A DNA stretch of 64,000 bases from Candidatus Latescibacterota bacterium (GTDB lineage Bacteria; Latescibacterota; UBA2968; UBA8231). Below the pieces are notes generated by a model that made no database searches, had not been told where the DNA came from, and was given only the letters and a program-made list of their open reading frames with translations. The stretch lies in NCBI GenBank assembly GCA_965200315.1, contig OZ241362.1:960001-1024000 (forward strand), in the 5' to 3' direction. How positions within the stretch are numbered: position 1 is the first letter of the stretch; each line of letters begins with the position of its first letter. Positions 1 to 64,000 of this stretch are shown here, one piece after another. The translations under genes and the position numbers were made by a program.

Positions 1-1491
1 CTCGACAAAAGCCGCGACCAACTCCGGGCTAAACATCTTGGCGATCCACTCGCTGCGCGCCAAACCATCGCCGTGCTCGCCCGACATGGCTCCGCCGTAT
101 TCGAGCACCATGTCGCTCATCCGCTCCTCCATCTGGCGCAAAAGCTTTATGCCCTCGGGCTCCTTGAGGCTGAAGATCGGCCGAATGTGCAACAGGCCGA
201 CGCTTGCATGACCATAGTATTCGGCCTCAATCCCCAATTCTTCCATCAGCGCAACCACTCGGCGGACGTAGGCGGGCAACTTGGCTACTGGGACGCTGGT
301 ATCCTCTACCCCAGGATGGGGCTTGGGATCGCCCTTCATGCCCATCAAAAGCCCCAACCCGGCCTTGCGTAGATCCCAAATGGCCTTCTGATCCCCGGCA
401 GCCACGGCCCGCGTAAATGCGTAGCCCATCCCACGCTCCCGCAATCGCTCTTCCAATTCGTCCATCTTGCGGCCCAGCTCGTCTTTGGAGTCCGCATAGT
501 ACTCGACTATGAGCAGAGCTGCTGGATCGCCTGTGAGGAAGCGGCGGCTCGGGGCGTGCTCGACCGATCCTTTAGTCTGGTCGAGCAAAATTTTGTCGAT
601 CAGTTCGCTGGCGACAGGCGAGGTCTCCAACGCGGTCAGATTGGCCTCCATGGCCTCGACCAAGTCGTGGAAGTGGACGGCCACTAAGCTCTTGTGCGTG
701 GGTAGCTCTACCAAATTCAACCGCGCTTCAACTACCGAGCAGAGCGTGCCCTCCGAGCCGACGACCAGCTTGCTCAGATCAAAGGGGGCACCGTCGATGA
801 ACTCGTCGAGATTGTAGCCCGAGACGCGGCGCATCACTTGGGGAAAGCCTGTGCGGATCTGGGCTTCGCGCTCGCGGACGATGCGGCGAATTTCGCGGTA
901 AATGCGACCTTCGAAGCTGTCCAAGCCCGCGCGGCGTTCACACTCTTCGTCGGCCAGCGGCCCGAATACCGCTTGTGAGCCGTTGGCCAGCACCACCTTT
1001 AGCTCCAGAACGTGGTCGATGGTCTTGCCGTATATCATGGAGTGCGCACCGCAGGAATTGTTGCCGATCATGCCGCCGATATTGGCCCTACTACTCGTGG
1101 AAACATCGGGCGCAAAAATCAGACCGTAGGGCTGCAAGTAGGCATTGAGTTCGTCAAGCACCAAGCCCGGCTGGACCCGGACCCAGCGCTCGTCCGGGCT
1201 GAACTCCACGATCCGGTTCATGTATTTGGAAAAATCGAGATGAACCGCAGCCCCCACCGACTGGCCGGCCAAACTCGTACCGCCGCCCCGGGGCAAGACC
1301 GCTGCCCCCTGCTCAGCGGCAATTTTTACCGCAGCGACCACATCGGCCTCGTCTTTGGGCACGACCAGCCCCAAGGGCTCCATCTCGTAGATGCTGGCGT
1401 CGGTGCGGTAGAGCATGCGCGAAACAGCGTCAAAGCGCACCTCGCCTTGGATGGCCTGCTGCAAGGCCATCTCCAACGTATCTATATCCAT
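1..1491 (-). CDS. FAD-linked oxidase/(Fe-S)-binding oxidoreductase, YdiJ/GlcD-like (5' part; runs off the left edge)
   Basis: Absent from the ORF track because it has no stop in the window. Manual minus-strand translation from ATG 1491 gives MDIDTLEMALQQAIQGEVRFDAVSRMLYRTDASIYEMEPLGLVVPK...VLPRGGGTSLAGQ...APDVSTSSRANIGGMIGNNSCGAHS, which are PCMH-type FAD-binding motifs. The plus-strand ORFs here are antisense shadows. Confidence 0.9.
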   Translation of the reverse strand, partial: MDIDTLEMALQQAIQGEVRFDAVSRMLYRTDASIYEMEPLGLVVPKDEADVVAAVKIAAEQGAAVLPRGGGTSLAGQSVGAAVHLDFSKYMNRIVEFSPDERWVRVQPGLVLDELNAYLQPYGLIFAPDVSTSSRANIGGMIGNNSCGAHSMIYGKTIDHVLELKVVLANGSQAVFGPLADEECERRAGLDSFEGRIYREIRRIVREREAQIRTGFPQVMRRVSGYNLDEFIDGAPFDLSKLVVGSEGTLCSVVEARLNLVELPTHKSLVAVHFHDLVEAMEANLTALETSPVASELIDKILLDQTKGSVEHAPSRRFLTGDPAALLIVEYYADSKDELGRKMDELEERLRERGMGYAFTRAVAAGDQKAIWDLRKAGLGLLMGMKGDPKPHPGVEDTSVPVAKLPAYVRRVVALMEELGIEAEYYGHASVGLLHIRPIFSLKEPEGIKLLRQMEERMSDMVLEYGGAMSGEHGDGLARSEWIAKMFSPELVAAFVE

Positions 1492-1658
1492 ATTTAAGAC
1501 ATTGATCGATTGCGCGCCTCTCCGCCCCGAAGAGGGCCGGCGCACACACTTTGGTCACTTGGTAGGGACATTTTAATACTAAGAACGCCCTCTATAGGCC
1601 GTCAAATTCTCGCGCTAGCCGCCTTTTTATTTTTTTCGTAAAAATATCCAATATGTAG

Positions 1659-1687
1659 TTGACAAACATTTTTGACCCCAATAAATT
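1659..1687 (+). promoter_or_regulatory. sigma70-like promoter for zapA
   Basis: TTGACA (1659-1664), 17-nt spacer, TAAATT (1682-1687), in an AT-rich intergenic region. Confidence 0.65.
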
Positions 1688-1774
1688 GATTGATTGCCAC
1701 GTGGTTAGCGCGCAAAAGAGGGGGCTTCCGGGACAAGGGGAGATCGCGGAAGTCCCCAATCTCCCAGGATGCTC

Positions 1775-2104
1775 ATGGCACAAACACAACCCGTCGCTGT
1801 CCGCATCTACGATCAGACCTATCATCTCGTCAACAGCGAGGGGCAAGACCCCGAGTACATCCGGCTTGCTGCGGCCTATCTCGACGAAAAAATGCAGCAG
1901 ATCGCCGCTACGAGCGGCCCCCGGGGGCCGCTCGATATCGCCATTTTAGCTGCGCTCAATATCGCCGAAGAAGTGCTCCACGCTCGTCAGCACAAGGACG
2001 CACTGATCGACAGAGCCGATGCCCGCATCGACTCCTTTACCCGGTTGTTGTCCGACGACGCCCCCGCTACAGACAATCCCTCCACCGACGCCAAGCGGTT
2101 CTAA
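1775..2104 (+). CDS. zapA: cell division protein ZapA
   Basis: VRIYDQTY...YIRLAAAYLDEKMQQIA...IAILAALNIAEE is the ZapA signature. AGGA lies just upstream of ATG 1775; the alternative start is 1769. Confidence 0.88.
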   Translation: MAQTQPVAVRIYDQTYHLVNSEGQDPEYIRLAAAYLDEKMQQIAATSGPRGPLDIAILAALNIAEEVLHARQHKDALIDRADARIDSFTRLLSDDAPATDNPSTDAKRF

Positions 2105-2114
2105 TTCTTTTCTA

Positions 2115-3854
2115 TTATATATAGTACTCGATTTCCCCATCCCGGGACTCTTGGGAGTGAGGCACATTGAGCGGACATCGCGCCTTGTAATCGGGATGGA
2201 GCCGTGCCCATAGGTAATCGAGCGCGTGTTGATTCCAGCGAAAAAAGTGATCGCGGCCAATCTGCTCCATCAGCCCCGACCGCTCCAGCGCGTCGGTAAG
2301 CTGCCGTTTAGCTCGCGTAAAGTACAGGTCTAGCCCAACTTCGCGCAGGCGTTCAACTACGTTGCGCAACGCTTGTTCGCCAGAAGCATCGATCCGGTTG
2401 ATCCCGTCTGCATCGAGAATCAAGTACCTTAGTTCAGGTGCTGAGGCGATCGTTTCGAGCACCTTGTCCTCAAAATAACGACTAGACCCAAAGTACAATT
2501 GGCCGTCAAAGCGCATAATCGCGATCTGCTGATCCGGCCTCAGCCCGGCGTCGCTTTCGCGCATCGTGCCATCGAGGTGCCGGGCGAGAAAAACCACGCG
2601 GGGCCGCATGGTGCGGTAGAAGTTGAGCACCAGCGAAGCCCCCACGCCGAGGGCAACCCCCAAGTGCAGGTCCGGTGCCAAAACCAGCGTGCCGACAAAA
2701 GTCGCGGCCCCAATCAGCCCGTCGTGGACATTAATGCGCCAAGCGGTCCCTAGGGGCTGAATGCGTACCAAGCCGACGACAGCGGCGATAATAACAACGG
2801 CGAGAGTAGCTTGCGGCAGATAATACAACAGCGGCGTGAGCCAGAGCAGGACCGCAGCGATGACCAGCGACGCTACGACCGAGGAAAAACCCGTCCGAGC
2901 CCCGCTTTGGTAGTTGACGGCCGACCGCGAGAACGAGCCCGAAGTCGCATAGCTCTGGAAAAACCCGCCGACCACGTTGGCCATGCCTTGGCCGATGAGC
3001 TCCCGATTGATATCGAGATGCTGCCGCGTCCGCGCAGCGAGGGTCTTGGCTATGGCCATGGCTTCCATCAGGCCGAGCATGGTCAAAGTCAAGGCACCCG
3101 CGAAGAGTTGGGACAGGATATCCACGTCTAAGTCCGGCACTGACAGCCGCGGCAAACCGCGCGGAACCGCGCCTACCACCTCCCCGCTAAATCCAGCCAG
3201 CCAAGAAACGAGTGTGGTGATCACCAGCGTCGTCAACATGCTCGGCAGCTTCCAGCGACCACGGCGCAAAACTAGCAACAGCCCCCCGGCCAACGCCGCC
3301 ATTCCCAGCGTCGGCCAATGGACCTCTAACAGCGCCACGTCAATGACGCGAAGAGCCGCCAGCAGATGTCCTCCCTGCTGAGGCTCCACACCGAATACCT
3401 TGTGCAATTGGGAAATGGCGATGATAAAAGCGGCGGCATTGGTAAAGCCGACGACCACCGGGCCGGACAGCAGGTCGATCAGCAAGCCCAACCGCAACGC
3501 GCCCAAGGCGATCCGTATCAGACCGACGAACAAGCCCAAAACCAGCGAATAGGCGATATACAGCTCGCCGCCCTCGGGAGCAAGCCCCTGCACGGTCGTC
3601 GCGCTGATGAGCGAAGCTATGGCCACCGGGCCGGTGGACAAGTGCCGGGAAGAGCCAAAAAGCGCGGCCACAGCCGGCGGCAGAAAGGCCGCGTACAACC
3701 CATACACTGGCGGCAACCCCGCCAACTCGGCGTAGGCCATGGCTTGAGGCACGAGGATCGTCGCCACGGTGAGGCCCGCGACCACATCGGCGCGCCAGAC
3801 GCCTCGCTGGCCGAGTTCGGGCAGCCAATGGATAAATGAAAAAAATCGCTTCAT
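2115..3854 (-). CDS. SulP/SLC26 family anion transporter with C-terminal STAS domain
   Basis: DVVAGLTVA...PQAMAYAELAGLPPVYGLY, GSSRHLSTGP, GSFSRSAVN; STAS motifs RFDGQLYFG and LDADGINRIDASG. Confidence 0.95.
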   Translation of the reverse strand: MKRFFSFIHWLPELGQRGVWRADVVAGLTVATILVPQAMAYAELAGLPPVYGLYAAFLPPAVAALFGSSRHLSTGPVAIASLISATTVQGLAPEGGELYIAYSLVLGLFVGLIRIALGALRLGLLIDLLSGPVVVGFTNAAAFIIAISQLHKVFGVEPQQGGHLLAALRVIDVALLEVHWPTLGMAALAGGLLLVLRRGRWKLPSMLTTLVITTLVSWLAGFSGEVVGAVPRGLPRLSVPDLDVDILSQLFAGALTLTMLGLMEAMAIAKTLAARTRQHLDINRELIGQGMANVVGGFFQSYATSGSFSRSAVNYQSGARTGFSSVVASLVIAAVLLWLTPLLYYLPQATLAVVIIAAVVGLVRIQPLGTAWRINVHDGLIGAATFVGTLVLAPDLHLGVALGVGASLVLNFYRTMRPRVVFLARHLDGTMRESDAGLRPDQQIAIMRFDGQLYFGSSRYFEDKVLETIASAPELRYLILDADGINRIDASGEQALRNVVERLREVGLDLYFTRAKRQLTDALERSGLMEQIGRDHFFRWNQHALDYLWARLHPDYKARCPLNVPHSQESRDGEIEYYI

Positions 3855-3872
3855 GCGTTCGCTAGGGATCGG

Positions 3873-3902
3873 TTGACACCTAGTCGGCGGCCAGTGTACA
3901 CT
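3873..3902 (+). promoter_or_regulatory. sigma70-like promoter for the PhyH gene
   Basis: TTGACA (3873-3878), 18-nt spacer, TACACT (3897-3902). Confidence 0.5.
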
Positions 3903-3936
3903 TAGCGGGTCATCACCTCAACAGCGGGAGTGCTAC

Positions 3937-4737
3937 ATGGAACCCCACGAGCAGCGAGCTTTTTTTCAGCAGCAGGGCTACTTAATCGTCGCCGACCTGC
4001 TCAACAGCCGCGAAGTCGCCGAATGCCAGCGCGAGATCCAGCACCTGCACCAACTAGCCGCCGACCTAGAAGCCAACCAAGACCCGCTCAGCAGCCACTT
4101 TCAGCGCGAGCCTTTTTCTAAAGACCAAAACCGCAACGGCCTGCCAGTGCTGCGCAAAATCGAGAACACCCGGGCCCTGTCGCCGTGTTTTGCCCAACTC
4201 GCGGCCCATCCCTACCTCGTCGCCATCGTGCAATCGCTCCTCGGGGACGATCTGCTTCTCTTCCGCAGCACCCTCATGCTCAAACCCGCTTTTCACGGCT
4301 CAGCCCACGCCCTGCACCAAGACTCAGCCTATTGGCCAATGGAGCCGCCCGCTCTCATAACTGTGAGCATCGCCCTCGACGACGCCACCCCAGACAACGG
4401 CTGCCTCAAGGTCATTCCCGGCAGCCACCATTGGGGCTTGAAGGAATGGGGGCACATCGCCCAACAGCAAGGGGCACCGCTGACTAACCGCGAAGATTTC
4501 GATAGCTCGCGCCAAATCGACGTGCCGCTCGCGGCCGGTTCCGCCGTGCTATTCCACAGCTTGATGGTCCACGGTTCCGGTCCCAACCAGACCGACCGCT
4601 CGCGCAACACCGCACTCTATGCTTATTTCTCGCCGCACGTGCGCTACGTGCCCGGTGCCAATGGCCCTCAGTCGAAGACCTTCCCGGTCATCGCCGGCCT
4701 CAATGGCGCAGCCGAACACTTGCTAGTCGCGTCCTGA
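3937..4737 (+). CDS. phytanoyl-CoA dioxygenase (PhyH) family Fe(II)/2-oxoglutarate dioxygenase
   Basis: FFQQQGYL, LHQDSAYW (HxD), ALDDATPDNGCLKVIPGSH, FHSLMVHGSGPN. Confidence 0.93.
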   Translation: MEPHEQRAFFQQQGYLIVADLLNSREVAECQREIQHLHQLAADLEANQDPLSSHFQREPFSKDQNRNGLPVLRKIENTRALSPCFAQLAAHPYLVAIVQSLLGDDLLLFRSTLMLKPAFHGSAHALHQDSAYWPMEPPALITVSIALDDATPDNGCLKVIPGSHHWGLKEWGHIAQQQGAPLTNREDFDSSRQIDVPLAAGSAVLFHSLMVHGSGPNQTDRSRNTALYAYFSPHVRYVPGANGPQSKTFPVIAGLNGAAEHLLVAS

Positions 4738-4808
4738 GCAACCGCCCTAAAGAAAAAAATTATACCCCTAAGTGCCAACGAGGGGGATAGCGTCAACCGC
4801 GCGCAAAC

Positions 4809-4847
4809 AAAAAAGGCCGACGCCCGCAATGCGGACACCGGCCTTTT
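4809..4847 (-). terminator. intrinsic terminator of infC, possibly bidirectional
   Basis: Minus strand GGCCGGTGTCCGC-ATT-GCGGGCGTCGGCC followed by T6; the plus strand has T4 after the stem. Confidence 0.8.
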
Positions 4848-4865
4848 GCGATGTTCGGATCAACC

Positions 4866-5387
4866 TCAGTGGGGCCTGAGAATGAGCGACATTTCGCGGC
4901 CTTCCATCTTGGGGGTCTGGTCAACGACAGCTACATCCTTGAGCTTGGCAGCCAGATCTTGCAGTAGCTCGTATCCTCGATCCTGATAGGCCATCTGCCG
5001 TCCTTTGAAGCGGACGCTGACTTTGACCCGGTTCCCCTTTTCGATAAACGCGCGGATGTGACCCACCCGGTATTCAAGATCGTGTTGGGAGATATTGGGT
5101 TGGGCGATGCGAATGCCCTTCATCTGCACGTTGTGCTGCTTCTTACGCGCTTCCTTGGCCTTTTTTTCTTGGTCGTAGCGGAACTTGCCGTAGTCGATAA
5201 TCCGGCAGACCGGCGGGCGCGCTTCAGCGGCCACTTCTACTAGGTCGAGATTGGCTTCCTCCGCCATGGCCAAGGCACGGGCCGTTTCGATGATCCCCAC
5301 CTGCCCCCCATCAGACCCGATGAGCCGGATTTGGGGCACGCGAATATCATCGTTTACTCTCGTAAAACTCTTTTTCTTTGCTGCGAT
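4866..5387 (-). CDS. infC: translation initiation factor IF-3, non-canonical ATC start
   Basis: IF3 motifs RVNDDIR, DLVEVA, PPVCRIIDYGKFRY, KVSVRFKGRQ, PKMEGR. The frame extends 16 codons upstream of the track's GTG to ATC 5387, which is 7 nt after a GGAGGT Shine-Dalgarno. Confidence 0.93.
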   Translation of the reverse strand: MAAKKKSFTRVNDDIRVPQIRLIGSDGGQVGIIETARALAMAEEANLDLVEVAAEARPPVCRIIDYGKFRYDQEKKAKEARKKQHNVQMKGIRIAQPNISQHDLEYRVGHIRAFIEKGNRVKVSVRFKGRQMAYQDRGYELLQDLAAKLKDVAVVDQTPKMEGREMSLILRPH

Positions 5388-5440
5388 TGCATCAACCTCC
5401 GTAAAGGGTGGAAAGTGCGGGCGTCTCCCGCAGGGTTTTT

Positions 5441-5468
5441 AATATATTCTCAGCGCGAATTAAAACAA
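5441..5468 (-). promoter_or_regulatory. putative infC promoter
   Basis: Minus strand TTGTTT, 16-nt spacer, TATATT, followed by a TGCGGG-N5-CCCGCA hairpin (5416-5432) and the SD. Confidence 0.4.
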
Positions 5469-5547
5469 GCAAAGATTTGCCCCCGCCCTTTTTGGCAGCC
5501 ATGAGCGAATAGGTTATTTTGCCTATTTTCCACCCGAAGGAAAGCCC

Positions 5548-6549
5548 ATGACCCGCACGTACGACGTCTATGGAGTAGGCCACGCCCTAGTGGACATCCA
5601 ATATCAAGTCGCCCCGGAATTCCTCGCCAAACACCAGATCGAAAAGGGGGTTATGACCCTCGTCGATGAGGAGCGGCAGCGCCACCTCACAGCCGCGGTC
5701 GGCGGCGAGCCAGTTGCCTCGGCTTCGGGCGGCTCGGCGGCCAATACCCTCATCGGCGTCGCTCGCTATGGCGGCCGCACCTATTACGCCTGCCTGACCG
5801 GCCGCGACGCTTGGGGCGACTTTTACCAGCGCGATCTCGAAGCAGCCGGCGTGGCCACGCATCCGGCCAACCGCGGCGGGGGCAAAACCGGTCAGTGCTT
5901 GGTTTTTATCACTCCAGACGCCGACCGCACCCTCAACACCTTCTTGGGCATCAGCAGCGCCATCGGCCCAGCCCAACTCCACGAGGAAGTCATCGCCGAC
6001 AGCCGGTACGTTTATATAGAGGGCTATCTCCTCGGCTCAGAAGACGGCTTTGCCGCTGCGCATCAAGCACAGCAAATGGCCCAACGCCACGGCGCGGCCG
6101 TTGCCCTAACACTGAGCGATCCCTTTGCCGTCCGGGACTTTTGGCCGCGCTTTGACGCGCTCTTGCAACACGGCGTAGATCTGCTCTTCTGCAATGAGGA
6201 GGAAGCCCTCGCCAGCACTGGGACCGACGACCACAAGGCAGCCGGTGCAGCCCTCGCTTCCCAAGTCGGCACGGCCTATGTAACGTGCGGTGCCGATGGT
6301 GCCCTAGTGTACGCCGACGGCACCCACCACCAAGTGCCGGGCGTCCCGGTGCAAGCCATCGACACCAACGGTGCCGGCGATCTCTTTGCCGGCGGCGTCC
6401 TCTACGGGCTGTCCCACGGGTACAGCCCCTTAGACGCAGCGCACTTAGGCTGCTATGCGGCCGCGCAAGTGGTAACCCGCTTCGGGCCGCGCCTAGAACA
6501 ATCGCTCGCCAATCACATTGATCACATCCTATCCCATTTCTCAACCTAG
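5548..6549 (+). CDS. PfkB family kinase (adenosine kinase-like)
   Basis: GHALVDI, KGVMTLVD, SGGSAANT, RTLNTFLG, DTNGAGDLFAGG (PfkB signature). Confidence 0.92.
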   Translation: MTRTYDVYGVGHALVDIQYQVAPEFLAKHQIEKGVMTLVDEERQRHLTAAVGGEPVASASGGSAANTLIGVARYGGRTYYACLTGRDAWGDFYQRDLEAAGVATHPANRGGGKTGQCLVFITPDADRTLNTFLGISSAIGPAQLHEEVIADSRYVYIEGYLLGSEDGFAAAHQAQQMAQRHGAAVALTLSDPFAVRDFWPRFDALLQHGVDLLFCNEEEALASTGTDDHKAAGAALASQVGTAYVTCGADGALVYADGTHHQVPGVPVQAIDTNGAGDLFAGGVLYGLSHGYSPLDAAHLGCYAAAQVVTRFGPRLEQSLANHIDHILSHFST

Positions 6550-6562
6550 TTTGGAGGTCCGC

Positions 6563-7519
6563 GTGAAAATTCTAGTCCACTACCCATTCACCGACGAACA
6601 GCACGATCACTTGCGCCAGATAGCGCACGACAACGGCGGCCACGAAGTTTTTGTGGCCAACGACGATCAAGAGGCCCTCGCCGTAGCCAGCGAGATCGAC
6701 ATCATCGTCGGCCACTTCCCGCCCGCCGTCTGCGCCGCCGCTCCCAACCTGCGCTGGGTTCAGTCCTTTAGCACTGGCATGGATAAGTTCCTCTTCCCCG
6801 AAATCATCGCCCGCGACAAAGTCGCCATCTCCAACGTGGCCGGGCTATACGCCCCCCAAGGCGGCGAACACGCTTGGGCCTTGCTCCTCGCCCTGACGCG
6901 GGGCATCGATCGGTCGATTCGCCACAACGACCAGCGCAAGTGGGCTGGTGGAACTACCGTCGAGCTAACCGGACAGACGTTGGGCCTTGTGGGACTGGGG
7001 GGCTTTGGGCTTGAAATGGCCAAGCGGGCCGCCGGGTACGACATGCCGATCATCGCCATTGATCCGTTGCGCCGCGACCTGCCGCCGGGCGTTTCCGAAC
7101 TCAAGGACAACTCCCGCGAAAACCTGCACAGCCTCCTCCGCCGCGCCGACGTGGTGATGATGGCCTGTCCGCTCACCGCGGAGACGTACCACCTCATCGG
7201 GCGCGAGGAACTGGCACTAATGAAGAACAGTGCCTATCTGATCAACGTGACGCGGGGCGGCATCATCGACGAGAATGCTCTCTGCGAGGCCCTGCACGAC
7301 GAGCAGATCGCTGGTGCCGGTATCGACGTTACTGAAATCGAGCCGTTGCCTTCCGAATCGCCGCTGTGGGACGCGCCCAACATCATCCTCACCCCACATC
7401 GGGCCGGTGCTTCGCAGCATAGGCCGCGCAAGATCTACGAGTTCTTCTGCGCCCAATTAGAGCGCTATCTCAAGGGCGATCCGGTGCTCAACATCATCGA
7501 CAAGAAGAAGGGGTACTAG
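6563..7519 (+). CDS. D-2-hydroxyacid dehydrogenase family protein
   Basis: GLVGLGGFG, CPLTAETYHLI, INVTRGGIIDE, DVTEIEPLP, ILTPHRAG. GGAGG precedes GTG 6563. Confidence 0.93.
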   Translation: MKILVHYPFTDEQHDHLRQIAHDNGGHEVFVANDDQEALAVASEIDIIVGHFPPAVCAAAPNLRWVQSFSTGMDKFLFPEIIARDKVAISNVAGLYAPQGGEHAWALLLALTRGIDRSIRHNDQRKWAGGTTVELTGQTLGLVGLGGFGLEMAKRAAGYDMPIIAIDPLRRDLPPGVSELKDNSRENLHSLLRRADVVMMACPLTAETYHLIGREELALMKNSAYLINVTRGGIIDENALCEALHDEQIAGAGIDVTEIEPLPSESPLWDAPNIILTPHRAGASQHRPRKIYEFFCAQLERYLKGDPVLNIIDKKKGY

Positions 7520-7561
7520 GGAGTAAAAGCGGGATATTGTACAGGTAGGAGACTCATTTCA

Positions 7562-7894
7562 TTCACCATTCGGAAACCGGAAACGGTCAACGTCAACTTC
7601 CCGATGACGACGATCAGATGCCGAGCGGCGAGTTGCCTGTATGGACTGGCCCCTTTTCTCGAGGATATTCTCCATCGCCACATCGACGAATCGGAATGGG
7701 AAGAAGCCGACGAGACGGAATCTGTCCCCGCAGGCGATACCGTCCATCCAATCCAATCACAAATCCAGACCATTCTTAAAAAAGCGCAAGCACTCGACCC
7801 GCACGACCCAAAGCTCGCCGCCCTGCGCAAAATCATCCAAGACAAGCAAATTGACCATACCATCCGCAACTCACGCCTTTCTAAGAACCGATGA
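7562..7894 (+). pseudogene. internal fragment of an SNF2-type helicase
   Basis: FTIRKPETV...MTTIRCRAASCLYGLAPFLEDIL...DPKLAALRKIIQDKQ resembles the linker before the helicase-C domain of SNF2/DrmD-like helicases. It has no Walker motifs and is cut off by the convergent AAA gene. Confidence 0.55.
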
Positions 7895-9029
7895 TAAATT
7901 CGCGGTAATTCCCTTGATGGACGACCTCGAACGAACTATCGCGGTACGCTTGACGCCAGCCACGGGGTGCCCGGACGGTGGCTTGAGGCGACCACTTCAT
8001 TTCAACGGCGTGCAGACTCCCTCCCCACTCCTCAATCAAGTCGATCTCCTGCTGGTCGTAGGTGCGCCAGAAATAACTCTCGGCCAAGCGCCCCGTGTAT
8101 AGGTTGAACTTCAGTCGTTCGACCAAGACATAGTTCTCCCACAAGGCCCCCACATCGTCGCGCAGCGACAGACCATTGAAGTTGTTGATCAGTCCGTTCC
8201 TAATGCCATTGTCGTAAAAATAGTAGCGCCGGCTCTTGGTAATTTCCTTGCGGAGATTGCGGCTGAAGCCGCGGCGGCTATAGAGGATATAGACTTTTTC
8301 GAGCAGGTCGAGATAGCGCTCCACCGTGTTCTTGTTCATGCCTAGTTGGGTTCCCAATTCCGCCACGGAAACCTCGCGGCCAATCTGAAAAGCAAGCAAC
8401 TGAAGCAAGCGGAGCAATTTGTCGGCGTGTCGAATGCCTTCCAACTGTAGAATATCTTTAAATAGATAGGAAGCGATTAGTTCCTTTATATAAAGCTGGC
8501 GGTCTTCGTTCGACTCCATCAGGACGACCTCCGGGTACGACCCGTAGATCAACCGCAGTTCGAGCTGAGCCCTAGTCTGGTGAGCTGTTTCCACCTCCTG
8601 TAGTTCGAGCTGAGCCAAGGGCAACAGCAGCAGCGTGTATTTGCGGCCCGTCAAAGGCTCGCCCGTCTGCTGCGCTAGGTCAAAGGAAGAAGAACCCGTG
8701 GCGATAATGCGCAGCCCTTCGACGTGATCGGCTAGTAGCTTCAAATTCAGGCCGATTTGCCGCACGTACTGGGCTTCGTCGATAATCAACGTACGCCGTT
8801 GGCCGATAAAGGCTCGCAATTTGACCAAGGATTGACTTTCCAAATAGTCGCGCACCGTTATATCTTCCCCAGTTACCAAGAGGGCGTCGCGGGCGTACTG
8901 TTGGACGTAATGCTGGATCAAGGTGGTCTTGCCCACCCGCCTAGGACCGTACACCACGGCGACTTTATTAGGGGTAGCCAAGTGCTTGAGTCGAGTAAGT
9001 TGTGCTTGGGGAATATAAATACCGGACAT
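7881..9029 (-). CDS. AAA_14 ATPase with C-terminal DUF4143 domain
   Basis: Walker A GPRRVGKTT, Walker B IIDEAQ, TGSS, PLTGR, GSYP, KSRRYYFYDNG, GALWEN, YFWRTYDQQEIDLI, EMKW. Confidence 0.93.
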   Translation of the reverse strand: MSGIYIPQAQLTRLKHLATPNKVAVVYGPRRVGKTTLIQHYVQQYARDALLVTGEDITVRDYLESQSLVKLRAFIGQRRTLIIDEAQYVRQIGLNLKLLADHVEGLRIIATGSSSFDLAQQTGEPLTGRKYTLLLLPLAQLELQEVETAHQTRAQLELRLIYGSYPEVVLMESNEDRQLYIKELIASYLFKDILQLEGIRHADKLLRLLQLLAFQIGREVSVAELGTQLGMNKNTVERYLDLLEKVYILYSRRGFSRNLRKEITKSRRYYFYDNGIRNGLINNFNGLSLRDDVGALWENYVLVERLKFNLYTGRLAESYFWRTYDQQEIDLIEEWGGSLHAVEMKWSPQATVRAPRGWRQAYRDSSFEVVHQGNYREFIIGS

Positions 9030-9034
9030 GATAT

Positions 9035-9060
9035 TGACTGAATTAACGTCAATTCAGTCA
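9035..9060. promoter_or_regulatory. near-perfect 26-bp palindrome (candidate operator) between divergent genes
   Basis: TGACTGAATT-AACGTC-AATTCAGTCA, just upstream of the AAA start codon. Confidence 0.55.
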
Positions 9061-9094
9061 GTTGTCAAGCCCACAATTACAGGGTGAGAATCTG

Positions 9095-9850
9095 ATGGAA
9101 CTGGAAATAACCTCCCTGCACCAAGAACAGTACGAGCGCGACGGCTATACACTCGTCCGCGGCGGCTTTACCGCCGATGAGTGCGACCATTTTGTCGCCT
9201 ACATGATGGACCTCCACGCCGGCCGCTTCAGTGTCGAGGGCTATCCGCCGCGCCAGCCGGACGATTGGAGCCGCTTAATCAGCCGCAGCCTGCACCATCC
9301 GGCCGGCCTAGCTTGGATGCTCGATCTGAGGCTGCGCCAGCCGCTGCGCACCTTCTTAGGCGACGAACCCGACGGAGTCCAGAGCATGTACTTTTACAAG
9401 GGTTCCGAGCAACGCCGGCACCAAGACGCCTTTTTCCTGCCGGGCTGCATGTCGGCTTGGGTCGCTCTCCAGCAAGTCAGCGCACGCAACGGCAGCATTC
9501 ACATTCAGGTAGGCTCTCACAAGGGAGAGCTAATAGAAAAGCGCCATTTCCGCCGCGCTGAAAACGGCGAGTTAAGCCCTTGGTATGGCTGGGACCCGGA
9601 CGAGGCTTTTGACACCCTTTTCGCACGCAACGGGTTGCCGGAAATTGCCATTGAAGCGGATAAAGGCGATATCGTGTTCTTCAACGGTCGCTTAATCCAT
9701 CGCGGTGGCCCCATTTTGGCCGAGGGCGCTTTCCGCCATAGCTGGGCCGGCCACTACATTCCCCGTTCCTACAATCCGTGGCCCTACGAGAGCCACCCCC
9801 GGTTGCGCGTCTCCTTCGACGGCGTGTGCCGCTTCACACCTACCCATTGA
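9095..9850 (+). CDS. PhyH family dioxygenase
   Basis: YERDGY, QSMYFYKGSEQRRHQD, AWVAL, NGSIHIQVGSH, GDIVFFNGRLIHRG. Confidence 0.9.
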   Translation: MELEITSLHQEQYERDGYTLVRGGFTADECDHFVAYMMDLHAGRFSVEGYPPRQPDDWSRLISRSLHHPAGLAWMLDLRLRQPLRTFLGDEPDGVQSMYFYKGSEQRRHQDAFFLPGCMSAWVALQQVSARNGSIHIQVGSHKGELIEKRHFRRAENGELSPWYGWDPDEAFDTLFARNGLPEIAIEADKGDIVFFNGRLIHRGGPILAEGAFRHSWAGHYIPRSYNPWPYESHPRLRVSFDGVCRFTPTH

Positions 9851-9869
9851 AAGAGGAAGGAGGTTGACC

Positions 9870-11240
9870 ATGAAGCTGTGGATGGATGTAATGCGCGATC
9901 TCGAGAGCGTGATGAACGATCACGAGCGCATACTTGATGCTTGGGCGGAGGGCGGCGTCGACGGCGTCGTGTTTGGTCCGCTCGTTTTCGGCACGGCGAA
10001 ACTATCGAAAGATACCGTGGCCGCTCCCACCGGCGATGTCGTGGCCGAAGCGTACGATCCGAATCCGGCGGTGTACGCGCGCCTCGGCGTCGAGCCGCCG
10101 CCACCGCCGCAACATAAGCTGCCCGAGAAAAGGGCCTTGCTAGAAAAGACGATGCAGGCCGCCAAAGACCGCGGCATGCAGGTCTATTGTATGTACGCCG
10201 ATGGCGGTGCCGGTCCAGGCGGCGAGGGGCATCATCTGCACGACGACAAGACGCTGGCATCGCGAGTAGCGCGCATGGTCGATACCCTTGAGCACTTCCC
10301 GATGGCGGACGGTGCCGTGATGGACGGACCAGAGTGGGGGTACGAAATCGCCCCCCATCACATGAACCACCGCTCCTATTTCTTCCACGACCTGCCGGAG
10401 TCTGTAGCACCGATGGCCGCGGATCTGGGGTACGACTACGGAGCTATGGTAGCCGCCAAAGACAGGCTGCTGTCCTTGTTCCACAACCTCAACCCGGTGC
10501 GCCTGCGCGGACACGCTCGCGGCGGCCTAGTCGGCTCCTACCGCATGCTTGGGGCCGACCCGGACCTGATGGCTTGGCTGTCGTTCCGGGCCGACTCGCT
10601 GACTCGTTATTTTCGCCGCATCCGCGCAGGCGTCGCCGCCGAACTAGAGCGCCCGGTGCGCTTAGGATGTGGCCCCCGCTCGGCCGCCTTCGCGCCCTTG
10701 TGTGGGTACGATTTTGTCGATTTGGCTCAGTTCATGGATTTCCTGCTGCCGAAGCACTACTTCTTTCACCGCGGCTTCGACGGCTTCCTCGGCACGGTTT
10801 ACCGCTACTCGCAGACGCTCTTGGAGTGGAATCCGGGGCTTAGTGTGGCCGACACCCTCAATGTCGTGGAAGCGCTCTTCGGCATCGTCCTGCCGGGCGT
10901 GGGCGACGACCTGCTCGACTTCGAGAGTGCCCTCAGTCCGGAGTTTTTCGCGCAAGTGGTAACACAGGAGACGCGGCGGGCGCTGGCCTCTGTCGATGAC
11001 CCCGAGCGCATCGTGCCCTGGCTCGACAGCGGCCGTTTTCCCCACGATGGCGACCCGATGTCGGCGCGCGACCTCAAGATGTTACTCGACGCCGCTGAAG
11101 CCGCAGGGCTCCGGCGCTTCAACTACCACCACCAAGGGAACCTCAGTCCGGGTGAATGGGTGGTTATCAGCGACAAATGCGGAACCCGCTGGGACCCGCG
11201 CAAAAGCGATTACGAGCCGCCAGACGAGCTGGTGTTGTAG
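9870..11240 (+). CDS. conserved hypothetical protein, possibly a TIM-barrel/glycoside-hydrolase-like fold
   Basis: 456-aa ORF with a strong SD (GGAGGT) before ATG 9870 and a DGAVMDGPEWGY motif. It is 19 nt downstream of the PhyH gene and is followed by a terminator. Confidence 0.75.
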   Translation: MKLWMDVMRDLESVMNDHERILDAWAEGGVDGVVFGPLVFGTAKLSKDTVAAPTGDVVAEAYDPNPAVYARLGVEPPPPPQHKLPEKRALLEKTMQAAKDRGMQVYCMYADGGAGPGGEGHHLHDDKTLASRVARMVDTLEHFPMADGAVMDGPEWGYEIAPHHMNHRSYFFHDLPESVAPMAADLGYDYGAMVAAKDRLLSLFHNLNPVRLRGHARGGLVGSYRMLGADPDLMAWLSFRADSLTRYFRRIRAGVAAELERPVRLGCGPRSAAFAPLCGYDFVDLAQFMDFLLPKHYFFHRGFDGFLGTVYRYSQTLLEWNPGLSVADTLNVVEALFGIVLPGVGDDLLDFESALSPEFFAQVVTQETRRALASVDDPERIVPWLDSGRFPHDGDPMSARDLKMLLDAAEAAGLRRFNYHHQGNLSPGEWVVISDKCGTRWDPRKSDYEPPDELVL

Positions 11241-11277
11241 GGCCACGCTTCAGACCAAGTGCGGAACATTAGTACAT

Positions 11278-11313
11278 AAAAAGAGCCGCGAGCATAACTC
11301 GCGGCTCTTTTTT
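11278..11313. terminator. bidirectional intrinsic terminator
   Basis: AAAAAGAGCCGCGAG-CATAA-CTCGCGGCTCTTTTTT. Confidence 0.92.
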
Positions 11314-11465
11314 GCTGCGGCAGGTTGAAATCAACCGCGTTATCCGTCTATTCAGGATCGCCGGCCGAATCCGTGCCGGGGGAGGGGGGATAAAAGTTTG
11401 CGCCGAAGAGAAAAGGTTGTCCGCCTAAAAAATCTGGCGCACTGTACAGCTCGACATATTAGCGT

Positions 11466-11790
11466 GTACGAGCCGGTCTCTTCGTCACCTTCGATGGCCG
11501 GATTGTCAAAGTAATACTCGACAAAGCCGCCCCCTTCCCCACCCACGCGGATCATCTCCTGTATGAATTTAACCCCATTGACGTCCTCGAGCTCCCATAC
11601 CCTTTGGTCCATTTGGGATAGATCGACCCCGTGGAAGAGCATAGCGGTCCGCTCTTGGGCAACCAAGAGAACAAAGAGATAAATATCGTCTTGTCGCCAC
11701 GTATCGTTGGTCTGCAATATATCGGCCATAAGAGGAGAGAAGCCAGCGATTGCACTAAACTCAATCGCGTCTTGGACGAAGGCCTTCAGG
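11466..11790 (-). pseudogene. single Cache-domain protein remnant
   Basis: LKAFVQDA...WRQDDIYLFV...LFHG...LEDVNGVKFIQEMI...GGGFVEYYFDNPAIEGDEETGS matches Cache_2-like motifs. The flanks are degenerate and the 5' side is occupied by a REP hairpin and a MITE. Confidence 0.65.
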
Positions 11791-11822
11791 AGTAGCACCA
11801 CCCCGACGCCACCCCCCCGGGA

Positions 11823-11843
11823 TCGAGGGCATCCTGCCCTCGA
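11823..11843. repeat. REP-like palindrome
   Basis: TCGAGGGCA-TCC-TGCCCTCGA, a 9-bp perfect stem of the GGCAGGATGCC type. Confidence 0.6.
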
Positions 11844-11918
11844 AATACGCCACACCCCCAGCCGACGCGACCGCCCAGCCGACCGACGGGCGCGGTAAAA
11901 GTGCTTCTGATGGCCCCT

Positions 11919-12067
11919 ATAGCAAGCCTACCTGTTGTGCTCTCATCGACTTGGCACCGCCGGTGGCTGGTGGTCCGTACGTGCGTCCTTGGAGAGGCAG
12001 GCCAGCGGGCGAGACGCCCGCGCACTCAGCGATGCGTCGCATCTCACGAGTGATGTAGGATGGCTAT
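11919..12067 (+). mobile_element. MITE copy A (non-autonomous, ~150 bp)
   Basis: Ends are ATAGCAAGCCTAC ... GTAGGATGGCTAT, in TATA context. It contains a GCGGGCGAGACGCCCGC hairpin and aligns along its length with the reverse complement of 63078-63243. Confidence 0.75.
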
Positions 12068-12195
12068 AACTACCTGTGCAAGACAGCCAAACGATCCGGC
12101 AATAAGTCAAGCTGCTGGTACGGACATCGAACAGGACGCTGGAGTGCTCGTGGCCCTATAGGAGCCACTCCGCTGAAAACAGCTTCGTCGCTTCT

Positions 12196-12585
12196 TTATG
12201 GGGTATGGTCGCTTGCTGAGGAAGCTTGGTAGGCGGTGTATTTGAGGTTTTTGCCCCGGGCCTTTTCCACTGGATAGCGCTGGGCCGAAATGGCCAATTT
12301 CTCCTCGAGCATCTGCGCGGCGTCCAAGCCGAAGCGGTCGCACATCAGCAGGACAAAGTACAGCGCGTCGGCCAGCTCGTGGCCGATGGCCCGGCGGAAG
12401 GATTCGTCTTCTAAGCGGGTGGCGATCTCTTGGTCGGAGCGGAAGCGGAAGTGCTCCAAAACTTCGGCCGCTTCGGTAGAAAGACCAATGGCCAAGTCCT
12501 TGGGCGTGTGGAATTGCGCCCAGTCGCGCTCGGCCACAAAGCGGCGAATTTCGGCGGTGAGCTGGGCCAGCGTGGCTTCGCTCAT
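12196..12585 (-). CDS. MazG-like nucleotide pyrophosphohydrolase (dCTPase type)
   Basis: FVAERDWAQFHTPKDLAIGLSTEAAEVLEHF, HELAD, YPVEKARG. Confidence 0.93.
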   Translation of the reverse strand: MSEATLAQLTAEIRRFVAERDWAQFHTPKDLAIGLSTEAAEVLEHFRFRSDQEIATRLEDESFRRAIGHELADALYFVLLMCDRFGLDAAQMLEEKLAISAQRYPVEKARGKNLKYTAYQASSASDHTP

Positions 12586-13736
12586 GGGCCCAAGTCCCTC
12601 ACTAGCCGAACCCCAACGTGGCTAAAGCGCCGCTCGGGCGCGTTCCAACAGCGCTGGGCCGAGCGGGAAAGCGCAGCCGCATCCTTAAAGCTGCCGCCGC
12701 GAAACACCCGAGCTGTACCTTCGCTCGGCCCTTGAGGGTCGGTCTGCGGCCCCTCCGGGTAGGCACCCAGCCAGTCGCCTACCCATTCCCACACATTGCC
12801 GTGCATATCGTATAGCCCCCAAGGGTTGGGCGCTTTTAAGCCCACTGGCTGCGCGGCCATCCGCCTAATGAGGGCGACATTGTCCGTCCACCAAGCGTGG
12901 TGCTCCAGCTCCTTTTCGACCGCTCCAAAAGACCACGGCGTCTTCGTGCCCGCCCGCCCAGCGTACTCCCACTCGGCTTCAGTAGGCAGCCGGTACACCT
13001 GCACATCGGCTGCGGCGTTGAGAGCGGCTATGAATGCTCGCACCTCTTCCCAAGAGATGTACACGGCCGGGCGGTCGGGTTCCTCTTCTATTTCGTCGGC
13101 GTAGCGGCTCCACGGCCGCTTTCCAGTAACAGCCGTCCACTGGTGCTGGGTGATTTCGCACTGACTTAGGTAGAAACCCCGGGTTAGGCGCACCTCGCGC
13201 TGAGGACCTTCGTCGTCGTTGCGGCCCGGCTCGTCCAGCGGCGAACCCATGGTGAAGACACCCGGCTCGACCCACACCATATTTAGCGGTACGCCCGGGG
13301 CTAACTCTACGGTAATCGGGGGCTGCGAGCGGGCAGGCGATGGCGCAACAACGAGGGTAAGGCCGAGGGGAACAGACTGCCCCGGTGCCAGATCGAGCTT
13401 GGCCGAGCCGCTGGCCACTAAGGCACCGGCCGCATCGTAACCGGCCACCGCAAACAACCTCGCGGCACCCGCCGGAATCTCGGAGACTGTACCGACAATG
13501 CGATCCCCAACCACGGCCAATGCCCGGCGCATGGCTGGCATAGCGACCCCCGTGACCACGACCTCGACTTGGGCGAGCCGAGCGGCCACCTCTGAGTCCA
13601 CCCTAGCGGTCAGCAGCACGGCTGCGCTGGCCTCTTCTTCAGCCGCTGTGGGGGCCGGGCGACCATCTCCACAAGCCAGCAGCCCTAAGAGGGCGATTAG
13701 CAGCAGGCTGGAGCCTATTTTCAAGTAGGGGTGCAT
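12582..13736 (-). CDS. lipoprotein with formylglycine-generating enzyme (SUMF1/FGE-sulfatase) domain
   Basis: Lipobox LLAC; FTMGSP, EITQHQW, YRLPTEAEWEYA, PNPWGLYDMHGNVWEW, RVFRGGSF, GVRLVR. Confidence 0.9.
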   Translation of the reverse strand: MHPYLKIGSSLLLIALLGLLACGDGRPAPTAAEEEASAAVLLTARVDSEVAARLAQVEVVVTGVAMPAMRRALAVVGDRIVGTVSEIPAGAARLFAVAGYDAAGALVASGSAKLDLAPGQSVPLGLTLVVAPSPARSQPPITVELAPGVPLNMVWVEPGVFTMGSPLDEPGRNDDEGPQREVRLTRGFYLSQCEITQHQWTAVTGKRPWSRYADEIEEEPDRPAVYISWEEVRAFIAALNAAADVQVYRLPTEAEWEYAGRAGTKTPWSFGAVEKELEHHAWWTDNVALIRRMAAQPVGLKAPNPWGLYDMHGNVWEWVGDWLGAYPEGPQTDPQGPSEGTARVFRGGSFKDAAALSRSAQRCWNAPERRFSHVGVRLVRDLGP

Positions 13737-13791
13737 ATTTATATTGTAATACAAGGTCCGCCCGCCGCAATCCGCCTAACGTCCAAACCTC

Positions 13792-15594
13792 ATGTGCCCA
13801 TCCGCAGTTTCCTCTCAACCAGCCCGCCGCACTTGGCTCGTGCCGGCCCTCTTACTGGTGGGGCTAACCGTCGGGGCCTATATACCGGCGCTGAATGGCG
13901 GTTTTGTCTGGGACGACGACGACTACGTGCAGGACAACCTCACCCTGCGCTCGCTAGCGGGGCTGGGGCAGATTTGGTTCCAGCCGGGAGCCACGCGCCA
14001 ATACTACCCGCTGGTCCATACGACCTATTGGCTTGAATACCGGCTGTGGGGCTTGGACCCAACCGGCTACCACGTGGTCAACGTACTACTGCACGCCCTG
14101 AGTGCCGTTTTGGTCTGGCGGCTGCTCATTCGCCTACAAGTACCCGGCGCTTGGGCTGCGGCCGCCCTGTTTGCCCTGCATCCAGTCCACGTCGAGTCGG
14201 TGGCGTGGATTACCGAGCGCAAGAACGCGTTGTCCGGCGCATTCTATCTGAGTGCAGCATGGGCCTATCTGCGCTGCGAAGAAGCGCGAAGCCCTCGCCT
14301 GTACTGGGCCGCGTTGTTCCTTTTTGCCGCGGCCCTGCTCAGCAAGACCGTCACCTGCACCCTGCCGGCCGCCCTGTTGCTGGTGCTGTGGTGGAAGGGC
14401 CAAACGCCAATGCGGCGCACGGCCGTAGCCCTCGGGCCTTTTTTTGCCCTAGGGGTGGCCATGAGCGCGGTGACAGTGTGGATGGAGAGGCACAGCGTCG
14501 GTGCTTGGGGGCCAGAGTGGGACTTATCGCTGGTGGAGCGCGGCCTGATAGCCGGGCGGGCACTGTGGTTTTACGCGGCGAAACTCCTCGTGCCGCTCGA
14601 CCTTGCGTTTATCTACCCCCGCTGGGAAATCGAGGCGACCGCGGTCTGGCCCTATCTCTATCCGGCCGGGGCCTTGGGCGTCGGTGCTCTGCTGTGGGCC
14701 TTGCGGGAGCACTGGGGGCGGGGGCCGTTGACCGGGGTGTTGTTTTTTGTCGGCACCCTAACGCCAGCACTGGGCTTTTTTAACTTCTACCCCATGCTCT
14801 ACTCCTTTGTCGCCGACCACTTCCAATACTTGGCCAGTCTGGGGCTTTTGGCGCTGGCCGCGGCTGGTGGGCAGCACCTGTGGACGCGGCTGGGCCAGCC
14901 GGCGACCGGACCCGTCGCACTGGCGTTGGTCTTGGCCGTCTGCGCTCTGCTCACTTGGCGGCAAGGGCGGGTCTATGCCGATTTGGAGACCTTGTGGCGC
15001 GATACCCTGCAAAAAAACGCCGGCGCTTGGATCGCCCACAACAATCTGGCCAATATCCTCAAAGAGCGCGGCCAGCTCGACCAAGCCATCGGCCATTATC
15101 GGCAAGCTCTATTGCTAAAGCCCGGCAGCGCACAAATTCACCTCAACCTCGCCGCCGCGCACCGCGCCCGGGGCGAGCCGGCCGCCGCACTGCGCCACTA
15201 CCGCCGAGCCTTAGCGGCCGAGCCGGACCGCGTCGAAACCCACCTCAAGCTGGGCAACGCCCTCCTCGGCCAAAACGCGGTCGCCGAGGCCATTGACCAC
15301 TACCGCCGCGCCCTCCGGCTGGCCCCCGACCTCGCCTTGGTCCACAGCAATCTGGGCGCGGCCTTGGCGCTCCAACGACAGGACGCCGAGGCCATCGGCC
15401 ACTACCGCCGCGCCCTCCAACTCAAACCGGACTTTGCCGAAGCGCACAACAATTTGGGGCGGATCTTGGCACTCCGCGGTCAGTTCGCCGAGGCCATCGG
15501 CCACTACCGCCGCGCCCTCCAACTCAAACCCACCTATCGCCAAGCCCGTGCCAATCTCGTCGCGGCTCTGCAAGCGGTGGGGGCTGGCCCTTGA
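13792..15594 (+). CDS. TMTC-like GT-C membrane glycosyltransferase with C-terminal TPRs
   Basis: GFVWDDDDYV (DD motif), YYPL, YHVVNVLLH, FALHPVHVESVAWITERK, ADHFQYL, LWRDT, then about six TPRs. Confidence 0.85.
   Translation: MCPSAVSSQPARRTWLVPALLLVGLTVGAYIPALNGGFVWDDDDYVQDNLTLRSLAGLGQIWFQPGATRQYYPLVHTTYWLEYRLWGLDPTGYHVVNVLLHALSAVLVWRLLIRLQVPGAWAAAALFALHPVHVESVAWITERKNALSGAFYLSAAWAYLRCEEARSPRLYWAALFLFAAALLSKTVTCTLPAALLLVLWWKGQTPMRRTAVALGPFFALGVAMSAVTVWMERHSVGAWGPEWDLSLVERGLIAGRALWFYAAKLLVPLDLAFIYPRWEIEATAVWPYLYPAGALGVGALLWALREHWGRGPLTGVLFFVGTLTPALGFFNFYPMLYSFVADHFQYLASLGLLALAAAGGQHLWTRLGQPATGPVALALVLAVCALLTWRQGRVYADLETLWRDTLQKNAGAWIAHNNLANILKERGQLDQAIGHYRQALLLKPGSAQIHLNLAAAHRARGEPAAALRHYRRALAAEPDRVETHLKLGNALLGQNAVAEAIDHYRRALRLAPDLALVHSNLGAALALQRQDAEAIGHYRRALQLKPDFAEAHNNLGRILALRGQFAEAIGHYRRALQLKPTYRQARANLVAALQAVGAGP
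15384..15530 (+). repeat. 45-bp exact direct repeat with 102-bp period (TPR units)
   Basis: CGCCGAGGCCATCGGCCACTACCGCCGCGCCCTCCAACTCAAACC at 15384-15428 and 15486-15530. Confidence 0.9.
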
Positions 15595-15624
15595 GAACCG
15601 GGCCGTCAGACTGGAGCTGATCGC

Positions 15625-17601
15625 TTGCAATCCAAGGTACCACCGGACTATCTGGCCTATCTAGCGCGGCGCAGTGGCCCCAAGCCCCACCACAACCTGC
15701 GGGCGGCCGTCACTTGGAGGGGCATCCTCGTGGGGGCCTTGCTGTGTGCGCTCATCGCCGTGGGGGCTCCCTATGCCCGGCACATCGTCAAAGGGACGGC
15801 CCTCGCCCTGACATCCGCCACTCCGGTGGCCTTTTTCCTGCTCTTCGTCCTGCTGTTGACCCTGCACCTGCTCTTGGGCCGTTGCCGCCGCGAATGGGCT
15901 TTTACCCGCGGCGAACTGATCACCATGTTCGCGATGATGACTGCGGCCGCAGCCATACCCACCAAAGGCGTGGTCAGTATGCTGCTGCCCATCATCACAG
16001 GCTTCTTGTACTACGCCTCGCCCGAAAACCAATGGGCCGCGCAGGTTCACCCTTTGCTGCCTCGGTGGATCTTGGTCGACGATGTCCAAGCCGTCACCGA
16101 CTTCTATGAAGGCGGTGCAACCATCCCGTGGGCACACTGGCTACCACCGCTGGCGGCGTGGTTGGCTTTCTACATGGCTTTGTACCTGACACTTCTCTGC
16201 GTCAGCGCGATTCTGCGCCGCCAGTGGGTCCAGTACGAGCGCTTGGCCTATCCTCTCGCCCAAGCGCCGTTGGCCATGCTGGACGAGGGGGCAGAAGACC
16301 GCCTGCTCAAATCATTTTTTAGGAACTGGGTCATGTGGGCAGGTTTTGCTATCCCCTTCTTGCTTACCAGCCTCGGGGCCTTGCATCACTACTTTCCCCA
16401 AATGGCCGTCCCGGGGTTCTCTACAGCGGTACAGCCTATCGAAGGCGGCCGCAGGCTCCTGTTAAACATCCATTTTCTCATGCTAGGCTTGGCTTATTTC
16501 ATCAACCTCAGCATCGGCCTCAGCCTGTGGTTGTTCTATCTAATCGCCTATTGCCAAGACGCGGCCTTCGGCGTTATGGGCATTCACAGCCAAGCCGATC
16601 TGGGCCACTGGAGCGTACCCATCAGGGGGCACCTTATGATGGGAGCCATCGCAGTCTTGCTCGGTGCGGTCTTGTGGAACGCTCGGCACCATCTCAAAGC
16701 CGTCCTACAGCGCGCTTGGGATGGGACCGCTGAAGTGGACGACCAAGGCGAGATCATGTCCTGCCGGGCCTCAGTAGTCGGCACCTCAGTAGGCGTGGCC
16801 AGCTTGTGGCTGTGGCTATGGCAAACCGGCCTCCCCGCTTGGATCGCCCTATTCGTCTTGGCGGTCGGTCTGACCATTTTTGTCGCCTTGGCCCGCGTCA
16901 TCGCCGAGACCGGCCTGCCGATTGTCAAGCCGACCATGATCCCGGCGGGTTTTACCTTGTCTGGCGTGGGTTCTTCGGCCTTCGGGCCTCAAGGGACCGC
17001 CGCTTTGGGCTATACCATGGTGTGGTGTGGCGACTTGCTGGTCTTTATGATGGCGCCCTTGGCCAATGGCCTGCGCTTGGTCAGCGAATTAAAAAGCGGG
17101 CAGCGCCGCCTCTTTTGGGCCTTGGCCGCCGCCATGCTCATCACGTGGGTGCTGTCCTTGTGGTACACCCTGCATCTGGCCTACCGCCACGGCGCCATCA
17201 ACCTGTATCTTTCGGCGCACTACGCCACCGAGCCTTCGCGCTTGGCGGCCCGGCACCTCCTCGAGCCCACTGATCCGAGCCTAGCTGGCTGGCTGTGGAC
17301 GGGCGGCGGCGGCGCGATTATGGCGGGCTTGCTGGCGGCCCGACGCTACCTGCTGTGGTGGCCCCTGCATCCCCTCGGCTTTGTCGTCGGCTTTGGCTAC
17401 GTCATGGAGCGCATCTGGTTTGCGGTATTCTTAGCTTGGCTGAGCAAAAAGTGTCTGCTGCGTTGGGGCGGGGCCGCCGCGTACCGCAGAATGCAGCCCT
17501 TTTTTCTGGGCATGGCCCTAGGCCACATTAGCAGCGGCGGCGTCTGGCTGCTCATCGACAGCGCGACCGGTACTGTGGGCAATCGCATCCCCCTCTATTG
17601 A
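15625..17601 (+). CDS. DUF6785/DUF6784-like polytopic membrane protein (paralogue 1)
   Basis: GELITMF, YYASPENQW, IPWAHWLPPL, ILRRQWVQYERLAYPL, RVIAETGLP, WWPLHPLGF, PFFLGMALG; many TM helices. Start uncertain. Confidence 0.75.
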   Translation: MQSKVPPDYLAYLARRSGPKPHHNLRAAVTWRGILVGALLCALIAVGAPYARHIVKGTALALTSATPVAFFLLFVLLLTLHLLLGRCRREWAFTRGELITMFAMMTAAAAIPTKGVVSMLLPIITGFLYYASPENQWAAQVHPLLPRWILVDDVQAVTDFYEGGATIPWAHWLPPLAAWLAFYMALYLTLLCVSAILRRQWVQYERLAYPLAQAPLAMLDEGAEDRLLKSFFRNWVMWAGFAIPFLLTSLGALHHYFPQMAVPGFSTAVQPIEGGRRLLLNIHFLMLGLAYFINLSIGLSLWLFYLIAYCQDAAFGVMGIHSQADLGHWSVPIRGHLMMGAIAVLLGAVLWNARHHLKAVLQRAWDGTAEVDDQGEIMSCRASVVGTSVGVASLWLWLWQTGLPAWIALFVLAVGLTIFVALARVIAETGLPIVKPTMIPAGFTLSGVGSSAFGPQGTAALGYTMVWCGDLLVFMMAPLANGLRLVSELKSGQRRLFWALAAAMLITWVLSLWYTLHLAYRHGAINLYLSAHYATEPSRLAARHLLEPTDPSLAGWLWTGGGGAIMAGLLAARRYLLWWPLHPLGFVVGFGYVMERIWFAVFLAWLSKKCLLRWGGAAAYRRMQPFFLGMALGHISSGGVWLLIDSATGTVGNRIPLY

Positions 17602-17651
17602 GCGCCGGCCGCTTTGGTGCGGCCAATCGGATTATCTATCTTAGGGCCGCT

Positions 17652-19004
17652 ATGCCGACCAGCGAGCAAAAGACGTACTCGGCCTTCTGCGTCCTCTGGG
17701 GCTTGGCAACGCTTTTTCACCTCGTTGCCAAAGACCCTTGGCCGGCTCCGCTGCTCAGCGCCCTACTCGCTGCCGCCGCACTCTATCTGCTTCACCGGCC
17801 AGCCGCACCGCACCGCCTCGTGTTGCTGGCAATCCTGCAACTGTGCGAAAGCTGGACGACGGCTCCTTTTATCTCCAACCATTGGCTCTTCACCGGGCTG
17901 GTGAACCTGACGCTCCTCCAAGCCTACGCCCGGCTGGCGTGGGCCGGGGGCGCGTTTGCCGTGGCACCGGGGGCCTTGTACCGAACCTTTGCCCCCATCG
18001 TCCGGCTCGAATTGATTATCCTTTACTTCTTCGCGGTCTTTCACAAACTCAACGCCGACTTCTTCGATCCCCAGATAAGCTGCGCAGTCCACTTCTACGC
18101 GGCCCAACTCCAGCCGCTCCCCTTCGTCTTGGCCGGAGCGGTCCCTATCTATCTTACCTTAGCCGTCGAAACGGCCATTCCGCTCCTGCTGTGCTGGCCC
18201 CCTACTCGCAACGCCGGTGTTTTGCTCGGTCTCCTCTTCCACGCGGTGGTCGGCTTTAACCCCATAAGCGAATTTTACAATTTCTCTTCCATGATCTTTG
18301 CCTTGCTGTTTTTGTTTTCCTCCTTGCGCCTCGACGCCGGCTGGCCGACCCGGCGTCTTTTTGAGTCGGCGCGGTGGGAGGGCATGCCTTTTTCTGGCAA
18401 AAGTTCACTCGCAGTCGGTGCAGCACTTGTGGGGTTGGGGCTTTTGGTCGCGCTGAACGGTCTGGTTGCCGCCGCGGCCGAGTTGGTGCTCCCCTTGTGG
18501 GGGTTGTACAGCGCTGGCCTGCTCCTCCTTTTCGTCCTCTTACCCAAAGCGCCCCCGGCGCGGCCCGCATTCTCGTTGCGGCCGTGGCCCGTGCTGCTTA
18601 TGCCGCTGCTGACCGGCCTCAACGGGTGTAGCCCCTACTTGGGGCTTAAGACCGAGACGGCGTTTGCCATGTATGCCAACCTGCGCACCGAAGGGGGGCA
18701 GAGTAACCACTTGCTGGTGCCGCCCGAGGTGCAACTGTTTGGTTTCCAGCGGGAGCTAATAGAAATAAAGGACGCTTCGTCCGGCTTGTTGGCCAGTCTG
18801 GCACGGCGCAAGCTCATGTTGCCCTTCTTCGAGGTGCGCGCCTTGCTCCAAGAGCACCCCAATACCTCGCTTACCTATGAGCGGCACGCCGGCCCCAGCG
18901 CCGCCCCAGACGAGCAACTGCGGCAGCCAATCCCGTGGCCGCTGCGCAAATTGCTCTACTTCCGTCCAGTAGCCTCTAGCGGCCGGCAGCCCTGTTTCCA
19001 CTAG
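17652..19004 (+). CDS. HTTM-like (vitamin-K carboxylase-related) polytopic membrane protein
   Basis: SNHWLF, LYFFAVFHKLNADF, VETAIPLLL, GLLFH, PYLGLKTETAFAMYANLRTE. The NH, Y..A.F.KL and E motifs recall HTTM proteins. Confidence 0.55.
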   Translation: MPTSEQKTYSAFCVLWGLATLFHLVAKDPWPAPLLSALLAAAALYLLHRPAAPHRLVLLAILQLCESWTTAPFISNHWLFTGLVNLTLLQAYARLAWAGGAFAVAPGALYRTFAPIVRLELIILYFFAVFHKLNADFFDPQISCAVHFYAAQLQPLPFVLAGAVPIYLTLAVETAIPLLLCWPPTRNAGVLLGLLFHAVVGFNPISEFYNFSSMIFALLFLFSSLRLDAGWPTRRLFESARWEGMPFSGKSSLAVGAALVGLGLLVALNGLVAAAAELVLPLWGLYSAGLLLLFVLLPKAPPARPAFSLRPWPVLLMPLLTGLNGCSPYLGLKTETAFAMYANLRTEGGQSNHLLVPPEVQLFGFQRELIEIKDASSGLLASLARRKLMLPFFEVRALLQEHPNTSLTYERHAGPSAAPDEQLRQPIPWPLRKLLYFRPVASSGRQPCFH

Positions 19005-19012
19005 AATCAGCA

Positions 19013-20437
19013 ATGGACCAAAACTACGATCTCATTGTCGTGGGCACCGGCTTTGCCTCCTCGTTCTTTCTCTCGGTCTATCTGGCCCGGTGCCGGGCCA
19101 ACGCCCGGGTCTTGGTCTTAGAGCGAGGCCGCCGCGACACCCATGCTTGGCAACTGCGCCACCGCCGACCGGCCAGCACGCCCCCCCAAACCACCTTTGT
19201 CAACCGCCACCGCCGCAAACAGTGGTTCTACACGCCGGCGCTGGGCGGCGGTTCCAACTGCTGGTGGGCGGTGACGCCGCGCATGCTGCCCAGCGACTTT
19301 GCGTTGAAATCCATCTATGGAGTGGGCACCAACTGGCCCCTTAGCTACGACGAGTTGGAGGAGTTTTACTGCCAAGCCGAAGCACTCATGGCCGTCTCCG
19401 GGCCGGCCGATGGGGCACCCCAGCCCCGCAGCCGGCCCTATCCCCAGCCACCTCACCGCTTTTCCCGACCCGATCAGCTACTTAAAAAAGCCTATCCAAC
19501 GCTCTTTTTTCACCAGCCCACGGCCCGGGCTCGCTTGGCTACGGCCCAGCGGCCCGCCTGCTGCGCCAGCGGAGTGTGCCACTTGTGTCCCATAGACGCC
19601 AAGTTCACGGTTTCCAACGAAATGGGACATCTCTACGCCGATCCCCGCGTTACGCTGGTGCTAGAGGCCGCGGTGCAGAGCGTGGAAACCACCGGCCGCA
19701 CGGCCCGAGGCGTCCGCTACATAAAAGACGGTGCCGAAGTCGAGGCGCAGGGCCAGTTGGTGGTTTTGGGGGCCAATGCCTTGTTCAATCCGCACATTCT
19801 GCTGCGCTCGGGCTTGTCTCATCCCCTCTTGGGCAAATTCCTCCACGAGCAAGTCGCTGTCTCCGCGACCATAGACCTCGACGGAGTCGATAACTTCCAA
19901 GGCAGCACCAGCATCACTGGGCACGGGTACATGTTGTACGACGGCCCCCATCGATCACAGCGAGCTGGCTGTCTGATTGAATCGTGGAACGTGCCCACCC
20001 TGCGCTTGGAACGGGGCAAATGGCGGCAGCGGCTAGTGCTCAAATTTCTCTTCGAGGACTTGCCCGCACCGCACAACCACGTCCGCATTGCCGCTGGCGA
20101 CCCAGCCCAGCCCGAAACCGTGTACCAGAACCACTCGGAGTACGCCCAGCGCGGCATGGACGCGCTCGCCGAGGCTCTGCCTGAACTTTTGCGCCCCCTG
20201 CCGGTAGAAAAAATCGACTTCGACCCGCAGCCTTCTCCCACCGAGAACCACATCTTGGGCACCACGCCGATGGGCACTGACCCGCGCCGCAGCATTGTCG
20301 ATCGCGGTCTGGTTCACCACCAAGTCCGCAACCTGCTGGTCTTGGGCGGCGGCGCCTTCCCAACTAGCTCGCCGGTCAACCCGACCCTCACGCTGTCGGC
20401 CCTGTCCCTGTGGGCAGCCCATCACCTGCTGGCGTAG
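19013..20437 (+). CDS. GMC family flavoprotein oxidoreductase with Cys cluster
   Basis: YDLIVVGTGFAS, VLVLERG, LGGGSNCW, WPLSYDELEEFY, CCASGVCHLCP, HILGTTPMG, NLLVLGGGAFPT, NPTLT. Confidence 0.92.
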   Translation: MDQNYDLIVVGTGFASSFFLSVYLARCRANARVLVLERGRRDTHAWQLRHRRPASTPPQTTFVNRHRRKQWFYTPALGGGSNCWWAVTPRMLPSDFALKSIYGVGTNWPLSYDELEEFYCQAEALMAVSGPADGAPQPRSRPYPQPPHRFSRPDQLLKKAYPTLFFHQPTARARLATAQRPACCASGVCHLCPIDAKFTVSNEMGHLYADPRVTLVLEAAVQSVETTGRTARGVRYIKDGAEVEAQGQLVVLGANALFNPHILLRSGLSHPLLGKFLHEQVAVSATIDLDGVDNFQGSTSITGHGYMLYDGPHRSQRAGCLIESWNVPTLRLERGKWRQRLVLKFLFEDLPAPHNHVRIAAGDPAQPETVYQNHSEYAQRGMDALAEALPELLRPLPVEKIDFDPQPSPTENHILGTTPMGTDPRRSIVDRGLVHHQVRNLLVLGGGAFPTSSPVNPTLTLSALSLWAAHHLLA

Positions 20438-20442
20438 GGACT

Positions 20443-20838
20443 ATGGCAGTCTGGAACAAACGCCGCGCCTTTTTGGGAGCCGTAGCGGCCCTATCGCTGA
20501 GCATCGGCCTAGGACGGTGGTTTTACCAACCGCGCCGGCTCGACGACCCTTGGACCGCGCAAACCGCAGCGACCGTGCGCCGCCTGCTGCCTTATCTGCA
20601 AATAGACGAGGACAGCTTGGCCCGCTTTGCCCAAGACCTGCTGGCGCGAGACCAGCACGCGCTTTTGCGCCGGGCCGGTGCCGGCGATGCTCGGGCGGAG
20701 GCGTGGCTCGGCGAGCAGTTTTTGCTGTCGAGCGATTTCTTTTGGCATGGAGCCGACGAGAGGAAGGCCGTTGGCTACCGAGCGTACTACGACCCCTACG
20801 AACTCCCCTGCGCCAACCCATTTGCCCACCCGGAGTAA
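20443..20838 (+). CDS. small Tat-signal protein, probable partner subunit of the GMC enzyme
   Basis: KRRAFL followed by a hydrophobic stretch; FLLSSDFF, YDPY..CANPFA; starts 5 nt after the GMC stop. Confidence 0.65.
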   Translation: MAVWNKRRAFLGAVAALSLSIGLGRWFYQPRRLDDPWTAQTAATVRRLLPYLQIDEDSLARFAQDLLARDQHALLRRAGAGDARAEAWLGEQFLLSSDFFWHGADERKAVGYRAYYDPYELPCANPFAHPE

Positions 20839-20841
20839 GCC

Positions 20842-22368
20842 GTGGTCCAGCCCCCTGTCAACCGCCTCATTGCTGGGGCTTTGGTCGCCCTGATTGCGCT
20901 ACATGTCCTCCACGTTCTGCGCTATAACTTCGTCTCCGACGACGCCTTTATCAGCTTGCGCTACGCGGCCAATCTGCTCGCTGGACACGGGCTGGTTTTC
21001 AACCCGGGAGAACGCGTCGAGGGCTTTACCAGCCCGCTGTGGACCCTGCTTTTGGCCGGACTCGGGGCCTGCGGTTTCGACCTATTAGAAGCCGCCCGCG
21101 CCCTCGGCTTGCTCTGTTCGGCCCTCGCACTCCCAACCACCTATTGGCTGGCCCGCCAGTGCGGGGCGACCCCGCCGACTGCCCTGATCGCTCCAGCCCT
21201 GCTGGCCTTTAACGGCTCTTTTGCCTGTTGGGCCGCCTCGGGTATGGAGACTGCGCTCTTTGTCGGTCTGATTGCCGCTGCTTTTGCCGCCGCCCTAGCC
21301 GGGAGCTATTGGGCCTCAGCGAGCTTGACTGCCGCCGCTACCCTAGCCCGGCCGGAGGGTCTGCTGGTCTTGCTCGTTTTAGGCGGCCACCAACTCTTGC
21401 GGGCCAAGAGCTCGTGGCTGCTGTGGCTCCTTGTTGGCGGCGGCCCGTATGCCCTTTTGTTGGGGTTTCGCCGCTGGTACTACGGAGACTGGCTGCCCAA
21501 TACATACTACGCCAAAACCGGGGGAGGCTGGGGCCAAATACAGCGCGGGCTGGACTATCTGCGCGACTACGCCGCCGATCACGAGGGCCTGCTGCTACTG
21601 GTCGGGCTGGCAATTTTTGCCCTTTTGCGGCGTACGGCTGGGATGCGCTTGGTGGCCATCGGCTGGCTGCTCTTCTGGCTGGCCGTCGCGTGGCTGGGCG
21701 GCGACGGCCTCCCCATGTATCGCTTTGCGCTGGCCCCATTGCCCCTGTTTGCGGCCTTGGCCGCAGCTAGTGTCGCCGACTTGGCGCAGCCCTTTTTAGC
21801 AGCCCGCAAAAGCGGGGTGGCCTTGGCGGTAGTGCTGGGCTGCGTTTGGGCCTATACGCACTGGTCGCCGCCGCGCCTCAAGTCGCACTACAGCGCATAT
21901 CAATTTCAACAACAAGTGGAAATTCCCCGCTGGACCCGGGTGGGCCAGTGGTTGGCCGCCAGTGCGCCCGCAGGAGCTAGCATTGCCGTCGTGCCCATTG
22001 GCGCAGTGGCTTATTACTCCAAGCTCGAGGTGCGCGATATGCTCGGCCTAACCGACCGGCACATTGCCCGACGCAACCTGTCGGGCCTAGGCCGGGGCTG
22101 GGCCGGGCACGAAAAGCACGACGGCCAGTACGTCCTCGGCCGCCGGCCCACGTACCTTCTGCTGGGCAATGTCGATGTGACCAAAAAGCCCCGCGATCCC
22201 CGCAAGCGACCCTTTATTCCCTACGACAACCCCCACATCTGGGCGCGGGAACAGGACCTGTTTGCCACCGAACTGATTTTTGAACGCTACCAACCCCGCT
22301 CAGTCCAGTTTGCCCCGGGACAGTACCTCAACTTTTACGAGCTAAAACCAGAGTTCCACCGGCCATAA
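20842..22368 (+). CDS. GT-C fold glycosyltransferase (AftB/arabinofuranosyltransferase-like)
   Basis: SDDAFISLRYAANLLAGHGLVFNPGERVEGFTSPLW, SGMET, ARPEG, YYGDWLPNTYYAK, DMLGLTD, GHEK. Confidence 0.8.
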   Translation: MVQPPVNRLIAGALVALIALHVLHVLRYNFVSDDAFISLRYAANLLAGHGLVFNPGERVEGFTSPLWTLLLAGLGACGFDLLEAARALGLLCSALALPTTYWLARQCGATPPTALIAPALLAFNGSFACWAASGMETALFVGLIAAAFAAALAGSYWASASLTAAATLARPEGLLVLLVLGGHQLLRAKSSWLLWLLVGGGPYALLLGFRRWYYGDWLPNTYYAKTGGGWGQIQRGLDYLRDYAADHEGLLLLVGLAIFALLRRTAGMRLVAIGWLLFWLAVAWLGGDGLPMYRFALAPLPLFAALAAASVADLAQPFLAARKSGVALAVVLGCVWAYTHWSPPRLKSHYSAYQFQQQVEIPRWTRVGQWLAASAPAGASIAVVPIGAVAYYSKLEVRDMLGLTDRHIARRNLSGLGRGWAGHEKHDGQYVLGRRPTYLLLGNVDVTKKPRDPRKRPFIPYDNPHIWAREQDLFATELIFERYQPRSVQFAPGQYLNFYELKPEFHRP

Positions 22369-22457
22369 CCGCGCCCGGCATTTGGCATCTAGCCAAGAAC
22401 TCCATAGCCTATCCGCAGCGAATTGCCCAGCATCCTCTACACCATGTCAACTAGCCC

Positions 22458-24398
22458 ATGTCGCGTCCGCAACCTCCTCTTGCTGCCCACGTAACCGGGC
22501 GCGGCATCTTTATCGGCTGCGTCCTGTGCGCCGTCATTGCCATTGGCGCCCCCTACGGACGTCAGCTCATCCAAGGCACTTCGCTGGCCCTGACTTCGGC
22601 CACCCCGATTGCATTTTTTCTGTTTTTTGTGCTGCTGCTGACCCTGCACCTAGTCTTGGGCTGGTGTCGGCGCGGCTGGGCTCTACAGCGGGGCGAGCTG
22701 ATTACTATCTTCACCATGATGATGGTGGCGGCGGCCATTCCCACCAAAGGCGTCAACGGCCTGCTCATGCCCATGATTACGGGCACCTTCTACTACGCGA
22801 CCCCGGAAAACGATTGGGTCGACCAAATTCATCCGTGGCTACCTAGCTGGATTTTGGTAGCTAACCCCGAAACGGTTAAAGCATTTTACGAAGGAGCCAG
22901 CCGCGGCAGTGGTATCCCTTGGGCGCATTGGCTGCCTCCTTTGGGTGCTTGGCTGCTGCTCTACTGCTCCTTGTATCTAGCCGTGACCTGCCTCAGCGTC
23001 ATTCTGCGCCGCCAGTGGGTCGAGCACGAGCGCCTGATCTACCCGCTCATGCAGGTGCCGCTGGCCATGATGGCCGACGATCCGCAAGGCCGGCTGTTAA
23101 AGCCCTTTTTCCGCAGTTGGGCCATGTGGATCGGCTTTGCTATCCCAGTGGTCTTTATGAGTTTCTTTGCTCTGCACAACTACTTTCCCTGGTTCCCCCA
23201 AGTCGTCCTCAGGTCCTCCGTCGACGTGTTTCGCCAGAGTATTTTCCTGACCTTTGGGCTCAATTTTCTCATACTGGGCTTTGGTTATTTCATAAATACG
23301 CAGATCGGCTTCAGCTTGTGGTTTTTCTATTTACTGCACCAGCTACAGGAAGGGTTGCTGTTTTACTACGGCTTGCAAGATACCCAAGCCGAATTGGGCT
23401 GGTGGACCGAACCGGGCATGGGGCACCAGATGATGGGAGCACTCATCGTCTTGGTTCTCTCGGGGCTGTGGGTGGGCCGACCTCATTTCAAACGGGTACT
23501 GCAAAAGGCTTGGCGCCGAGATGCCCCAGTAGAAGACGGCGACGAGATCATGTCCTATCGAGCCGCTGTCTGCGGCGCAGCTTGTGGCATTGCCGGCATG
23601 TGGCTCTGGCTGTGGCAGACCGGCATTCCCCCTTGGATTGTCCCGGTTTTCCTCTTTGCTGGCTTGGTCATCTTTATCGGCTTAGCCCGGGTGATTTCCG
23701 AGACCGGACTGCCGATCTTCAAGGCCAATATGATCCCGGCGGGCTTTGCCGTGTCCAGCGTAGGCGTGCCAGCTTTGGGCGTAAAGGGCATGATCGCCAC
23801 CGGCTACACCATGGTGTGGTGCGGCGACCTGTTGGTTTTTATGATGGCCCCCTTAGCCCACGGCCTGCGCCTCGGCAGCGAGTTGAAAAGCGGCCAGCGG
23901 CGTCTGACGTGGGCCGTGGGCTTGGCCATGGTCATCGCCTTGGTCCTGTCGGCGTGGTTCACCATCTACCTCGCCTACCGCTACGGCTCGATGAACCTGC
24001 TCATCTCCCAACACTACTCAGAAGAGCCGTCCCGCTTTGCCCTCGAAAAGATCACCAATCCCACTGGTCCCAGTCTAAGTGGGTACTTGTGGATGACCGG
24101 AGGTGGCTTGATTATGGGACTGCTGCTTGTGGCCCGGCATCAGTTTTTGTGGTGGCCATTCCATCCCCTCGGCTTCTTGGTAAGCCACGGCCGGGTGATG
24201 GACGGGATTTGGTTTACGCTTTTTTTGGCTTGGCTCTTTAAGAGCTTGGTGCTCAAATACGGGGGAGTGAGCTTATACCGCCAGACCCTGCCGTTTTTTT
24301 TGGGCCTTGCCTTGGGCCACATAATTATCGGCGGCATCTGGTTGGTCATCGACGGATTTACCGGCATGGTGGGCAACCGCATCCCCCTATACTACTAA
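22458..24398 (+). CDS. DUF6785/DUF6784-like polytopic membrane protein (paralogue 2)
   Basis: Collinear with 15625-17601; shares ALTSATP, AAAIPTKGV, GYTMVWCGDLLVFMMAPLA, SELKSGQRRL, VGNRIPLY. Confidence 0.8.
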   Translation: MSRPQPPLAAHVTGRGIFIGCVLCAVIAIGAPYGRQLIQGTSLALTSATPIAFFLFFVLLLTLHLVLGWCRRGWALQRGELITIFTMMMVAAAIPTKGVNGLLMPMITGTFYYATPENDWVDQIHPWLPSWILVANPETVKAFYEGASRGSGIPWAHWLPPLGAWLLLYCSLYLAVTCLSVILRRQWVEHERLIYPLMQVPLAMMADDPQGRLLKPFFRSWAMWIGFAIPVVFMSFFALHNYFPWFPQVVLRSSVDVFRQSIFLTFGLNFLILGFGYFINTQIGFSLWFFYLLHQLQEGLLFYYGLQDTQAELGWWTEPGMGHQMMGALIVLVLSGLWVGRPHFKRVLQKAWRRDAPVEDGDEIMSYRAAVCGAACGIAGMWLWLWQTGIPPWIVPVFLFAGLVIFIGLARVISETGLPIFKANMIPAGFAVSSVGVPALGVKGMIATGYTMVWCGDLLVFMMAPLAHGLRLGSELKSGQRRLTWAVGLAMVIALVLSAWFTIYLAYRYGSMNLLISQHYSEEPSRFALEKITNPTGPSLSGYLWMTGGGLIMGLLLVARHQFLWWPFHPLGFLVSHGRVMDGIWFTLFLAWLFKSLVLKYGGVSLYRQTLPFFLGLALGHIIIGGIWLVIDGFTGMVGNRIPLYY

Positions 24399-24440
24399 CA
24401 GATAACGGAACCCTGCTCACTTTTTGAATAGTGGGCTGCT

Positions 24441-25071
24441 TTGAATTTTAGAGCGCATCGCGCTTTAGGCGAAATCGACTATGAGGTTCTAATGAAACTC
24501 TTACTTGCTGCCTTACTTAATTTTAAGTCTTACAATACGCTGCTTGCTGAGGTCGGTAGACTCGACCCTGATACAGAGGCGTCTCAGGGTTTCGCGCCGG
24601 CAGAAATCATAGAGAAGGTCAAGCAATTTGATCTTGACATGCGTCTGCTCAACGTGACACTGCGCGGATATCAGGCGTTTGGAGCTAAGTACGCCCTCGT
24701 TCAAAAGCACACCATCCTCGGAGACGAGATGGGCCTAGGCAAGACTATCGAAGCACTCGCGGTCCTGTGCCATCTGAAGCGCCAAGGCGGCACTCACTTT
24801 CTAGTGGTGTGCCCGGCGAGCGTGCTAGTCAACTCGGAGAATGAGACCATTCGTCATTCCTACGTTAGAACGCCCATGTAGGCTTCATGGCCCTGAACGG
24901 GTACAGCGGCTCGGTGTATGGGCGGAGCAAGGAGGCTTGGCAATCACCACGTTCGACACGTTGAAGTTTCTAAACTTGCCGTATGATCTCACAATTTCTG
25001 CGATGATTGTCGATGAGGCGCACTTTGTGAAAAATCCGCGTACGCTAAGGACGATTGCGGTACGCCAATAA
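24441..25071 (+). pseudogene. SNF2-family helicase fragment, frameshifted
   Basis: LRGYQ, GDEMGLGKT (motif I) and VVCPAS (Ia) are in one frame; ITTFD and IVDEAHFVKN (motif II) are in another. The shift is near 24860. There is no C-terminal helicase domain, and GC is lower than in the flanks. Confidence 0.85.
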
Positions 25072-25202
25072 TTCAAATTTCAAAGTAGCCACTACCACTT
25101 TTTACTTGAGCTTGCGGCGCATTCACCGTATCCTATTATGGAAACTTGCAGACACGCGGCACTTTTTCTATTTCATCGAACTCATCCAAAGGAGGTTGGT
25201 TC

Positions 25203-26129
25203 ATGAAACGCATCGCTATTCTCTTTGCAGTTCTCGCCTTGGCGGCCCTGCCCAATACGGGCCAAGCACACTGGGATGCCGGCACGGTTTGGTTTGTCGT
25301 CCAGTTTCCCGACGGGGCTACCCCCACCATTGACGGCAATCACGGCGACTGGGACGGAGTGCCAGCCTCCTATGGCATCGACAACTCGGTCTTTAACGAC
25401 GCCCGTGGCCTAGTGCCCGAAGGCTGGAGCAACGCCGACTGGGACGTCACCGACTTCAGTATGTTGCACCGGGTCGGCTGGAACGAAACGGACAACAAGA
25501 TCTATATGGCCACCCAGACCTTCGACGACGAGCACAACATGGATCGTACCAGCCACTGGAGCGAGGACGATTCGTGGGAGGTGTCGTTTACCTATAACCA
25601 CGACGCCTATGCCGATGACGGCGGCTACGTCGACATCAACGACGAAAACATCGGCATCAATACCCGCTACAACTTCTCAGTACCCATCCATCCGACTCTC
25701 GGCGATTGGTTCTGGTTGCGGCCGGGCGAGTTGACCGGCACCGAGTGGATATGGCCCGGCACTGATTGGCTCGAATTCAACTACACTTGGGATGGCGACG
25801 AATTCGGCGAGAGCACCTATTACTACGAAATGGGTCTCACGCCCATAGGCTCGTACCCCAAGGGCCAAGAGGGCGGCTACCAGCCCGACGATGTGGAGGT
25901 ATGGGATCTGGAAGAAGGTCAGATCATCCACATTTCCATCGTCCAGATCGACAACGACGGCGATTTCAACAACTATCGCACCCCCGGTTGCTGCGGCTAC
26001 TGGAGCACCCTTGATAATTGCTGCTCGTCCGTCAACGATTGGTTTCTCGCTGAACAGGACCCAGCCTTTGTCGCTTCTACTGCGGTCGAAGACGACAGCT
26101 GGGGCCGCATCAAGGCCCGCTTTAAGTAG
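25203..26129 (+). CDS. secreted acidic protein, CBM9/DOMON-like, with C-terminal STAVEDDSWGRIKARF motif
   Basis: AAGGAGGT SD; Sec signal MKRIAILFAVLALAALPNTGQA; PTIDGNHGDWD, RVGWN, DDSWEV; Trp/Asp-rich. Confidence 0.8.
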   Translation: MKRIAILFAVLALAALPNTGQAHWDAGTVWFVVQFPDGATPTIDGNHGDWDGVPASYGIDNSVFNDARGLVPEGWSNADWDVTDFSMLHRVGWNETDNKIYMATQTFDDEHNMDRTSHWSEDDSWEVSFTYNHDAYADDGGYVDINDENIGINTRYNFSVPIHPTLGDWFWLRPGELTGTEWIWPGTDWLEFNYTWDGDEFGESTYYYEMGLTPIGSYPKGQEGGYQPDDVEVWDLEEGQIIHISIVQIDNDGDFNNYRTPGCCGYWSTLDNCCSSVNDWFLAEQDPAFVASTAVEDDSWGRIKARFK

Positions 26130-26179
26130 GTCATATTTCCGCTGGAATCGCTTCAATCCAGCTAGAGGGCAACTCTCGG

Positions 26180-26215
26180 AAGCCCGTGTTCCACGCTGGA
26201 ACACGGGCTTTTTTT
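26180..26215 (+). terminator. intrinsic terminator/stabilising hairpin within the locus
   Basis: AAGCCCGTGTTCCA-CGC-TGGAACACGGGCTT followed by T5. Confidence 0.88.
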
Positions 26216-26252
26216 GGTTCTGCGCCAAAGGCGTACATCCAAAGGGGACCGC

Positions 26253-28415
26253 ATGAGAAAACACAGGGTATTATGGCTGGTCGTTGCGCTGGCGAGTCCA
26301 GTGCTGGGCGATCGGGCCGAATTCGCGCTGGGCGGAGAGGACGGCAATCCCTGGACCATCCCCCTCGCTCTCGAAGGCGAAGAAGGCGGCTTCTACACCG
26401 TGTACGGCACCGACGGCCAAGTCTTGCGAACCGAGTCGGTGGGCACATCCCCCCAGTGGGTCGGTGCCGATACCCTGATCAGCTACGCCGATGGGGCCAT
26501 GACTCCATCTTGGGTTGACCCCAACTTGAACCTGACTCACATCGTCAGTTGGGACCAAAACGGCCAGAGCCAAGTGCCTTTTCACGATCTGGGCGGCAAT
26601 ATCCGCGTCACCCAAGGCGAGAATTCGGCCTTCATGGGCATGACACTGCCCAGTACTCTGCGGGCCTACGACGGCGACCGCACCTCGGCCATGTTCCGCA
26701 TCTTCGTCCAGCGCGTGGGAGCACCTCCGGGGGTCGGGCGCGGCTTCCGCAACAATACCATTACCAATTTCGGCGCTGAAATGCCCATCAATCGCATCCG
26801 CTTCTATCCCCGGCTCAGCAAGACCGAAGACGCCCATATCATCGCCGCCATGGCCGAGCCCAAACCCGATCCCGACACATTTGGCGAGGAGAGCTTTGCC
26901 GCCAATTTTCTCGAGTGGTACGAAATAGGTATAGCCAACAACAGCGCTCCCATCGCCGACGATGCCTTCGCGGTCCCCAAAGGATTGCGCTGGCACAAAG
27001 TCCTCTCCTCGGCCGGCCTCGGCGGCTACCGGGTGAGCAACGATTCGGCTTATACCATTCTGCGTAGCGTGCGCGAAAACCTCGATGTGGTGGTCGACTT
27101 TCGCTTCCCCCTACAGCACATCCGCTGGGTCGCCATCCGCGCTTTGGACCCGGTGCGCGACTGGGAAATCGCCGAGGTGGAAATCTACGGACAAGGCTTT
27201 GTGCGCAAAGCGCGCTATCTAACCGACATCCTCGACTTTGGCCAACCCATCAACTGGGGCAAAATCCGCTGGAGTGGCCAGCACCCTCCCGGCACCCAAG
27301 TCGAAATCCGCACCCGCACGGGCACCGACCACAACCCCCACATCTACTGGGAACCCAACGCCATTACCGGAGAGGCCGAGGAAATTAGCTTTGACGAGCA
27401 CTTCAGCCTACCCGTCCGCGAGCGCGAACCCCCGCTATACGACCGCGACCACTGGAGCTTTTGGTCGCCTCCCTACGACTTTGAGGACGGCTTGCGCGAC
27501 CACGCTCAGGAGGCGGCCGCTTGGGCCGACGGCACGGTTCTCCAGTCGCCCTCTCCAAGGCGCTATATGCAGTTGCAAATCACCTTGTTTGCCACCGAAA
27601 CCGAGGCTCCACGCCTCGACGAGCTACAGTTTCAGCTAGCCCACTCCCTGTCGGCTTCCGCCCTGCTGGGCGAAATCTGGCCGATCGAAGTCGCCGACGC
27701 CCGCTCCCAGCGTTTCACATACGTGGTGAGCCCGGATTTTCAGACCGACGACACGGGCTTTGACCGACTCGAGATCAGCACCCATACCCAAGTTGACACC
27801 GTCTATCACGTCAAAATCGGCGGCGTGGAGGTCAATCTGGCGGCCTTCCCACCCCAAGTGCTAACCGATCGCATCATCGTATCGCTAGACCGCAAGCTGT
27901 CAGACCCGGAGACAGATCGCTTTAAGCAAGTGGAGGTCGCCTTCCAAGTGCCGGTCCTGCGCTTCGGCACTGAATTTGCCGGCTGGGTGTACAACAGCGA
28001 CGACCCCGATCGCATCAAGCAACAAGTACAGCCGGGCAACGCCACCTTCCGCTACGCTGGCGATGTGCTAGCCGTGCGCACCCGCGTAGGGGGTAGGCTG
28101 TTGACGGATGTGCGAGTGCATCCCAACCCTTTTACCCCCAACAACGACCGCGTCAACGACACCTCACAACTGTCCTTTGACGTGCGCGAAGTGGTCGCAC
28201 GCCGGCCCCTGCAAGTGGCCCTGTACGACCTATCGGGCCACGAGGTGCAGACCTTGGCTACCACGCAGATCAAAACCGGGATAGTAGAATATTCTTGGGA
28301 CGGCCGCCGGTCCGACGGCCGCCTGGTGGCCCCAGGCATCTATATCTACCGCATTCGGCTAGATACCGACGAAGGTGTAGAAGAACAAGTTGGCACCATT
28401 TCGGTCGTTTACTAG
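26253..28415 (+). CDS. secreted protein with discoidin-like region and FlgD-Ig/CHU_C-like C-terminal domain (paralogue 1)
   Basis: Signal peptide; INRIRFYPR, WEIAEVEIYGQGF, IRTRTG, WSFWSPPY, SPSPRRYMQ, PNPFTPNNDRVND, YDLSG, WDGR, PGIY; ends ISVVY. Confidence 0.8.
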   Translation: MRKHRVLWLVVALASPVLGDRAEFALGGEDGNPWTIPLALEGEEGGFYTVYGTDGQVLRTESVGTSPQWVGADTLISYADGAMTPSWVDPNLNLTHIVSWDQNGQSQVPFHDLGGNIRVTQGENSAFMGMTLPSTLRAYDGDRTSAMFRIFVQRVGAPPGVGRGFRNNTITNFGAEMPINRIRFYPRLSKTEDAHIIAAMAEPKPDPDTFGEESFAANFLEWYEIGIANNSAPIADDAFAVPKGLRWHKVLSSAGLGGYRVSNDSAYTILRSVRENLDVVVDFRFPLQHIRWVAIRALDPVRDWEIAEVEIYGQGFVRKARYLTDILDFGQPINWGKIRWSGQHPPGTQVEIRTRTGTDHNPHIYWEPNAITGEAEEISFDEHFSLPVREREPPLYDRDHWSFWSPPYDFEDGLRDHAQEAAAWADGTVLQSPSPRRYMQLQITLFATETEAPRLDELQFQLAHSLSASALLGEIWPIEVADARSQRFTYVVSPDFQTDDTGFDRLEISTHTQVDTVYHVKIGGVEVNLAAFPPQVLTDRIIVSLDRKLSDPETDRFKQVEVAFQVPVLRFGTEFAGWVYNSDDPDRIKQQVQPGNATFRYAGDVLAVRTRVGGRLLTDVRVHPNPFTPNNDRVNDTSQLSFDVREVVARRPLQVALYDLSGHEVQTLATTQIKTGIVEYSWDGRRSDGRLVAPGIYIYRIRLDTDEGVEEQVGTISVVY

Positions 28416-28425
28416 GAGCCTGAGC

Positions 28426-30483
28426 ATGTTGAGAAGCCGCCTACTTGTTCAAAGCCTAGCAGCCCTTGTCCTCACGGCCCCGGTCGGAGCCTTGGATACG
28501 CTCAGTGTGGGCTTGGACGCCCCCATCGACTGGGATGGCACCGGTGCTGCTATCGGTACGCTGGACCCAGAGTACCGCAGCTTGGTCGATCCCAACGTAG
28601 TGCTGGTAGGCAACTCTCCAGGCGAGCTCATCGACTTCGCCCAGCGAGTCTTAGCACCCCGGGAACTGCGAGAGGGCGAAAACATCGCTTCGGGCACCCT
28701 CGAACGAGGCGGCACCATAGCCGCCCCGACGGTGCTGCGCTTCACCACCGACTTCACTCGCGAGGACCTCATCGAGGCCCTCGCCGAAATCCTCAGCGAC
28801 CTAGCCGGCGGCGAGACCCAAGCCTTTGAGCGCAAAAGTGGCGACGTGCGCGGCACCCTCATCATCGGCGACTTAGGAGCCCGCTTCGGCGTCAATCGCT
28901 TTCGCTTCTATCCGCGCAATACGGTCCATCCCGCGCCCACGGCCGCCTTTCAAAACGACTTTCTGCGCGCGTTTGAGCTGTTTGTCAACGACGGACTCAA
29001 CCTTACGGCCGATGGTTTTCCCGTGTGGGGCGCGCCCATAGTGGATGAAGCCCAAAACACCAAGCCCGTCGTTGACATCGAATTTGATCCGCCCCGTTAT
29101 ATCCGTTCCTTCCGCCTGCGCTCAGACACGCCCATCCCCTTTGAAATAGACGAGATCGAAATCTACGGCACCGGCTTTTTGCCGGCAGCTACGTACTTCT
29201 CGGATATCTTCGCCCCGGGCCTTGCGGCTTGGGGTCATATTCGCTGGGTGGAAAAAGCCGTCGGAGACTCGGCCCAGTCCAGCCTGCTGATTTCCACGCG
29301 CAGCGGCAATGACGACACTCCTTTTCTTTTTCACCGCCAGCGCAAGGACAAGCGCACCGACCCCGAGATTCCCTTCTCCATTGCCGAGCCCACCGAGCCC
29401 ATGCGCCTAGACGAATACAAGCGACTCCCCATAGTAGATGACAACGGCGTCGAGTGGTCCAAAGGCTCAATCAAGGACGATCTAGAAAACTGGAGCCCTT
29501 GGAGCCCTCCCTATCCGCTCGACGAGGGCACGTCCCCCCAAGGCACCCCGATCATCTCCCCTTCGCCGCGGCACTACCTCCAGTTCCGCGTCATCGCTCA
29601 GAGCAATGATATCCATTCGGCGCGCCGCCTTGAGCACATCTCCCTTTCGTACCTGACTCCACCACTGGCCGACGAATTCGTTGCCGAGATTTTTCCCCGC
29701 CAAGTAGAGGCTTCGACCTCTACTTCCTTTACCTACGCCGTCCGCATGCGCATAGATTCGCCAGACCTATTGGGATTCGATACTTTTGCGATAACTACCC
29801 CCATTCGGGTAGAACAGGTGGAACAAGTGGAAATTCTCGATACCCAAGGCCAGCTAGTCGCTTCCCACTCCTTTGCACAAGGCGATACGGCTGGTGGTTC
29901 GGGGCTTGCCATCAACGCCATTGCAGAGGACCACTTCAGTGTGCGCTTTCCGCGCATTCAAGCCGATGACAGCCTGCTGAAAATCAGGTTTCGCGCGGCC
30001 GTACTGGCCTTTAGCACCGAATTTCGCGGGCAGGCTTCGCTGTCGAGTGAACCCGGTTCGTTTCAAAACGCCACCTCGGGCAATAGCGCCAATTTGGGGG
30101 ACGAAGACCAGTCCATCCGCTCCGGCACCACGGTGCTCAGTCCCTCGATAATCCGCAGCGAACGGCTGATCGATGCCCTCGAACTGACGCCCAACCCCTT
30201 TACGCCCAACGGCGATAGGATCAACGACCAAGTCGCTATCGCCTACAACATCCTAGCGCTGACCAAGACCGGTGCCGTTGCGGTGCGCCTGTACGACCTG
30301 TCGGGCCGGCTGGTACACACCCTACAGCAGACGGCGCTCAGCAACGGTCGCTACGCCCTTGGTTGGGACGGGCGAGTCGCTGACGGCCAGCTCGTCCCCC
30401 CAGGCGTGTACTTGTTGGGCATAACCGTGGCCGGGGACCTGGGCGACGACCTGCAGGCACACCCTCTATACATAGCCTACTAA
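28426..30483 (+). CDS. secreted FlgD-Ig/CHU_C-like CTD protein (paralogue 2)
   Basis: AGGAG SD; signal peptide; VNRFRFYPR, FEIDEIEIYGTGF, WSPWSPPY, SPSPRHYLQ, PNPFTPNGDRIND, YDLSG, WDGR, PGVY; ends LYIAY. Confidence 0.8.
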   Translation: MLRSRLLVQSLAALVLTAPVGALDTLSVGLDAPIDWDGTGAAIGTLDPEYRSLVDPNVVLVGNSPGELIDFAQRVLAPRELREGENIASGTLERGGTIAAPTVLRFTTDFTREDLIEALAEILSDLAGGETQAFERKSGDVRGTLIIGDLGARFGVNRFRFYPRNTVHPAPTAAFQNDFLRAFELFVNDGLNLTADGFPVWGAPIVDEAQNTKPVVDIEFDPPRYIRSFRLRSDTPIPFEIDEIEIYGTGFLPAATYFSDIFAPGLAAWGHIRWVEKAVGDSAQSSLLISTRSGNDDTPFLFHRQRKDKRTDPEIPFSIAEPTEPMRLDEYKRLPIVDDNGVEWSKGSIKDDLENWSPWSPPYPLDEGTSPQGTPIISPSPRHYLQFRVIAQSNDIHSARRLEHISLSYLTPPLADEFVAEIFPRQVEASTSTSFTYAVRMRIDSPDLLGFDTFAITTPIRVEQVEQVEILDTQGQLVASHSFAQGDTAGGSGLAINAIAEDHFSVRFPRIQADDSLLKIRFRAAVLAFSTEFRGQASLSSEPGSFQNATSGNSANLGDEDQSIRSGTTVLSPSIIRSERLIDALELTPNPFTPNGDRINDQVAIAYNILALTKTGAVAVRLYDLSGRLVHTLQQTALSNGRYALGWDGRVADGQLVPPGVYLLGITVAGDLGDDLQAHPLYIAY

Positions 30484-30484
30484 C

Positions 30485-32140
30485 ATGAACAGAATACGCA
30501 TCGCTACTACAGCTTGCACCCTGATCGGAGCCTTTTTATGGGGCTGCGGTGAACAGGAGTCCCCCAGCGTGGTTCAGATTGGCCCGCACGCCATCACCGC
30601 CGAGGATCTCCGATCCTACATCCTAGGGCTAAACGAAAGCCAGCGGAGCCACCAAGAAGGCCCGGCAGCGCGGCGCGAGTACCTCCAGCCCCTCATCGAC
30701 TACCACCTCATGTGGATGGAAGCCCAAGCCCTCGGTTTGGACACCGCGGCCGCAGTCCAGCGCCAACTAGAGCGCAGAATCCGTCGGCACTTAGTCGTCC
30801 TCTATCTCAAGCACAAACCCGTGCAACCGCCCCTCGTCGACGAAGCCGAGATCAAACAGCGCTTCGAGCGCAAGCGGCTTCACCGCACGTTTGAGCGAAT
30901 GACTTGGGGCATTATGGCCAAGGCGCGGCCGGAACTAGACCAAGCCGTGGCCGAGTTGGCCGCCGGCACTCCGTTTGGCGAAGTAGCAGCCCGCTACTCC
31001 ATCACGCCCGATGCAATCAACGGAGGCGAACTAGGCTGGCTCCGGGTGGAATCCATCCGCCGCATGGGCCTCCCCGATTCGCTGTTCTACGATTTGCCCT
31101 TGGGGGTCTTATCGCCCGTACTGCCCCACTCCGCCGGCTTTTGCGTCGTGCGCTTTACCGAGGAACGACCGGTATCCTACTTCGACTTCCGCGACGAAAT
31201 CCTCCAAGAGCTCCAAGAGGAAAGGCTCGGCGAAGCGCGGGTGGCCCGGGCCGAACAATTGGCCGACAAATACGACTGGAATCTCCACGAGCGAGGGTTG
31301 CGCCTCCTGCTGGAAAAAGGCCAGCCATTGGCGGCCTTGGAACTGACGCCAGAGGAAGAACGAACGCCTTTGTTCGAGTTTACGGGCGGCCAAGTGCCCC
31401 TAGGCGAGCTGCTCGACCAGCTCAAAAACCGCAACATCAACGCCGCAGCCGACAGCGCCGCCTTGGTCCAACTCGCCGAGCGCTTTCTGCTCCAGCCCTA
31501 TATCTTTGCCGCCGCGGTCCGCCACGAGAATTTGATTGACCGCGAGGGCCTCGAAACGGTGCGGCAGAGCCTGCGCGAAGAGGTCGTCATCAGCCAACTG
31601 CACCAGCAAAAAGTAGCGGCATCCATCACCATTGCCCCAGAGTCCGTGCGCCGCTACTACGACGAGCAGACCGAGCGCTTCCTTCGCCGAGACCAGATCG
31701 ACGTGGCCGAAGTGCTGGTGGAGACCGAGGAAGAAGCGCTAGCCGTGCGGCGGCAAATCGAAGCGGGAGCCGACATCGCTGCCCTAGCCCAAGAGCGCAG
31801 CAAACGCCGCGGGGTCCGGGCGCGGAGCGGCGTCTTTCCCATGGAGAAAACTTCGGACTTAGTGCCCCATATCCTAGCCGCGCAGCCGGGCGAGTTGGTC
31901 GGGCCGGTACAAGTCCACGACGGCTTCTCGGTATTCGAGATCGTCCGTCGCCAGCCGGGGGAACGCATGCCTTTTGCCCAAGTCCGTCGGCAGATTGGCG
32001 ACATGCTGCGCCGGGCCGAGGAGCAGGGGCGGTTTCAAGCCTATATAGAAACCCTGCGCCAGCAATACGCCGATCAGATCCAAGTGGACCAACAGCAATT
32101 AGCTGCGGCCCTGCCCGACGATTTCCTCACCGCCTTTTGA
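30485..32140 (+). CDS. lipoprotein peptidyl-prolyl isomerase (PrsA/SurA-like, two parvulin domains)
   Basis: Lipobox FLWGC; FGEVAARYS..GGELGW; DIAALAQERS; GELVGPV..DGFSVFEI. Confidence 0.85.
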   Translation: MNRIRIATTACTLIGAFLWGCGEQESPSVVQIGPHAITAEDLRSYILGLNESQRSHQEGPAARREYLQPLIDYHLMWMEAQALGLDTAAAVQRQLERRIRRHLVVLYLKHKPVQPPLVDEAEIKQRFERKRLHRTFERMTWGIMAKARPELDQAVAELAAGTPFGEVAARYSITPDAINGGELGWLRVESIRRMGLPDSLFYDLPLGVLSPVLPHSAGFCVVRFTEERPVSYFDFRDEILQELQEERLGEARVARAEQLADKYDWNLHERGLRLLLEKGQPLAALELTPEEERTPLFEFTGGQVPLGELLDQLKNRNINAAADSAALVQLAERFLLQPYIFAAAVRHENLIDREGLETVRQSLREEVVISQLHQQKVAASITIAPESVRRYYDEQTERFLRRDQIDVAEVLVETEEEALAVRRQIEAGADIAALAQERSKRRGVRARSGVFPMEKTSDLVPHILAAQPGELVGPVQVHDGFSVFEIVRRQPGERMPFAQVRRQIGDMLRRAEEQGRFQAYIETLRQQYADQIQVDQQQLAAALPDDFLTAF

Positions 32141-32166
32141 ACGGTCGCACAACTTGGAGAAACTCC

Positions 32167-35100
32167 ATGAACCGCAAACACTACAGCCGTTGGAGCCGGG
32201 TTTGGGCCTTAGCTTTTGGGTGTTTGGCCCTCCAGCAAGTCAGTGCCCAAGTGCCCTTAGGCCACCATCTACAAGGCGACCGCATCATCGTCGACAAGGC
32301 TTCCTATTGGCGACACTGGACTGGGCCCTCGCACGTAGTCGATGTGCATCCAGACGGGACGGTCAAGCCCCATTTTTTCCGCCACGTGTACAACATCATC
32401 GCCGAAGATCGCGCGGCATTTGCCAAACCCGTGGACCAACCGGGCATCCGCAAGGCAGACCGGGCGATTATGAACCTCCAGCGCGCCCCGACTGTGGAAG
32501 CAGACGGCAGCTTTACCCTCGGTAAAGCCGAGCAACTGATCAAATTTCTCGACCGAGATTTCAAACGCTTCCCCGGCAACGACAGCCAGCTCCCCATTAA
32601 CGGCCGGCTCCTAACCATCGTCGACACCACCCTCAGCGGCGACGGCAAGACCGTGACCCTGAGCCTGCGCGACGAACGCACGGGGGTAGCATCGACGCGC
32701 GAATTTGGCGCCAAAGACAAAATCGCATTCCCAGTGTACGACTACGTCCAGCGCGTCGGCGTCAGCCGGGTAGGTTCCAACGAAGCCCTAGCCCCCCACA
32801 TTGTCGATGGCGACCACGACACCTTTTGGGAACCGGACTTAGCCGCCACGCCAGACAAGTGGTGGATCGAGATCGACTTGGGCCGCGCGCTCGTGGTCGA
32901 GAAGATAGTGCTACACTTTGTCGATGAGACCTTGGGCGACCCCTTCCGCCAGTTCCGAGTCATGCTAGCCCCCCAGCAGAAGCTCATTCAAGCCCAAAGC
33001 CGCGTACTCCAGTTCAAGGTGGTCGGCCAAACCGAGGCTCCCAATACGGACCAGCGGACGATGGCGTTTTCTTCCGCGGATACGCCCGGCTTTTCCGAAG
33101 ACGACGACGGCCGCACCGAGTGGACCGGCCGCATGGCTCAGACGCTGCGCATCCTCATCGGCGACAGCAAGCTGGGGCGGGCACACCAAATCGACCAAGC
33201 GGCGTGGGATGCCCTGTCGGCCAGCGAACGGGGCGATGTGCTCTACTACATCCGCGACGACGTCGGTTTTGAGGAGCCGGTAGAGCAGGCTATTTACGAG
33301 AGCCTTCCCCAAGAACAGCAGGGCCGCAAAGAGTACTATATCCGCGAGCGGCCCCGGCTGGCCGAAGTCGAAGTCTGGGGCTGGGGCGATAACCTCTCTC
33401 CCCAGCTAATTGACGGGGGCGGTAGCGTTAGCTTTACCGGACCGGAAGTCCCGGCTGGGGGCTTTGACGGCGACTGGAACACCACCTTCCGCATGCCAGC
33501 GTGGTTCAGCAACAACCCCACCGCTGGCATTCTCACTGTCGATATTGGCGCCCGCGTCTGGCTCGACGCCATGCGCTTGGCCGTTCCCTTTATTCCCGGC
33601 TACATCACCGAGGTGGCCGACGGCAGCCGCGATCCCAACGGCCGGCTTCGGTGGCGACAGATCAGCCTACCCGACCGCATGGAAGGGGGATTCACGCGCG
33701 CCGCCGACCTCTTCGACCCGCCCCTAGATATCCGCTTTCTCAACCTGCGCCTGCCGGGCATCGCGCGGACTTCGGGCTTTTTCTACGACCTGACCGAAGT
33801 CCTGCTCTACACAGAGGGGTTTGTTAGCCAAGCCTCGCTGGTGTCCGATATCATCCGCCTGCCGGGACCGCGCAACTTCGGGGCCATCCGCTGGGATCCG
33901 CCGCCCGGCACGCAACCACCCGGCACGACCGCGGAAGTGCGGACGCGCACCGGCGATCTGCTGGTGCAGCAAATTCGCCATTTCGACGTCAACGGCAACG
34001 AGAAAACCAAAGAAGAATGGGACAAGCTAATCAGCAGTTGGAAGGGACCTATCGACACTACCTTTGCCCTCGGCAGCGGCTGGAGTCCTTGGAGCCAGCA
34101 GTACCTACAGCCGGGCGACCGGGTCCGTTCCCCCGGGCTGCGCAATTATATGCAGTTGCAGGTGCGTTTTACCAGCCAAGACCGCCAACAAGCCGCCTCC
34201 ATTCGCTCCATCGAGGTAGAGCTGGCCCCGCCAGTGGCCCGCGCCCTCACGGCCGAAGTATGGCCCACGCAGGCCGTCGTTGGCCGCTTGGACACGTTCG
34301 ACCTGTATCTGCGCCCGGTATTCATCGACGAACCAGCGGCCGACCGCACCCTAGGCTTTGACGAAATCCTGCTGCAAGCTCCTCCCGGGCTCGCGCTGCA
34401 CCTTCTGAGCCTCAGCACGGGGACCGAGGAAGAGCTAAGCCAAGGAAACCCCTTGCAGACGTTTAGCCTCGCCGCCGATGGCCACCTGACCGACGCTACT
34501 GGGGCCATCGCCCAAGTGCGGCGCAACCACGCCGACTCCATCTGGGTCCTGCTGCCCCAACTACACCAGACCCTACCGGCAGAGCAGGCGATCCAGACCT
34601 ACCACCGCATTACCCCCCAAGGGGCCGAAGTCATGGTTGGTGAGGACGGCGACCCGATCACCGAGGCCGCCTACGGTCTGCTCAACGAGGCCGAGCGCGG
34701 GGCTATCCTCTTCTTGCGGCAGACCGCCGACGGCTTGGCAGCGGTCTCTGGCCGCGCTGAGTACGATGACTTGCCCCCAACCGAACAAGGGCCGATTCGC
34801 TATTTCCGCAAACTGCGCGGCGGCGGGGCCCAATCGCCCTTTGACTCCTTGGGCGACTCCCTGACGCACACAACCTACCGAGCGTTACCAAGAGCCGAAC
34901 GCGGTGCCATCTTGGGTCAAGGCCCCCTAATCCACGTGCGCTTTGCCGCTGCCATCTTCCGCAACGGAACCACCCTTAAGCCTTTTGTCCGTCGCTCCGC
35001 CGCTGGCACCGACGGCAACTTGTGGCAGCAAGTAGAACCAGGCGACGCCACTGCGCTAACGAACAGCCGCCAACTGACGCTGAGCGTTCCCGTGGGAGGG

Positions 35101-35427
35101 CAAGTCCTCGGCGACCTGATCCTTTCCCCCAACCCCTTTACGCCCAATGGCGACGGGATCAACGACGAACTGACCGTCGAGTTTTCCATCTTCCAAGTGA
35201 CCCAAGCGCGCCAAGCGCGGCTACGCCTCTACTCACTCGACGGACGCTTGCTATGGGAAAACAGTACCCAAGTGCCAGGAGGCCCTCAGCAAATCCGCTG
35301 GAACGGCCGCGATGCGGCTGACCGCACCGTGCCCCCAGGACTCTATATATGCCGGATTGATTTTGGTGCCGATTCGGACCGGGCCACCGACACAGCCTTG
35401 GCCCGCATCGTGGCCGTAGTCTATTAG
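32167..35427 (+). CDS. large secreted FlgD-Ig/CHU_C-like CTD protein (paralogue 3)
   Basis: GGAG SD; signal peptide; DGDHDTFW..WWIEIDLGR (F5/8C-like), VRTRTG, WSPWSQQY, PNPFTPNGDGIND, WNGR, PGLY; ends VAVVY. Confidence 0.82.
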   Translation: MNRKHYSRWSRVWALAFGCLALQQVSAQVPLGHHLQGDRIIVDKASYWRHWTGPSHVVDVHPDGTVKPHFFRHVYNIIAEDRAAFAKPVDQPGIRKADRAIMNLQRAPTVEADGSFTLGKAEQLIKFLDRDFKRFPGNDSQLPINGRLLTIVDTTLSGDGKTVTLSLRDERTGVASTREFGAKDKIAFPVYDYVQRVGVSRVGSNEALAPHIVDGDHDTFWEPDLAATPDKWWIEIDLGRALVVEKIVLHFVDETLGDPFRQFRVMLAPQQKLIQAQSRVLQFKVVGQTEAPNTDQRTMAFSSADTPGFSEDDDGRTEWTGRMAQTLRILIGDSKLGRAHQIDQAAWDALSASERGDVLYYIRDDVGFEEPVEQAIYESLPQEQQGRKEYYIRERPRLAEVEVWGWGDNLSPQLIDGGGSVSFTGPEVPAGGFDGDWNTTFRMPAWFSNNPTAGILTVDIGARVWLDAMRLAVPFIPGYITEVADGSRDPNGRLRWRQISLPDRMEGGFTRAADLFDPPLDIRFLNLRLPGIARTSGFFYDLTEVLLYTEGFVSQASLVSDIIRLPGPRNFGAIRWDPPPGTQPPGTTAEVRTRTGDLLVQQIRHFDVNGNEKTKEEWDKLISSWKGPIDTTFALGSGWSPWSQQYLQPGDRVRSPGLRNYMQLQVRFTSQDRQQAASIRSIEVELAPPVARALTAEVWPTQAVVGRLDTFDLYLRPVFIDEPAADRTLGFDEILLQAPPGLALHLLSLSTGTEEELSQGNPLQTFSLAADGHLTDATGAIAQVRRNHADSIWVLLPQLHQTLPAEQAIQTYHRITPQGAEVMVGEDGDPITEAAYGLLNEAERGAILFLRQTADGLAAVSGRAEYDDLPPTEQGPIRYFRKLRGGGAQSPFDSLGDSLTHTTYRALPRAERGAILGQGPLIHVRFAAAIFRNGTTLKPFVRRSAAGTDGNLWQQVEPGDATALTNSRQLTLSVPVGGQVLGDLILSPNPFTPNGDGINDELTVEFSIFQVTQARQARLRLYSLDGRLLWENSTQVPGGPQQIRWNGRDAADRTVPPGLYICRIDFGADSDRATDTALARIVAVVY

Positions 35428-35454
35428 TAGTGTACACCAGCCAAAGGGAAAATT

Positions 35455-38115
35455 ATGGAAGCGATAAGGCTAAATACCGCGTCTGTTTTGGTGGTCTTGA
35501 GTTGTGTTTTAAGCCCAGCCTATAGCCAACCCGACTATGGCAAGCGGCTAGGCGTCCCCCGAGGGGGCGGCGAGACCAGCTATGCCCCTTATGGCCCGGG
35601 CGTCCTCTTCGACGCGCTGGACCCGACCATTAAAAAGTGGTACGTACCTCAGGAGCTGTACAACGAGTACCGCTGGCGCCAGTGGGAGTACAGCAACTAC
35701 GCCCGCAACCTGTACCAGCGCTACGTCGATATCCGGCTAGAGGGCGACTATTACTACGACCTATTTGGCAACGCCATCACCCGGGGCTGGCTCATCTTTA
35801 GCAACTCGCAGACCCAGCCGCGGCAATTTGGTAGCTCGCTGGTCAAGGCCACTCGCTTTAATAGCTGGTTTTCGGGCGTGGCCATTGCCTCGGACAGCAA
35901 GGGTCAGTACCACTACGCTCTGACGGTATCAAATCGCCTGCGCACCACGCTCACCCCTATGAGCTTTTCCAAACCCTTTTGGGACGGGGTCCAGTTCGAC
36001 ATAGCCACCGACAAATACCAAGGCACTGTCATCTACTCGCGCCTTAGTTCGCCCGGCGGGGCCTCGACCGACAACACCGAAGTCCTCACCACCAATCTAA
36101 CCACGCTAATGGGCGGTCGGGCCACTGCGCAGATCGGCGACTTCACAGAAATGGGTATTCACTTCGTCAACACCCACCAGTCCAATACCCTGCGCGACGG
36201 CTTTAAGGGCAACCCCATTGCTGGGGCCTTGACAGTTGACCAAAACCAAACCGTTTCCTTTATCGAACTGGTCCTGCGCGACGACTCGCCCGCAGACGGC
36301 AGCGGTGGAGCCGCCTTCTTCCCAGTGGGTTCGGACATCATCATTACCTATAACGACGGCACCGTTGACCGCGGCCGAGAAATCCGCTTTGAACCCGCCG
36401 TCCAAGGAGGGTTCGTCCAAGAGGGATTCATCTCGGCCGATGGCTCCGAAGAGATCCGCCTGCTCTACGACTTCGACACGCCCGCCTTCGTCAACCGGGC
36501 CTCGGGTCCCAAAGAAGAAATCGCCAAAATCGAATTCGAGCTGACCATTGGCAACGACTATCAGGTGTGGATGACGTCCAACAACCAGACCAATCGCAGC
36601 GGCGAACCTGTGCTGCTGCTGGTGGCGCAAGCCGAGGGCAATGTGCAGGACAACACCAACCTGCGCATCCTCAAATTCGAGTACGGCCTGCCCACGGCTA
36701 CTCAAATTATCGGGGCCACCCTAGAGCTGCGGGACGTGGCCGGATTCAACTTCTACGGAGAGTACGATATGAGCGTGGCCTACCGCAAATACCCCAGCGT
36801 GACGCGCACCAGCCACACCACTTCGGCGGGCGTGGCCGGAGAGCAGGTCGAGCCAGCCTGGATGATCAACCTGTCTAAGGTGGCCCATCCTTGGTTCTTT
36901 TTTGGCGAAGCGTACAGCATGGACCCGCTCTACAACACCCGCACCTTTGTCACCGGCTCGGCCGGCAATATCGACTACGAAAACGAGCGCTTCCACGTGG
37001 TGGAGTTGGTAGAAGACAACGACGACCAAGACCGCGCACCCGACCTAGTGCGCGCCGATTCGCAAGCCGGTGACCGCCGGGTCTTCCCCGGCTGGGACGA
37101 GAACTATGACTTCATCTCGGACTTCAACCAAAACGACAACCTAACCATCTCCAATGGCATCCCCGACTACGACGAAGCCTTCCTCAGACACCGCGTGGAC
37201 CGACCCGACTTCCTCTACGGGATCGACATGAACAATAACCTGTGGGTTGACCGCTTCGAAAACGACGAATCCCCAGACTACCCCTATCAGAAGGACCACC
37301 GGGGCTTCAACGTCTATATGGGATACCGGCTGACCCCGGACATCCGCCTTACCATCGGGCACCTGCGCGAGGAATTGATCTCGGCCGACAAGCGCAACCA
37401 CACGTCCTATGCCCTGTTCAGTCTAGACCGGGACAATCCCCAACAAGGGCGCTTCCGCTTTATGCAGATGGTCAAGCTGGCCCAAGACAATATCCCAGAC
37501 GACCTGCTCCAGTGGTTCCCCGAAAACACGCAGCGCGATGGCCAGTTGCAAAAAGTAGTAGATCCGCTTTTAGCCCAAGACACTTGGATTAATACCACTT
37601 GGATCGGACACAACTACAACCGAGGGGGCTTAGAGGCGCATAACTATCTCAACTTGGAACTTTTTCACCAGCGCGACAGCGCGGCTCTGCGCGAGACGGA
37701 CTCCTTTTTTGGCGTCATCAACAAACTCAGCTACCGCTACGATCTGGGGACCATCCAACTTGAGCCGCGCTGGAAAAGCGAATATCGCCGCCAAACCGTG
37801 GGGCTGTTTTCCGCCGACGAGGAGACGGTGCTGACCGAGATAGTAGGGTTTCTCTTTGGATTTCCCATCCTCAACAACACCCGCATCCAAACCGGAATTG
37901 AGTACTCTTTCGCCAACGATATGAAGCGCGACAACAACGATTTTACCGGGATCGCCGGGGCCTTGCAGCTATCCAATGTGAGTTCCTACTTGGGCTACGA
38001 GGTATCTGCCCAAGTGGGTCTCAAAGCAGATTGGCGCGATTTCAAAAGCATCGAACGCGAATCGGAAATCCTGACCCAAGGCTTTATCACCCTGTATGCT
38101 GGCCTTGGTAAGTAA
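35455..38115 (+). CDS. conserved hypothetical secreted protein, putative outer-membrane beta-barrel with acidic DxDxD-like loops
   Basis: Signal peptide ending AYS-Q. The C-terminal third has amphipathic beta-strand periodicity and ends QGFITLYAGLGK. Acidic repeats DNDDQD, DENYD and DMNNN. Confidence 0.7.
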   Translation: MEAIRLNTASVLVVLSCVLSPAYSQPDYGKRLGVPRGGGETSYAPYGPGVLFDALDPTIKKWYVPQELYNEYRWRQWEYSNYARNLYQRYVDIRLEGDYYYDLFGNAITRGWLIFSNSQTQPRQFGSSLVKATRFNSWFSGVAIASDSKGQYHYALTVSNRLRTTLTPMSFSKPFWDGVQFDIATDKYQGTVIYSRLSSPGGASTDNTEVLTTNLTTLMGGRATAQIGDFTEMGIHFVNTHQSNTLRDGFKGNPIAGALTVDQNQTVSFIELVLRDDSPADGSGGAAFFPVGSDIIITYNDGTVDRGREIRFEPAVQGGFVQEGFISADGSEEIRLLYDFDTPAFVNRASGPKEEIAKIEFELTIGNDYQVWMTSNNQTNRSGEPVLLLVAQAEGNVQDNTNLRILKFEYGLPTATQIIGATLELRDVAGFNFYGEYDMSVAYRKYPSVTRTSHTTSAGVAGEQVEPAWMINLSKVAHPWFFFGEAYSMDPLYNTRTFVTGSAGNIDYENERFHVVELVEDNDDQDRAPDLVRADSQAGDRRVFPGWDENYDFISDFNQNDNLTISNGIPDYDEAFLRHRVDRPDFLYGIDMNNNLWVDRFENDESPDYPYQKDHRGFNVYMGYRLTPDIRLTIGHLREELISADKRNHTSYALFSLDRDNPQQGRFRFMQMVKLAQDNIPDDLLQWFPENTQRDGQLQKVVDPLLAQDTWINTTWIGHNYNRGGLEAHNYLNLELFHQRDSAALRETDSFFGVINKLSYRYDLGTIQLEPRWKSEYRRQTVGLFSADEETVLTEIVGFLFGFPILNNTRIQTGIEYSFANDMKRDNNDFTGIAGALQLSNVSSYLGYEVSAQVGLKADWRDFKSIERESEILTQGFITLYAGLGK

Positions 38116-40342
38116 GGCGTTTGCGCTGCACTGGCCCAAGCTGGCGGCCTTAGCCGTCTTGGCCCTAGGCTTGCGCTTGGTTTACCTGTTCCAAGCCGCC
38201 GACAGTCCTTTTTTCGACACGCCTATTGTCGATGCCAGAAGCTATACCGAATACGCCCGCGAACTGGCGACCGGCTCTTGGGCTGGGCGTCCGCTGCCGT
38301 TCTGGCAGGCCCCTTTGTACCCCTATTTCCTCGCTGTTCTCTTTTCTCTTTTTGGCGAAAACTACTATCTGCCGCGTCTGCTCCAAGCCCTAGCCGGCAC
38401 GGCTACCTGCCTGATCGTCTTCAAGCTAGGCCGCGAGGTCTTCTCGCCGACGGTGGGCTGGATAGCGGCCCTAGGAGCGGCCCTGTACGGCCCTTTCCTC
38501 TACTTTGAGGGCGAACTTTTGCCCACGGCTTGGGCTGTACTTTTCGACGCGGTGCTGCTGTTGGTCTTGTTGTGGGGTCAGCGACGAGGCGGCGCACTTG
38601 TCGCGCTTGTCGCCGGGCTTGTCCTAGGGCTGGGCACCTTGGCCGTGCCGAACGTGTTGCTCTTTGCGCCAATAGCGGCTTGGTGGGTGTATCGCTGGCC
38701 CGCTGCGACACCGCATCGCCGCGCCCTCCATGTAGTGATCTTTGCGGCCGGCCTGCTGCTGCTGGTCGGCTCGGTGACGTTGCGCAACCGCATCGTCGGC
38801 GGTGAGTGGGTGCTCATCTCCTTCAACTCGGGAGTCAACTTCTACCTCGGCAACAACCCGGACCACGACCGCACCGTAGCGGCGCGGCCCGGAGCGGGGT
38901 GGAGCGACGTGATTGACTTGCCGCAACGCGAGGCCGGCATCACCCAGCCGGGGGCTGGCTCGAACTACCTTTTGGGCAAAGCTTGGGAGTATATACACAC
39001 CGAGCCGGGGGACTATTTGGCCCTGCTCTTACACAAGGGCTATCTGTTTTGGCACGGGGCTGAGATCCCCCGCAATACCGATCCGTACTTCGCCGCTGAG
39101 TATTCGCCGCTGTTGCGCCTTTTGCTGTGGAAATACGGCCTCGCATTCCCCTTTGGCCTCGTTTCGGCCCTCTCCCTACTCGGGGTGGCCTATGTCCTGC
39201 TCAAACCGGAACGCCGCACCCCGGCAGCTTATCTCGTCTTGCTCTTTGCGGGAATCTATATGCTGTCGGTAGTGTTGTTTTTCGTCACGGGCCGCTATCG
39301 CTTGCCGGCCGTGCCCTGTCTCTTGCTGCTGGCCGCCTATGGTGCTTGTACCTTGGCTAGTTTGCGCCATAGAGCTTTGTATCTGTCGGCTGGTGCCCTC
39401 ATCCTGCTGCTATTGGTGACCAACGCCGGGACCGCGACGAACAGCCCGCAGGTGGCCGCTTTTCACCACTACTCGCTGGCGGCTGTCTATGAGAATAAAG
39501 GCATGAAGACCAACGCCTTGCAGCACTACCGCCGCGCCGTTGAACTAGACCCATCTCACCGCCGCGCCCTGCTGGGCCTCGTCCAGATGTACGGAGCGAC
39601 CCAGCGCTACGACGATGCCGCCCACACCTGGCGGCAATTCCTCGACCACTATCCCGACCAAGACGACGTCCGCCTCCAGCTAGCCGACTTTCTGCGGCTG
39701 CGGGGCCAGCCTCAAGAATCGGTGGCCGAGTACCAAAAGCTCCTAGCGCGGCAACCCGATCAGGCCCATCTGTACCTCCGCCTCGGTCGCGCCAAAGCCG
39801 CAGCCGGCCGGCTGGTGCAAGCCGAAGCGGCCTACCTTCGCGCACTCGAACTAGGCTCCCAGTCGGCTCACTACCTGCTAGGCCAGCTATACGAAGAGCA
39901 AGGCCAGCCCGAGCGCGCCGAACAAGCCTATCAGCAGCTACTAGCCCAGCAGCCCGATCATCTCGCCGGGCTGTGCCATTTAGCCGATCTGCTGTTAAAG
40001 CGGAGGGAAGAGGAAACAGCCAAAGACCATTTGCGCGCGGCCCTGGCGCTCGATCCCAACAACGCGCACGCCTTGCGCAGCATGGGCACCTTAGAGGCCA
40101 ACCAAGATCAGTACCGCCAAGCTCTCCAGCGCTTTGAACGCATCTTGCAACACCATCCCCGCGATCTCCAAGCTCGTCGCTCCCTATCCCATCTCCTGCT
40201 CAAAACGGGTCAGCGCGAACGCGCCGATGCCGAGTACGCGCACTACCAGCGCCTAAAGCGGCAACACCTCATGCAGCAACAGACGCTGGAAAAAACCAAG
40301 GAACTAGCCGATCAACTGCGGCACATGTTCAAAGTGCCCTAG
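38096..40342 (+). CDS. GT39/ArnT-like GT-C glycosyltransferase with C-terminal TPRs
   Basis: PIVDARSY, FWQAPLYPYFLA, RLLQA, YFEGELL, NSGVNFYLGNN, FFVTGRYRLP, followed by multiple TPRs. Confidence 0.85.
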   Translation: MLALVSKAFALHWPKLAALAVLALGLRLVYLFQAADSPFFDTPIVDARSYTEYARELATGSWAGRPLPFWQAPLYPYFLAVLFSLFGENYYLPRLLQALAGTATCLIVFKLGREVFSPTVGWIAALGAALYGPFLYFEGELLPTAWAVLFDAVLLLVLLWGQRRGGALVALVAGLVLGLGTLAVPNVLLFAPIAAWWVYRWPAATPHRRALHVVIFAAGLLLLVGSVTLRNRIVGGEWVLISFNSGVNFYLGNNPDHDRTVAARPGAGWSDVIDLPQREAGITQPGAGSNYLLGKAWEYIHTEPGDYLALLLHKGYLFWHGAEIPRNTDPYFAAEYSPLLRLLLWKYGLAFPFGLVSALSLLGVAYVLLKPERRTPAAYLVLLFAGIYMLSVVLFFVTGRYRLPAVPCLLLLAAYGACTLASLRHRALYLSAGALILLLLVTNAGTATNSPQVAAFHHYSLAAVYENKGMKTNALQHYRRAVELDPSHRRALLGLVQMYGATQRYDDAAHTWRQFLDHYPDQDDVRLQLADFLRLRGQPQESVAEYQKLLARQPDQAHLYLRLGRAKAAAGRLVQAEAAYLRALELGSQSAHYLLGQLYEEQGQPERAEQAYQQLLAQQPDHLAGLCHLADLLLKRREEETAKDHLRAALALDPNNAHALRSMGTLEANQDQYRQALQRFERILQHHPRDLQARRSLSHLLLKTGQRERADAEYAHYQRLKRQHLMQQQTLEKTKELADQLRHMFKVP

Positions 40343-40360
40343 GGGACGCCCTTTCCGAAA

Positions 40361-41362
40361 TCACATCTTTCGCCCACGCCCAGCGAGGCGATACTGCTGA
40401 TTTTTTGCGGTGGGCGATTCGGGGCGCGTCATTTCCACTAGTCCTGCGGACAGTGCCGGGCGCAGATAGTTTTTGCGGAATGTGGGCCGATGCGACAACC
40501 CCAGTGCCGCCATGAGTTCGGCGGCCGTTTTTGGACCGGTCTGCAAGATCGCAAGCAGCCGCGCTACTTGGTCGCTTATTTGGTCGCTTACTTGGTCGCT
40601 TACTTGGTCGCTTACTGTGGGTGTCTGAAGTGCATCCAGAATGATCTTCAGCATGAACGCAATGAACGGTGTGCTATCGCCCTCGGCCGAACTCTGCCGG
40701 ATGGCTTGGTAGTAGTCGCCTTGTCGGTCATGCACCAGACTTTCTACCGGGATGTGGGCGAATAGGGGTTTCCAGCGGGTCAGAATCAAGGTCTGCCAGA
40801 GCCGTCCCATGCGTCCGTTGCCGTCCTCAAAGGGGTGAATGAACTCGAACTCGTAGTGGAAGACCGAGCTGGCAAGCAGCGGGTGCTCATCGGTGCTGCC
40901 CAGCCATGCCAGCAAATTGGCCATGAGTTGCGGTACGCGCCTAGAGGACGGGCCGACGTGATGGACTGCGCCGCCGCCCATCACGCCAATGCCGGTGCGG
41001 CGATAGTGTCCGGGTGAGTCCAACAATCCGCTCATCAGGACTTCGTGAGCACTCAGCAGGTCGGCTTCGCTAGCCGGGCTCCACTGCTGGTATTGATCGT
41101 AGGCTTTGATGGCGTTGCGGGCTTCCTGAATGTCCCTGAGCGGCGCAACAACGGGCTTGCCATCGAGAATGGTGGAAACTTGCTCCTCGCTGAGAATATT
41201 GCCTTCAATGGCCAGCGATCCGCGCACGGTGAGGATGCGATTGATTCGCCGCAGGCGCAAATCCTGCACAATGCCTGTCGCCCGACCAATCGCCTCCCCG
41301 ATTTCTTCGATGCGAAAAAGGAGCTCCGGCGCGATTGTGTATGGCGGTTTTTCAATCTTCAT
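40361..41362 (-). CDS. Fic family protein with C-terminal HTH-like tail
   Basis: SLAIEGN; Fic motif HPFEDGNGRMGR; tail LGLSHRPTFRKNYLRPAL...QQYRL. Confidence 0.94.
   Translation of the reverse strand: MKIEKPPYTIAPELLFRIEEIGEAIGRATGIVQDLRLRRINRILTVRGSLAIEGNILSEEQVSTILDGKPVVAPLRDIQEARNAIKAYDQYQQWSPASEADLLSAHEVLMSGLLDSPGHYRRTGIGVMGGGAVHHVGPSSRRVPQLMANLLAWLGSTDEHPLLASSVFHYEFEFIHPFEDGNGRMGRLWQTLILTRWKPLFAHIPVESLVHDRQGDYYQAIRQSSAEGDSTPFIAFMLKIILDALQTPTVSDQVSDQVSDQISDQVARLLAILQTGPKTAAELMAALGLSHRPTFRKNYLRPALSAGLVEMTRPESPTAKNQQYRLAGRGRKM
40565..40615. repeat. 12-bp in-frame tandem repeat, about 4 copies (SDQV linker in Fic)
   Basis: TACTTGGTCGCT x4 with one substitution. Confidence 0.92.
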
Positions 41363-41425
41363 CTTTTGTTCAAGGTGTTCGCCTCAAGCCCGATTTTGTT
41401 GCCTCGTAGGCGGTAGCGCCGTTCA

Positions 41426-42232
41426 CTAGTACCCCAATCCGCGCAAATAGTCGCGCATCCCCGCACTCCGCCGCGCCTCGCTGACTGCGTCCTCGCCCTC
41501 GTAAGCCGGCTCGCCCGGACAACTCGTAACCCAGCGGTCAAAGCTCCGCTCGGCGAGCGCGTTGAGCACCCCGGCAAAGTCGAGACACTCGCCCTCGCCG
41601 ACCGAAACCCACTCGGGATTGTAGCGCCCCGGCTCGCGCACCGTGCAAGATGTATAATCCTGTAGGTGGACGTAGTTGAGCTGATCCCAAAAGTCCGTCA
41701 GCGACTGCACCGGGTCATAGCCCCACAGCTCGGCGTGCGAGACATCGATGCACAGCCGCGCCTTGTCCAGCAAGCTCATGTACAGCCGCCAGTCTGCGGC
41801 CGAATCCACCAGCAAGTTGGTGTGGATGTGGTAGCTTAGCTCCAGCCCGTACTGGGCCGCGTACTCGGCCCACTGCTCGGCCCCCTCGGCCGCTCGCTCG
41901 ATATCAGCGCGGTCCACCGGCCGCCCCTCCGGCTTGCGGCCACTCATAAACATGAAGCAATCCACGCCCATCTCGGCGGCGAAATCCATCCGCCGCTTGT
42001 TGCGCTCAGTGTGCTCCCAGTCGCGATCTTCGGGCGAGCCACTAGCCGTAAATACGCACAGCGGCATATCCGCGTCCTCGCACACTTGCTTCAACCGCTT
42101 TGGCGGCCCCAACCAGTCGAGCGGCAACCGCCCCTCCCAGCCGTCCCAACCGGCCTTTTTGAGCTCGGGCAGGGCTTTTGTCAAATTCGGCTGCCGCCAG
42201 CGCAGGGTCGCGTATCCCATCTTGAGTGTCAT
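41426..42232 (-). CDS. sugar phosphate isomerase/epimerase (IolE/AP-endonuclease-2 TIM barrel)
   Basis: GWDGWE, LSYHIH, LCIDVSH, YVHLQD, VGEG..DF. Confidence 0.82.
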   Translation of the reverse strand: MTLKMGYATLRWRQPNLTKALPELKKAGWDGWEGRLPLDWLGPPKRLKQVCEDADMPLCVFTASGSPEDRDWEHTERNKRRMDFAAEMGVDCFMFMSGRKPEGRPVDRADIERAAEGAEQWAEYAAQYGLELSYHIHTNLLVDSAADWRLYMSLLDKARLCIDVSHAELWGYDPVQSLTDFWDQLNYVHLQDYTSCTVREPGRYNPEWVSVGEGECLDFAGVLNALAERSFDRWVTSCPGEPAYEGEDAVSEARRSAGMRDYLRGLGY

Positions 42233-42324
42233 GATCCGCCTCCTTTGGCGTGTGGTGGTCTAACTCAAAGCCAGACAGAAAGTTCGTTGCCCTTTTCTAA
42301 CGTGGCAACGATATTTTTTTCACT

Positions 42325-44619
42325 ATGGAAAATGCACCTTCGCTCTCGCGCGGCCAAGTGCATCGCGCCCTCCGTTCCTTTGTCGTCGCCAGCGGCTTGT
42401 GGGGTGCTTGGGGGCAAGCCTGTGGGCTGGGGACAGCGGCCTTTACTGGCTTCGCCCTGTACTTAGGTGCCGACGGTGCCTTTATCGCCCTCTTCACCTC
42501 GGCCGCGTATTTCTTAGCTCTGACGCAATTGCTCGCGCCCTTGCTGAGCGCCCGCGTCCGCGACAAGAAGCGCTTTGTCGTCTTTGGCGGCTACGTGGAA
42601 ATCGCCTTCCGCGGGCTGCCGCTGATCATCCCCCTCTTCGTCCCGCAACCATACCGACTCCCGGCCCTAGTGGCGATGGTCTGCCTCAGCATGTTCAGCG
42701 GCTATGCGATTTCGCCCTTTTACAGCACTTGGATCGCCAACGCCGTGCCGGAAAATATCCGTGCGCGTTTTGCCAGCCGCCAGACCATCGTCAGCACCCT
42801 AGTGGCTATGGTTGTCGGTTTTGCGATCGGCCAATTCCTCGACCTTTTCCCCGGCGGAGGCGGCTTTGTCTGGGTCTTTGCCGCCGGGACGCTCTTTGGA
42901 TTCTTGGGCTACTTAAACCTCCGCCGCGCCCCCTTTCCCCAACAGAGGGCCGCCACTGACGAACAAAGCACGCGCTTGCGCGACCTCTTGCAGCCCTTCC
43001 ACGACGCCAACTTCCGCCGCGCCGCGCTCTTTTTTGGCCTGTGGACCTTTGGCATTGGGCTGGCCGGGCCGCTCTACAGCGTCTTCATGCTCGACCGCCT
43101 GCAGATATCCTATACCGAAGTCTCGATTTTCAACGCTCTGTTCATGCTGACCAGCATCGCTGGCTACCGGCTCTGGGCTGGCCTCATTGACCGCTTCGGT
43201 GCCAGACCCGTCCTGCAAATCCTGATGACCCCGGCCGCGTTCCTGCCTCTTATCTGGACCTTTAATCAGTCAGGGGCCTACCACTTGGTCCCCGTAGCTT
43301 TGATCATCAGCGGCATTCTATTCTCCGGGATCGGAGTGGGCATCAATCCCCTGCTCTATGGTCTGTTGCCCCAAGGCGAAAAACGCACGATGTACCTAGC
43401 CACTTGGTCGGTGACAGTCAACCTAATGGGCGCACTCGGCCCTTTGTTCGGCGGCCTGCTCGTCGCCCAACTAGAGGGCTTGCGCTTTGACGTTTTCGGC
43501 GTGCCCATGGGCGATTTACAAGTCATCTTTGCCCTCAGTGCCTTGGTCCGGCTAGCGCCTTTATTCATCCTCCGCACCGTCAAGGACGCGCGGAGCGCAA
43601 CCTCGCGCAGCCTGCTCTCGCGGATGCTGCGCGGCAATGTCCTCAGCTACGCCTACAACGCTACCATTTTCAGCCTAGCCACGGCCGAGGAAACCCGCGC
43701 CCGCGCCGCCGAGGCTCTAGGCCGTTCGGGCAATCCTCTCGCCATCGAGCAATTGGTCCAAGCGCTGGCCGACGCCAGCCCCCGGGTGCGGCGCGCCGCG
43801 GCCCGCGCCTTGGGCGAGAGCCGTTCGGCAAGCGCGGCCGAACCCCTAGTGCGAGAGCTGCTCGACGGAGCCTCAGACATCCGCAGCGAAGCCGCCGAGG
43901 CGCTGGGTCGCCTCGGATATTCTACGAGCATAGATCCGCTGGTCGATGCACTGAGCGACGCCGATCCCCGGGTGCGTATCAGCGCCATCCGCGGCCTAGC
44001 TAGCATCCGTGGGGACGAAGTCCACGAACTCTTATTCTGGCACTTTGGCAGCGATTTCGACCCTCTGACATTCCCGACGCTGGTCGATGTCCTCGGCGAG
44101 CGCCAAGACCGCCGCATCGTCCGACCCGCGCTAGGCCATCTGCCCGACTTTCCCTCCCCGGCCGTGCGCTTGCAGCTACTCAACGGGGTCTGCCGCTCAC
44201 TAGGCGCTGGCGACCAATTCTATCGCTTGCTCTCGCGCGAAGATACCGACCGCGTCGCCGCTATTACCCGCCTGCTGCGCCGGGCAACAGACTCCTTGGG
44301 CAAGGCCCGCTGCATCGACACCGAAGACCGCGCACAATTAAAAACCTTGTGCCGGGAGGTGGTCGTCGCTTATGAAGAGGAAAAGGCCGAGGCACTAGTC
44401 GAGGCCATGCGGCAGGTCGTGCATACCGTGCGCGACGGACTCTCTGCCACGAGGGACCAAGCCTACGATGTGCTCTCGGTGTACGTGGTCCTCATCGCCA
44501 TCGGCCGCTTTATCAACAGCCCGGTGCGGCAAGAGTCGCCCGTTGCCCAAGAGATTTTTCTCACCGTATGCCTAGGGCGCTTAGCTGCTTTGATCCGCGA
44601 GATCGACGATAGCATTTGA
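42325..44619 (+). CDS. MFS transporter fused to HEAT/PBS-lyase repeats
   Basis: An MFS-type membrane region (GLIDRFGARPV) followed by LVQALADASPRVRRAAARALG-type repeats. Confidence 0.85.
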   Translation: MENAPSLSRGQVHRALRSFVVASGLWGAWGQACGLGTAAFTGFALYLGADGAFIALFTSAAYFLALTQLLAPLLSARVRDKKRFVVFGGYVEIAFRGLPLIIPLFVPQPYRLPALVAMVCLSMFSGYAISPFYSTWIANAVPENIRARFASRQTIVSTLVAMVVGFAIGQFLDLFPGGGGFVWVFAAGTLFGFLGYLNLRRAPFPQQRAATDEQSTRLRDLLQPFHDANFRRAALFFGLWTFGIGLAGPLYSVFMLDRLQISYTEVSIFNALFMLTSIAGYRLWAGLIDRFGARPVLQILMTPAAFLPLIWTFNQSGAYHLVPVALIISGILFSGIGVGINPLLYGLLPQGEKRTMYLATWSVTVNLMGALGPLFGGLLVAQLEGLRFDVFGVPMGDLQVIFALSALVRLAPLFILRTVKDARSATSRSLLSRMLRGNVLSYAYNATIFSLATAEETRARAAEALGRSGNPLAIEQLVQALADASPRVRRAAARALGESRSASAAEPLVRELLDGASDIRSEAAEALGRLGYSTSIDPLVDALSDADPRVRISAIRGLASIRGDEVHELLFWHFGSDFDPLTFPTLVDVLGERQDRRIVRPALGHLPDFPSPAVRLQLLNGVCRSLGAGDQFYRLLSREDTDRVAAITRLLRRATDSLGKARCIDTEDRAQLKTLCREVVVAYEEEKAEALVEAMRQVVHTVRDGLSATRDQAYDVLSVYVVLIAIGRFINSPVRQESPVAQEIFLTVCLGRLAALIREIDDSI

Positions 44620-44623
44620 CCGC

Positions 44624-45340
44624 TCAAGACCGACGGCGATGCACCCAACGGATCCGCGCCAAATCCTTGAAATTGGCAAGCGTCCCGGTCACCGGATTAA
44701 AGCGACTGTCCGGGTCAAAGCGCCACTTCACGGGAATCTTTGCAATGCGGTAGCCCAACTGTCGCGCCAGCAGTAGCAGTTCCACGTCGAACATGAAGCC
44801 GGCGATTTGCTGCCGCGCACAGAGGTCGCGCACCACCGAGGCCTGAAAAAACTTAAATCCACACTGGGTATCGCCGAACTCGCCCAAGCCCATCAGCGCG
44901 CGCAAGAGCCAGCCAAACGCCGCGGTTCCCCACTGCCGGTAGCGCCGGCGCGCAACGACGAACTCGGTCGCGCTCAGCGTCCGGTCGCCGATCACCCCGT
45001 CCCACCCGGCTACCAATAGGGGCATCACCTGATCGAGCGCGGCGACGTCGGTCTTGTAGTCGCCGTCCATAAAGCCGATGTACCGGCCCTCGGCCTCGGC
45101 CACGCCGTGCTGCACGGAATAGCCCTTGCCGCGGTTGCGGTCGTTTTGTACGCAGCGAACCTGCGGGTGCGCGTGGGCGTATTCCACAACACAGGCGACC
45201 GTGCGGTCGGTGCTGCCATCATCTACGACCAGCAATTCACAGGACCACGGACGCTGCCCCAGCAATGCGAGCGTCTGCTCCAAGGCGATGAGAATCCGCT
45301 TCTCTTCGTTGTACGCGGGTATGACTATGCTCAAATCCAT
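44624..45340 (-). CDS. GT2 polyprenyl-phosphate glycosyltransferase (DPM/DPG synthase-like)
   Basis: SIVIPAYNE, VVDDGSTD, NRGKG, FMDGD, DTQCGFKFF, FDVELL. Confidence 0.92.
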   Translation of the reverse strand: MDLSIVIPAYNEEKRILIALEQTLALLGQRPWSCELLVVDDGSTDRTVACVVEYAHAHPQVRCVQNDRNRGKGYSVQHGVAEAEGRYIGFMDGDYKTDVAALDQVMPLLVAGWDGVIGDRTLSATEFVVARRRYRQWGTAAFGWLLRALMGLGEFGDTQCGFKFFQASVVRDLCARQQIAGFMFDVELLLLARQLGYRIAKIPVKWRFDPDSRFNPVTGTLANFKDLARIRWVHRRRS

Positions 45341-45364
45341 AGCTAACGCAATCGCGGCGGCCGC

Positions 45365-45393
45365 TTGACGTCTCCAGCCGCCGCGCCTATAAT
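45365..45393 (+). promoter_or_regulatory. near-consensus sigma70 promoter for hinT
   Basis: TTGACG, 17-nt spacer, TATAAT. Confidence 0.75.
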
Positions 45394-45432
45394 CCGCCGC
45401 AACCTGTACCCCTAAGCATGTGAGAAAGGCCG

Positions 45433-45780
45433 ATGAGCGAGGAGACTATTTTCAGCAAAATTATCCGCCGCGAAATTCCCGCCGACATCGTCTATGAGGA
45501 CTCCGACTGTCTGGCTTTCCACGACATCCAGCCCCAGGCCCCGACGCACATCCTCGTCATACCCAAGCAAGTTGTCGCCGGCGTGCAACACGCCGCGCCC
45601 GAGCACGGCCCCCTGCTCGGGCACCTGCTGCTCAAGGCCAGCCAGATCGCCGAAGAGCAGGGCCTAGCCGTAGCGGGCTACCGCTTGGTCATCAATGCCG
45701 GCGACGACGGGGGGCAAACGGTCAATCACCTCCACGTCCACTTGCTCGGCGGCCGTCCCATGCAGTGGCCGCCGGGATAA
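45433..45780 (+). CDS. hinT: histidine triad nucleotide-binding protein
   Basis: TIFSKII, FHDIQPQAPTHILVIPK, GQTVNHLHVHLLGGR. Confidence 0.95.
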   Translation: MSEETIFSKIIRREIPADIVYEDSDCLAFHDIQPQAPTHILVIPKQVVAGVQHAAPEHGPLLGHLLLKASQIAEEQGLAVAGYRLVINAGDDGGQTVNHLHVHLLGGRPMQWPPG

Positions 45781-45813
45781 AAAAAGAGGCGATGCCACGC
45801 CGGGCACCGCCTC
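45779..45813 (-). terminator. intrinsic terminator of rplC
   Basis: Minus strand GAGGCGGTGCC-CGGCGT-GGCATCGCCTC followed by T7. Confidence 0.8.
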
Positions 45814-45837
45814 ACAAGTACTCTTAAAGCAGGGGAT

Positions 45838-46455
45838 TCAGATGGTCTGTATCAGGATGTAGCCGTTGACTCCCCCCGGCACCGCCCCCTTGAGAAACAG
45901 CAAGTTGCGATCCGCGTCGATCCGCTCGACAGTCAGCCCCTTGGTGGAGACTCGCTTGTTGCCCATCTGTCCGGACATTTTCTTGCCCTTCCACACCTTG
46001 CCCGGAGTCGTGCCCTGGCCGATGGAGCCGCCGTGGCGTATGGTATCGGGTGTGCCGTGGCTGGCGTTCTTGCCGCGGAAACCGTAGCGCTTGACCACCC
46101 CGGCAAAGCCCTTCCCCTTGGATTTGCCCGTCACTTTGACCTGGTGGCCAATCTCGAACTGGCTCACATCCAAGACTTGGCCGACCTCGAACTCGCCCTC
46201 TTCGCCGCGAAATTCGCGCAGGATGCGGTGCCCGCTTACGCCGGCCTTGTCCAAGTGGCCCTTTTGCGGCTTGGTCAGCTTGCGCTCCGGCACCTCGTCA
46301 AATGCGAGCTGCAAAGCCGAGTATCCATTGTCCTCTTCGGTCCGCACTTGTACCACCGGGCAAGGACCCGCCGCGACGATCGTCACCGGCGTGAGCTCCT
46401 CGCGGCTGTTGTACACCTGCGTCATGCCCAATTTCTTGCCAATCAAGGCCCCCAT
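45838..46455 (-). CDS. rplC: 50S ribosomal protein L3
   Basis: GKKLGMTQ, GYSALQL, SKGKGFAGVVKRYGF, GSIGQGTTPGKVWKGKKMSGQMG, KGAVPG; AAGGAG SD. Confidence 0.97.
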   Translation of the reverse strand: MGALIGKKLGMTQVYNSREELTPVTIVAAGPCPVVQVRTEEDNGYSALQLAFDEVPERKLTKPQKGHLDKAGVSGHRILREFRGEEGEFEVGQVLDVSQFEIGHQVKVTGKSKGKGFAGVVKRYGFRGKNASHGTPDTIRHGGSIGQGTTPGKVWKGKKMSGQMGNKRVSTKGLTVERIDADRNLLFLKGAVPGGVNGYILIQTI

Positions 46456-46499
46456 AAGGCCAACTCCTTCAAATAGTTGTCTAGCAAACAGAATCGTAA

Positions 46500-46528
46500 A
46501 AATTACGCAAAAATTTCCTAGCGGGCAA
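46500..46528 (-). promoter_or_regulatory. putative rplC promoter
   Basis: Minus strand TTGCCC, 17-nt spacer, TAATTT. The -35 overlaps a GCGGGC-N7-GCCCGC hairpin (46521-46539). Confidence 0.45.
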
Positions 46529-46697
46529 GAGACGCCCGCAGTGGATAGTGGTACATTTTGAAAATAATTCCGTGGTCTAAATTAAGGCCAAGCTCTCGGC
46601 AGGCTGTACCTCCTACCGTTTTTCTGTCTTGAAACGGACCCTATGTGCCGTAGCCGTGTGTCTCCCTCGGTAAATTTCCTCTTGATTTACTACAGCA

Positions 46698-47029
46698 ATG
46701 CCGTATCTCAAGATCGTGCATACGGTTATCGAAACACCGACTTTCATCAGCAAATGCCGGCACTACCAGATAAGTGCCAGCGACCGGGAGGCCATCATCG
46801 ACTTTGTCGCCAATAACCCCGATGCCGGCGACGTGATCAAAGAATCAGGCGGTGCTCGCAAGCTCCGGTTCGCCGCGCCGGGAAGAGGAAAGAGCGTTGG
46901 ATACGAGTGGTGACTTTTTACAGTGGCCAAGGCATTCTTGTATTTTTGCTGTCGATCTTCGCTAAAGGCGATAAAATAAACCTGACCGACTCATCTACCG
47001 GGAGCCAGAAGCGGCTAAGAGGGCGGTAG
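46698..47029 (+). pseudogene. RelE/HigB-type toxin, 1-nt deletion, no antitoxin
   Basis: VIETPTF...NPDAGDVIKESGGARKLRFAAPGRGKS in one frame; VVTFYSGQGILVFLLSIFAKGDKINL continues in another after TAC-GA at about 46905. Confidence 0.85.
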
Positions 47030-47046
47030 TAAGGTAGAACGCAAAA

Positions 47047-47943
47047 TTGAGCGCGATAACCATATTTCGCGGCGGGGCGATCGGCGACTTTGTCCTCACC
47101 CTGCCCGCCATCAATGCCGTGCGCCGGGCTTTTCCCTCCGCCGATTTGCGCCTCATCGGCCGCCCAGCACCCCTTGCGCTCGGCCCGGCGGCGTCTGTCC
47201 TCGACAGCGAAAACCCGCGCTTGATTGCCCTGCACCGCGATGGGCCGCTGCCCCCGGCCACGCGCCAGCTCTTCGCCGCGACGCAGCGCGTACTAGCCTA
47301 TGCGGTGGATGCCCAACAACACCTCGGCCCGCAACTGCGCCGAGCCGTCGCCGGCCCCGTGCTGCTGTGGGACCCGAGGCCCCCAGCCGATTTCCGCGGC
47401 CACATCGTCGATCACTTGCTAAGCCCCTTGCGGCAATGGGGCCTGTCTGTCTGCAACCGCACCCCACACATTGAACTACGGCCCGGCGACTACGGCTATG
47501 TAGATGCGCTCACCGCGCCCGAAGTCGTCATCCACCTAGGCAGCGGCTCGCCGGCCAAGTGTTGGCCCGCGGCGAATTTCCACGCCCTCGCCAGCGCGCT
47601 ACAAAAAAGAGGTTGGCATACCGCGCTCCTGTGCGGCCCAGTCGAACGCGAACGCCAGCTCACAGTCGGCGACCTGCCCGCGCTCCACCCCCCAGACCTG
47701 CGCTCCCTCGCCGGCCTGCTCGCCAAAGCCGCGCTCTTCATCGGCAACGATTCCGGCCCCGGGCACATAGCCGCGGCCGTCGGCACCCCGACCCTGACGC
47801 TATTTGGCCCCACCGATCCCCGGCAGTGGGCACCGCGCGGCAAGCGCAGCCGAGTCCTGCAAGCACCGGCCGCCGACATCGCTGCAATCCCCACTACAGC
47901 CGCAATAGATGCTGCGCTAGCCCTTCTCCAGAGCACGCGATGA
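47047..47943 (+). CDS. glycosyltransferase family 9 (heptosyltransferase-like)
   Basis: GAIGDFVLTLPAI, HLGSGSPAKCWP, FIGNDSGPGHIAAAVGTPTLTLFGPT. Confidence 0.92.
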   Translation: MSAITIFRGGAIGDFVLTLPAINAVRRAFPSADLRLIGRPAPLALGPAASVLDSENPRLIALHRDGPLPPATRQLFAATQRVLAYAVDAQQHLGPQLRRAVAGPVLLWDPRPPADFRGHIVDHLLSPLRQWGLSVCNRTPHIELRPGDYGYVDALTAPEVVIHLGSGSPAKCWPAANFHALASALQKRGWHTALLCGPVERERQLTVGDLPALHPPDLRSLAGLLAKAALFIGNDSGPGHIAAAVGTPTLTLFGPTDPRQWAPRGKRSRVLQAPAADIAAIPTTAAIDAALALLQSTR

Positions 47944-48560
47944 CTTCCTACGCCGACCAACGCCGAGCTATGGTGCGCGAGCAACTCAGCCAGCGCGGCA
48001 TTGGCGACTCGCGCGTACTCGCGGCATTTGACCGCGTCCCAAGACATTGCTACGTCCCGGAGGCCCTGCGCGCCCACGCGTATGCCGATCACCCGCTGGC
48101 CATCGGCGCGGACCAAACCATCTCTCAGCCGTACGTAGTGGCCTACATGCTCTCGGCACTTGGCTTAAAGGGTGAAGAAAGAGTCTTGGAAATTGGCACC
48201 GGCTCTGGGTACCAGACCGCCCTGCTCGCCGAACTGGCCGGCCAAGTCTATAGCATTGAATTCTTTTCCGACCTCGCCGCACAGGCCCGGCGCGTGCTCG
48301 CCGACACCGGCTATGGCCACGTCGCCCTCCGCGTCGGCGACGGCCGCATGGGCTGGTCTGAAGCCGCTCCTTTTGACGCCATCGTATGCTCGGCCGCACC
48401 CGCTACCATCCCACCCGCTCTAACCGAACAACTAACGCCTAACGGGCGCTTCATTCTCCCACTAGGCACCCGACGCCAACACTTGGTCTTGCTAGAGAGC
48501 AGCGCGACCGGCCTCAGCCAGCGCAAACTCCTACCCGTGCGCTTCGTGCCGATGCAGTAG
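47940..48560 (+). CDS. pcm: protein-L-isoaspartate O-methyltransferase
   Basis: VPRHCYV, QTISQPYVVA, VLEIGTGSGYQTA, VRFVPM; ATGA overlap with the upstream stop. Confidence 0.95.
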   Translation: MTSYADQRRAMVREQLSQRGIGDSRVLAAFDRVPRHCYVPEALRAHAYADHPLAIGADQTISQPYVVAYMLSALGLKGEERVLEIGTGSGYQTALLAELAGQVYSIEFFSDLAAQARRVLADTGYGHVALRVGDGRMGWSEAAPFDAIVCSAAPATIPPALTEQLTPNGRFILPLGTRRQHLVLLESSATGLSQRKLLPVRFVPMQ

Positions 48561-48635
48561 CAGACCACGGAGGGATTGCCATTGTAAGTCATGCACAGTG
48601 TAGATAAGTCAGAACGTCAGTGGAGGAATGCAACT

Positions 48636-48775
48636 ATGGCCAGCACAAAAACCAAACTTACATACGAGACCTATCTAAGGACGCCCGATGACAAACGCTA
48701 CGAGCTGTTGGACGGGGAGCTGATTATGGAGCCAGCACCGCTTACGGCTCATCAGTACGTCCAACAATCCATCAA
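48636..48775 (+). pseudogene. Uma2-family endonuclease, N-terminal fragment
   Basis: GGAGG SD, then MASTKTKLTYETYLRTPDDKRYELLDGELIMEPAPLTAHQ; homology ends at the pyrD stop. Confidence 0.8.
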
Positions 48776-49680
48776 CGCAAGCTGCCCACCAGCGAGGCGA
48801 GGCGGTCAATGCCGCGCTCGTCGCAATAGGCGTGGAGGTTCTCGACAATTTCGACGCCAGCGTTGGGATTAGCGAAACTGGCCGTGCCGACTTGGACGGC
48901 AGAAGCACCGGCGACCATGAACTCTAGGGCGTCGTTCGCAGTGGTGATGCCGCCGATTCCCACTACGGGCACGGCAACGGCTTGGGCCACCTTCCACACC
49001 ATGGCGAGGGCCACCGGCTTGACTGCCGGGCCGGACAAGCCGCCGGTAGTACCGCCCAAGACGGGCCGCCGCCGCTCCACGTCAATGGCCATGCCAACGA
49101 GCGTATTGATAAGCGAGACCGCATCCGCACCCGCATCCACTACGGCGCGGGCGATCTCGGCAATATCTGTGACATTGGGTGTTAGCTTGGCGATGACCGG
49201 CCGCTGAGTGCGGCTGCGGACTGCGGCAATGGCTGCGGCCGCGGTCTGGGGCCGCGTGGCGAAATTGTCGCCTCCGGCCTCGACATTGGGGCAGGATATA
49301 TTGACCTCGAGCGCGGCAATGCCTGCCAACGCTTCAAGACTCGTCGCCATCTGCCCGAATTCCTCGACCGCGAATCCGGCGATATTCACCACCACCTGCG
49401 CGTCCAAACTGGCCAACAAGGGCCATTGCTTCTCAATGAAAGCCTCCAGCCCGGGATTTTGCAAGCCAATGGAATTGAGCATTCCTGCTGGCGTCTCGAC
49501 GATGCGCTGGGGGGGGTTGCCGCCGCGCGGCTGCGGAGTAATGGTCTTGGTGACTAGCCCACCCAAGCGCGCAAAATCGGTCAGCGGCAAAAGCTCCTGA
49601 CCGTAGTTGCAGGTGCCCGATGCCAACAGCACCGGGTTGCGCAGCCGCACGCCGGCAAAGTCTATGCTCAGGTCGGCCAT
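48772..49680 (-). CDS. pyrD: dihydroorotate dehydrogenase, family 1B catalytic subunit
   Basis: NPVLLASGT, TKTIT, GMLNSIGLQNPG, VNISCPN, KLTPN, INTL, GGLSGPAVKP. Confidence 0.96.
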   Translation of the reverse strand: MADLSIDFAGVRLRNPVLLASGTCNYGQELLPLTDFARLGGLVTKTITPQPRGGNPPQRIVETPAGMLNSIGLQNPGLEAFIEKQWPLLASLDAQVVVNIAGFAVEEFGQMATSLEALAGIAALEVNISCPNVEAGGDNFATRPQTAAAAIAAVRSRTQRPVIAKLTPNVTDIAEIARAVVDAGADAVSLINTLVGMAIDVERRRPVLGGTTGGLSGPAVKPVALAMVWKVAQAVAVPVVGIGGITTANDALEFMVAGASAVQVGTASFANPNAGVEIVENLHAYCDERGIDRLASLVGSLR

Positions 49681-50480
49681 GCGCTGCCCCATTTTATCTG
49701 CCGCGCGTCGAATGCCGGCCCATCCACGCAGATGCGGCCGTAGCGGCCGTAGTCCGAGTCGCCTTTTGCCGTCGCCAGCTCGACGGCGCAGCCCACGCAG
49801 ATGCCGATGCCGCAGGCCATGTACTCTTCGAGGGAAACTTGGCACGGGACTTGGGCCTCTGAACATATAGCGGCTACGGCCTGCATCATTCCGTGCGGGC
49901 CACAGCAATAAACCGCGACCGGCTCTTTTTTGGCTAGCTCGTGCTGCAACAGATCGGTGACTAGGCCCGCGTGCCCGAGGCTACCGTCGTCGGTGGCGAG
50001 GTGTACTGCAGCCGCAGCCGGTACCAGCAGTTCACCGGGCAGGTGCTTGTTCGCCGTCCGCGCCCCGACCAACAGCGCAGTCTGGTACTCCCGCTGCTTC
50101 AACTCCAAGCCCCAATACAGCAGCGGCGGTACGCCAATGCCGCCCCCGACCAATGCGACGCGCATACCCTCGGGCGGCGGCACAAATCCCTTACCCAGCG
50201 GGCCGAGGGTCGGCAGAACGGCGTCCGGCCTTACTTGGCTCAGCGCTCGGGTCTTAGGCCCTACTTCTTCGTATAATACCTCGATAATACCGGCCTCGCG
50301 ATTGACGCCGCTCACGCTCAGCGGGACGCGCAACAAGGGATCAACCCCGCCGTCGACCTCGATGTTGACGAACTGACCCGGCTCAATCCGCGCTGCAATG
50401 TAGGGTGCGGTAAGGCGCGCCCAATAGAAGTCCGCGGCGACTGCGCAGTTGCTCAACAGGTGCGCTTGCTCGTCAATCAC
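49668..50480 (-). CDS. pyrK: dihydroorotate dehydrogenase electron transfer subunit
   Basis: PGQFV, GPLGKGF, VGGGIGVPP, CCGPHGM, MACGIGICVGC...CVDGP. Confidence 0.95.
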   Translation of the reverse strand: MIDEQAHLLSNCAVAADFYWARLTAPYIAARIEPGQFVNIEVDGGVDPLLRVPLSVSGVNREAGIIEVLYEEVGPKTRALSQVRPDAVLPTLGPLGKGFVPPPEGMRVALVGGGIGVPPLLYWGLELKQREYQTALLVGARTANKHLPGELLVPAAAAVHLATDDGSLGHAGLVTDLLQHELAKKEPVAVYCCGPHGMMQAVAAICSEAQVPCQVSLEEYMACGIGICVGCAVELATAKGDSDYGRYGRICVDGPAFDARQIKWGSAWPT

Positions 50481-53119
50481 GGCTCTTCCCTTCGGCTGAG
50501 CTCAGGCCGCAGCCCTTCTTCTTGCGGCAGACCAAACGGCACGGCCAACTCGACCCAAGACTTGATCTCCTTGCCGTTGCGGCGCACTGCGGGATAGAAT
50601 CTATAGCTATACGCCGCAGCTACCGCACTCTCGACAAAGGGGGGCTCCCCGCGAAAAACCTCCACTTGCTCGGGCCGCCCCTCGCGGTCGATTAACACGT
50701 CGAGTAACACCTCGGCCGAATCCTCGGCCGCCGGATAAACTGGCCGCACCACCTGCCGCACCAGCGGCCAATCGCTCAGCGACAGGTCGCCCTCCTTCCA
50801 CCCCAACTCGTCGGGGGGGACCGACAAGCCGAGCTCGATCATCGCTTCTATGTCTAAGTCCTCGCGGTCTTGGCCCGCCTGAAAATCCGGGTGCTTCTCC
50901 AGCAAAAAGCGAATTTGCGGACTGTTCCTGTCGCGCCGTGCGACCTCCCGCAGGTAGTAGTTGGCCGAGTCCTCTAGGCTCTGCTCGGTAAAGGCGCGCC
51001 AGAGCCGGTAGTAGAGATTGAGATTTCGCTTGTCAAAGGACAGGGCCTGGCGGTAGAACTCGATAGCATCGTTGAAATAGCCCTCCTCCCAGTTGATGTT
51101 GCCGAGTTGATACAGGGCGCGCGGGTTGGCGACCTGCTCGTTGATGCTCCGCTCGTAAAAATCGCGGGCCAGCGCAACGTCCCCGCGCCGCTGGGCGCGA
51201 TCGGCAAAGCCGATGTATTTGCGCGCCAAAGACACGGAGTCGAGCGTGTCCGGCTCCAAGGCGAGCAGTTCGATATGCTCCCCCGGGCCGAGCTGGCCGC
51301 CGACCGCCTTCAAGCTGCGCTCCAGCTTGTCGATGAGCTTTTCCTCGCGCACTTCCCACCGCTGCTGGGCCAGCTTGCCAAACCGCGTCTCGGCAAACTC
51401 TTCGCGCAATAATTGATAGCGCTGTTCGGCTGCGACCGTATCTCCAACGACATTTTCGTAGGTATTGGCCGCCAAAAACGCCGCCTGACCTCCACTCGGC
51501 GTACCCGCAAAGGCATGGCTCAAGCTGTCCAACAAGGGGATGTACGCCTCGGTAGCTTCCGGCTGTGCTAGGCGCAGTGTTTCGATTCGCGCAAACTCGT
51601 GCGCCGCTAGCTCTTCGGCCGTAGCCTCGAGCTTTTGCCCCAGCAAGCGGCGGGCTTCGTTGGCATGCGCCGAGGTGGGAAACTCCTCAATCAGCCGCAG
51701 TAAATGGGGCCTAGCGCCCTCTTGGTCTCCGCGCATCTGCAGCTCGATCCAAGCGAGGCTGTACACGGCGCGGGGCAATTGGTCAATGTCTGGGAAGCGG
51801 CGGATTACTTCCTCGTAGTACGCACGGGCCGAATCGGCCTGACCGATGTCGTCGCGATAGAGCTCGCACGCGCTGAACAGGTCGTCTAGCACATCCAAAC
51901 TCCGCGCTACTACCACCGTGTCGGCCTGAGCCTCTGCTGCCTGCCACAACAGCGGCCCCTGCACCGCGCCCAGCGAGTCGGCGTAGAGCGAATCGGCACG
52001 GTGAATCTGGCGCTGAATCTGCTGTAGCCGACGCATGTGCCCCAGCATCTCCTGCGCCAAAAGCACGCCCTGCGCCCCCGGGCTCTCGCGGCTGCTCTCC
52101 TCGAGGTAATCGCGCGCCAGCTCGGTGTCCCCGTATTCCTGCAAGTGCAGCAAGCCGATGCGGTACAAGGCCATGGACGCCGAAGGCGTCTGGGGAAAAT
52201 CGTTGCGCACCCGCTCGTACTCGGCCAGCCCCTCGTCGAGCAGGCGGCGGCCCTGATACCACTCGCCGATTAGGAGCCGGGTGCGGCCCTCAAAGCGACG
52301 AAAGCCGCCTTCGTCAAGTAGGCTGACGTATGTATCTAAAGCCTCGTCTTCCGCCCCCATAGCGTAGAGGGCGCGGCCGCTGTTGAGCCGAGCGCGATAC
52401 TTTTGATCCTCACTTGGATCGGCCTTTAGCACTTCGTCGAAAGCCGCTAGCGCCTCATCCAAGCGGGCCGGCTCCTCTAAGGCCATCAGCGCCTCGCCCA
52501 AGCGCAACCACAACTGGGCCCGCACCGCGCTCTTGGGAAAGGCTTCTAGCGCCGCTCGATATGCCCGCATGGCCGCGACGTAGTCCTCTCGGTCGTGCGC
52601 CATCTCGGCCAAGTGCAGGCCCGCTTGGACGGCGATCTTTTCCTCGGCCTCGTCAAACAGCGCTCGGTAGAGCGACTGCGCTTGGTCGTCAATCCGCTGC
52701 TCCTCTAGGCAGCGGGCGCGCCAGTAACGAGCTTGATCGAAGTACGGACTAGACGGGAAAAAGGTCTCCAAGTCGCGGAACGACTCTTGAGCATTGAGGT
52801 ACTCACTGCGCCAGTAATAGGCCCGGCCGATCAGGAACATGGCGTCGTCGACCAAGTCGCTCTCCTTGTATTCGTCGAGCACTTTGGACGCTTTGCGCAC
52901 CGCTTTGTCGTAGAGTTGGTCGGCCTGCGGCGAGCGCCGCCGCTGCAATTCGGGACCAGCCTGGTCAAAGGCCCAGTCGGCGTAGGTCTCTTCGTGTTTG
53001 CGCCGCTCTTTCTCGGCCTCGCGAAAGGATTTTTTGGCGTTGTAAAACGTATTGAAATAGACGCAGGCCGAAACCGCCAGACAACAAGCCAGCAACAGCA
53101 CCAAGGGCGCGGTCCGCAC
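50477..53119 (-). CDS. TPR lipoprotein (PorW/SprE-like N-terminus) with C-terminal TonB_C domain
   Basis: GGAG SD before GTG 53119; lipobox VSAC-VYFNTFYNA; many TPRs; C-terminus PVYP...VLLDVLIDREGRPEQVEV...FVESAVAAAYSYRFYPA..NGKEIKSWVELAVPF. Confidence 0.75.
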   Translation of the reverse strand: MRTAPLVLLLACCLAVSACVYFNTFYNAKKSFREAEKERRKHEETYADWAFDQAGPELQRRRSPQADQLYDKAVRKASKVLDEYKESDLVDDAMFLIGRAYYWRSEYLNAQESFRDLETFFPSSPYFDQARYWRARCLEEQRIDDQAQSLYRALFDEAEEKIAVQAGLHLAEMAHDREDYVAAMRAYRAALEAFPKSAVRAQLWLRLGEALMALEEPARLDEALAAFDEVLKADPSEDQKYRARLNSGRALYAMGAEDEALDTYVSLLDEGGFRRFEGRTRLLIGEWYQGRRLLDEGLAEYERVRNDFPQTPSASMALYRIGLLHLQEYGDTELARDYLEESSRESPGAQGVLLAQEMLGHMRRLQQIQRQIHRADSLYADSLGAVQGPLLWQAAEAQADTVVVARSLDVLDDLFSACELYRDDIGQADSARAYYEEVIRRFPDIDQLPRAVYSLAWIELQMRGDQEGARPHLLRLIEEFPTSAHANEARRLLGQKLEATAEELAAHEFARIETLRLAQPEATEAYIPLLDSLSHAFAGTPSGGQAAFLAANTYENVVGDTVAAEQRYQLLREEFAETRFGKLAQQRWEVREEKLIDKLERSLKAVGGQLGPGEHIELLALEPDTLDSVSLARKYIGFADRAQRRGDVALARDFYERSINEQVANPRALYQLGNINWEEGYFNDAIEFYRQALSFDKRNLNLYYRLWRAFTEQSLEDSANYYLREVARRDRNSPQIRFLLEKHPDFQAGQDREDLDIEAMIELGLSVPPDELGWKEGDLSLSDWPLVRQVVRPVYPAAEDSAEVLLDVLIDREGRPEQVEVFRGEPPFVESAVAAAYSYRFYPAVRRNGKEIKSWVELAVPFGLPQEEGLRPELSRREEP

Positions 53120-53129
53120 GAGCTGTCTC

Positions 53130-56100
53130 CTAGCTCCGATGGTAATCCTGCAGGGATTGCACACCCAGTTCGGCGCGTTGTAGCGCTTCGATGCCCGCAG
53201 CCGCGGCCCGAGCCCCAGCCATCGTCGTGGTGTAGGGTACGCCGGTTACGACCGCGGCTCGACGCACTGCAAAGTCGTCGTAGTACGAAGGTTCGTCGAG
53301 AGGGGTGTTGATAATCAGATCGATCTGGCGGCTGCGAATCGCGTCTTCGATGTGCGGGCTACCCTCGTGAATTTTGTGTACCCGCTCCGCAGCGATGCCG
53401 TGCTTGCCGAGGAAGTCTCGCGTGCCCTGAGTGGCCACCAGCTCGAATCCGGCCGCACGTAGCCGACGGGCCACCGGCAAGACATCTTCTTTATCGCAGT
53501 CGGCCACGCTGATAAAGACCCGACCGCACGACGGCAGCAGCGAACCCGCCCCCATCTGCGCCTTGAGAAAGGCCGTGCCAAAGTCGCGGCCAATACCCAT
53601 GACTTCGCCCGTGGACTTCATCTCCGGCCCCAGCAGACTATCGGCCCCGGGAAATTTTATAAAGGGCAGCACGGCTTCCTTGACGGATATGTGCGCGGGC
53701 ACGATCTCCTCGGTAAAGCCCTGCTCGCGCAAGCTTATCCCCACCATGGCCAGCGCGGCGATCTTGGCGAGGGGGCGGCCAATGGCCTTGCTGACAAAAG
53801 GCACGGTGCGCGAAGCCCGGGGATTTACCTCAATCGCATAGACCTCGTCTTGATAGACGGCGTATTGGACGTTCATCAGGCCAACCACCCCGAGGGCACG
53901 CGCTAGCGCGTGGGTGTGTGCGCGCATGGTTTCGATGTGCTCAGCCGGCGTGTCGTAGGGCGGCAAGGCGCAGGCACTGTCGCCCGAATGCACGCCAGCG
54001 TGCTCGATGTGCTGCATGATCCCGCCTACTACTACGTCCGCCCCATCGGCCACGGCATCTACGTCGAATTCCTCCGCGCCTTGCAGGTAGCGGTCAATGA
54101 GCACAGGCCGCTCGGGCGCGACCTCAATGGCCTCGTTCATGTAGGTTTCAAGGCTCCCGACATCGTAGGCGATGACCATGGCCCGCCCACCCAGCACGTA
54201 CGAAGGCCGCACCAAGACCGGAAAGCCGATCTGCGCGGCAATAGCACACGCCTCTTCACAACTAGCAGCCATGCCGTTTGCCGGCTGGCGGATGCCCAGT
54301 TCGCGCAACAACTGGCCGAAGCGCTCGCGATCTTCGGCCAAGTCAATGCTACTGGGCGAGGTACCGATGATGGGCACGCCCTCGCGCGCTAGTTCGGCCG
54401 CCAAGTTCAGCGGAGTCTGCCCTCCGAACTGCACGATGACGCCGTCTGGAGCTTCGCGCTCGACGATGTGCAGCACGTCTTCGATCGTCAGCGGTTCAAA
54501 GTAGAGCTTGTCGGCCGTGTCGTAATCCGTGCTGACCGTCTCGGGATTGGAGTTGACCATGATGGTCTCATAGCCGATTTCGCGCAGAGCGAAACACGCG
54601 TGGACACAGCAGTAATCGAACTCGATCCCTTGGCCGATGCGGTTCGGCCCCCCGCCGAGGATGGCGATCTTCTTGCGCGTCGAGCGCTGCACTTCGTCCT
54701 CGCGGTCGTACGTCGAGTAGTGGTACGGCGTGTGGGCTTTGAACTCAGCGGCGCAGGTGTCGACTGTTTTGTACACCGGGCGAATGTCCAACTCGCGGCG
54801 ACGCCGACGGACACCCGCCTCGTCGCAGCCGTTGAGATGCGCTAGCTGGTGATCGCTAAATCCCCACTCCTTGGCGCGGCGCAACAAGGCGACATCGGCG
54901 AGCACGTCTTGGCTCATTAGCTGCTGTTCGAGTTCAAAAAGCTGGTAGAGCTGGTCGAGGAACCACGGATCAATGCCCGTGAGGCCATAGAGTTCGTCGT
55001 GGGCGTAGCCTTTGGCGATGGCCAGCTTGAGGTAGAACATGCGCTGGGAGTTGGGATGCAGCAATTTCTCGCGCAGTTCCTCGTCGGCCACCTCGGCCGC
55101 GCTGAGATCCTTGCCGTCGGCACCAAAACCTGCGCGACCAACTTCTAGCGAGCGCAAGCCCTTTTGCAAGGACTCCTTAAAGGTGCGGCCAATAGCCATG
55201 GTCTCGCCCACCGAGCGCATCTGGGTATCGAGTGCATCCGGCGTACTGGGAAATTTCTCAAAGGTAAAGCGCGGAATTTTGGTCACTACGTAGTCAATGG
55301 TCGGCTCAAAGGACGCCGGAGTTTCGCGGGTGATGTCGTTGCGGATTTCGTCCAGACTGTAGCCCACGGCCAGTTTGGCGGCGATCTTGGCGATGGGGAA
55401 GCCCGTTGCTTTAGACGCCAGTGCCGAAGAGCGCGAGACCCGGGGGTTCATCTCGATGACGACCATGCGACCGTCGGTGGGATTGACCGCGAACTGGATA
55501 TTAGACCCGCCGGTATCTACGCCGATCTCGCGCATGATGCGGATAGCCGCGTCGCGCATGTGCTGATATTCCTTGTCGGACAAGGTCTGCGCCGGCGCGA
55601 CCGTGATGCTGTCGCCGGTGTGGACCCCCATGGGATCGAAGTTTTCAATCGCGCAGATGATGACCACGTTGTCGCGGTGATCGCGCATGACCTCCAGCTC
55701 GAATTCCTTCCACCCGAGCACCGATTCCTCGATCAGCACCTCGTCGATCGGGCTCAAGTCGAGACCGTGGCGCACGATCCGCTCGAATTCCTCGGCGTTG
55801 TACGCCACGCCGCCGCCAGAGCCTCCCAGCGTAAAAGCGGGGCGGATAATCGTCGGGTAGCCCAAGTCGGCTTGGTGCTTTTGCGCTTGTTCAAAGCTGT
55901 GAACAAAAGCTCCGCGCGGCATGGCCAATCCGGCCCGGTCCATGGCCTCTTTGAAGAGTGCGCGGTCTTCGGCCATCTTGATCGCGTCGAGTGGTGCGCC
56001 AATCAGCTCGACGTCGTGCTCGGCGAGAGCTCCGCTTTCGGCCAAGGCCACTGCCGTGTTGAGCGCGGTTTGGCCCCCCAGCGTTGGCAGGAGAGCCTGC

Positions 56101-56348
56101 GGCTTTTCGGCTGCGATGATCCACGCGCAAATATCCGGCGTGATCGGTTCGATGTACGTGCGGTCGGCCACCTCGGGATCGGTCATAATCGTGGCCGGAT
56201 TACTGTTGACTAAGACGATGTCGTAGCCTTCTTCGGCCAGTGCCTTACAGGCTTGTGTGCCCGAATAGTCAAACTCGCAGGCTTGGCCAATGACGATGGG
56301 GCCGGAGCCGATGAGCATTATTTTATGAATGTCTGTGCGTTTGGGCAT
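53130..56348 (-). CDS. carB: carbamoyl-phosphate synthase large subunit
   Basis: [47 protein letters not shown]; MGS-like tail; 1072 aa. Confidence 0.98.
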
Positions 56349-56491
56349 GGAATTCTATGCGAGGATAGGTCAAATCATGGGAAGCTGGTGAGGAGATGTC
56401 GCGTGGGTCTGCGAGTGATTCGAGTATTTCAGTATCGCCCAAGCGTGTTTACACTCGTGGGCTTCGTAGTACTGGCGGATGAAATCTGGCA

Positions 56492-56556
56492 GTAAATCCG
56501 TAGTCATTGAGAATTTGAGCAACCTCGATAAAGGCAAATTTTGGCTACAGATTTAC
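56492..56556. repeat. imperfect long inverted repeat upstream of carB
   Basis: GTAAATCCGTAGTCA (56492-56506) pairs with TGGCTACAGATTTAC (56542-56556), with an inner AATTTG/CAAATT pair. Confidence 0.5.
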
Positions 56557-56666
56557 ACTGATCTGCGCGCTGGTGCCGTGTCTGCACAGTCCAAATTCAA
56601 TCTCTTCTTGACATAATATCGCAAAAGGCCGACTAAAACCCGTCTCTGTCGGCCAGATGCAAGCGG

Positions 56667-57161
56667 TTAAAACTTTGAATATATGAGGAGCAATGTGAGC
56701 GCAATTACAGTGATGAAGCCAGCCTTGAGCAAGAGCTGACCATAGCCCTCCCAATCGTGGCCCTGACGGACCTTGATCTTGGGGCGCACCACTTCTTCTT
56801 GGAGATCTACCTGAAAGCGCTGCTCGTTGATGAGGTGGACTAGATGGGGGTCGTAGTCGGCAATGGCCTTTAGGACCATGCGCTTGCGGCGCGCCGCTTT
56901 TTCAGCGCAGGCTCGCTGGGCGTCCTTGGCCGCGATCTTACCCAGATCAGTGGACTGGTCGGCGCGGCGAGTACTGGTCTTCTCTCGCGCCAAATTCTCG
57001 GCCAAGCGGCTGAGTGCTTCGCGGCTTTTCACATTGTCGTGAATAATGGTATAGCAGGTGTCTATAAAGCGGCTAAAATCGGCGAGAATTTCCTCTTCCG
57101 AAAGCCCCAGCAAGTAGGACTCTTCGATCATTTCTTCAATGGCATCTTTGACGTCAGCCAT
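56667..57161 (-). CDS. hypothetical protein with C-terminal transmembrane anchor
   Basis: 164-aa helical ORF ending GFITVIALTLLLIYSKF; no recognisable family. Confidence 0.65.
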   Translation of the reverse strand: MADVKDAIEEMIEESYLLGLSEEEILADFSRFIDTCYTIIHDNVKSREALSRLAENLAREKTSTRRADQSTDLGKIAAKDAQRACAEKAARRKRMVLKAIADYDPHLVHLINEQRFQVDLQEEVVRPKIKVRQGHDWEGYGQLLLKAGFITVIALTLLLIYSKF

Positions 57162-57269
57162 AACGCAAGCCCTGTAAATCCTGTTGGTTAAATGAAAAGC
57201 GCAAGAAACGCACCCACCGGCACTCCGCTTCTACTTCCATTTCCAGATTACACCATCGCTACAAACATG

Positions 57270-58832
57270 TCAAGCGGACCGCGCTGCATCCACCATAGCC
57301 AAGGCGATTTCATCGGCTATGTCGCCCGCTCGCATCCCCCATTCCCCCAGCCGCTCAACCGCCCGATCCCCAGCCCGACCGTGGACATAGACCCCGAGGC
57401 AAGCCGCGGCTTCCGCCTCTAGCCCTTGGGCCATCAGCCCGGCGATGAGCCCGGTCAGCACGTCGCCCGACCCGGCTGTGGCCATACCCGCATTGCCCGT
57501 TGAGTTGACCACCACGCGCCCATCGCGCAACGCCACGACGGTCGGCGCGCCCTTCAACACGAGCGTCGCGCCAAATTCGCCGGCAAAGTCGCGGGCCACA
57601 GCCATGGGCGCATCGGCAATCTGCCGCTTGTCCAACCCGCTCAAGCGGGCGAACTCGCCCACGTGGGGCGTCAGGACCAGCGGTGCCGAGCGGTTCTTTA
57701 GCCCATCGGCTTGCCCGGCGAACGCACTAAGTCCATCCGCATCCAAAACGAGGGGCAGCTCGGTTTGCAGCACCAGCCGCCTCACCAGCTCCTCGGTCTC
57801 TCGATAGCGACCCAGTCCCGGCCCCAAAGCCAAGACATCGGCCCGCGTCAACATAGCGCGCACCGCACCCAAGGCCCGCAGTGATAAACAGCGCCGCTTG
57901 CGCACTTCGGGCAGCGGCCGGGTCATTACCTCGGAGAGCTTGACTTCGAGAATGTCGTTGAGACTGGCGGGCACTCCTAGATGGACGCGGCCGGCTCCGC
58001 TCCTGAGCGCGGCATCCGCCGTCAGCGCGGCCGCCCCAGTCATACCCACCGACCCCGCGACCACGGCCACCATCCCACAGCTTCCCTTGTGCTCGTCGCC
58101 GCGACGCCGTGGCACGAGCGGCCCCAGCCTTTCGGCGGAAAGCAATAGGGCTTGGGCAGTCGCGTCGCGCAGAATGGGCTCGGGGAAGCCGATATTGGCC
58201 AAGTGCAGCGCACCGCAATGCGACCGGCCGGGGTAGAACAACTGCCCGACTTTGACCAAGCCGAAGGTCACCGTTAGCACGGCTTGCACGGCCGCGCCGT
58301 GAACCTGCCCGGTGTCGGCTTCGACCCCCGAGGGGATATCCACGGCCACTACCGGCCTTTCGCAATGGGCCATGCGCTCAATGACGTGCGCCATAGCCGG
58401 ACGAGGTGCTCCGCGCAATCCGGTGCCCAAAAGTGCGTCAATCACCAAGTCGGCATCGCCGAGAGCAACATCGAGTGGGGCTAGGTCCTCGCCGAGCACT
58501 TCGACGGCTCCGCCCTCCTGTTCGCAACGCCGCAAGTGCTCGGCCGCAGCCCCTTGCACGGCCGCTCGATCTGCCGCGAGGAAGACGCGCACCGAGCCAC
58601 CCCCAGCGCGCAAGAGCCGAGCTACGGCAAATCCGTCGCCGCCATTGTTGCCCTTGCCGCACAGGACCACGGCCTGTAAACCGGCCAAGCCGTCCCAGCG
58701 CGCTGCAATGGCCGCAACTACCTCTGTCCCCGCCCGCTCTATAAGTTCGGCGCTAGAAATACCCGCTTCTGTGATCGTGCGCCGATCAATCGCAGCCATT
58801 TCTCGGCCCGTTACCAGCTTGGGCAAGTCCAT
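57270..58832 (-). CDS. nnr: bifunctional NAD(P)H-hydrate epimerase/dehydratase
   Basis: CGKGNNGGDG, DALLGTG, DIPSG, HKGSCG, GPGLG, LDADG, LTPHVGEF, MATAGSGDVL. Confidence 0.95.
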   Translation of the reverse strand: MDLPKLVTGREMAAIDRRTITEAGISSAELIERAGTEVVAAIAARWDGLAGLQAVVLCGKGNNGGDGFAVARLLRAGGGSVRVFLAADRAAVQGAAAEHLRRCEQEGGAVEVLGEDLAPLDVALGDADLVIDALLGTGLRGAPRPAMAHVIERMAHCERPVVAVDIPSGVEADTGQVHGAAVQAVLTVTFGLVKVGQLFYPGRSHCGALHLANIGFPEPILRDATAQALLLSAERLGPLVPRRRGDEHKGSCGMVAVVAGSVGMTGAAALTADAALRSGAGRVHLGVPASLNDILEVKLSEVMTRPLPEVRKRRCLSLRALGAVRAMLTRADVLALGPGLGRYRETEELVRRLVLQTELPLVLDADGLSAFAGQADGLKNRSAPLVLTPHVGEFARLSGLDKRQIADAPMAVARDFAGEFGATLVLKGAPTVVALRDGRVVVNSTGNAGMATAGSGDVLTGLIAGLMAQGLEAEAAACLGVYVHGRAGDRAVERLGEWGMRAGDIADEIALAMVDAARSA

Positions 58833-58834
58833 GC

Positions 58835-59575
58835 TCAAGCCTCCCAAGGACGAATCAGTTCGCGCAGCCGACGCGGAGCCTCGCTGGGCAGAGGCTGGCC
58901 CGTGTACTTAGGCAAGAGTGCGCGAAAGCCGACGCTGATCCACAAGACCCAAGCCGCCAAGCCACCGCAGAACAACCCCAATCCAGAAGCGACGCCAAGA
59001 CCAAGGGCCAAGCCTGCGGTCACTAGAAAAACCAGCGAGAGCTTTACATTATCAACCGACAGGAGAAAGCTGTAGCGCACCGTGGACCACACCGATCCCT
59101 CTTGGGTGACCAGCACCGGAAAAACATACACCGCGACCATGCCCACCAGCAGTAGAAACCAGACCATCAGCCCACCCAAAAACACCCCCAACCAGCCTCC
59201 GAGCCGCTGGTAAAAAACCACGTTGGCCAGCACCAGCGCGACAGCAGCAACCAGCAGCAACCCTAGCGCGAGGGCGCGCCAAAAAAGCGTCCGGCCAGCC
59301 ACCCAGAAGTCCCGTAGGCTAAAATCCCGGCCCCGCGCCCAAGCCGCCCCGGCGGCAAAGAGTACCGCCGTAGCCGGTGTGCCCAACAGCAGAGCACCGG
59401 CTAAGACAGCAGCCCCCACCAAGCCCAAGCCGCCCAGCCCAAACCCCAGTTGCAACAGCGCGTAGGCCCCGCCGATCCAAGGCAGGCTCAATGCGCTCCA
59501 CAGCAAGTTGTAGCCAATCAGCCCGCCCAAACGGTCGTACGCGGTCCACAAAAAGCCTTGCAGATTTGCGCTCAA
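58835..59575 (-). CDS. membrane protein, DUF624/YesL-like
   Basis: NLLWSALSLP, PATAVLF, DFWVAGR, YVFPVL; several TM segments. Confidence 0.65.
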   Translation of the reverse strand: MSANLQGFLWTAYDRLGGLIGYNLLWSALSLPWIGGAYALLQLGFGLGGLGLVGAAVLAGALLLGTPATAVLFAAGAAWARGRDFSLRDFWVAGRTLFWRALALGLLLVAAVALVLANVVFYQRLGGWLGVFLGGLMVWFLLLVGMVAVYVFPVLVTQEGSVWSTVRYSFLLSVDNVKLSLVFLVTAGLALGLGVASGLGLFCGGLAAWVLWISVGFRALLPKYTGQPLPSEAPRRLRELIRPWEA

Positions 59576-60810
59576 TGGGCCTCCAAGCCGAGCAGCATAA
59601 ACTCGGCGTACGTACGCGCCGTCAACGCCAAGTCGCGCACCCGGACGCGCTCATCCACTCCGTGAGCGCGCTCGCCCTTTACGCCATAGCCAATGCCGGG
59701 CAAGCTGCCGTCAACCGCAAAGTAGTGCAAATCCGTAAAGCCAGAGCTGAGCCGGTAGCTAGCGGTGCGGCGGCGCACGGCTTGCACGGCCTGTGCAAAG
59801 GCCTGAGGCAGCGCGTGCTCGGCATCGACGACGCAAGGTTCAATCCGCAACGGTGCTGCCACTCGGCAGGGCGGCTCGGCGGCTCGCTCCACAGCGCGTT
59901 TCAACTCGCGCTCGACTATTGAGAGTTGCTCGCCGGGCACTAAGCGGCGGTCCAGCGAAAAGCGAGCATAGGCGGGCACGGTGTTGATCTTGTCGCCCTC
60001 TCCGCCCGAGAACGTGCCACCGATATTGAGCGTGGGGTTGCGCGACCGACCGTCGAAATCCACGTAGCAGCGCTGGGACGCATTCAGTTTCCGTTTGTAG
60101 GCCTGTAACTTCTGAGCTATGCTGGTCATGGCTTCAAAGGCATTGACCCCCTGTTCTGGGCTAGAAGCGTGGGCGGCCTTGCCCGTCAGCTCTACCTCTA
60201 ACCAGAGTACGCCGTTGTGGCCACAGCCGACCTGCGTCCCGGCCGCTCCCTCGCAGACGACTGCGAAATCGGCGTTTACCAGCCCCTTGTTTACAATCCA
60301 TCCCGCGCCCAATTGGCCGCCGGTCTCCTCGTCGGCCGTGAACGAACATTCGATGTTAAAAGCCGGCTCCGCACCCGTTTTCTCGAGCGCCTCCACGGCC
60401 ATTAGCAACGCGGCGATTGCCCCTTTCATGTCGCCGGAGCCGCGGCCGTAGAGTGCATCGCCGGCCAGCCCCGGCTCGAATGGGTCGCCGAATTTCCACT
60501 GCCCGGCACAGGGCACCACGTCGTAGTGGGCGTTGAAATGCACCGTCTGCGGCCGGCCAGCGTCCCACCGGGCAATCAAGTTGTAGCGCGGGAACTCGTC
60601 CGAGCCGAGTACGCGGCGCACCTCTTGGTCTGGAACGCGGTGGACTTTGGCCTGCAAGCCCAAGCCCTCGCAGCGCTCTAAGAGCGCGTTGGTCATCGCT
60701 CGGTAGTTCCGCCCCGGCGGATTGGTAGTATCCACGCGCACGAGCGTCTGCAAGCTGCCGAGCAACTGGTCTGGGTGCTTTTCGATGTATTGATGAACGC
60801 TAGCTTTCAC
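59572..60810 (-). CDS. M20 metallopeptidase (ArgE/DapE-like)
   Basis: NAHYDVVP, GRGSGDMKG, ADEETGG, GKAAHAS, AHGVDE. Start uncertain (GTG 60810 or ATG 60855). Confidence 0.9.
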   Translation of the reverse strand: MKASVHQYIEKHPDQLLGSLQTLVRVDTTNPPGRNYRAMTNALLERCEGLGLQAKVHRVPDQEVRRVLGSDEFPRYNLIARWDAGRPQTVHFNAHYDVVPCAGQWKFGDPFEPGLAGDALYGRGSGDMKGAIAALLMAVEALEKTGAEPAFNIECSFTADEETGGQLGAGWIVNKGLVNADFAVVCEGAAGTQVGCGHNGVLWLEVELTGKAAHASSPEQGVNAFEAMTSIAQKLQAYKRKLNASQRCYVDFDGRSRNPTLNIGGTFSGGEGDKINTVPAYARFSLDRRLVPGEQLSIVERELKRAVERAAEPPCRVAAPLRIEPCVVDAEHALPQAFAQAVQAVRRRTASYRLSSGFTDLHYFAVDGSLPGIGYGVKGERAHGVDERVRVRDLALTARTYAEFMLLGLEAH

Positions 60811-60821
60811 CCGGGATTTGC

Positions 60822-62303
60822 TCAGAACGTGGTCTCCTTGGTCGTTATGGGGCACCAGCGCGCCGCGGTCAAATGGTGCAGCAACACGTCTTGAGCCGCG
60901 GGCGTCCCAATCTGTTCCAAGGCCGCTGTGCTGTGCCCTTGGACGTAGCGATTCTCGTCGCTGAGGGCCGCAGCCAACGCGCTCGTGGCGGCCGCGGCCG
61001 CCGGACCGAAGTGGGCCAGCGCATAGGCGGCGTTGAAGCGCACCTGCTCGTCTTCGTCTGCCAGCAGCACGGCCAACGCGGGCACAGAGGCGTCTGGATT
61101 CAGCTCAATGGTTCCGAGGGCCTCGGCCACGTTGCGCCGCACCCAGGCGTCCGGGTCGTCGCGCAGCATGCATAAGGCGGCCACAGCCGCAGCGCCCGCC
61201 CGAGCGCCCATATCGCCTAGCGCATACGCGGCAAAACCCCGCACGTGGGCGCGCTCATCGCCGAGGGCCGCAACCAAAGCGTCCACAGCTTGCTCCCCCA
61301 CTGCACCGAGTGCGTACGCCGCGTGCTCGCGCACGTGTTCGCGCTCGTCGTCTAAGGAGGCAATCAACGGGCTTACGGCGGCCGCACCCACTACACCGAG
61401 TGCATAGGCCGCGTTGAGGCGCACCGGCTCGGCCTCGTCGCCCAGCGCGCCGAGCAGCGCATCTAGTGCGGGAGCGGCCTTTTCCCCTAACGCGCCGAGG
61501 GCATCGGTCGCTGCCAAGCGTTGTTCCAACGTTCCGTTAAGGGACTCGCTTAGTTGCTCAATTTGCCCATTGGCCTCGGCGCAACTGTGGACTCCCGTGT
61601 GCCAATCCCATATCCGCGACCACACGACCCGATGCTTGCTAGAGGGCACCGAGCCATTGGTCGGCCACCCCGGGGCTTGGATGTTCCAACTCGGTCGGCT
61701 CGGCTCGCTGAGGCGGGTAAATTGGAACTTCATCATGTAGCGGTTAGCCGCCGTGCTGTTGGGCATGGCCCGATGCCACAAGTCAAAATGCACCAAGGTG
61801 CAGGTGCCGGCTGCGCCGCAGACGGGCAAGTGGCGCTCGGCCTGCTCGTCGTCTGCGCGGCCGTTGTAGTAATGAGTGCCGGGCATGACCGCAGTGGGGC
61901 CGTTTTCCAAGGTGACGTCTTGTGGGTAGTAGAAAATCATCACCCAGCGATTGCGGTGATAGCGCACCTTGCTATAGCCCCAGTAGCTATCCTTGTGCCA
62001 GCCACCGCCCTCGCTGCCGGCCCGATTGATGTGGCAGTGGCGATGGGCGTGCATGATGTAATCCGGGCCGACCACCGAAGTGAGGGCACCGCGCACGACC
62101 GGGTCGTCAAAGACCTGCTGCAACACCGGGATGCGCGGCAGGATGTTGTTGCCGGGGTTGCCCTCCTTGGCAAAGACCTCTTCGGTGCGCTGGTAGATGT
62201 CTTGGTGGAGGGAGGCGGGCAGCGAGGATTTGAGCGTGAGATAGCCCTCGGCTATGAACTGCTGCAGCTCCTCGTCGCCGAGGAGGTACTGAGGGTCTAA
62301 CAT
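60822..62303 (-). CDS. PhyH dioxygenase fused to HEAT repeats
   Basis: FIAEGY, WHKD, NGPTAVMPGTH, HFDLWHR, then repeated L.D....VR..AAYALG units. Confidence 0.88.
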   Translation of the reverse strand: MLDPQYLLGDEELQQFIAEGYLTLKSSLPASLHQDIYQRTEEVFAKEGNPGNNILPRIPVLQQVFDDPVVRGALTSVVGPDYIMHAHRHCHINRAGSEGGGWHKDSYWGYSKVRYHRNRWVMIFYYPQDVTLENGPTAVMPGTHYYNGRADDEQAERHLPVCGAAGTCTLVHFDLWHRAMPNSTAANRYMMKFQFTRLSEPSRPSWNIQAPGWPTNGSVPSSKHRVVWSRIWDWHTGVHSCAEANGQIEQLSESLNGTLEQRLAATDALGALGEKAAPALDALLGALGDEAEPVRLNAAYALGVVGAAAVSPLIASLDDEREHVREHAAYALGAVGEQAVDALVAALGDERAHVRGFAAYALGDMGARAGAAAVAALCMLRDDPDAWVRRNVAEALGTIELNPDASVPALAVLLADEDEQVRFNAAYALAHFGPAAAAATSALAAALSDENRYVQGHSTAALEQIGTPAAQDVLLHHLTAARWCPITTKETTF

Positions 62304-62379
62304 GACAAGTCTCCTGAGATGATGGAACCAAGGACGAATTCGGCCAAAAAAGTATCGCTGGAGGCCGAGTAGGGCAAAC

Positions 62380-62958
62380 CTACGCCAAGGGCCGCGCTGT
62401 CTCCCATTGGGACAGCTTATCCAACAGGTGGCGCAGCGCCGCCTCTGGCGTCATCTCGTCCATGTCCAACGTCACGTGGGCTTGGTCAAAGCCGCCTTGG
62501 CGCTCGGCTAACAGCGGCCGGAGTTCCCCCGTACTTTCGGGCGGTTGTAGTAGCAATGGATGTAGCCCTACGGCTTGGTGGCGCAGCTTCCAATAGGTGC
62601 TAGCCAGCGACAATTTGAGGTACACCAACGTCGCTTTGGCCAGTACCTGCCGCAGGTTGGCTTCTTTGAGCAGCGCCCCATCGCCCAAGACGATGATGCC
62701 AGGCGGACGAGTGGTCAGTGCTTGGGCGAGAAAGCGGTCTTCTAATTGGCGCAGGGCCTCTATACCCTGTGTCTGCACGAGGGCAACCAAGGACTGGCCG
62801 GCCTCGTGTTCGATCCAGCGATCCACTTCGATGAGGGGCAAGCCGCTCAAGGCAGCCAAGTCGCGGCCCAAGCCGTGCTGGTCAACGCCTAAGAAGCCGA
62901 TGAGGGCCACCGGACGCTGCAACAGGACCAGCGGTCCATGTTCGTAGTAATTCGACAA
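62380..62958 (-). CDS. shikimate kinase-like protein with degenerate P-loop
   Basis: VALIGFLG, DRWIE..AGQS, GIEALRQLE, LGDGAL, LVYL. The Walker A reads GFLGVDQH instead of GxxGxGKS/T. Confidence 0.72.
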   Translation of the reverse strand: MSNYYEHGPLVLLQRPVALIGFLGVDQHGLGRDLAALSGLPLIEVDRWIEHEAGQSLVALVQTQGIEALRQLEDRFLAQALTTRPPGIIVLGDGALLKEANLRQVLAKATLVYLKLSLASTYWKLRHQAVGLHPLLLQPPESTGELRPLLAERQGGFDQAHVTLDMDEMTPEAALRHLLDKLSQWETARPLA

Positions 62959-63077
62959 GGCGTTTACTGATTGTCAGGGCCGCGCCTGATAGCGTAGCTC
63001 TGGACCAAGGCGTCTTGGACAATCGGGGTCGGATCGCTCACGTCCTGTCTCCTGTTAAAAGTCGAGCAGTTCCCGCT

Positions 63078-63243
63078 ATAGCCGTCCTACCTTGATTCAT
63101 GCGATGCGACGCCTGGCGGGGTGCGCGGGCGTCTCGCCTGCAGGCCGGCCTCCCCAAGGACGCCCAGACCACCAAGCACCGGCCGGGCCAAGTTCGATGG
63201 GAGCACAACCCGGCGAGCACCGCAAGTCATGTAGGATGGCTAT
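63078..63243 (-). mobile_element. MITE copy B (166 bp)
   Basis: 13-bp terminal inverted repeats ATAGCCGTCCTAC / GTAGGATGGCTAT (one mismatch); homologous to 11919-12067. Confidence 0.8.
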
Positions 63244-63335
63244 GTCATAAGCACAGTCCAATTAAACCGGGAATCTTTGCTGTATCAAGGCCGGAGCAGA
63301 CGGATGGCGTTGTGGCGGCAATGGTTAGATATAAG

Positions 63336-64000
63336 TCAATACGCCACCCCAACTAGGCGGGCAGCCGAGTTGCCATCCTCGGCGTCGTCATCTACCTCGA
63401 TACGGGCGAGGTAAAGGCCCGGGGACACTAAGGTTCCCTCTTCGTCCCGGCCGTCCCACACAAGGCTATACAGCCCGTTCGCCATGTTGCGCCGCTCAGC
63501 AAGACGCCTCACTTGCCTGCCTGCCAAGTCGTAAAAAGCCACCGTTACTTGCCGGGCCACATTGACTTTGAGCACGGCAAACGAAAAGACAGCCGCGTCG
63601 TTGATGCCGTCGCCATTCGGGGTAAAAGTGGCGGGATCTACCTCGATTGTCCCGATCTGCCCGCGGTGGGCGGTCGTCAAGACTGTCAACCCCTCACCAA
63701 CGGCCAATTCGTCTCCTACCGGGTCCGCTGGGTCCACCCGCTGCCAGTTGTCCGCTTGAGTCGAGCGCCCAACTTCGGCGGCAAAAGTGGCACCGCTCAG
63801 GAAAACGCGTGACGAAAAAGAGACCCGCACAATATCCGCACTGCCGCGCCGCAGTATTCTTGGCAAGCCGATTTGCAGCGTGTCACTTGCCACCTTGGTC
63901 AAGTCCAGTTCCTCCCCCGCCTCATTCTCAAAACGGCCTTTTTCCACCTCGGCAAATATCTCCTCGTTTCCGGCGGCAAATTCGCTTTCGTCTCCCAAAC
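63336..64000 (-). CDS. FlgD-Ig/CHU_C-like CTD protein (paralogue 4), 3' end only
   Basis: WQRVDP, FTPNGDGIND, YDLAGRQV, WDGRD, PGLY; ends VGVAY. The 5' part lies outside the window. Confidence 0.82.
   Translation of the reverse strand, partial: LGDESEFAAGNEEIFAEVEKGRFENEAGEELDLTKVASDTLQIGLPRILRRGSADIVRVSFSSRVFLSGATFAAEVGRSTQADNWQRVDPADPVGDELAVGEGLTVLTTAHRGQIGTIEVDPATFTPNGDGINDAAVFSFAVLKVNVARQVTVAFYDLAGRQVRRLAERRNMANGLYSLVWDGRDEEGTLVSPGLYLARIEVDDDAEDGNSAARLVGVAY

What the first reader, a model, noticed from the sequence alone, without database searches (positions are those of the whole stretch)
25203..40342. Candidate undescribed T9SS-related secretion/surface-complex operon
Seen: six tightly spaced co-directional genes follow a secreted CBM9-like gene. 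They are three paralogous secreted proteins, a lipoprotein double-parvulin chaperone, an 886-aa putative OM protein and a TPR-GT39 glycosyltransferase. The paralogues share an ordered architecture: discoidin-like region, E..(I/L)Y..GF, (W/F)G.IRW, TR(T/S)G, WS.WS..Y..SP..R.Y.Q, E(I/V)(W/F)P, GFD, PNPFTPN.D..ND, W(D/N)GR, PG.Y, terminal V/I-x-Y. Known: PNxFTPNGDGxND marks the T9SS type-B (CHU_C/TIGR04131) C-terminal signal, and in Bacteroidota such cargo is often encoded beside a PorP/SprF barrel adaptor. Inference: this is a cargo + chaperone + barrel + glycosylation unit that builds a hetero-oligomeric surface or uptake complex in a non-Bacteroidota lineage.
Basis: partly seen in the sequence, partly recalled or inferred. 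Interest (0 to 1): 0.85.

Follow-up and report, generated by a model that had tools for sequence, protein, structure and literature searches.

The report
Multi-copy barrel-and-lectin surface machine
This gene cluster is one of about 27 related copies in an uncultured Latescibacterota bacterium, each pairing a large outer-membrane barrel protein of an unnamed family with a fixed trio of exported proteins that have sugar-binding folds, and it probably forms an undescribed energy-driven machine for catching material at the cell surface.

Summary
In detail: seven co-directional genes, and all 11 listed motifs in order in all three paralogues. It is not a single operon. This Latescibacterota genome has 27 such loci (43 barrel ORFs, 108 cargo-family ORFs; 8.5% of the genome). 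The 886-aa protein models as a barrel of about 22 strands that fits no Pfam, NCBIfam or PDB family. The paralogues model as non-catalytic CBM32 + Ig + CTD proteins; 12 loci keep exactly one of each of three old subfamilies, and their trees mirror the barrel tree. Barrel and cargo occur in nearly the same genomes (95 and 93 of 151), SprA in 146. The PorP/SprF analogy is weakened: core loci in distant relatives encode a separate small PorV/PorP-like barrel beside the cargo, plus ExbB, ExbD, a 1,100-aa TPR protein and often a TonB-shaped DUF4159 protein. Best reading (0.45): T9SS-delivered lectin caps on a new barrel, powered in trans by shared ExbBD motors, for capture and uptake, like SusCD but built from unrelated parts. 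Adhesion or surface display is the main rival (0.3). No function is shown. Ten literature searches found no description.

The parts
25203..26129 (+). Secreted CBM9-like protein (308 aa); one such gene in most loci; probably the abundant product
26079..26126 (+). Short C-terminal tail T-A-V-E-x-x-S-W-G-x-I-K, shared with unrelated secreted proteins; candidate sorting or docking signal
26178..26212 (+). Terminator-like hairpin (16-bp stem, T run) after the CBM9-like gene
26253..28415 (+). Cargo subfamily A (720 aa): signal peptide, split beta-sandwich core with inserted CBM32/discoidin domain, Ig domain, T9SS-like CTD ending in VVY
28426..30483 (+). Cargo subfamily B (685 aa), same motif order, ends in IAY
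30485..32140 (+). Lipoprotein with two parvulin (PpiC-type) stretches; probable dedicated folding helper
32167..35427 (+). Cargo subfamily C (1086 aa), longer, with an extra discoidin region, ends in VVY
35455..38115 (+). 886-aa outer-membrane beta-barrel of an unnamed family: aromatic-rich N-terminal segment, about 22 long strands, an inserted beta-sandwich, a long Asp/Asn-rich loop
38096..40342 (+). Membrane GT-C-fold (PMT_2) glycosyltransferase with C-terminal TPRs; accessory to a subset of loci
22458..24398 (+). DUF6785+DUF6784 membrane protein upstream; enriched near these loci but not a fixed part (a second copy at 15625-17601)

Best explanation
The locus encodes the outer-membrane half of an energised capture-and-uptake machine that Latescibacterota keep in many versions. 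Shown: gene content, repetition, co-evolution, predicted folds, a T9SS core elsewhere in the genome, and ExbBD motor genes in core loci. Inferred steps: (1) the three cargo proteins cross the inner membrane by Sec and the outer membrane through SprA by their CTD, handed on by a small PorV/PorP-like shuttle encoded in a few core loci; (2) they assemble one each (A+B+C) on the large barrel or barrel oligomer as a lectin cap, with the parvulin lipoprotein helping folding and, in some loci, the GT-C enzyme adding sugars; (3) the variable CBM32 domains and the CBM9-like protein bind a polymer or oligomer; (4) ExbB/ExbD motors, a TonB-shaped DUF4159 protein and a 1,100-aa TPR scaffold, encoded in three or four core loci and shared in trans, open the barrel. 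It would work like a SusCD utilisome but use unrelated proteins.
For: 27 loci, 8.5% of the genome, a repetition like that of polysaccharide utilisation loci (comparison recalled). Barrel model pLDDT 83, pTM 0.84, alternating hydrophobicity, conserved aromatic N-terminal segment that could plug the lumen. Cargo has a CBM32 fold and no catalytic Pfam domain; the CBM32 region is less conserved than the core, Ig and CTD within subfamily A (0.23 against 0.32-0.37). 12 of 24 loci with classified cargo have exactly A+B+C, 5 more have two B2 + one C; barrel and cargo identities correlate (Mantel r 0.69, 0.87, 0.52; 0 of 2000 permutations each). Barrel in 95 and cargo in 93 of 151 genomes, both 0 of 51 in three families that all have SprA. 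Barrel + large TPR + ExbB + ExbD + cargo together in one locus of each of 5 of 5 distant genomes (5 of 14 loci read). Three of the four strong ExbB matches in this genome lie in or next to such loci. Four loci of genome G003 have barrels without cargo but with DUF4159 (3 of 4), CBM9-like (3 of 4) and DUF6785 (3 of 4) genes, which looks like channel + energiser + binding protein + membrane transporter.
Against: No glycoside hydrolase of a classical family among the neighbour proteins scanned (a chosen subset, not all neighbours), and no regulator family recurs in the loci; true utilisation loci usually have both (recalled). The barrel is not a TonB-dependent transporter by sequence and matches them only weakly by fold (Z 9-11, rmsd 6-9). 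DUF6785 does not follow the barrel across genomes: present in 51 of 51 barrel-less genomes, 0 of 13 in barrel-bearing family f10. Only 1 of 4 DUF4159 transmembrane segments has the S-x3-H motif of TonB-type transducers (motif from PMC12204202 section 8). The window's own locus has no motor genes. The terminator after the CBM9-like gene (19 of 31 paralogues) fits fimbrial operons as well as binding-protein operons. Mirror trees follow from whole-locus duplication alone. Lectin folds can serve adhesion.
Confidence: 0.45

Rival explanations
1. A surface-display or adhesion platform: the barrel anchors and positions a trio of lectin adhesins and many copies of the CBM9-like protein (a coat, fibre or motor-moved adhesion site), in the manner of fimbrial operons or the Agl-Glt machinery.
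For: Strong hairpin plus T run after 19 of 31 CBM9-like genes against 6 of 106 cargo and 4 of 42 barrel genes, the pattern of a major subunit followed by minor ones; a dedicated chaperone and a glycosyltransferase; no classical glycoside hydrolases in the scanned neighbours; core loci have ExbB + two ExbD + TPR + TonB-shaped protein + paralogous barrels, which parallels AglRQS with GltG and TPR proteins (PMC3169522, passages). SlpA, an abundant scaffold barrel with metal-bound insertions (PMC9388160, passages), is among the top fold matches.
Against: Barrels occur without any cargo in 9 of 14 distant loci (only weak CTD-type scores under 40 bits in three of them). The cargo model is complete, with its own C-terminal domain, not an incomplete pilin fold. 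Dozens of diverged copies are more than a motility machine needs (inference). No Glt family was over its cut-off for any locus protein scanned.
Confidence: 0.3
2. The large barrel is a passive, locus-specific anchor or shuttle for T9SS cargo, the functional stand-in for PorP/SprF.
For: Cargo within 10 kb of the barrel in 75 of 75 loci; co-evolution; CHU_C hits; type B cargo and cognate shuttles are commonly adjacent in Bacteroidota (PMC12618676 abstract and sections 4, 10; PMC9143113 abstract); no PorP_SprF match in the genome at E 0.001 (control did not ring).
Against: A separate 290-365 aa PorV/PorP-like barrel sits between cargo and large barrel in 4 of 5 core loci of distant genomes and in this genome (weak PorP_SprF E 0.0089; PorV family). 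The large barrel has about 22 strands and large insertions. It is linked to motor genes and occurs without cargo.
Confidence: 0.13
3. The barrel is itself an export channel, driven by ExbBD, for proteins that carry the short WGxxK tail: a second secretion route that borrows its cap from the T9SS.
For: The tail pattern has 35 matches in this genome and at most one in each of the 51 barrel-less genomes of families f2-f4, as low as the reversed control; 14 of 41 tailed ORFs are unrelated to the CBM9-like family and 11 of those lie outside the loci; usher and LptD barrels are among the top fold matches.
Against: Family f10 has barrels (13 of 13) but the tail at background (4 of 13 genomes, 1-2 matches). 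The tail follows the same T-A-V-E linker that precedes ordinary CTDs in this genome, so it may be read by SprA or a PorV paralogue. Phyla outside Latescibacterota were not tested.
Confidence: 0.12

Closest known systems
SusCD utilisomes / polysaccharide utilisation loci of Bacteroidota (PMC7618045, abstract read)
   Same: Many paralogous loci per genome; large outer-membrane barrel with surface glycan-binding partners in fixed proportions; ExbBD energy supplied in trans (inferred here).
   Different: Barrel is not of the TonB-dependent family; no SusD in the genome (control rang); partners are T9SS-type cargo, not lipoproteins; no classical glycoside hydrolases among scanned neighbours; DUF4159 in place of TonB_C.
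T9SS type B CTD cargo with cognate PorP/SprF shuttles (PMC12618676 abstract and sections 4, 10; PMC9143113 abstract)
   Same: PN-F-T/S-PNGDG-ND tail, CHU_C over cut-off; cargo encoded beside a barrel; SprA, PorV family and PorU-like genes present.
   Different: Tail scores between type A and type B and ends in Tyr (102 of 108); three cargo subfamilies per locus; the adjacent barrel is about 880 aa; a small shuttle-like barrel is separate; GldM, GldN, PorP not detected (inconclusive searches).
Agl-Glt core complex of Myxococcus (PMC3169522, passages) and vWA force transducers beside TPR, tolQ-like and paired tolR-like genes (PMC12204202, section 8)
   Same: ExbB/TolQ-like gene + two ExbD/TolR-like genes + TPR protein + single-pass transducer with a non-TonB globular end, in core loci.
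   Different: Transducer ends in DUF4159; output is a new barrel family with T9SS cargo; motor genes are missing from most copies; Latescibacter and DUF4159 are not mentioned in the main text of PMC12204202.
SlpA of Deinococcus-Thermus (PF21620; PMC9388160, passages)
   Same: Large barrel with long insertions; weak SlpA_C hits in 7 of 38 distant members (best E 7.9e-7); SlpA chains rank 2, 3 and 5 in Foldseek.
   Different: Hits seen in detail are far below the cut-off of 35 bits and cover about 100 residues; no SLH domain or coiled coil; about 22 rather than 30 strands.
Chaperone-usher fimbrial operons (FimD/PapC; operon logic recalled)
   Same: Small gene followed by a terminator, a chaperone, a large barrel with an inserted beta-sandwich, several paralogous minor proteins; many operons per genome.
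   Different: No Usher Pfam hit; fold match weak (TM 0.2); chaperone is a parvulin lipoprotein; subunits carry T9SS-type tails.

Membership tests
T9SS cargo (any CTD type) | Signal peptide plus C-terminal Ig-like CTD | tested here: met
   CHU_C over cut-off in 3 of 3, FlgD_ig in 2 of 3; model residues 549-700 match the PorU C-terminus, Z 12.4, rmsd 2.4, 98 aligned; hydrophobic N-termini seen by eye
T9SS cargo (any CTD type) | SprA translocon, PorV and PorU in the genome | tested here: met
   SprA over cut-off; 7 PorV-family matches over cut-off; C25 peptidase gene next to PorV
T9SS cargo (any CTD type) | GldLM motor and GldKN ring | tested here: inconclusive
   GldM and GldN 0 matches but controls did not ring; GldK, GldL not searched
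T9SS type B cargo | TIGR04131 at or above cut-off | tested here: not met
   18.6, 24.8, 16.9 bits against 35; Pfam CHU_C is met
T9SS type B cargo | Secretion depends on a cognate PorP/SprF shuttle | not testable with these tools
   needs experiments
PorP/SprF shuttles (for the 886-aa protein) | PF11751 match and about 300 aa | tested here: not met
   no Pfam or NCBIfam hit, 886 aa
TonB-dependent transporters / SusC | TonB_dep_Rec barrel and Plug domain by sequence | tested here: not met
   0 Pfam families; none of 13 PF00593 matches lies in the 27 loci
TonB-dependent transporters / SusC | 22-strand barrel closed by an N-terminal plug | tested here: inconclusive
   about 22 long strands counted from the secondary-structure list; N-terminal 72 residues poorly predicted; FecA Z 11.1 rmsd 6.8 273 aligned, BtuB Z 9.4 rmsd 9.3 361 aligned
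Polysaccharide utilisation locus | susC-susD pair | tested here: not met
   no SusD_RagB in the genome, control rang
Polysaccharide utilisation locus | Co-located glycoside hydrolases and regulators | tested here: inconclusive
   none of classical type in the subset scanned; one 3-keto-disaccharide hydrolase, sulfatase, enolase-family and GDSL genes seen; not all neighbours scanned
SlpA/OmpM tethers | SLH domain, coiled coil and SlpA_C over cut-off | tested here: not met
   no SLH hit; SlpA_C 15.8-21.7 bits against 35 in the four hits examined
Fimbrial ushers | Usher family match; PapD-type chaperone | tested here: not met
   no Usher hit in the window protein or 38 distant members; chaperone is parvulin
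Agl-Glt gliding machinery | Homologues of GltA-K and CglB | tested here: inconclusive
   only generic TPR matches to GltE, far below cut-off; the genome was not searched for Glt families
GT39 protein O-mannosyltransferases (for the 748-aa protein) | GT39-specific domains and activity | tested here: inconclusive
   PMT_2 27.7 bits over cut-off 26.1 shows a GT-C fold enzyme, not which family

The most novel reading that the evidence does not exclude
Latescibacterota have their own envelope machine, unrelated to SusCD: a new barrel family capped by a T9SS-delivered hetero-trimer of lectins, loaded with proteins that carry a third, very short C-terminal signal (WGxxK), and driven by ExbBD through a DUF4159 transducer and a TPR scaffold. 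It has been duplicated dozens of times and takes up close to a tenth of the genome.
Probability: 0.5. Interest if true: 0.88.

Novelty: categorically new. Interest (0 to 1): 0.76.

Why it matters
Latescibacterota are common in sponges, seawater and lakes and are thought to degrade polymers, yet this genome has no SusD and only about a dozen TonB-dependent transporters. A family that fills 8.5% of the genome and has no name is a strong candidate for how they feed or attach. It would add a new class of large outer-membrane barrels, a new output for ExbBD motors, a use of the T9SS outside Bacteroidota (a 2025 paper, PMC12618676 section 4, still calls it exclusive to that phylum) and a candidate short sorting signal. 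Each part can be tested by expression in ordinary laboratory hosts.

Tried and rejected
Complex prediction of the barrel with the CTD of cargo A gave no verdict (score 0.00, controls not folded); it counts neither way. Sequence searches of the PDB with barrel profiles found nothing useful; the F6 lipoprotein profile also nothing. Fold searches gave only generic barrels (best VIA Z 14.0, rmsd 11.5, 263 aligned; best Foldseek TM 0.28): no close family was listed, which does not exclude one. The Atlas gave only unnamed clusters at 0.99-1.00 and DUF6029 at 0.88, a lead only; nothing above 0.9 for the cargo core. RNA-library contigs from four runs of one study cover nearly the whole locus; contigs over the CBM9-like gene are deeper, but contig depth cannot rank genes and DNA carry-over was not excluded, so I do not use it. 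DUF6785 as the fixed inner-membrane partner: rejected by its distribution. A more distant barrel hidden in families f2-f4: not found in 5 of 5 genomes tried with the distant-clade profile, which rang in 5 of 5 others. The sigma-70 promoter scan was at chance level. A search with the distant-clade alignment returned only 12 proteins and no taxon names, so the range outside the phylum stays open. Barrel and cargo candidate counts correlate across 64 genomes (rho 0.71), but these are not copy numbers and kin are not independent. The careful barrel tree did not finish; the quick tree was used. Literature; others (Latescibacter + type IX secretion; Poribacteria, WGxIK and related terms) returned 0 papers; none of the listings described this system. 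Subscription journals and supplements were not searched.
Full report
Observation. All 11 motifs occur in order in each of the three paralogues. The tail matches Pfam CHU_C over cut-off in all three and FlgD_ig in two. In NCBIfam it is over the type A cut-off in two and under the type B cut-off in all three, so it is T9SS-like but not cleanly type B. The 551-aa protein has two parvulin stretches and a lipobox; the 748-aa protein has PMT_2 and TPRs. The 886-aa and 308-aa proteins have no Pfam or NCBIfam hit of their own.

Organism and scale. The window lies in a single-contig 5.36-Mb genome. Named homologues of the 886-aa protein are Candidatus Latescibacterota or Handelsmanbacteria; record titles are mostly Latescibacterota, some are labelled Gemmatimonadota, one Woeseia and one unclassified. 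Profiles built from the genome's own paralogues find 43 barrel ORFs (38 over 800 aa), 108 cargo-family, 34 CBM9-like, 33 parvulin and 10 PMT-TPR ORFs at over 60 bits, together 457 kb or 8.5% of the genome. Windows of 12 kb around the barrels merge into 27 loci covering 14.9% of the genome; they hold 81 of 108 cargo, 25 of 33 parvulin, 27 of 34 CBM9-like, 9 of 10 PMT-TPR and 16 of 40 DUF6785 genes (binomial tails from 1e-4 to 1e-44, with clustered genes not independent). Other recurrent neighbours are FG-GAP/UnbV propellers and TPR proteins, and an unnamed 250-aa lipoprotein I call F6 (13 of 15 in loci).

Conservation. Around the barrel in 75 loci from other genomes (the best hits to the window protein, so biased to near kin and often from the same genome), cargo was found in 75, PMT-TPR in 60, CBM9-like in 59, parvulin in 57 and DUF6785 in 25; gene order is shuffled. 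In 151 genomes of the phylum the barrel was found in 95, the cargo family in 93 and SprA in 146. Three families, 51 genomes, have SprA but neither barrel nor cargo was found, so the unit is an add-on to the T9SS, not part of its core. The profile finds 431 representatives at E 1e-30 or better among 1.84 billion.

The barrel. AlphaFold2 with 140 sequences gives mean pLDDT 83.3 and pTM 0.84. From its secondary-structure list I count 22 long strands between mature residues 128 and 860, with shorter strands before them, so 22 to 24; I had no coordinates to confirm closure. Strands show alternating hydrophobicity and the family mostly ends in a Y/F-A-G-L strand. By hairpin parity (inference), a beta-sandwich (221-387) and an Asp/Asn-rich loop (466-590, the most conserved region) lie on the outer face; the aromatic-rich first 127 residues are conserved but partly unconfident and could plug the lumen or bind a partner. 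Fold searches return only generic outer-membrane barrels: MtrB, SlpA, FimD, LptD by Foldseek (TM at most 0.28), Omp85 and porins by VIA (Z at most 14, rmsd mostly 6-13). Seven of 38 distant members hit SlpA_C weakly; this is a lead.

The cargo. The model of cargo A (pLDDT 89, pTM 0.84) has a CBM32/discoidin domain at 69-297 (Z 15.6, rmsd 2.1, 123 aligned), inserted into a split beta-sandwich core that carries the RTG and WSxWS motifs, then an Ig domain and a CTD like that of PorU (Z 12.4, rmsd 2.4). No catalytic domain was found in the cargo proteins scanned. A tree of 103 paralogues places 98 in five clades (supports 0.77-1.0). Of 24 loci with classified cargo, 12 have exactly one A, one B and one C, two more have at least one of each, and five have two B2 plus one C. 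Barrel and cargo identities correlate across loci (r 0.69, 0.87, 0.52). This shows duplication as whole units; the retention of one of each suggests non-redundant subunits (inference). 102 of 108 end in Tyr.

The small protein and its tail. The 308-aa family is weakly CBM9-like and ends in E-x-x-S/T-W-G-x-I-K. A strong hairpin plus T run follows 19 of 31 such genes, against 6 of 106 cargo and 4 of 42 barrel genes, so it is probably made in excess. The tail also ends 14 unrelated ORFs, many with apparent signal peptides. As a DNA pattern it has 35 matches here, at most one in each of the 51 barrel-less genomes, and is also near background in family f10, which has only the distant barrel clade.

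Export route. The genome has SprA, seven PorV-family matches over cut-off and a PorU-like gene beside PorV. GldM, GldN and PorP_SprF were not found, but those controls did not ring. SusD was not found with a control that rang.

Core loci with a motor. Eight of the 38 full-length barrels form a distant clade. Two of its three loci carry ExbB, two ExbD, a 1,080-aa TPR protein, a DUF4159 protein and F6; the third has the TPR, DUF4159 and F6 genes. A fourth motor module adjoins a main-clade locus. These account for three of four strong ExbB matches in the genome. I read 14 loci chosen from 32 matches in five distant genomes: each genome has one locus with cargo, one to three barrels, the TPR protein, ExbB and ExbD; four of these five have a small PorV/PorP-like barrel between cargo and large barrel, three have DUF4159 and four F6 within the 20 kb read. 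Of the other nine, five are lone barrels and four (G003) have barrels with DUF4159, CBM9-like or DUF6785 genes but no cargo. The DUF4159 proteins have a short N-terminus, a transmembrane segment and a basic, proline-containing linker, but only one of four has the S-x3-H motif. The layout resembles the vWA transducer clusters of PMC12204202 (section 8 read) and the Agl-Glt core (PMC3169522, passages).

Reading. The small barrel beside the cargo fills the shuttle role, so the large barrel is likely something else, and its old link to ExbBD suggests energised work. I favour capture and uptake (0.45), with surface display or adhesion (0.3), passive anchoring (0.13) and export of tailed proteins (0.12) as rivals. 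Against uptake stand the lack of classical hydrolases and recurring regulators, the independent distribution of DUF6785, and the absence of motor genes from the window's own locus. No binding, transport or localisation is shown.

What is known. Papers seen: PMC12618676 (abstract, sections 4 and 10), PMC9143113 and PMC7618045 (abstracts), PMC9388160, PMC3169522 and PMC4454575 (passages), PMC12204202 (passages, section 8), PMC12993501 (term search only: no occurrence of secretion, outer membrane, T9SS, FlgD or discoidin). Ten searches found no description of this system; supplements and subscription papers were not seen and could mention it. Statements on fimbrial operon logic and on the usual content of utilisation loci are recalled. 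Two earlier notes of this scan describe other copies of the same cassette; they agree but are not independent evidence.

Verdict. A real, conserved, heavily repeated envelope module that fails membership in each known family tested. Interest 0.76.

Noticed in passing
window 50477-53164 (-): 895-aa TPR lipoprotein resembling T9SS PorW/SprE (119.6 bits, cut-off 250) with a C-terminal TonB_C domain over the Pfam cut-off (E 4e-6). In a genome where GldM and GldN were not detected, this hints that the T9SS translocon may be coupled through a TonB-type domain.
   Followed up: partly
window 24441-24881 (+): Short SNF2 helicase fragment (E 1.9e-10) in a lower-GC stretch between the DUF6785 gene and the CBM9-like gene; looks like a decayed insertion.
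   Followed up: no
window 13792-24398 (+): A second PMT_2-TPR gene, two DUF6785+DUF6784 genes, an HTTM-like protein, an arabinofuranosyltransferase-like membrane protein and an oxidoreductase-like ORF lie just upstream on the same strand.
   Followed up: partly
G000:C1:4940613-4953884 (L026): Tandem array of six cargo-family genes with no barrel nearby; alternating B2 and C types in the tree.
   Followed up: partly
G000:C1:1296121-1302480: 2,119-aa ORF with DUF6785 fused at its C-terminus, at the edge of a barrel locus.
   Followed up: no
G000:C1 680193-681583, 2085640-2088272, 2903155-2903865: Barrel genes in pieces or truncated in three loci, suggesting turnover of copies or assembly errors.
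   Followed up: no
L121-L135 and G000 loci: Unnamed 250-aa lipoprotein family F6 with a conserved NPYT motif; no Pfam or PDB hit; 13 of 15 copies lie in barrel loci.
   Followed up: partly
G000:C1:1598472-1603339 (L116): PorU-like C25 peptidase gene directly upstream of a PorV gene, followed by a CTD-bearing metalloprotease-like gene and a propeller/BamA-like gene.
   Followed up: partly
phylum sample: DUF6785 is highly repeated in most Latescibacterota genomes sampled (137 of 151 have it) but was not found in any of 13 genomes of family f10.
   Followed up: no
window 40361-41362 (-): Fic-like ORF with a short tandem repeat of VSDQ converges on the end of the operon (family recalled from the motif, not scanned).
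   Followed up: no
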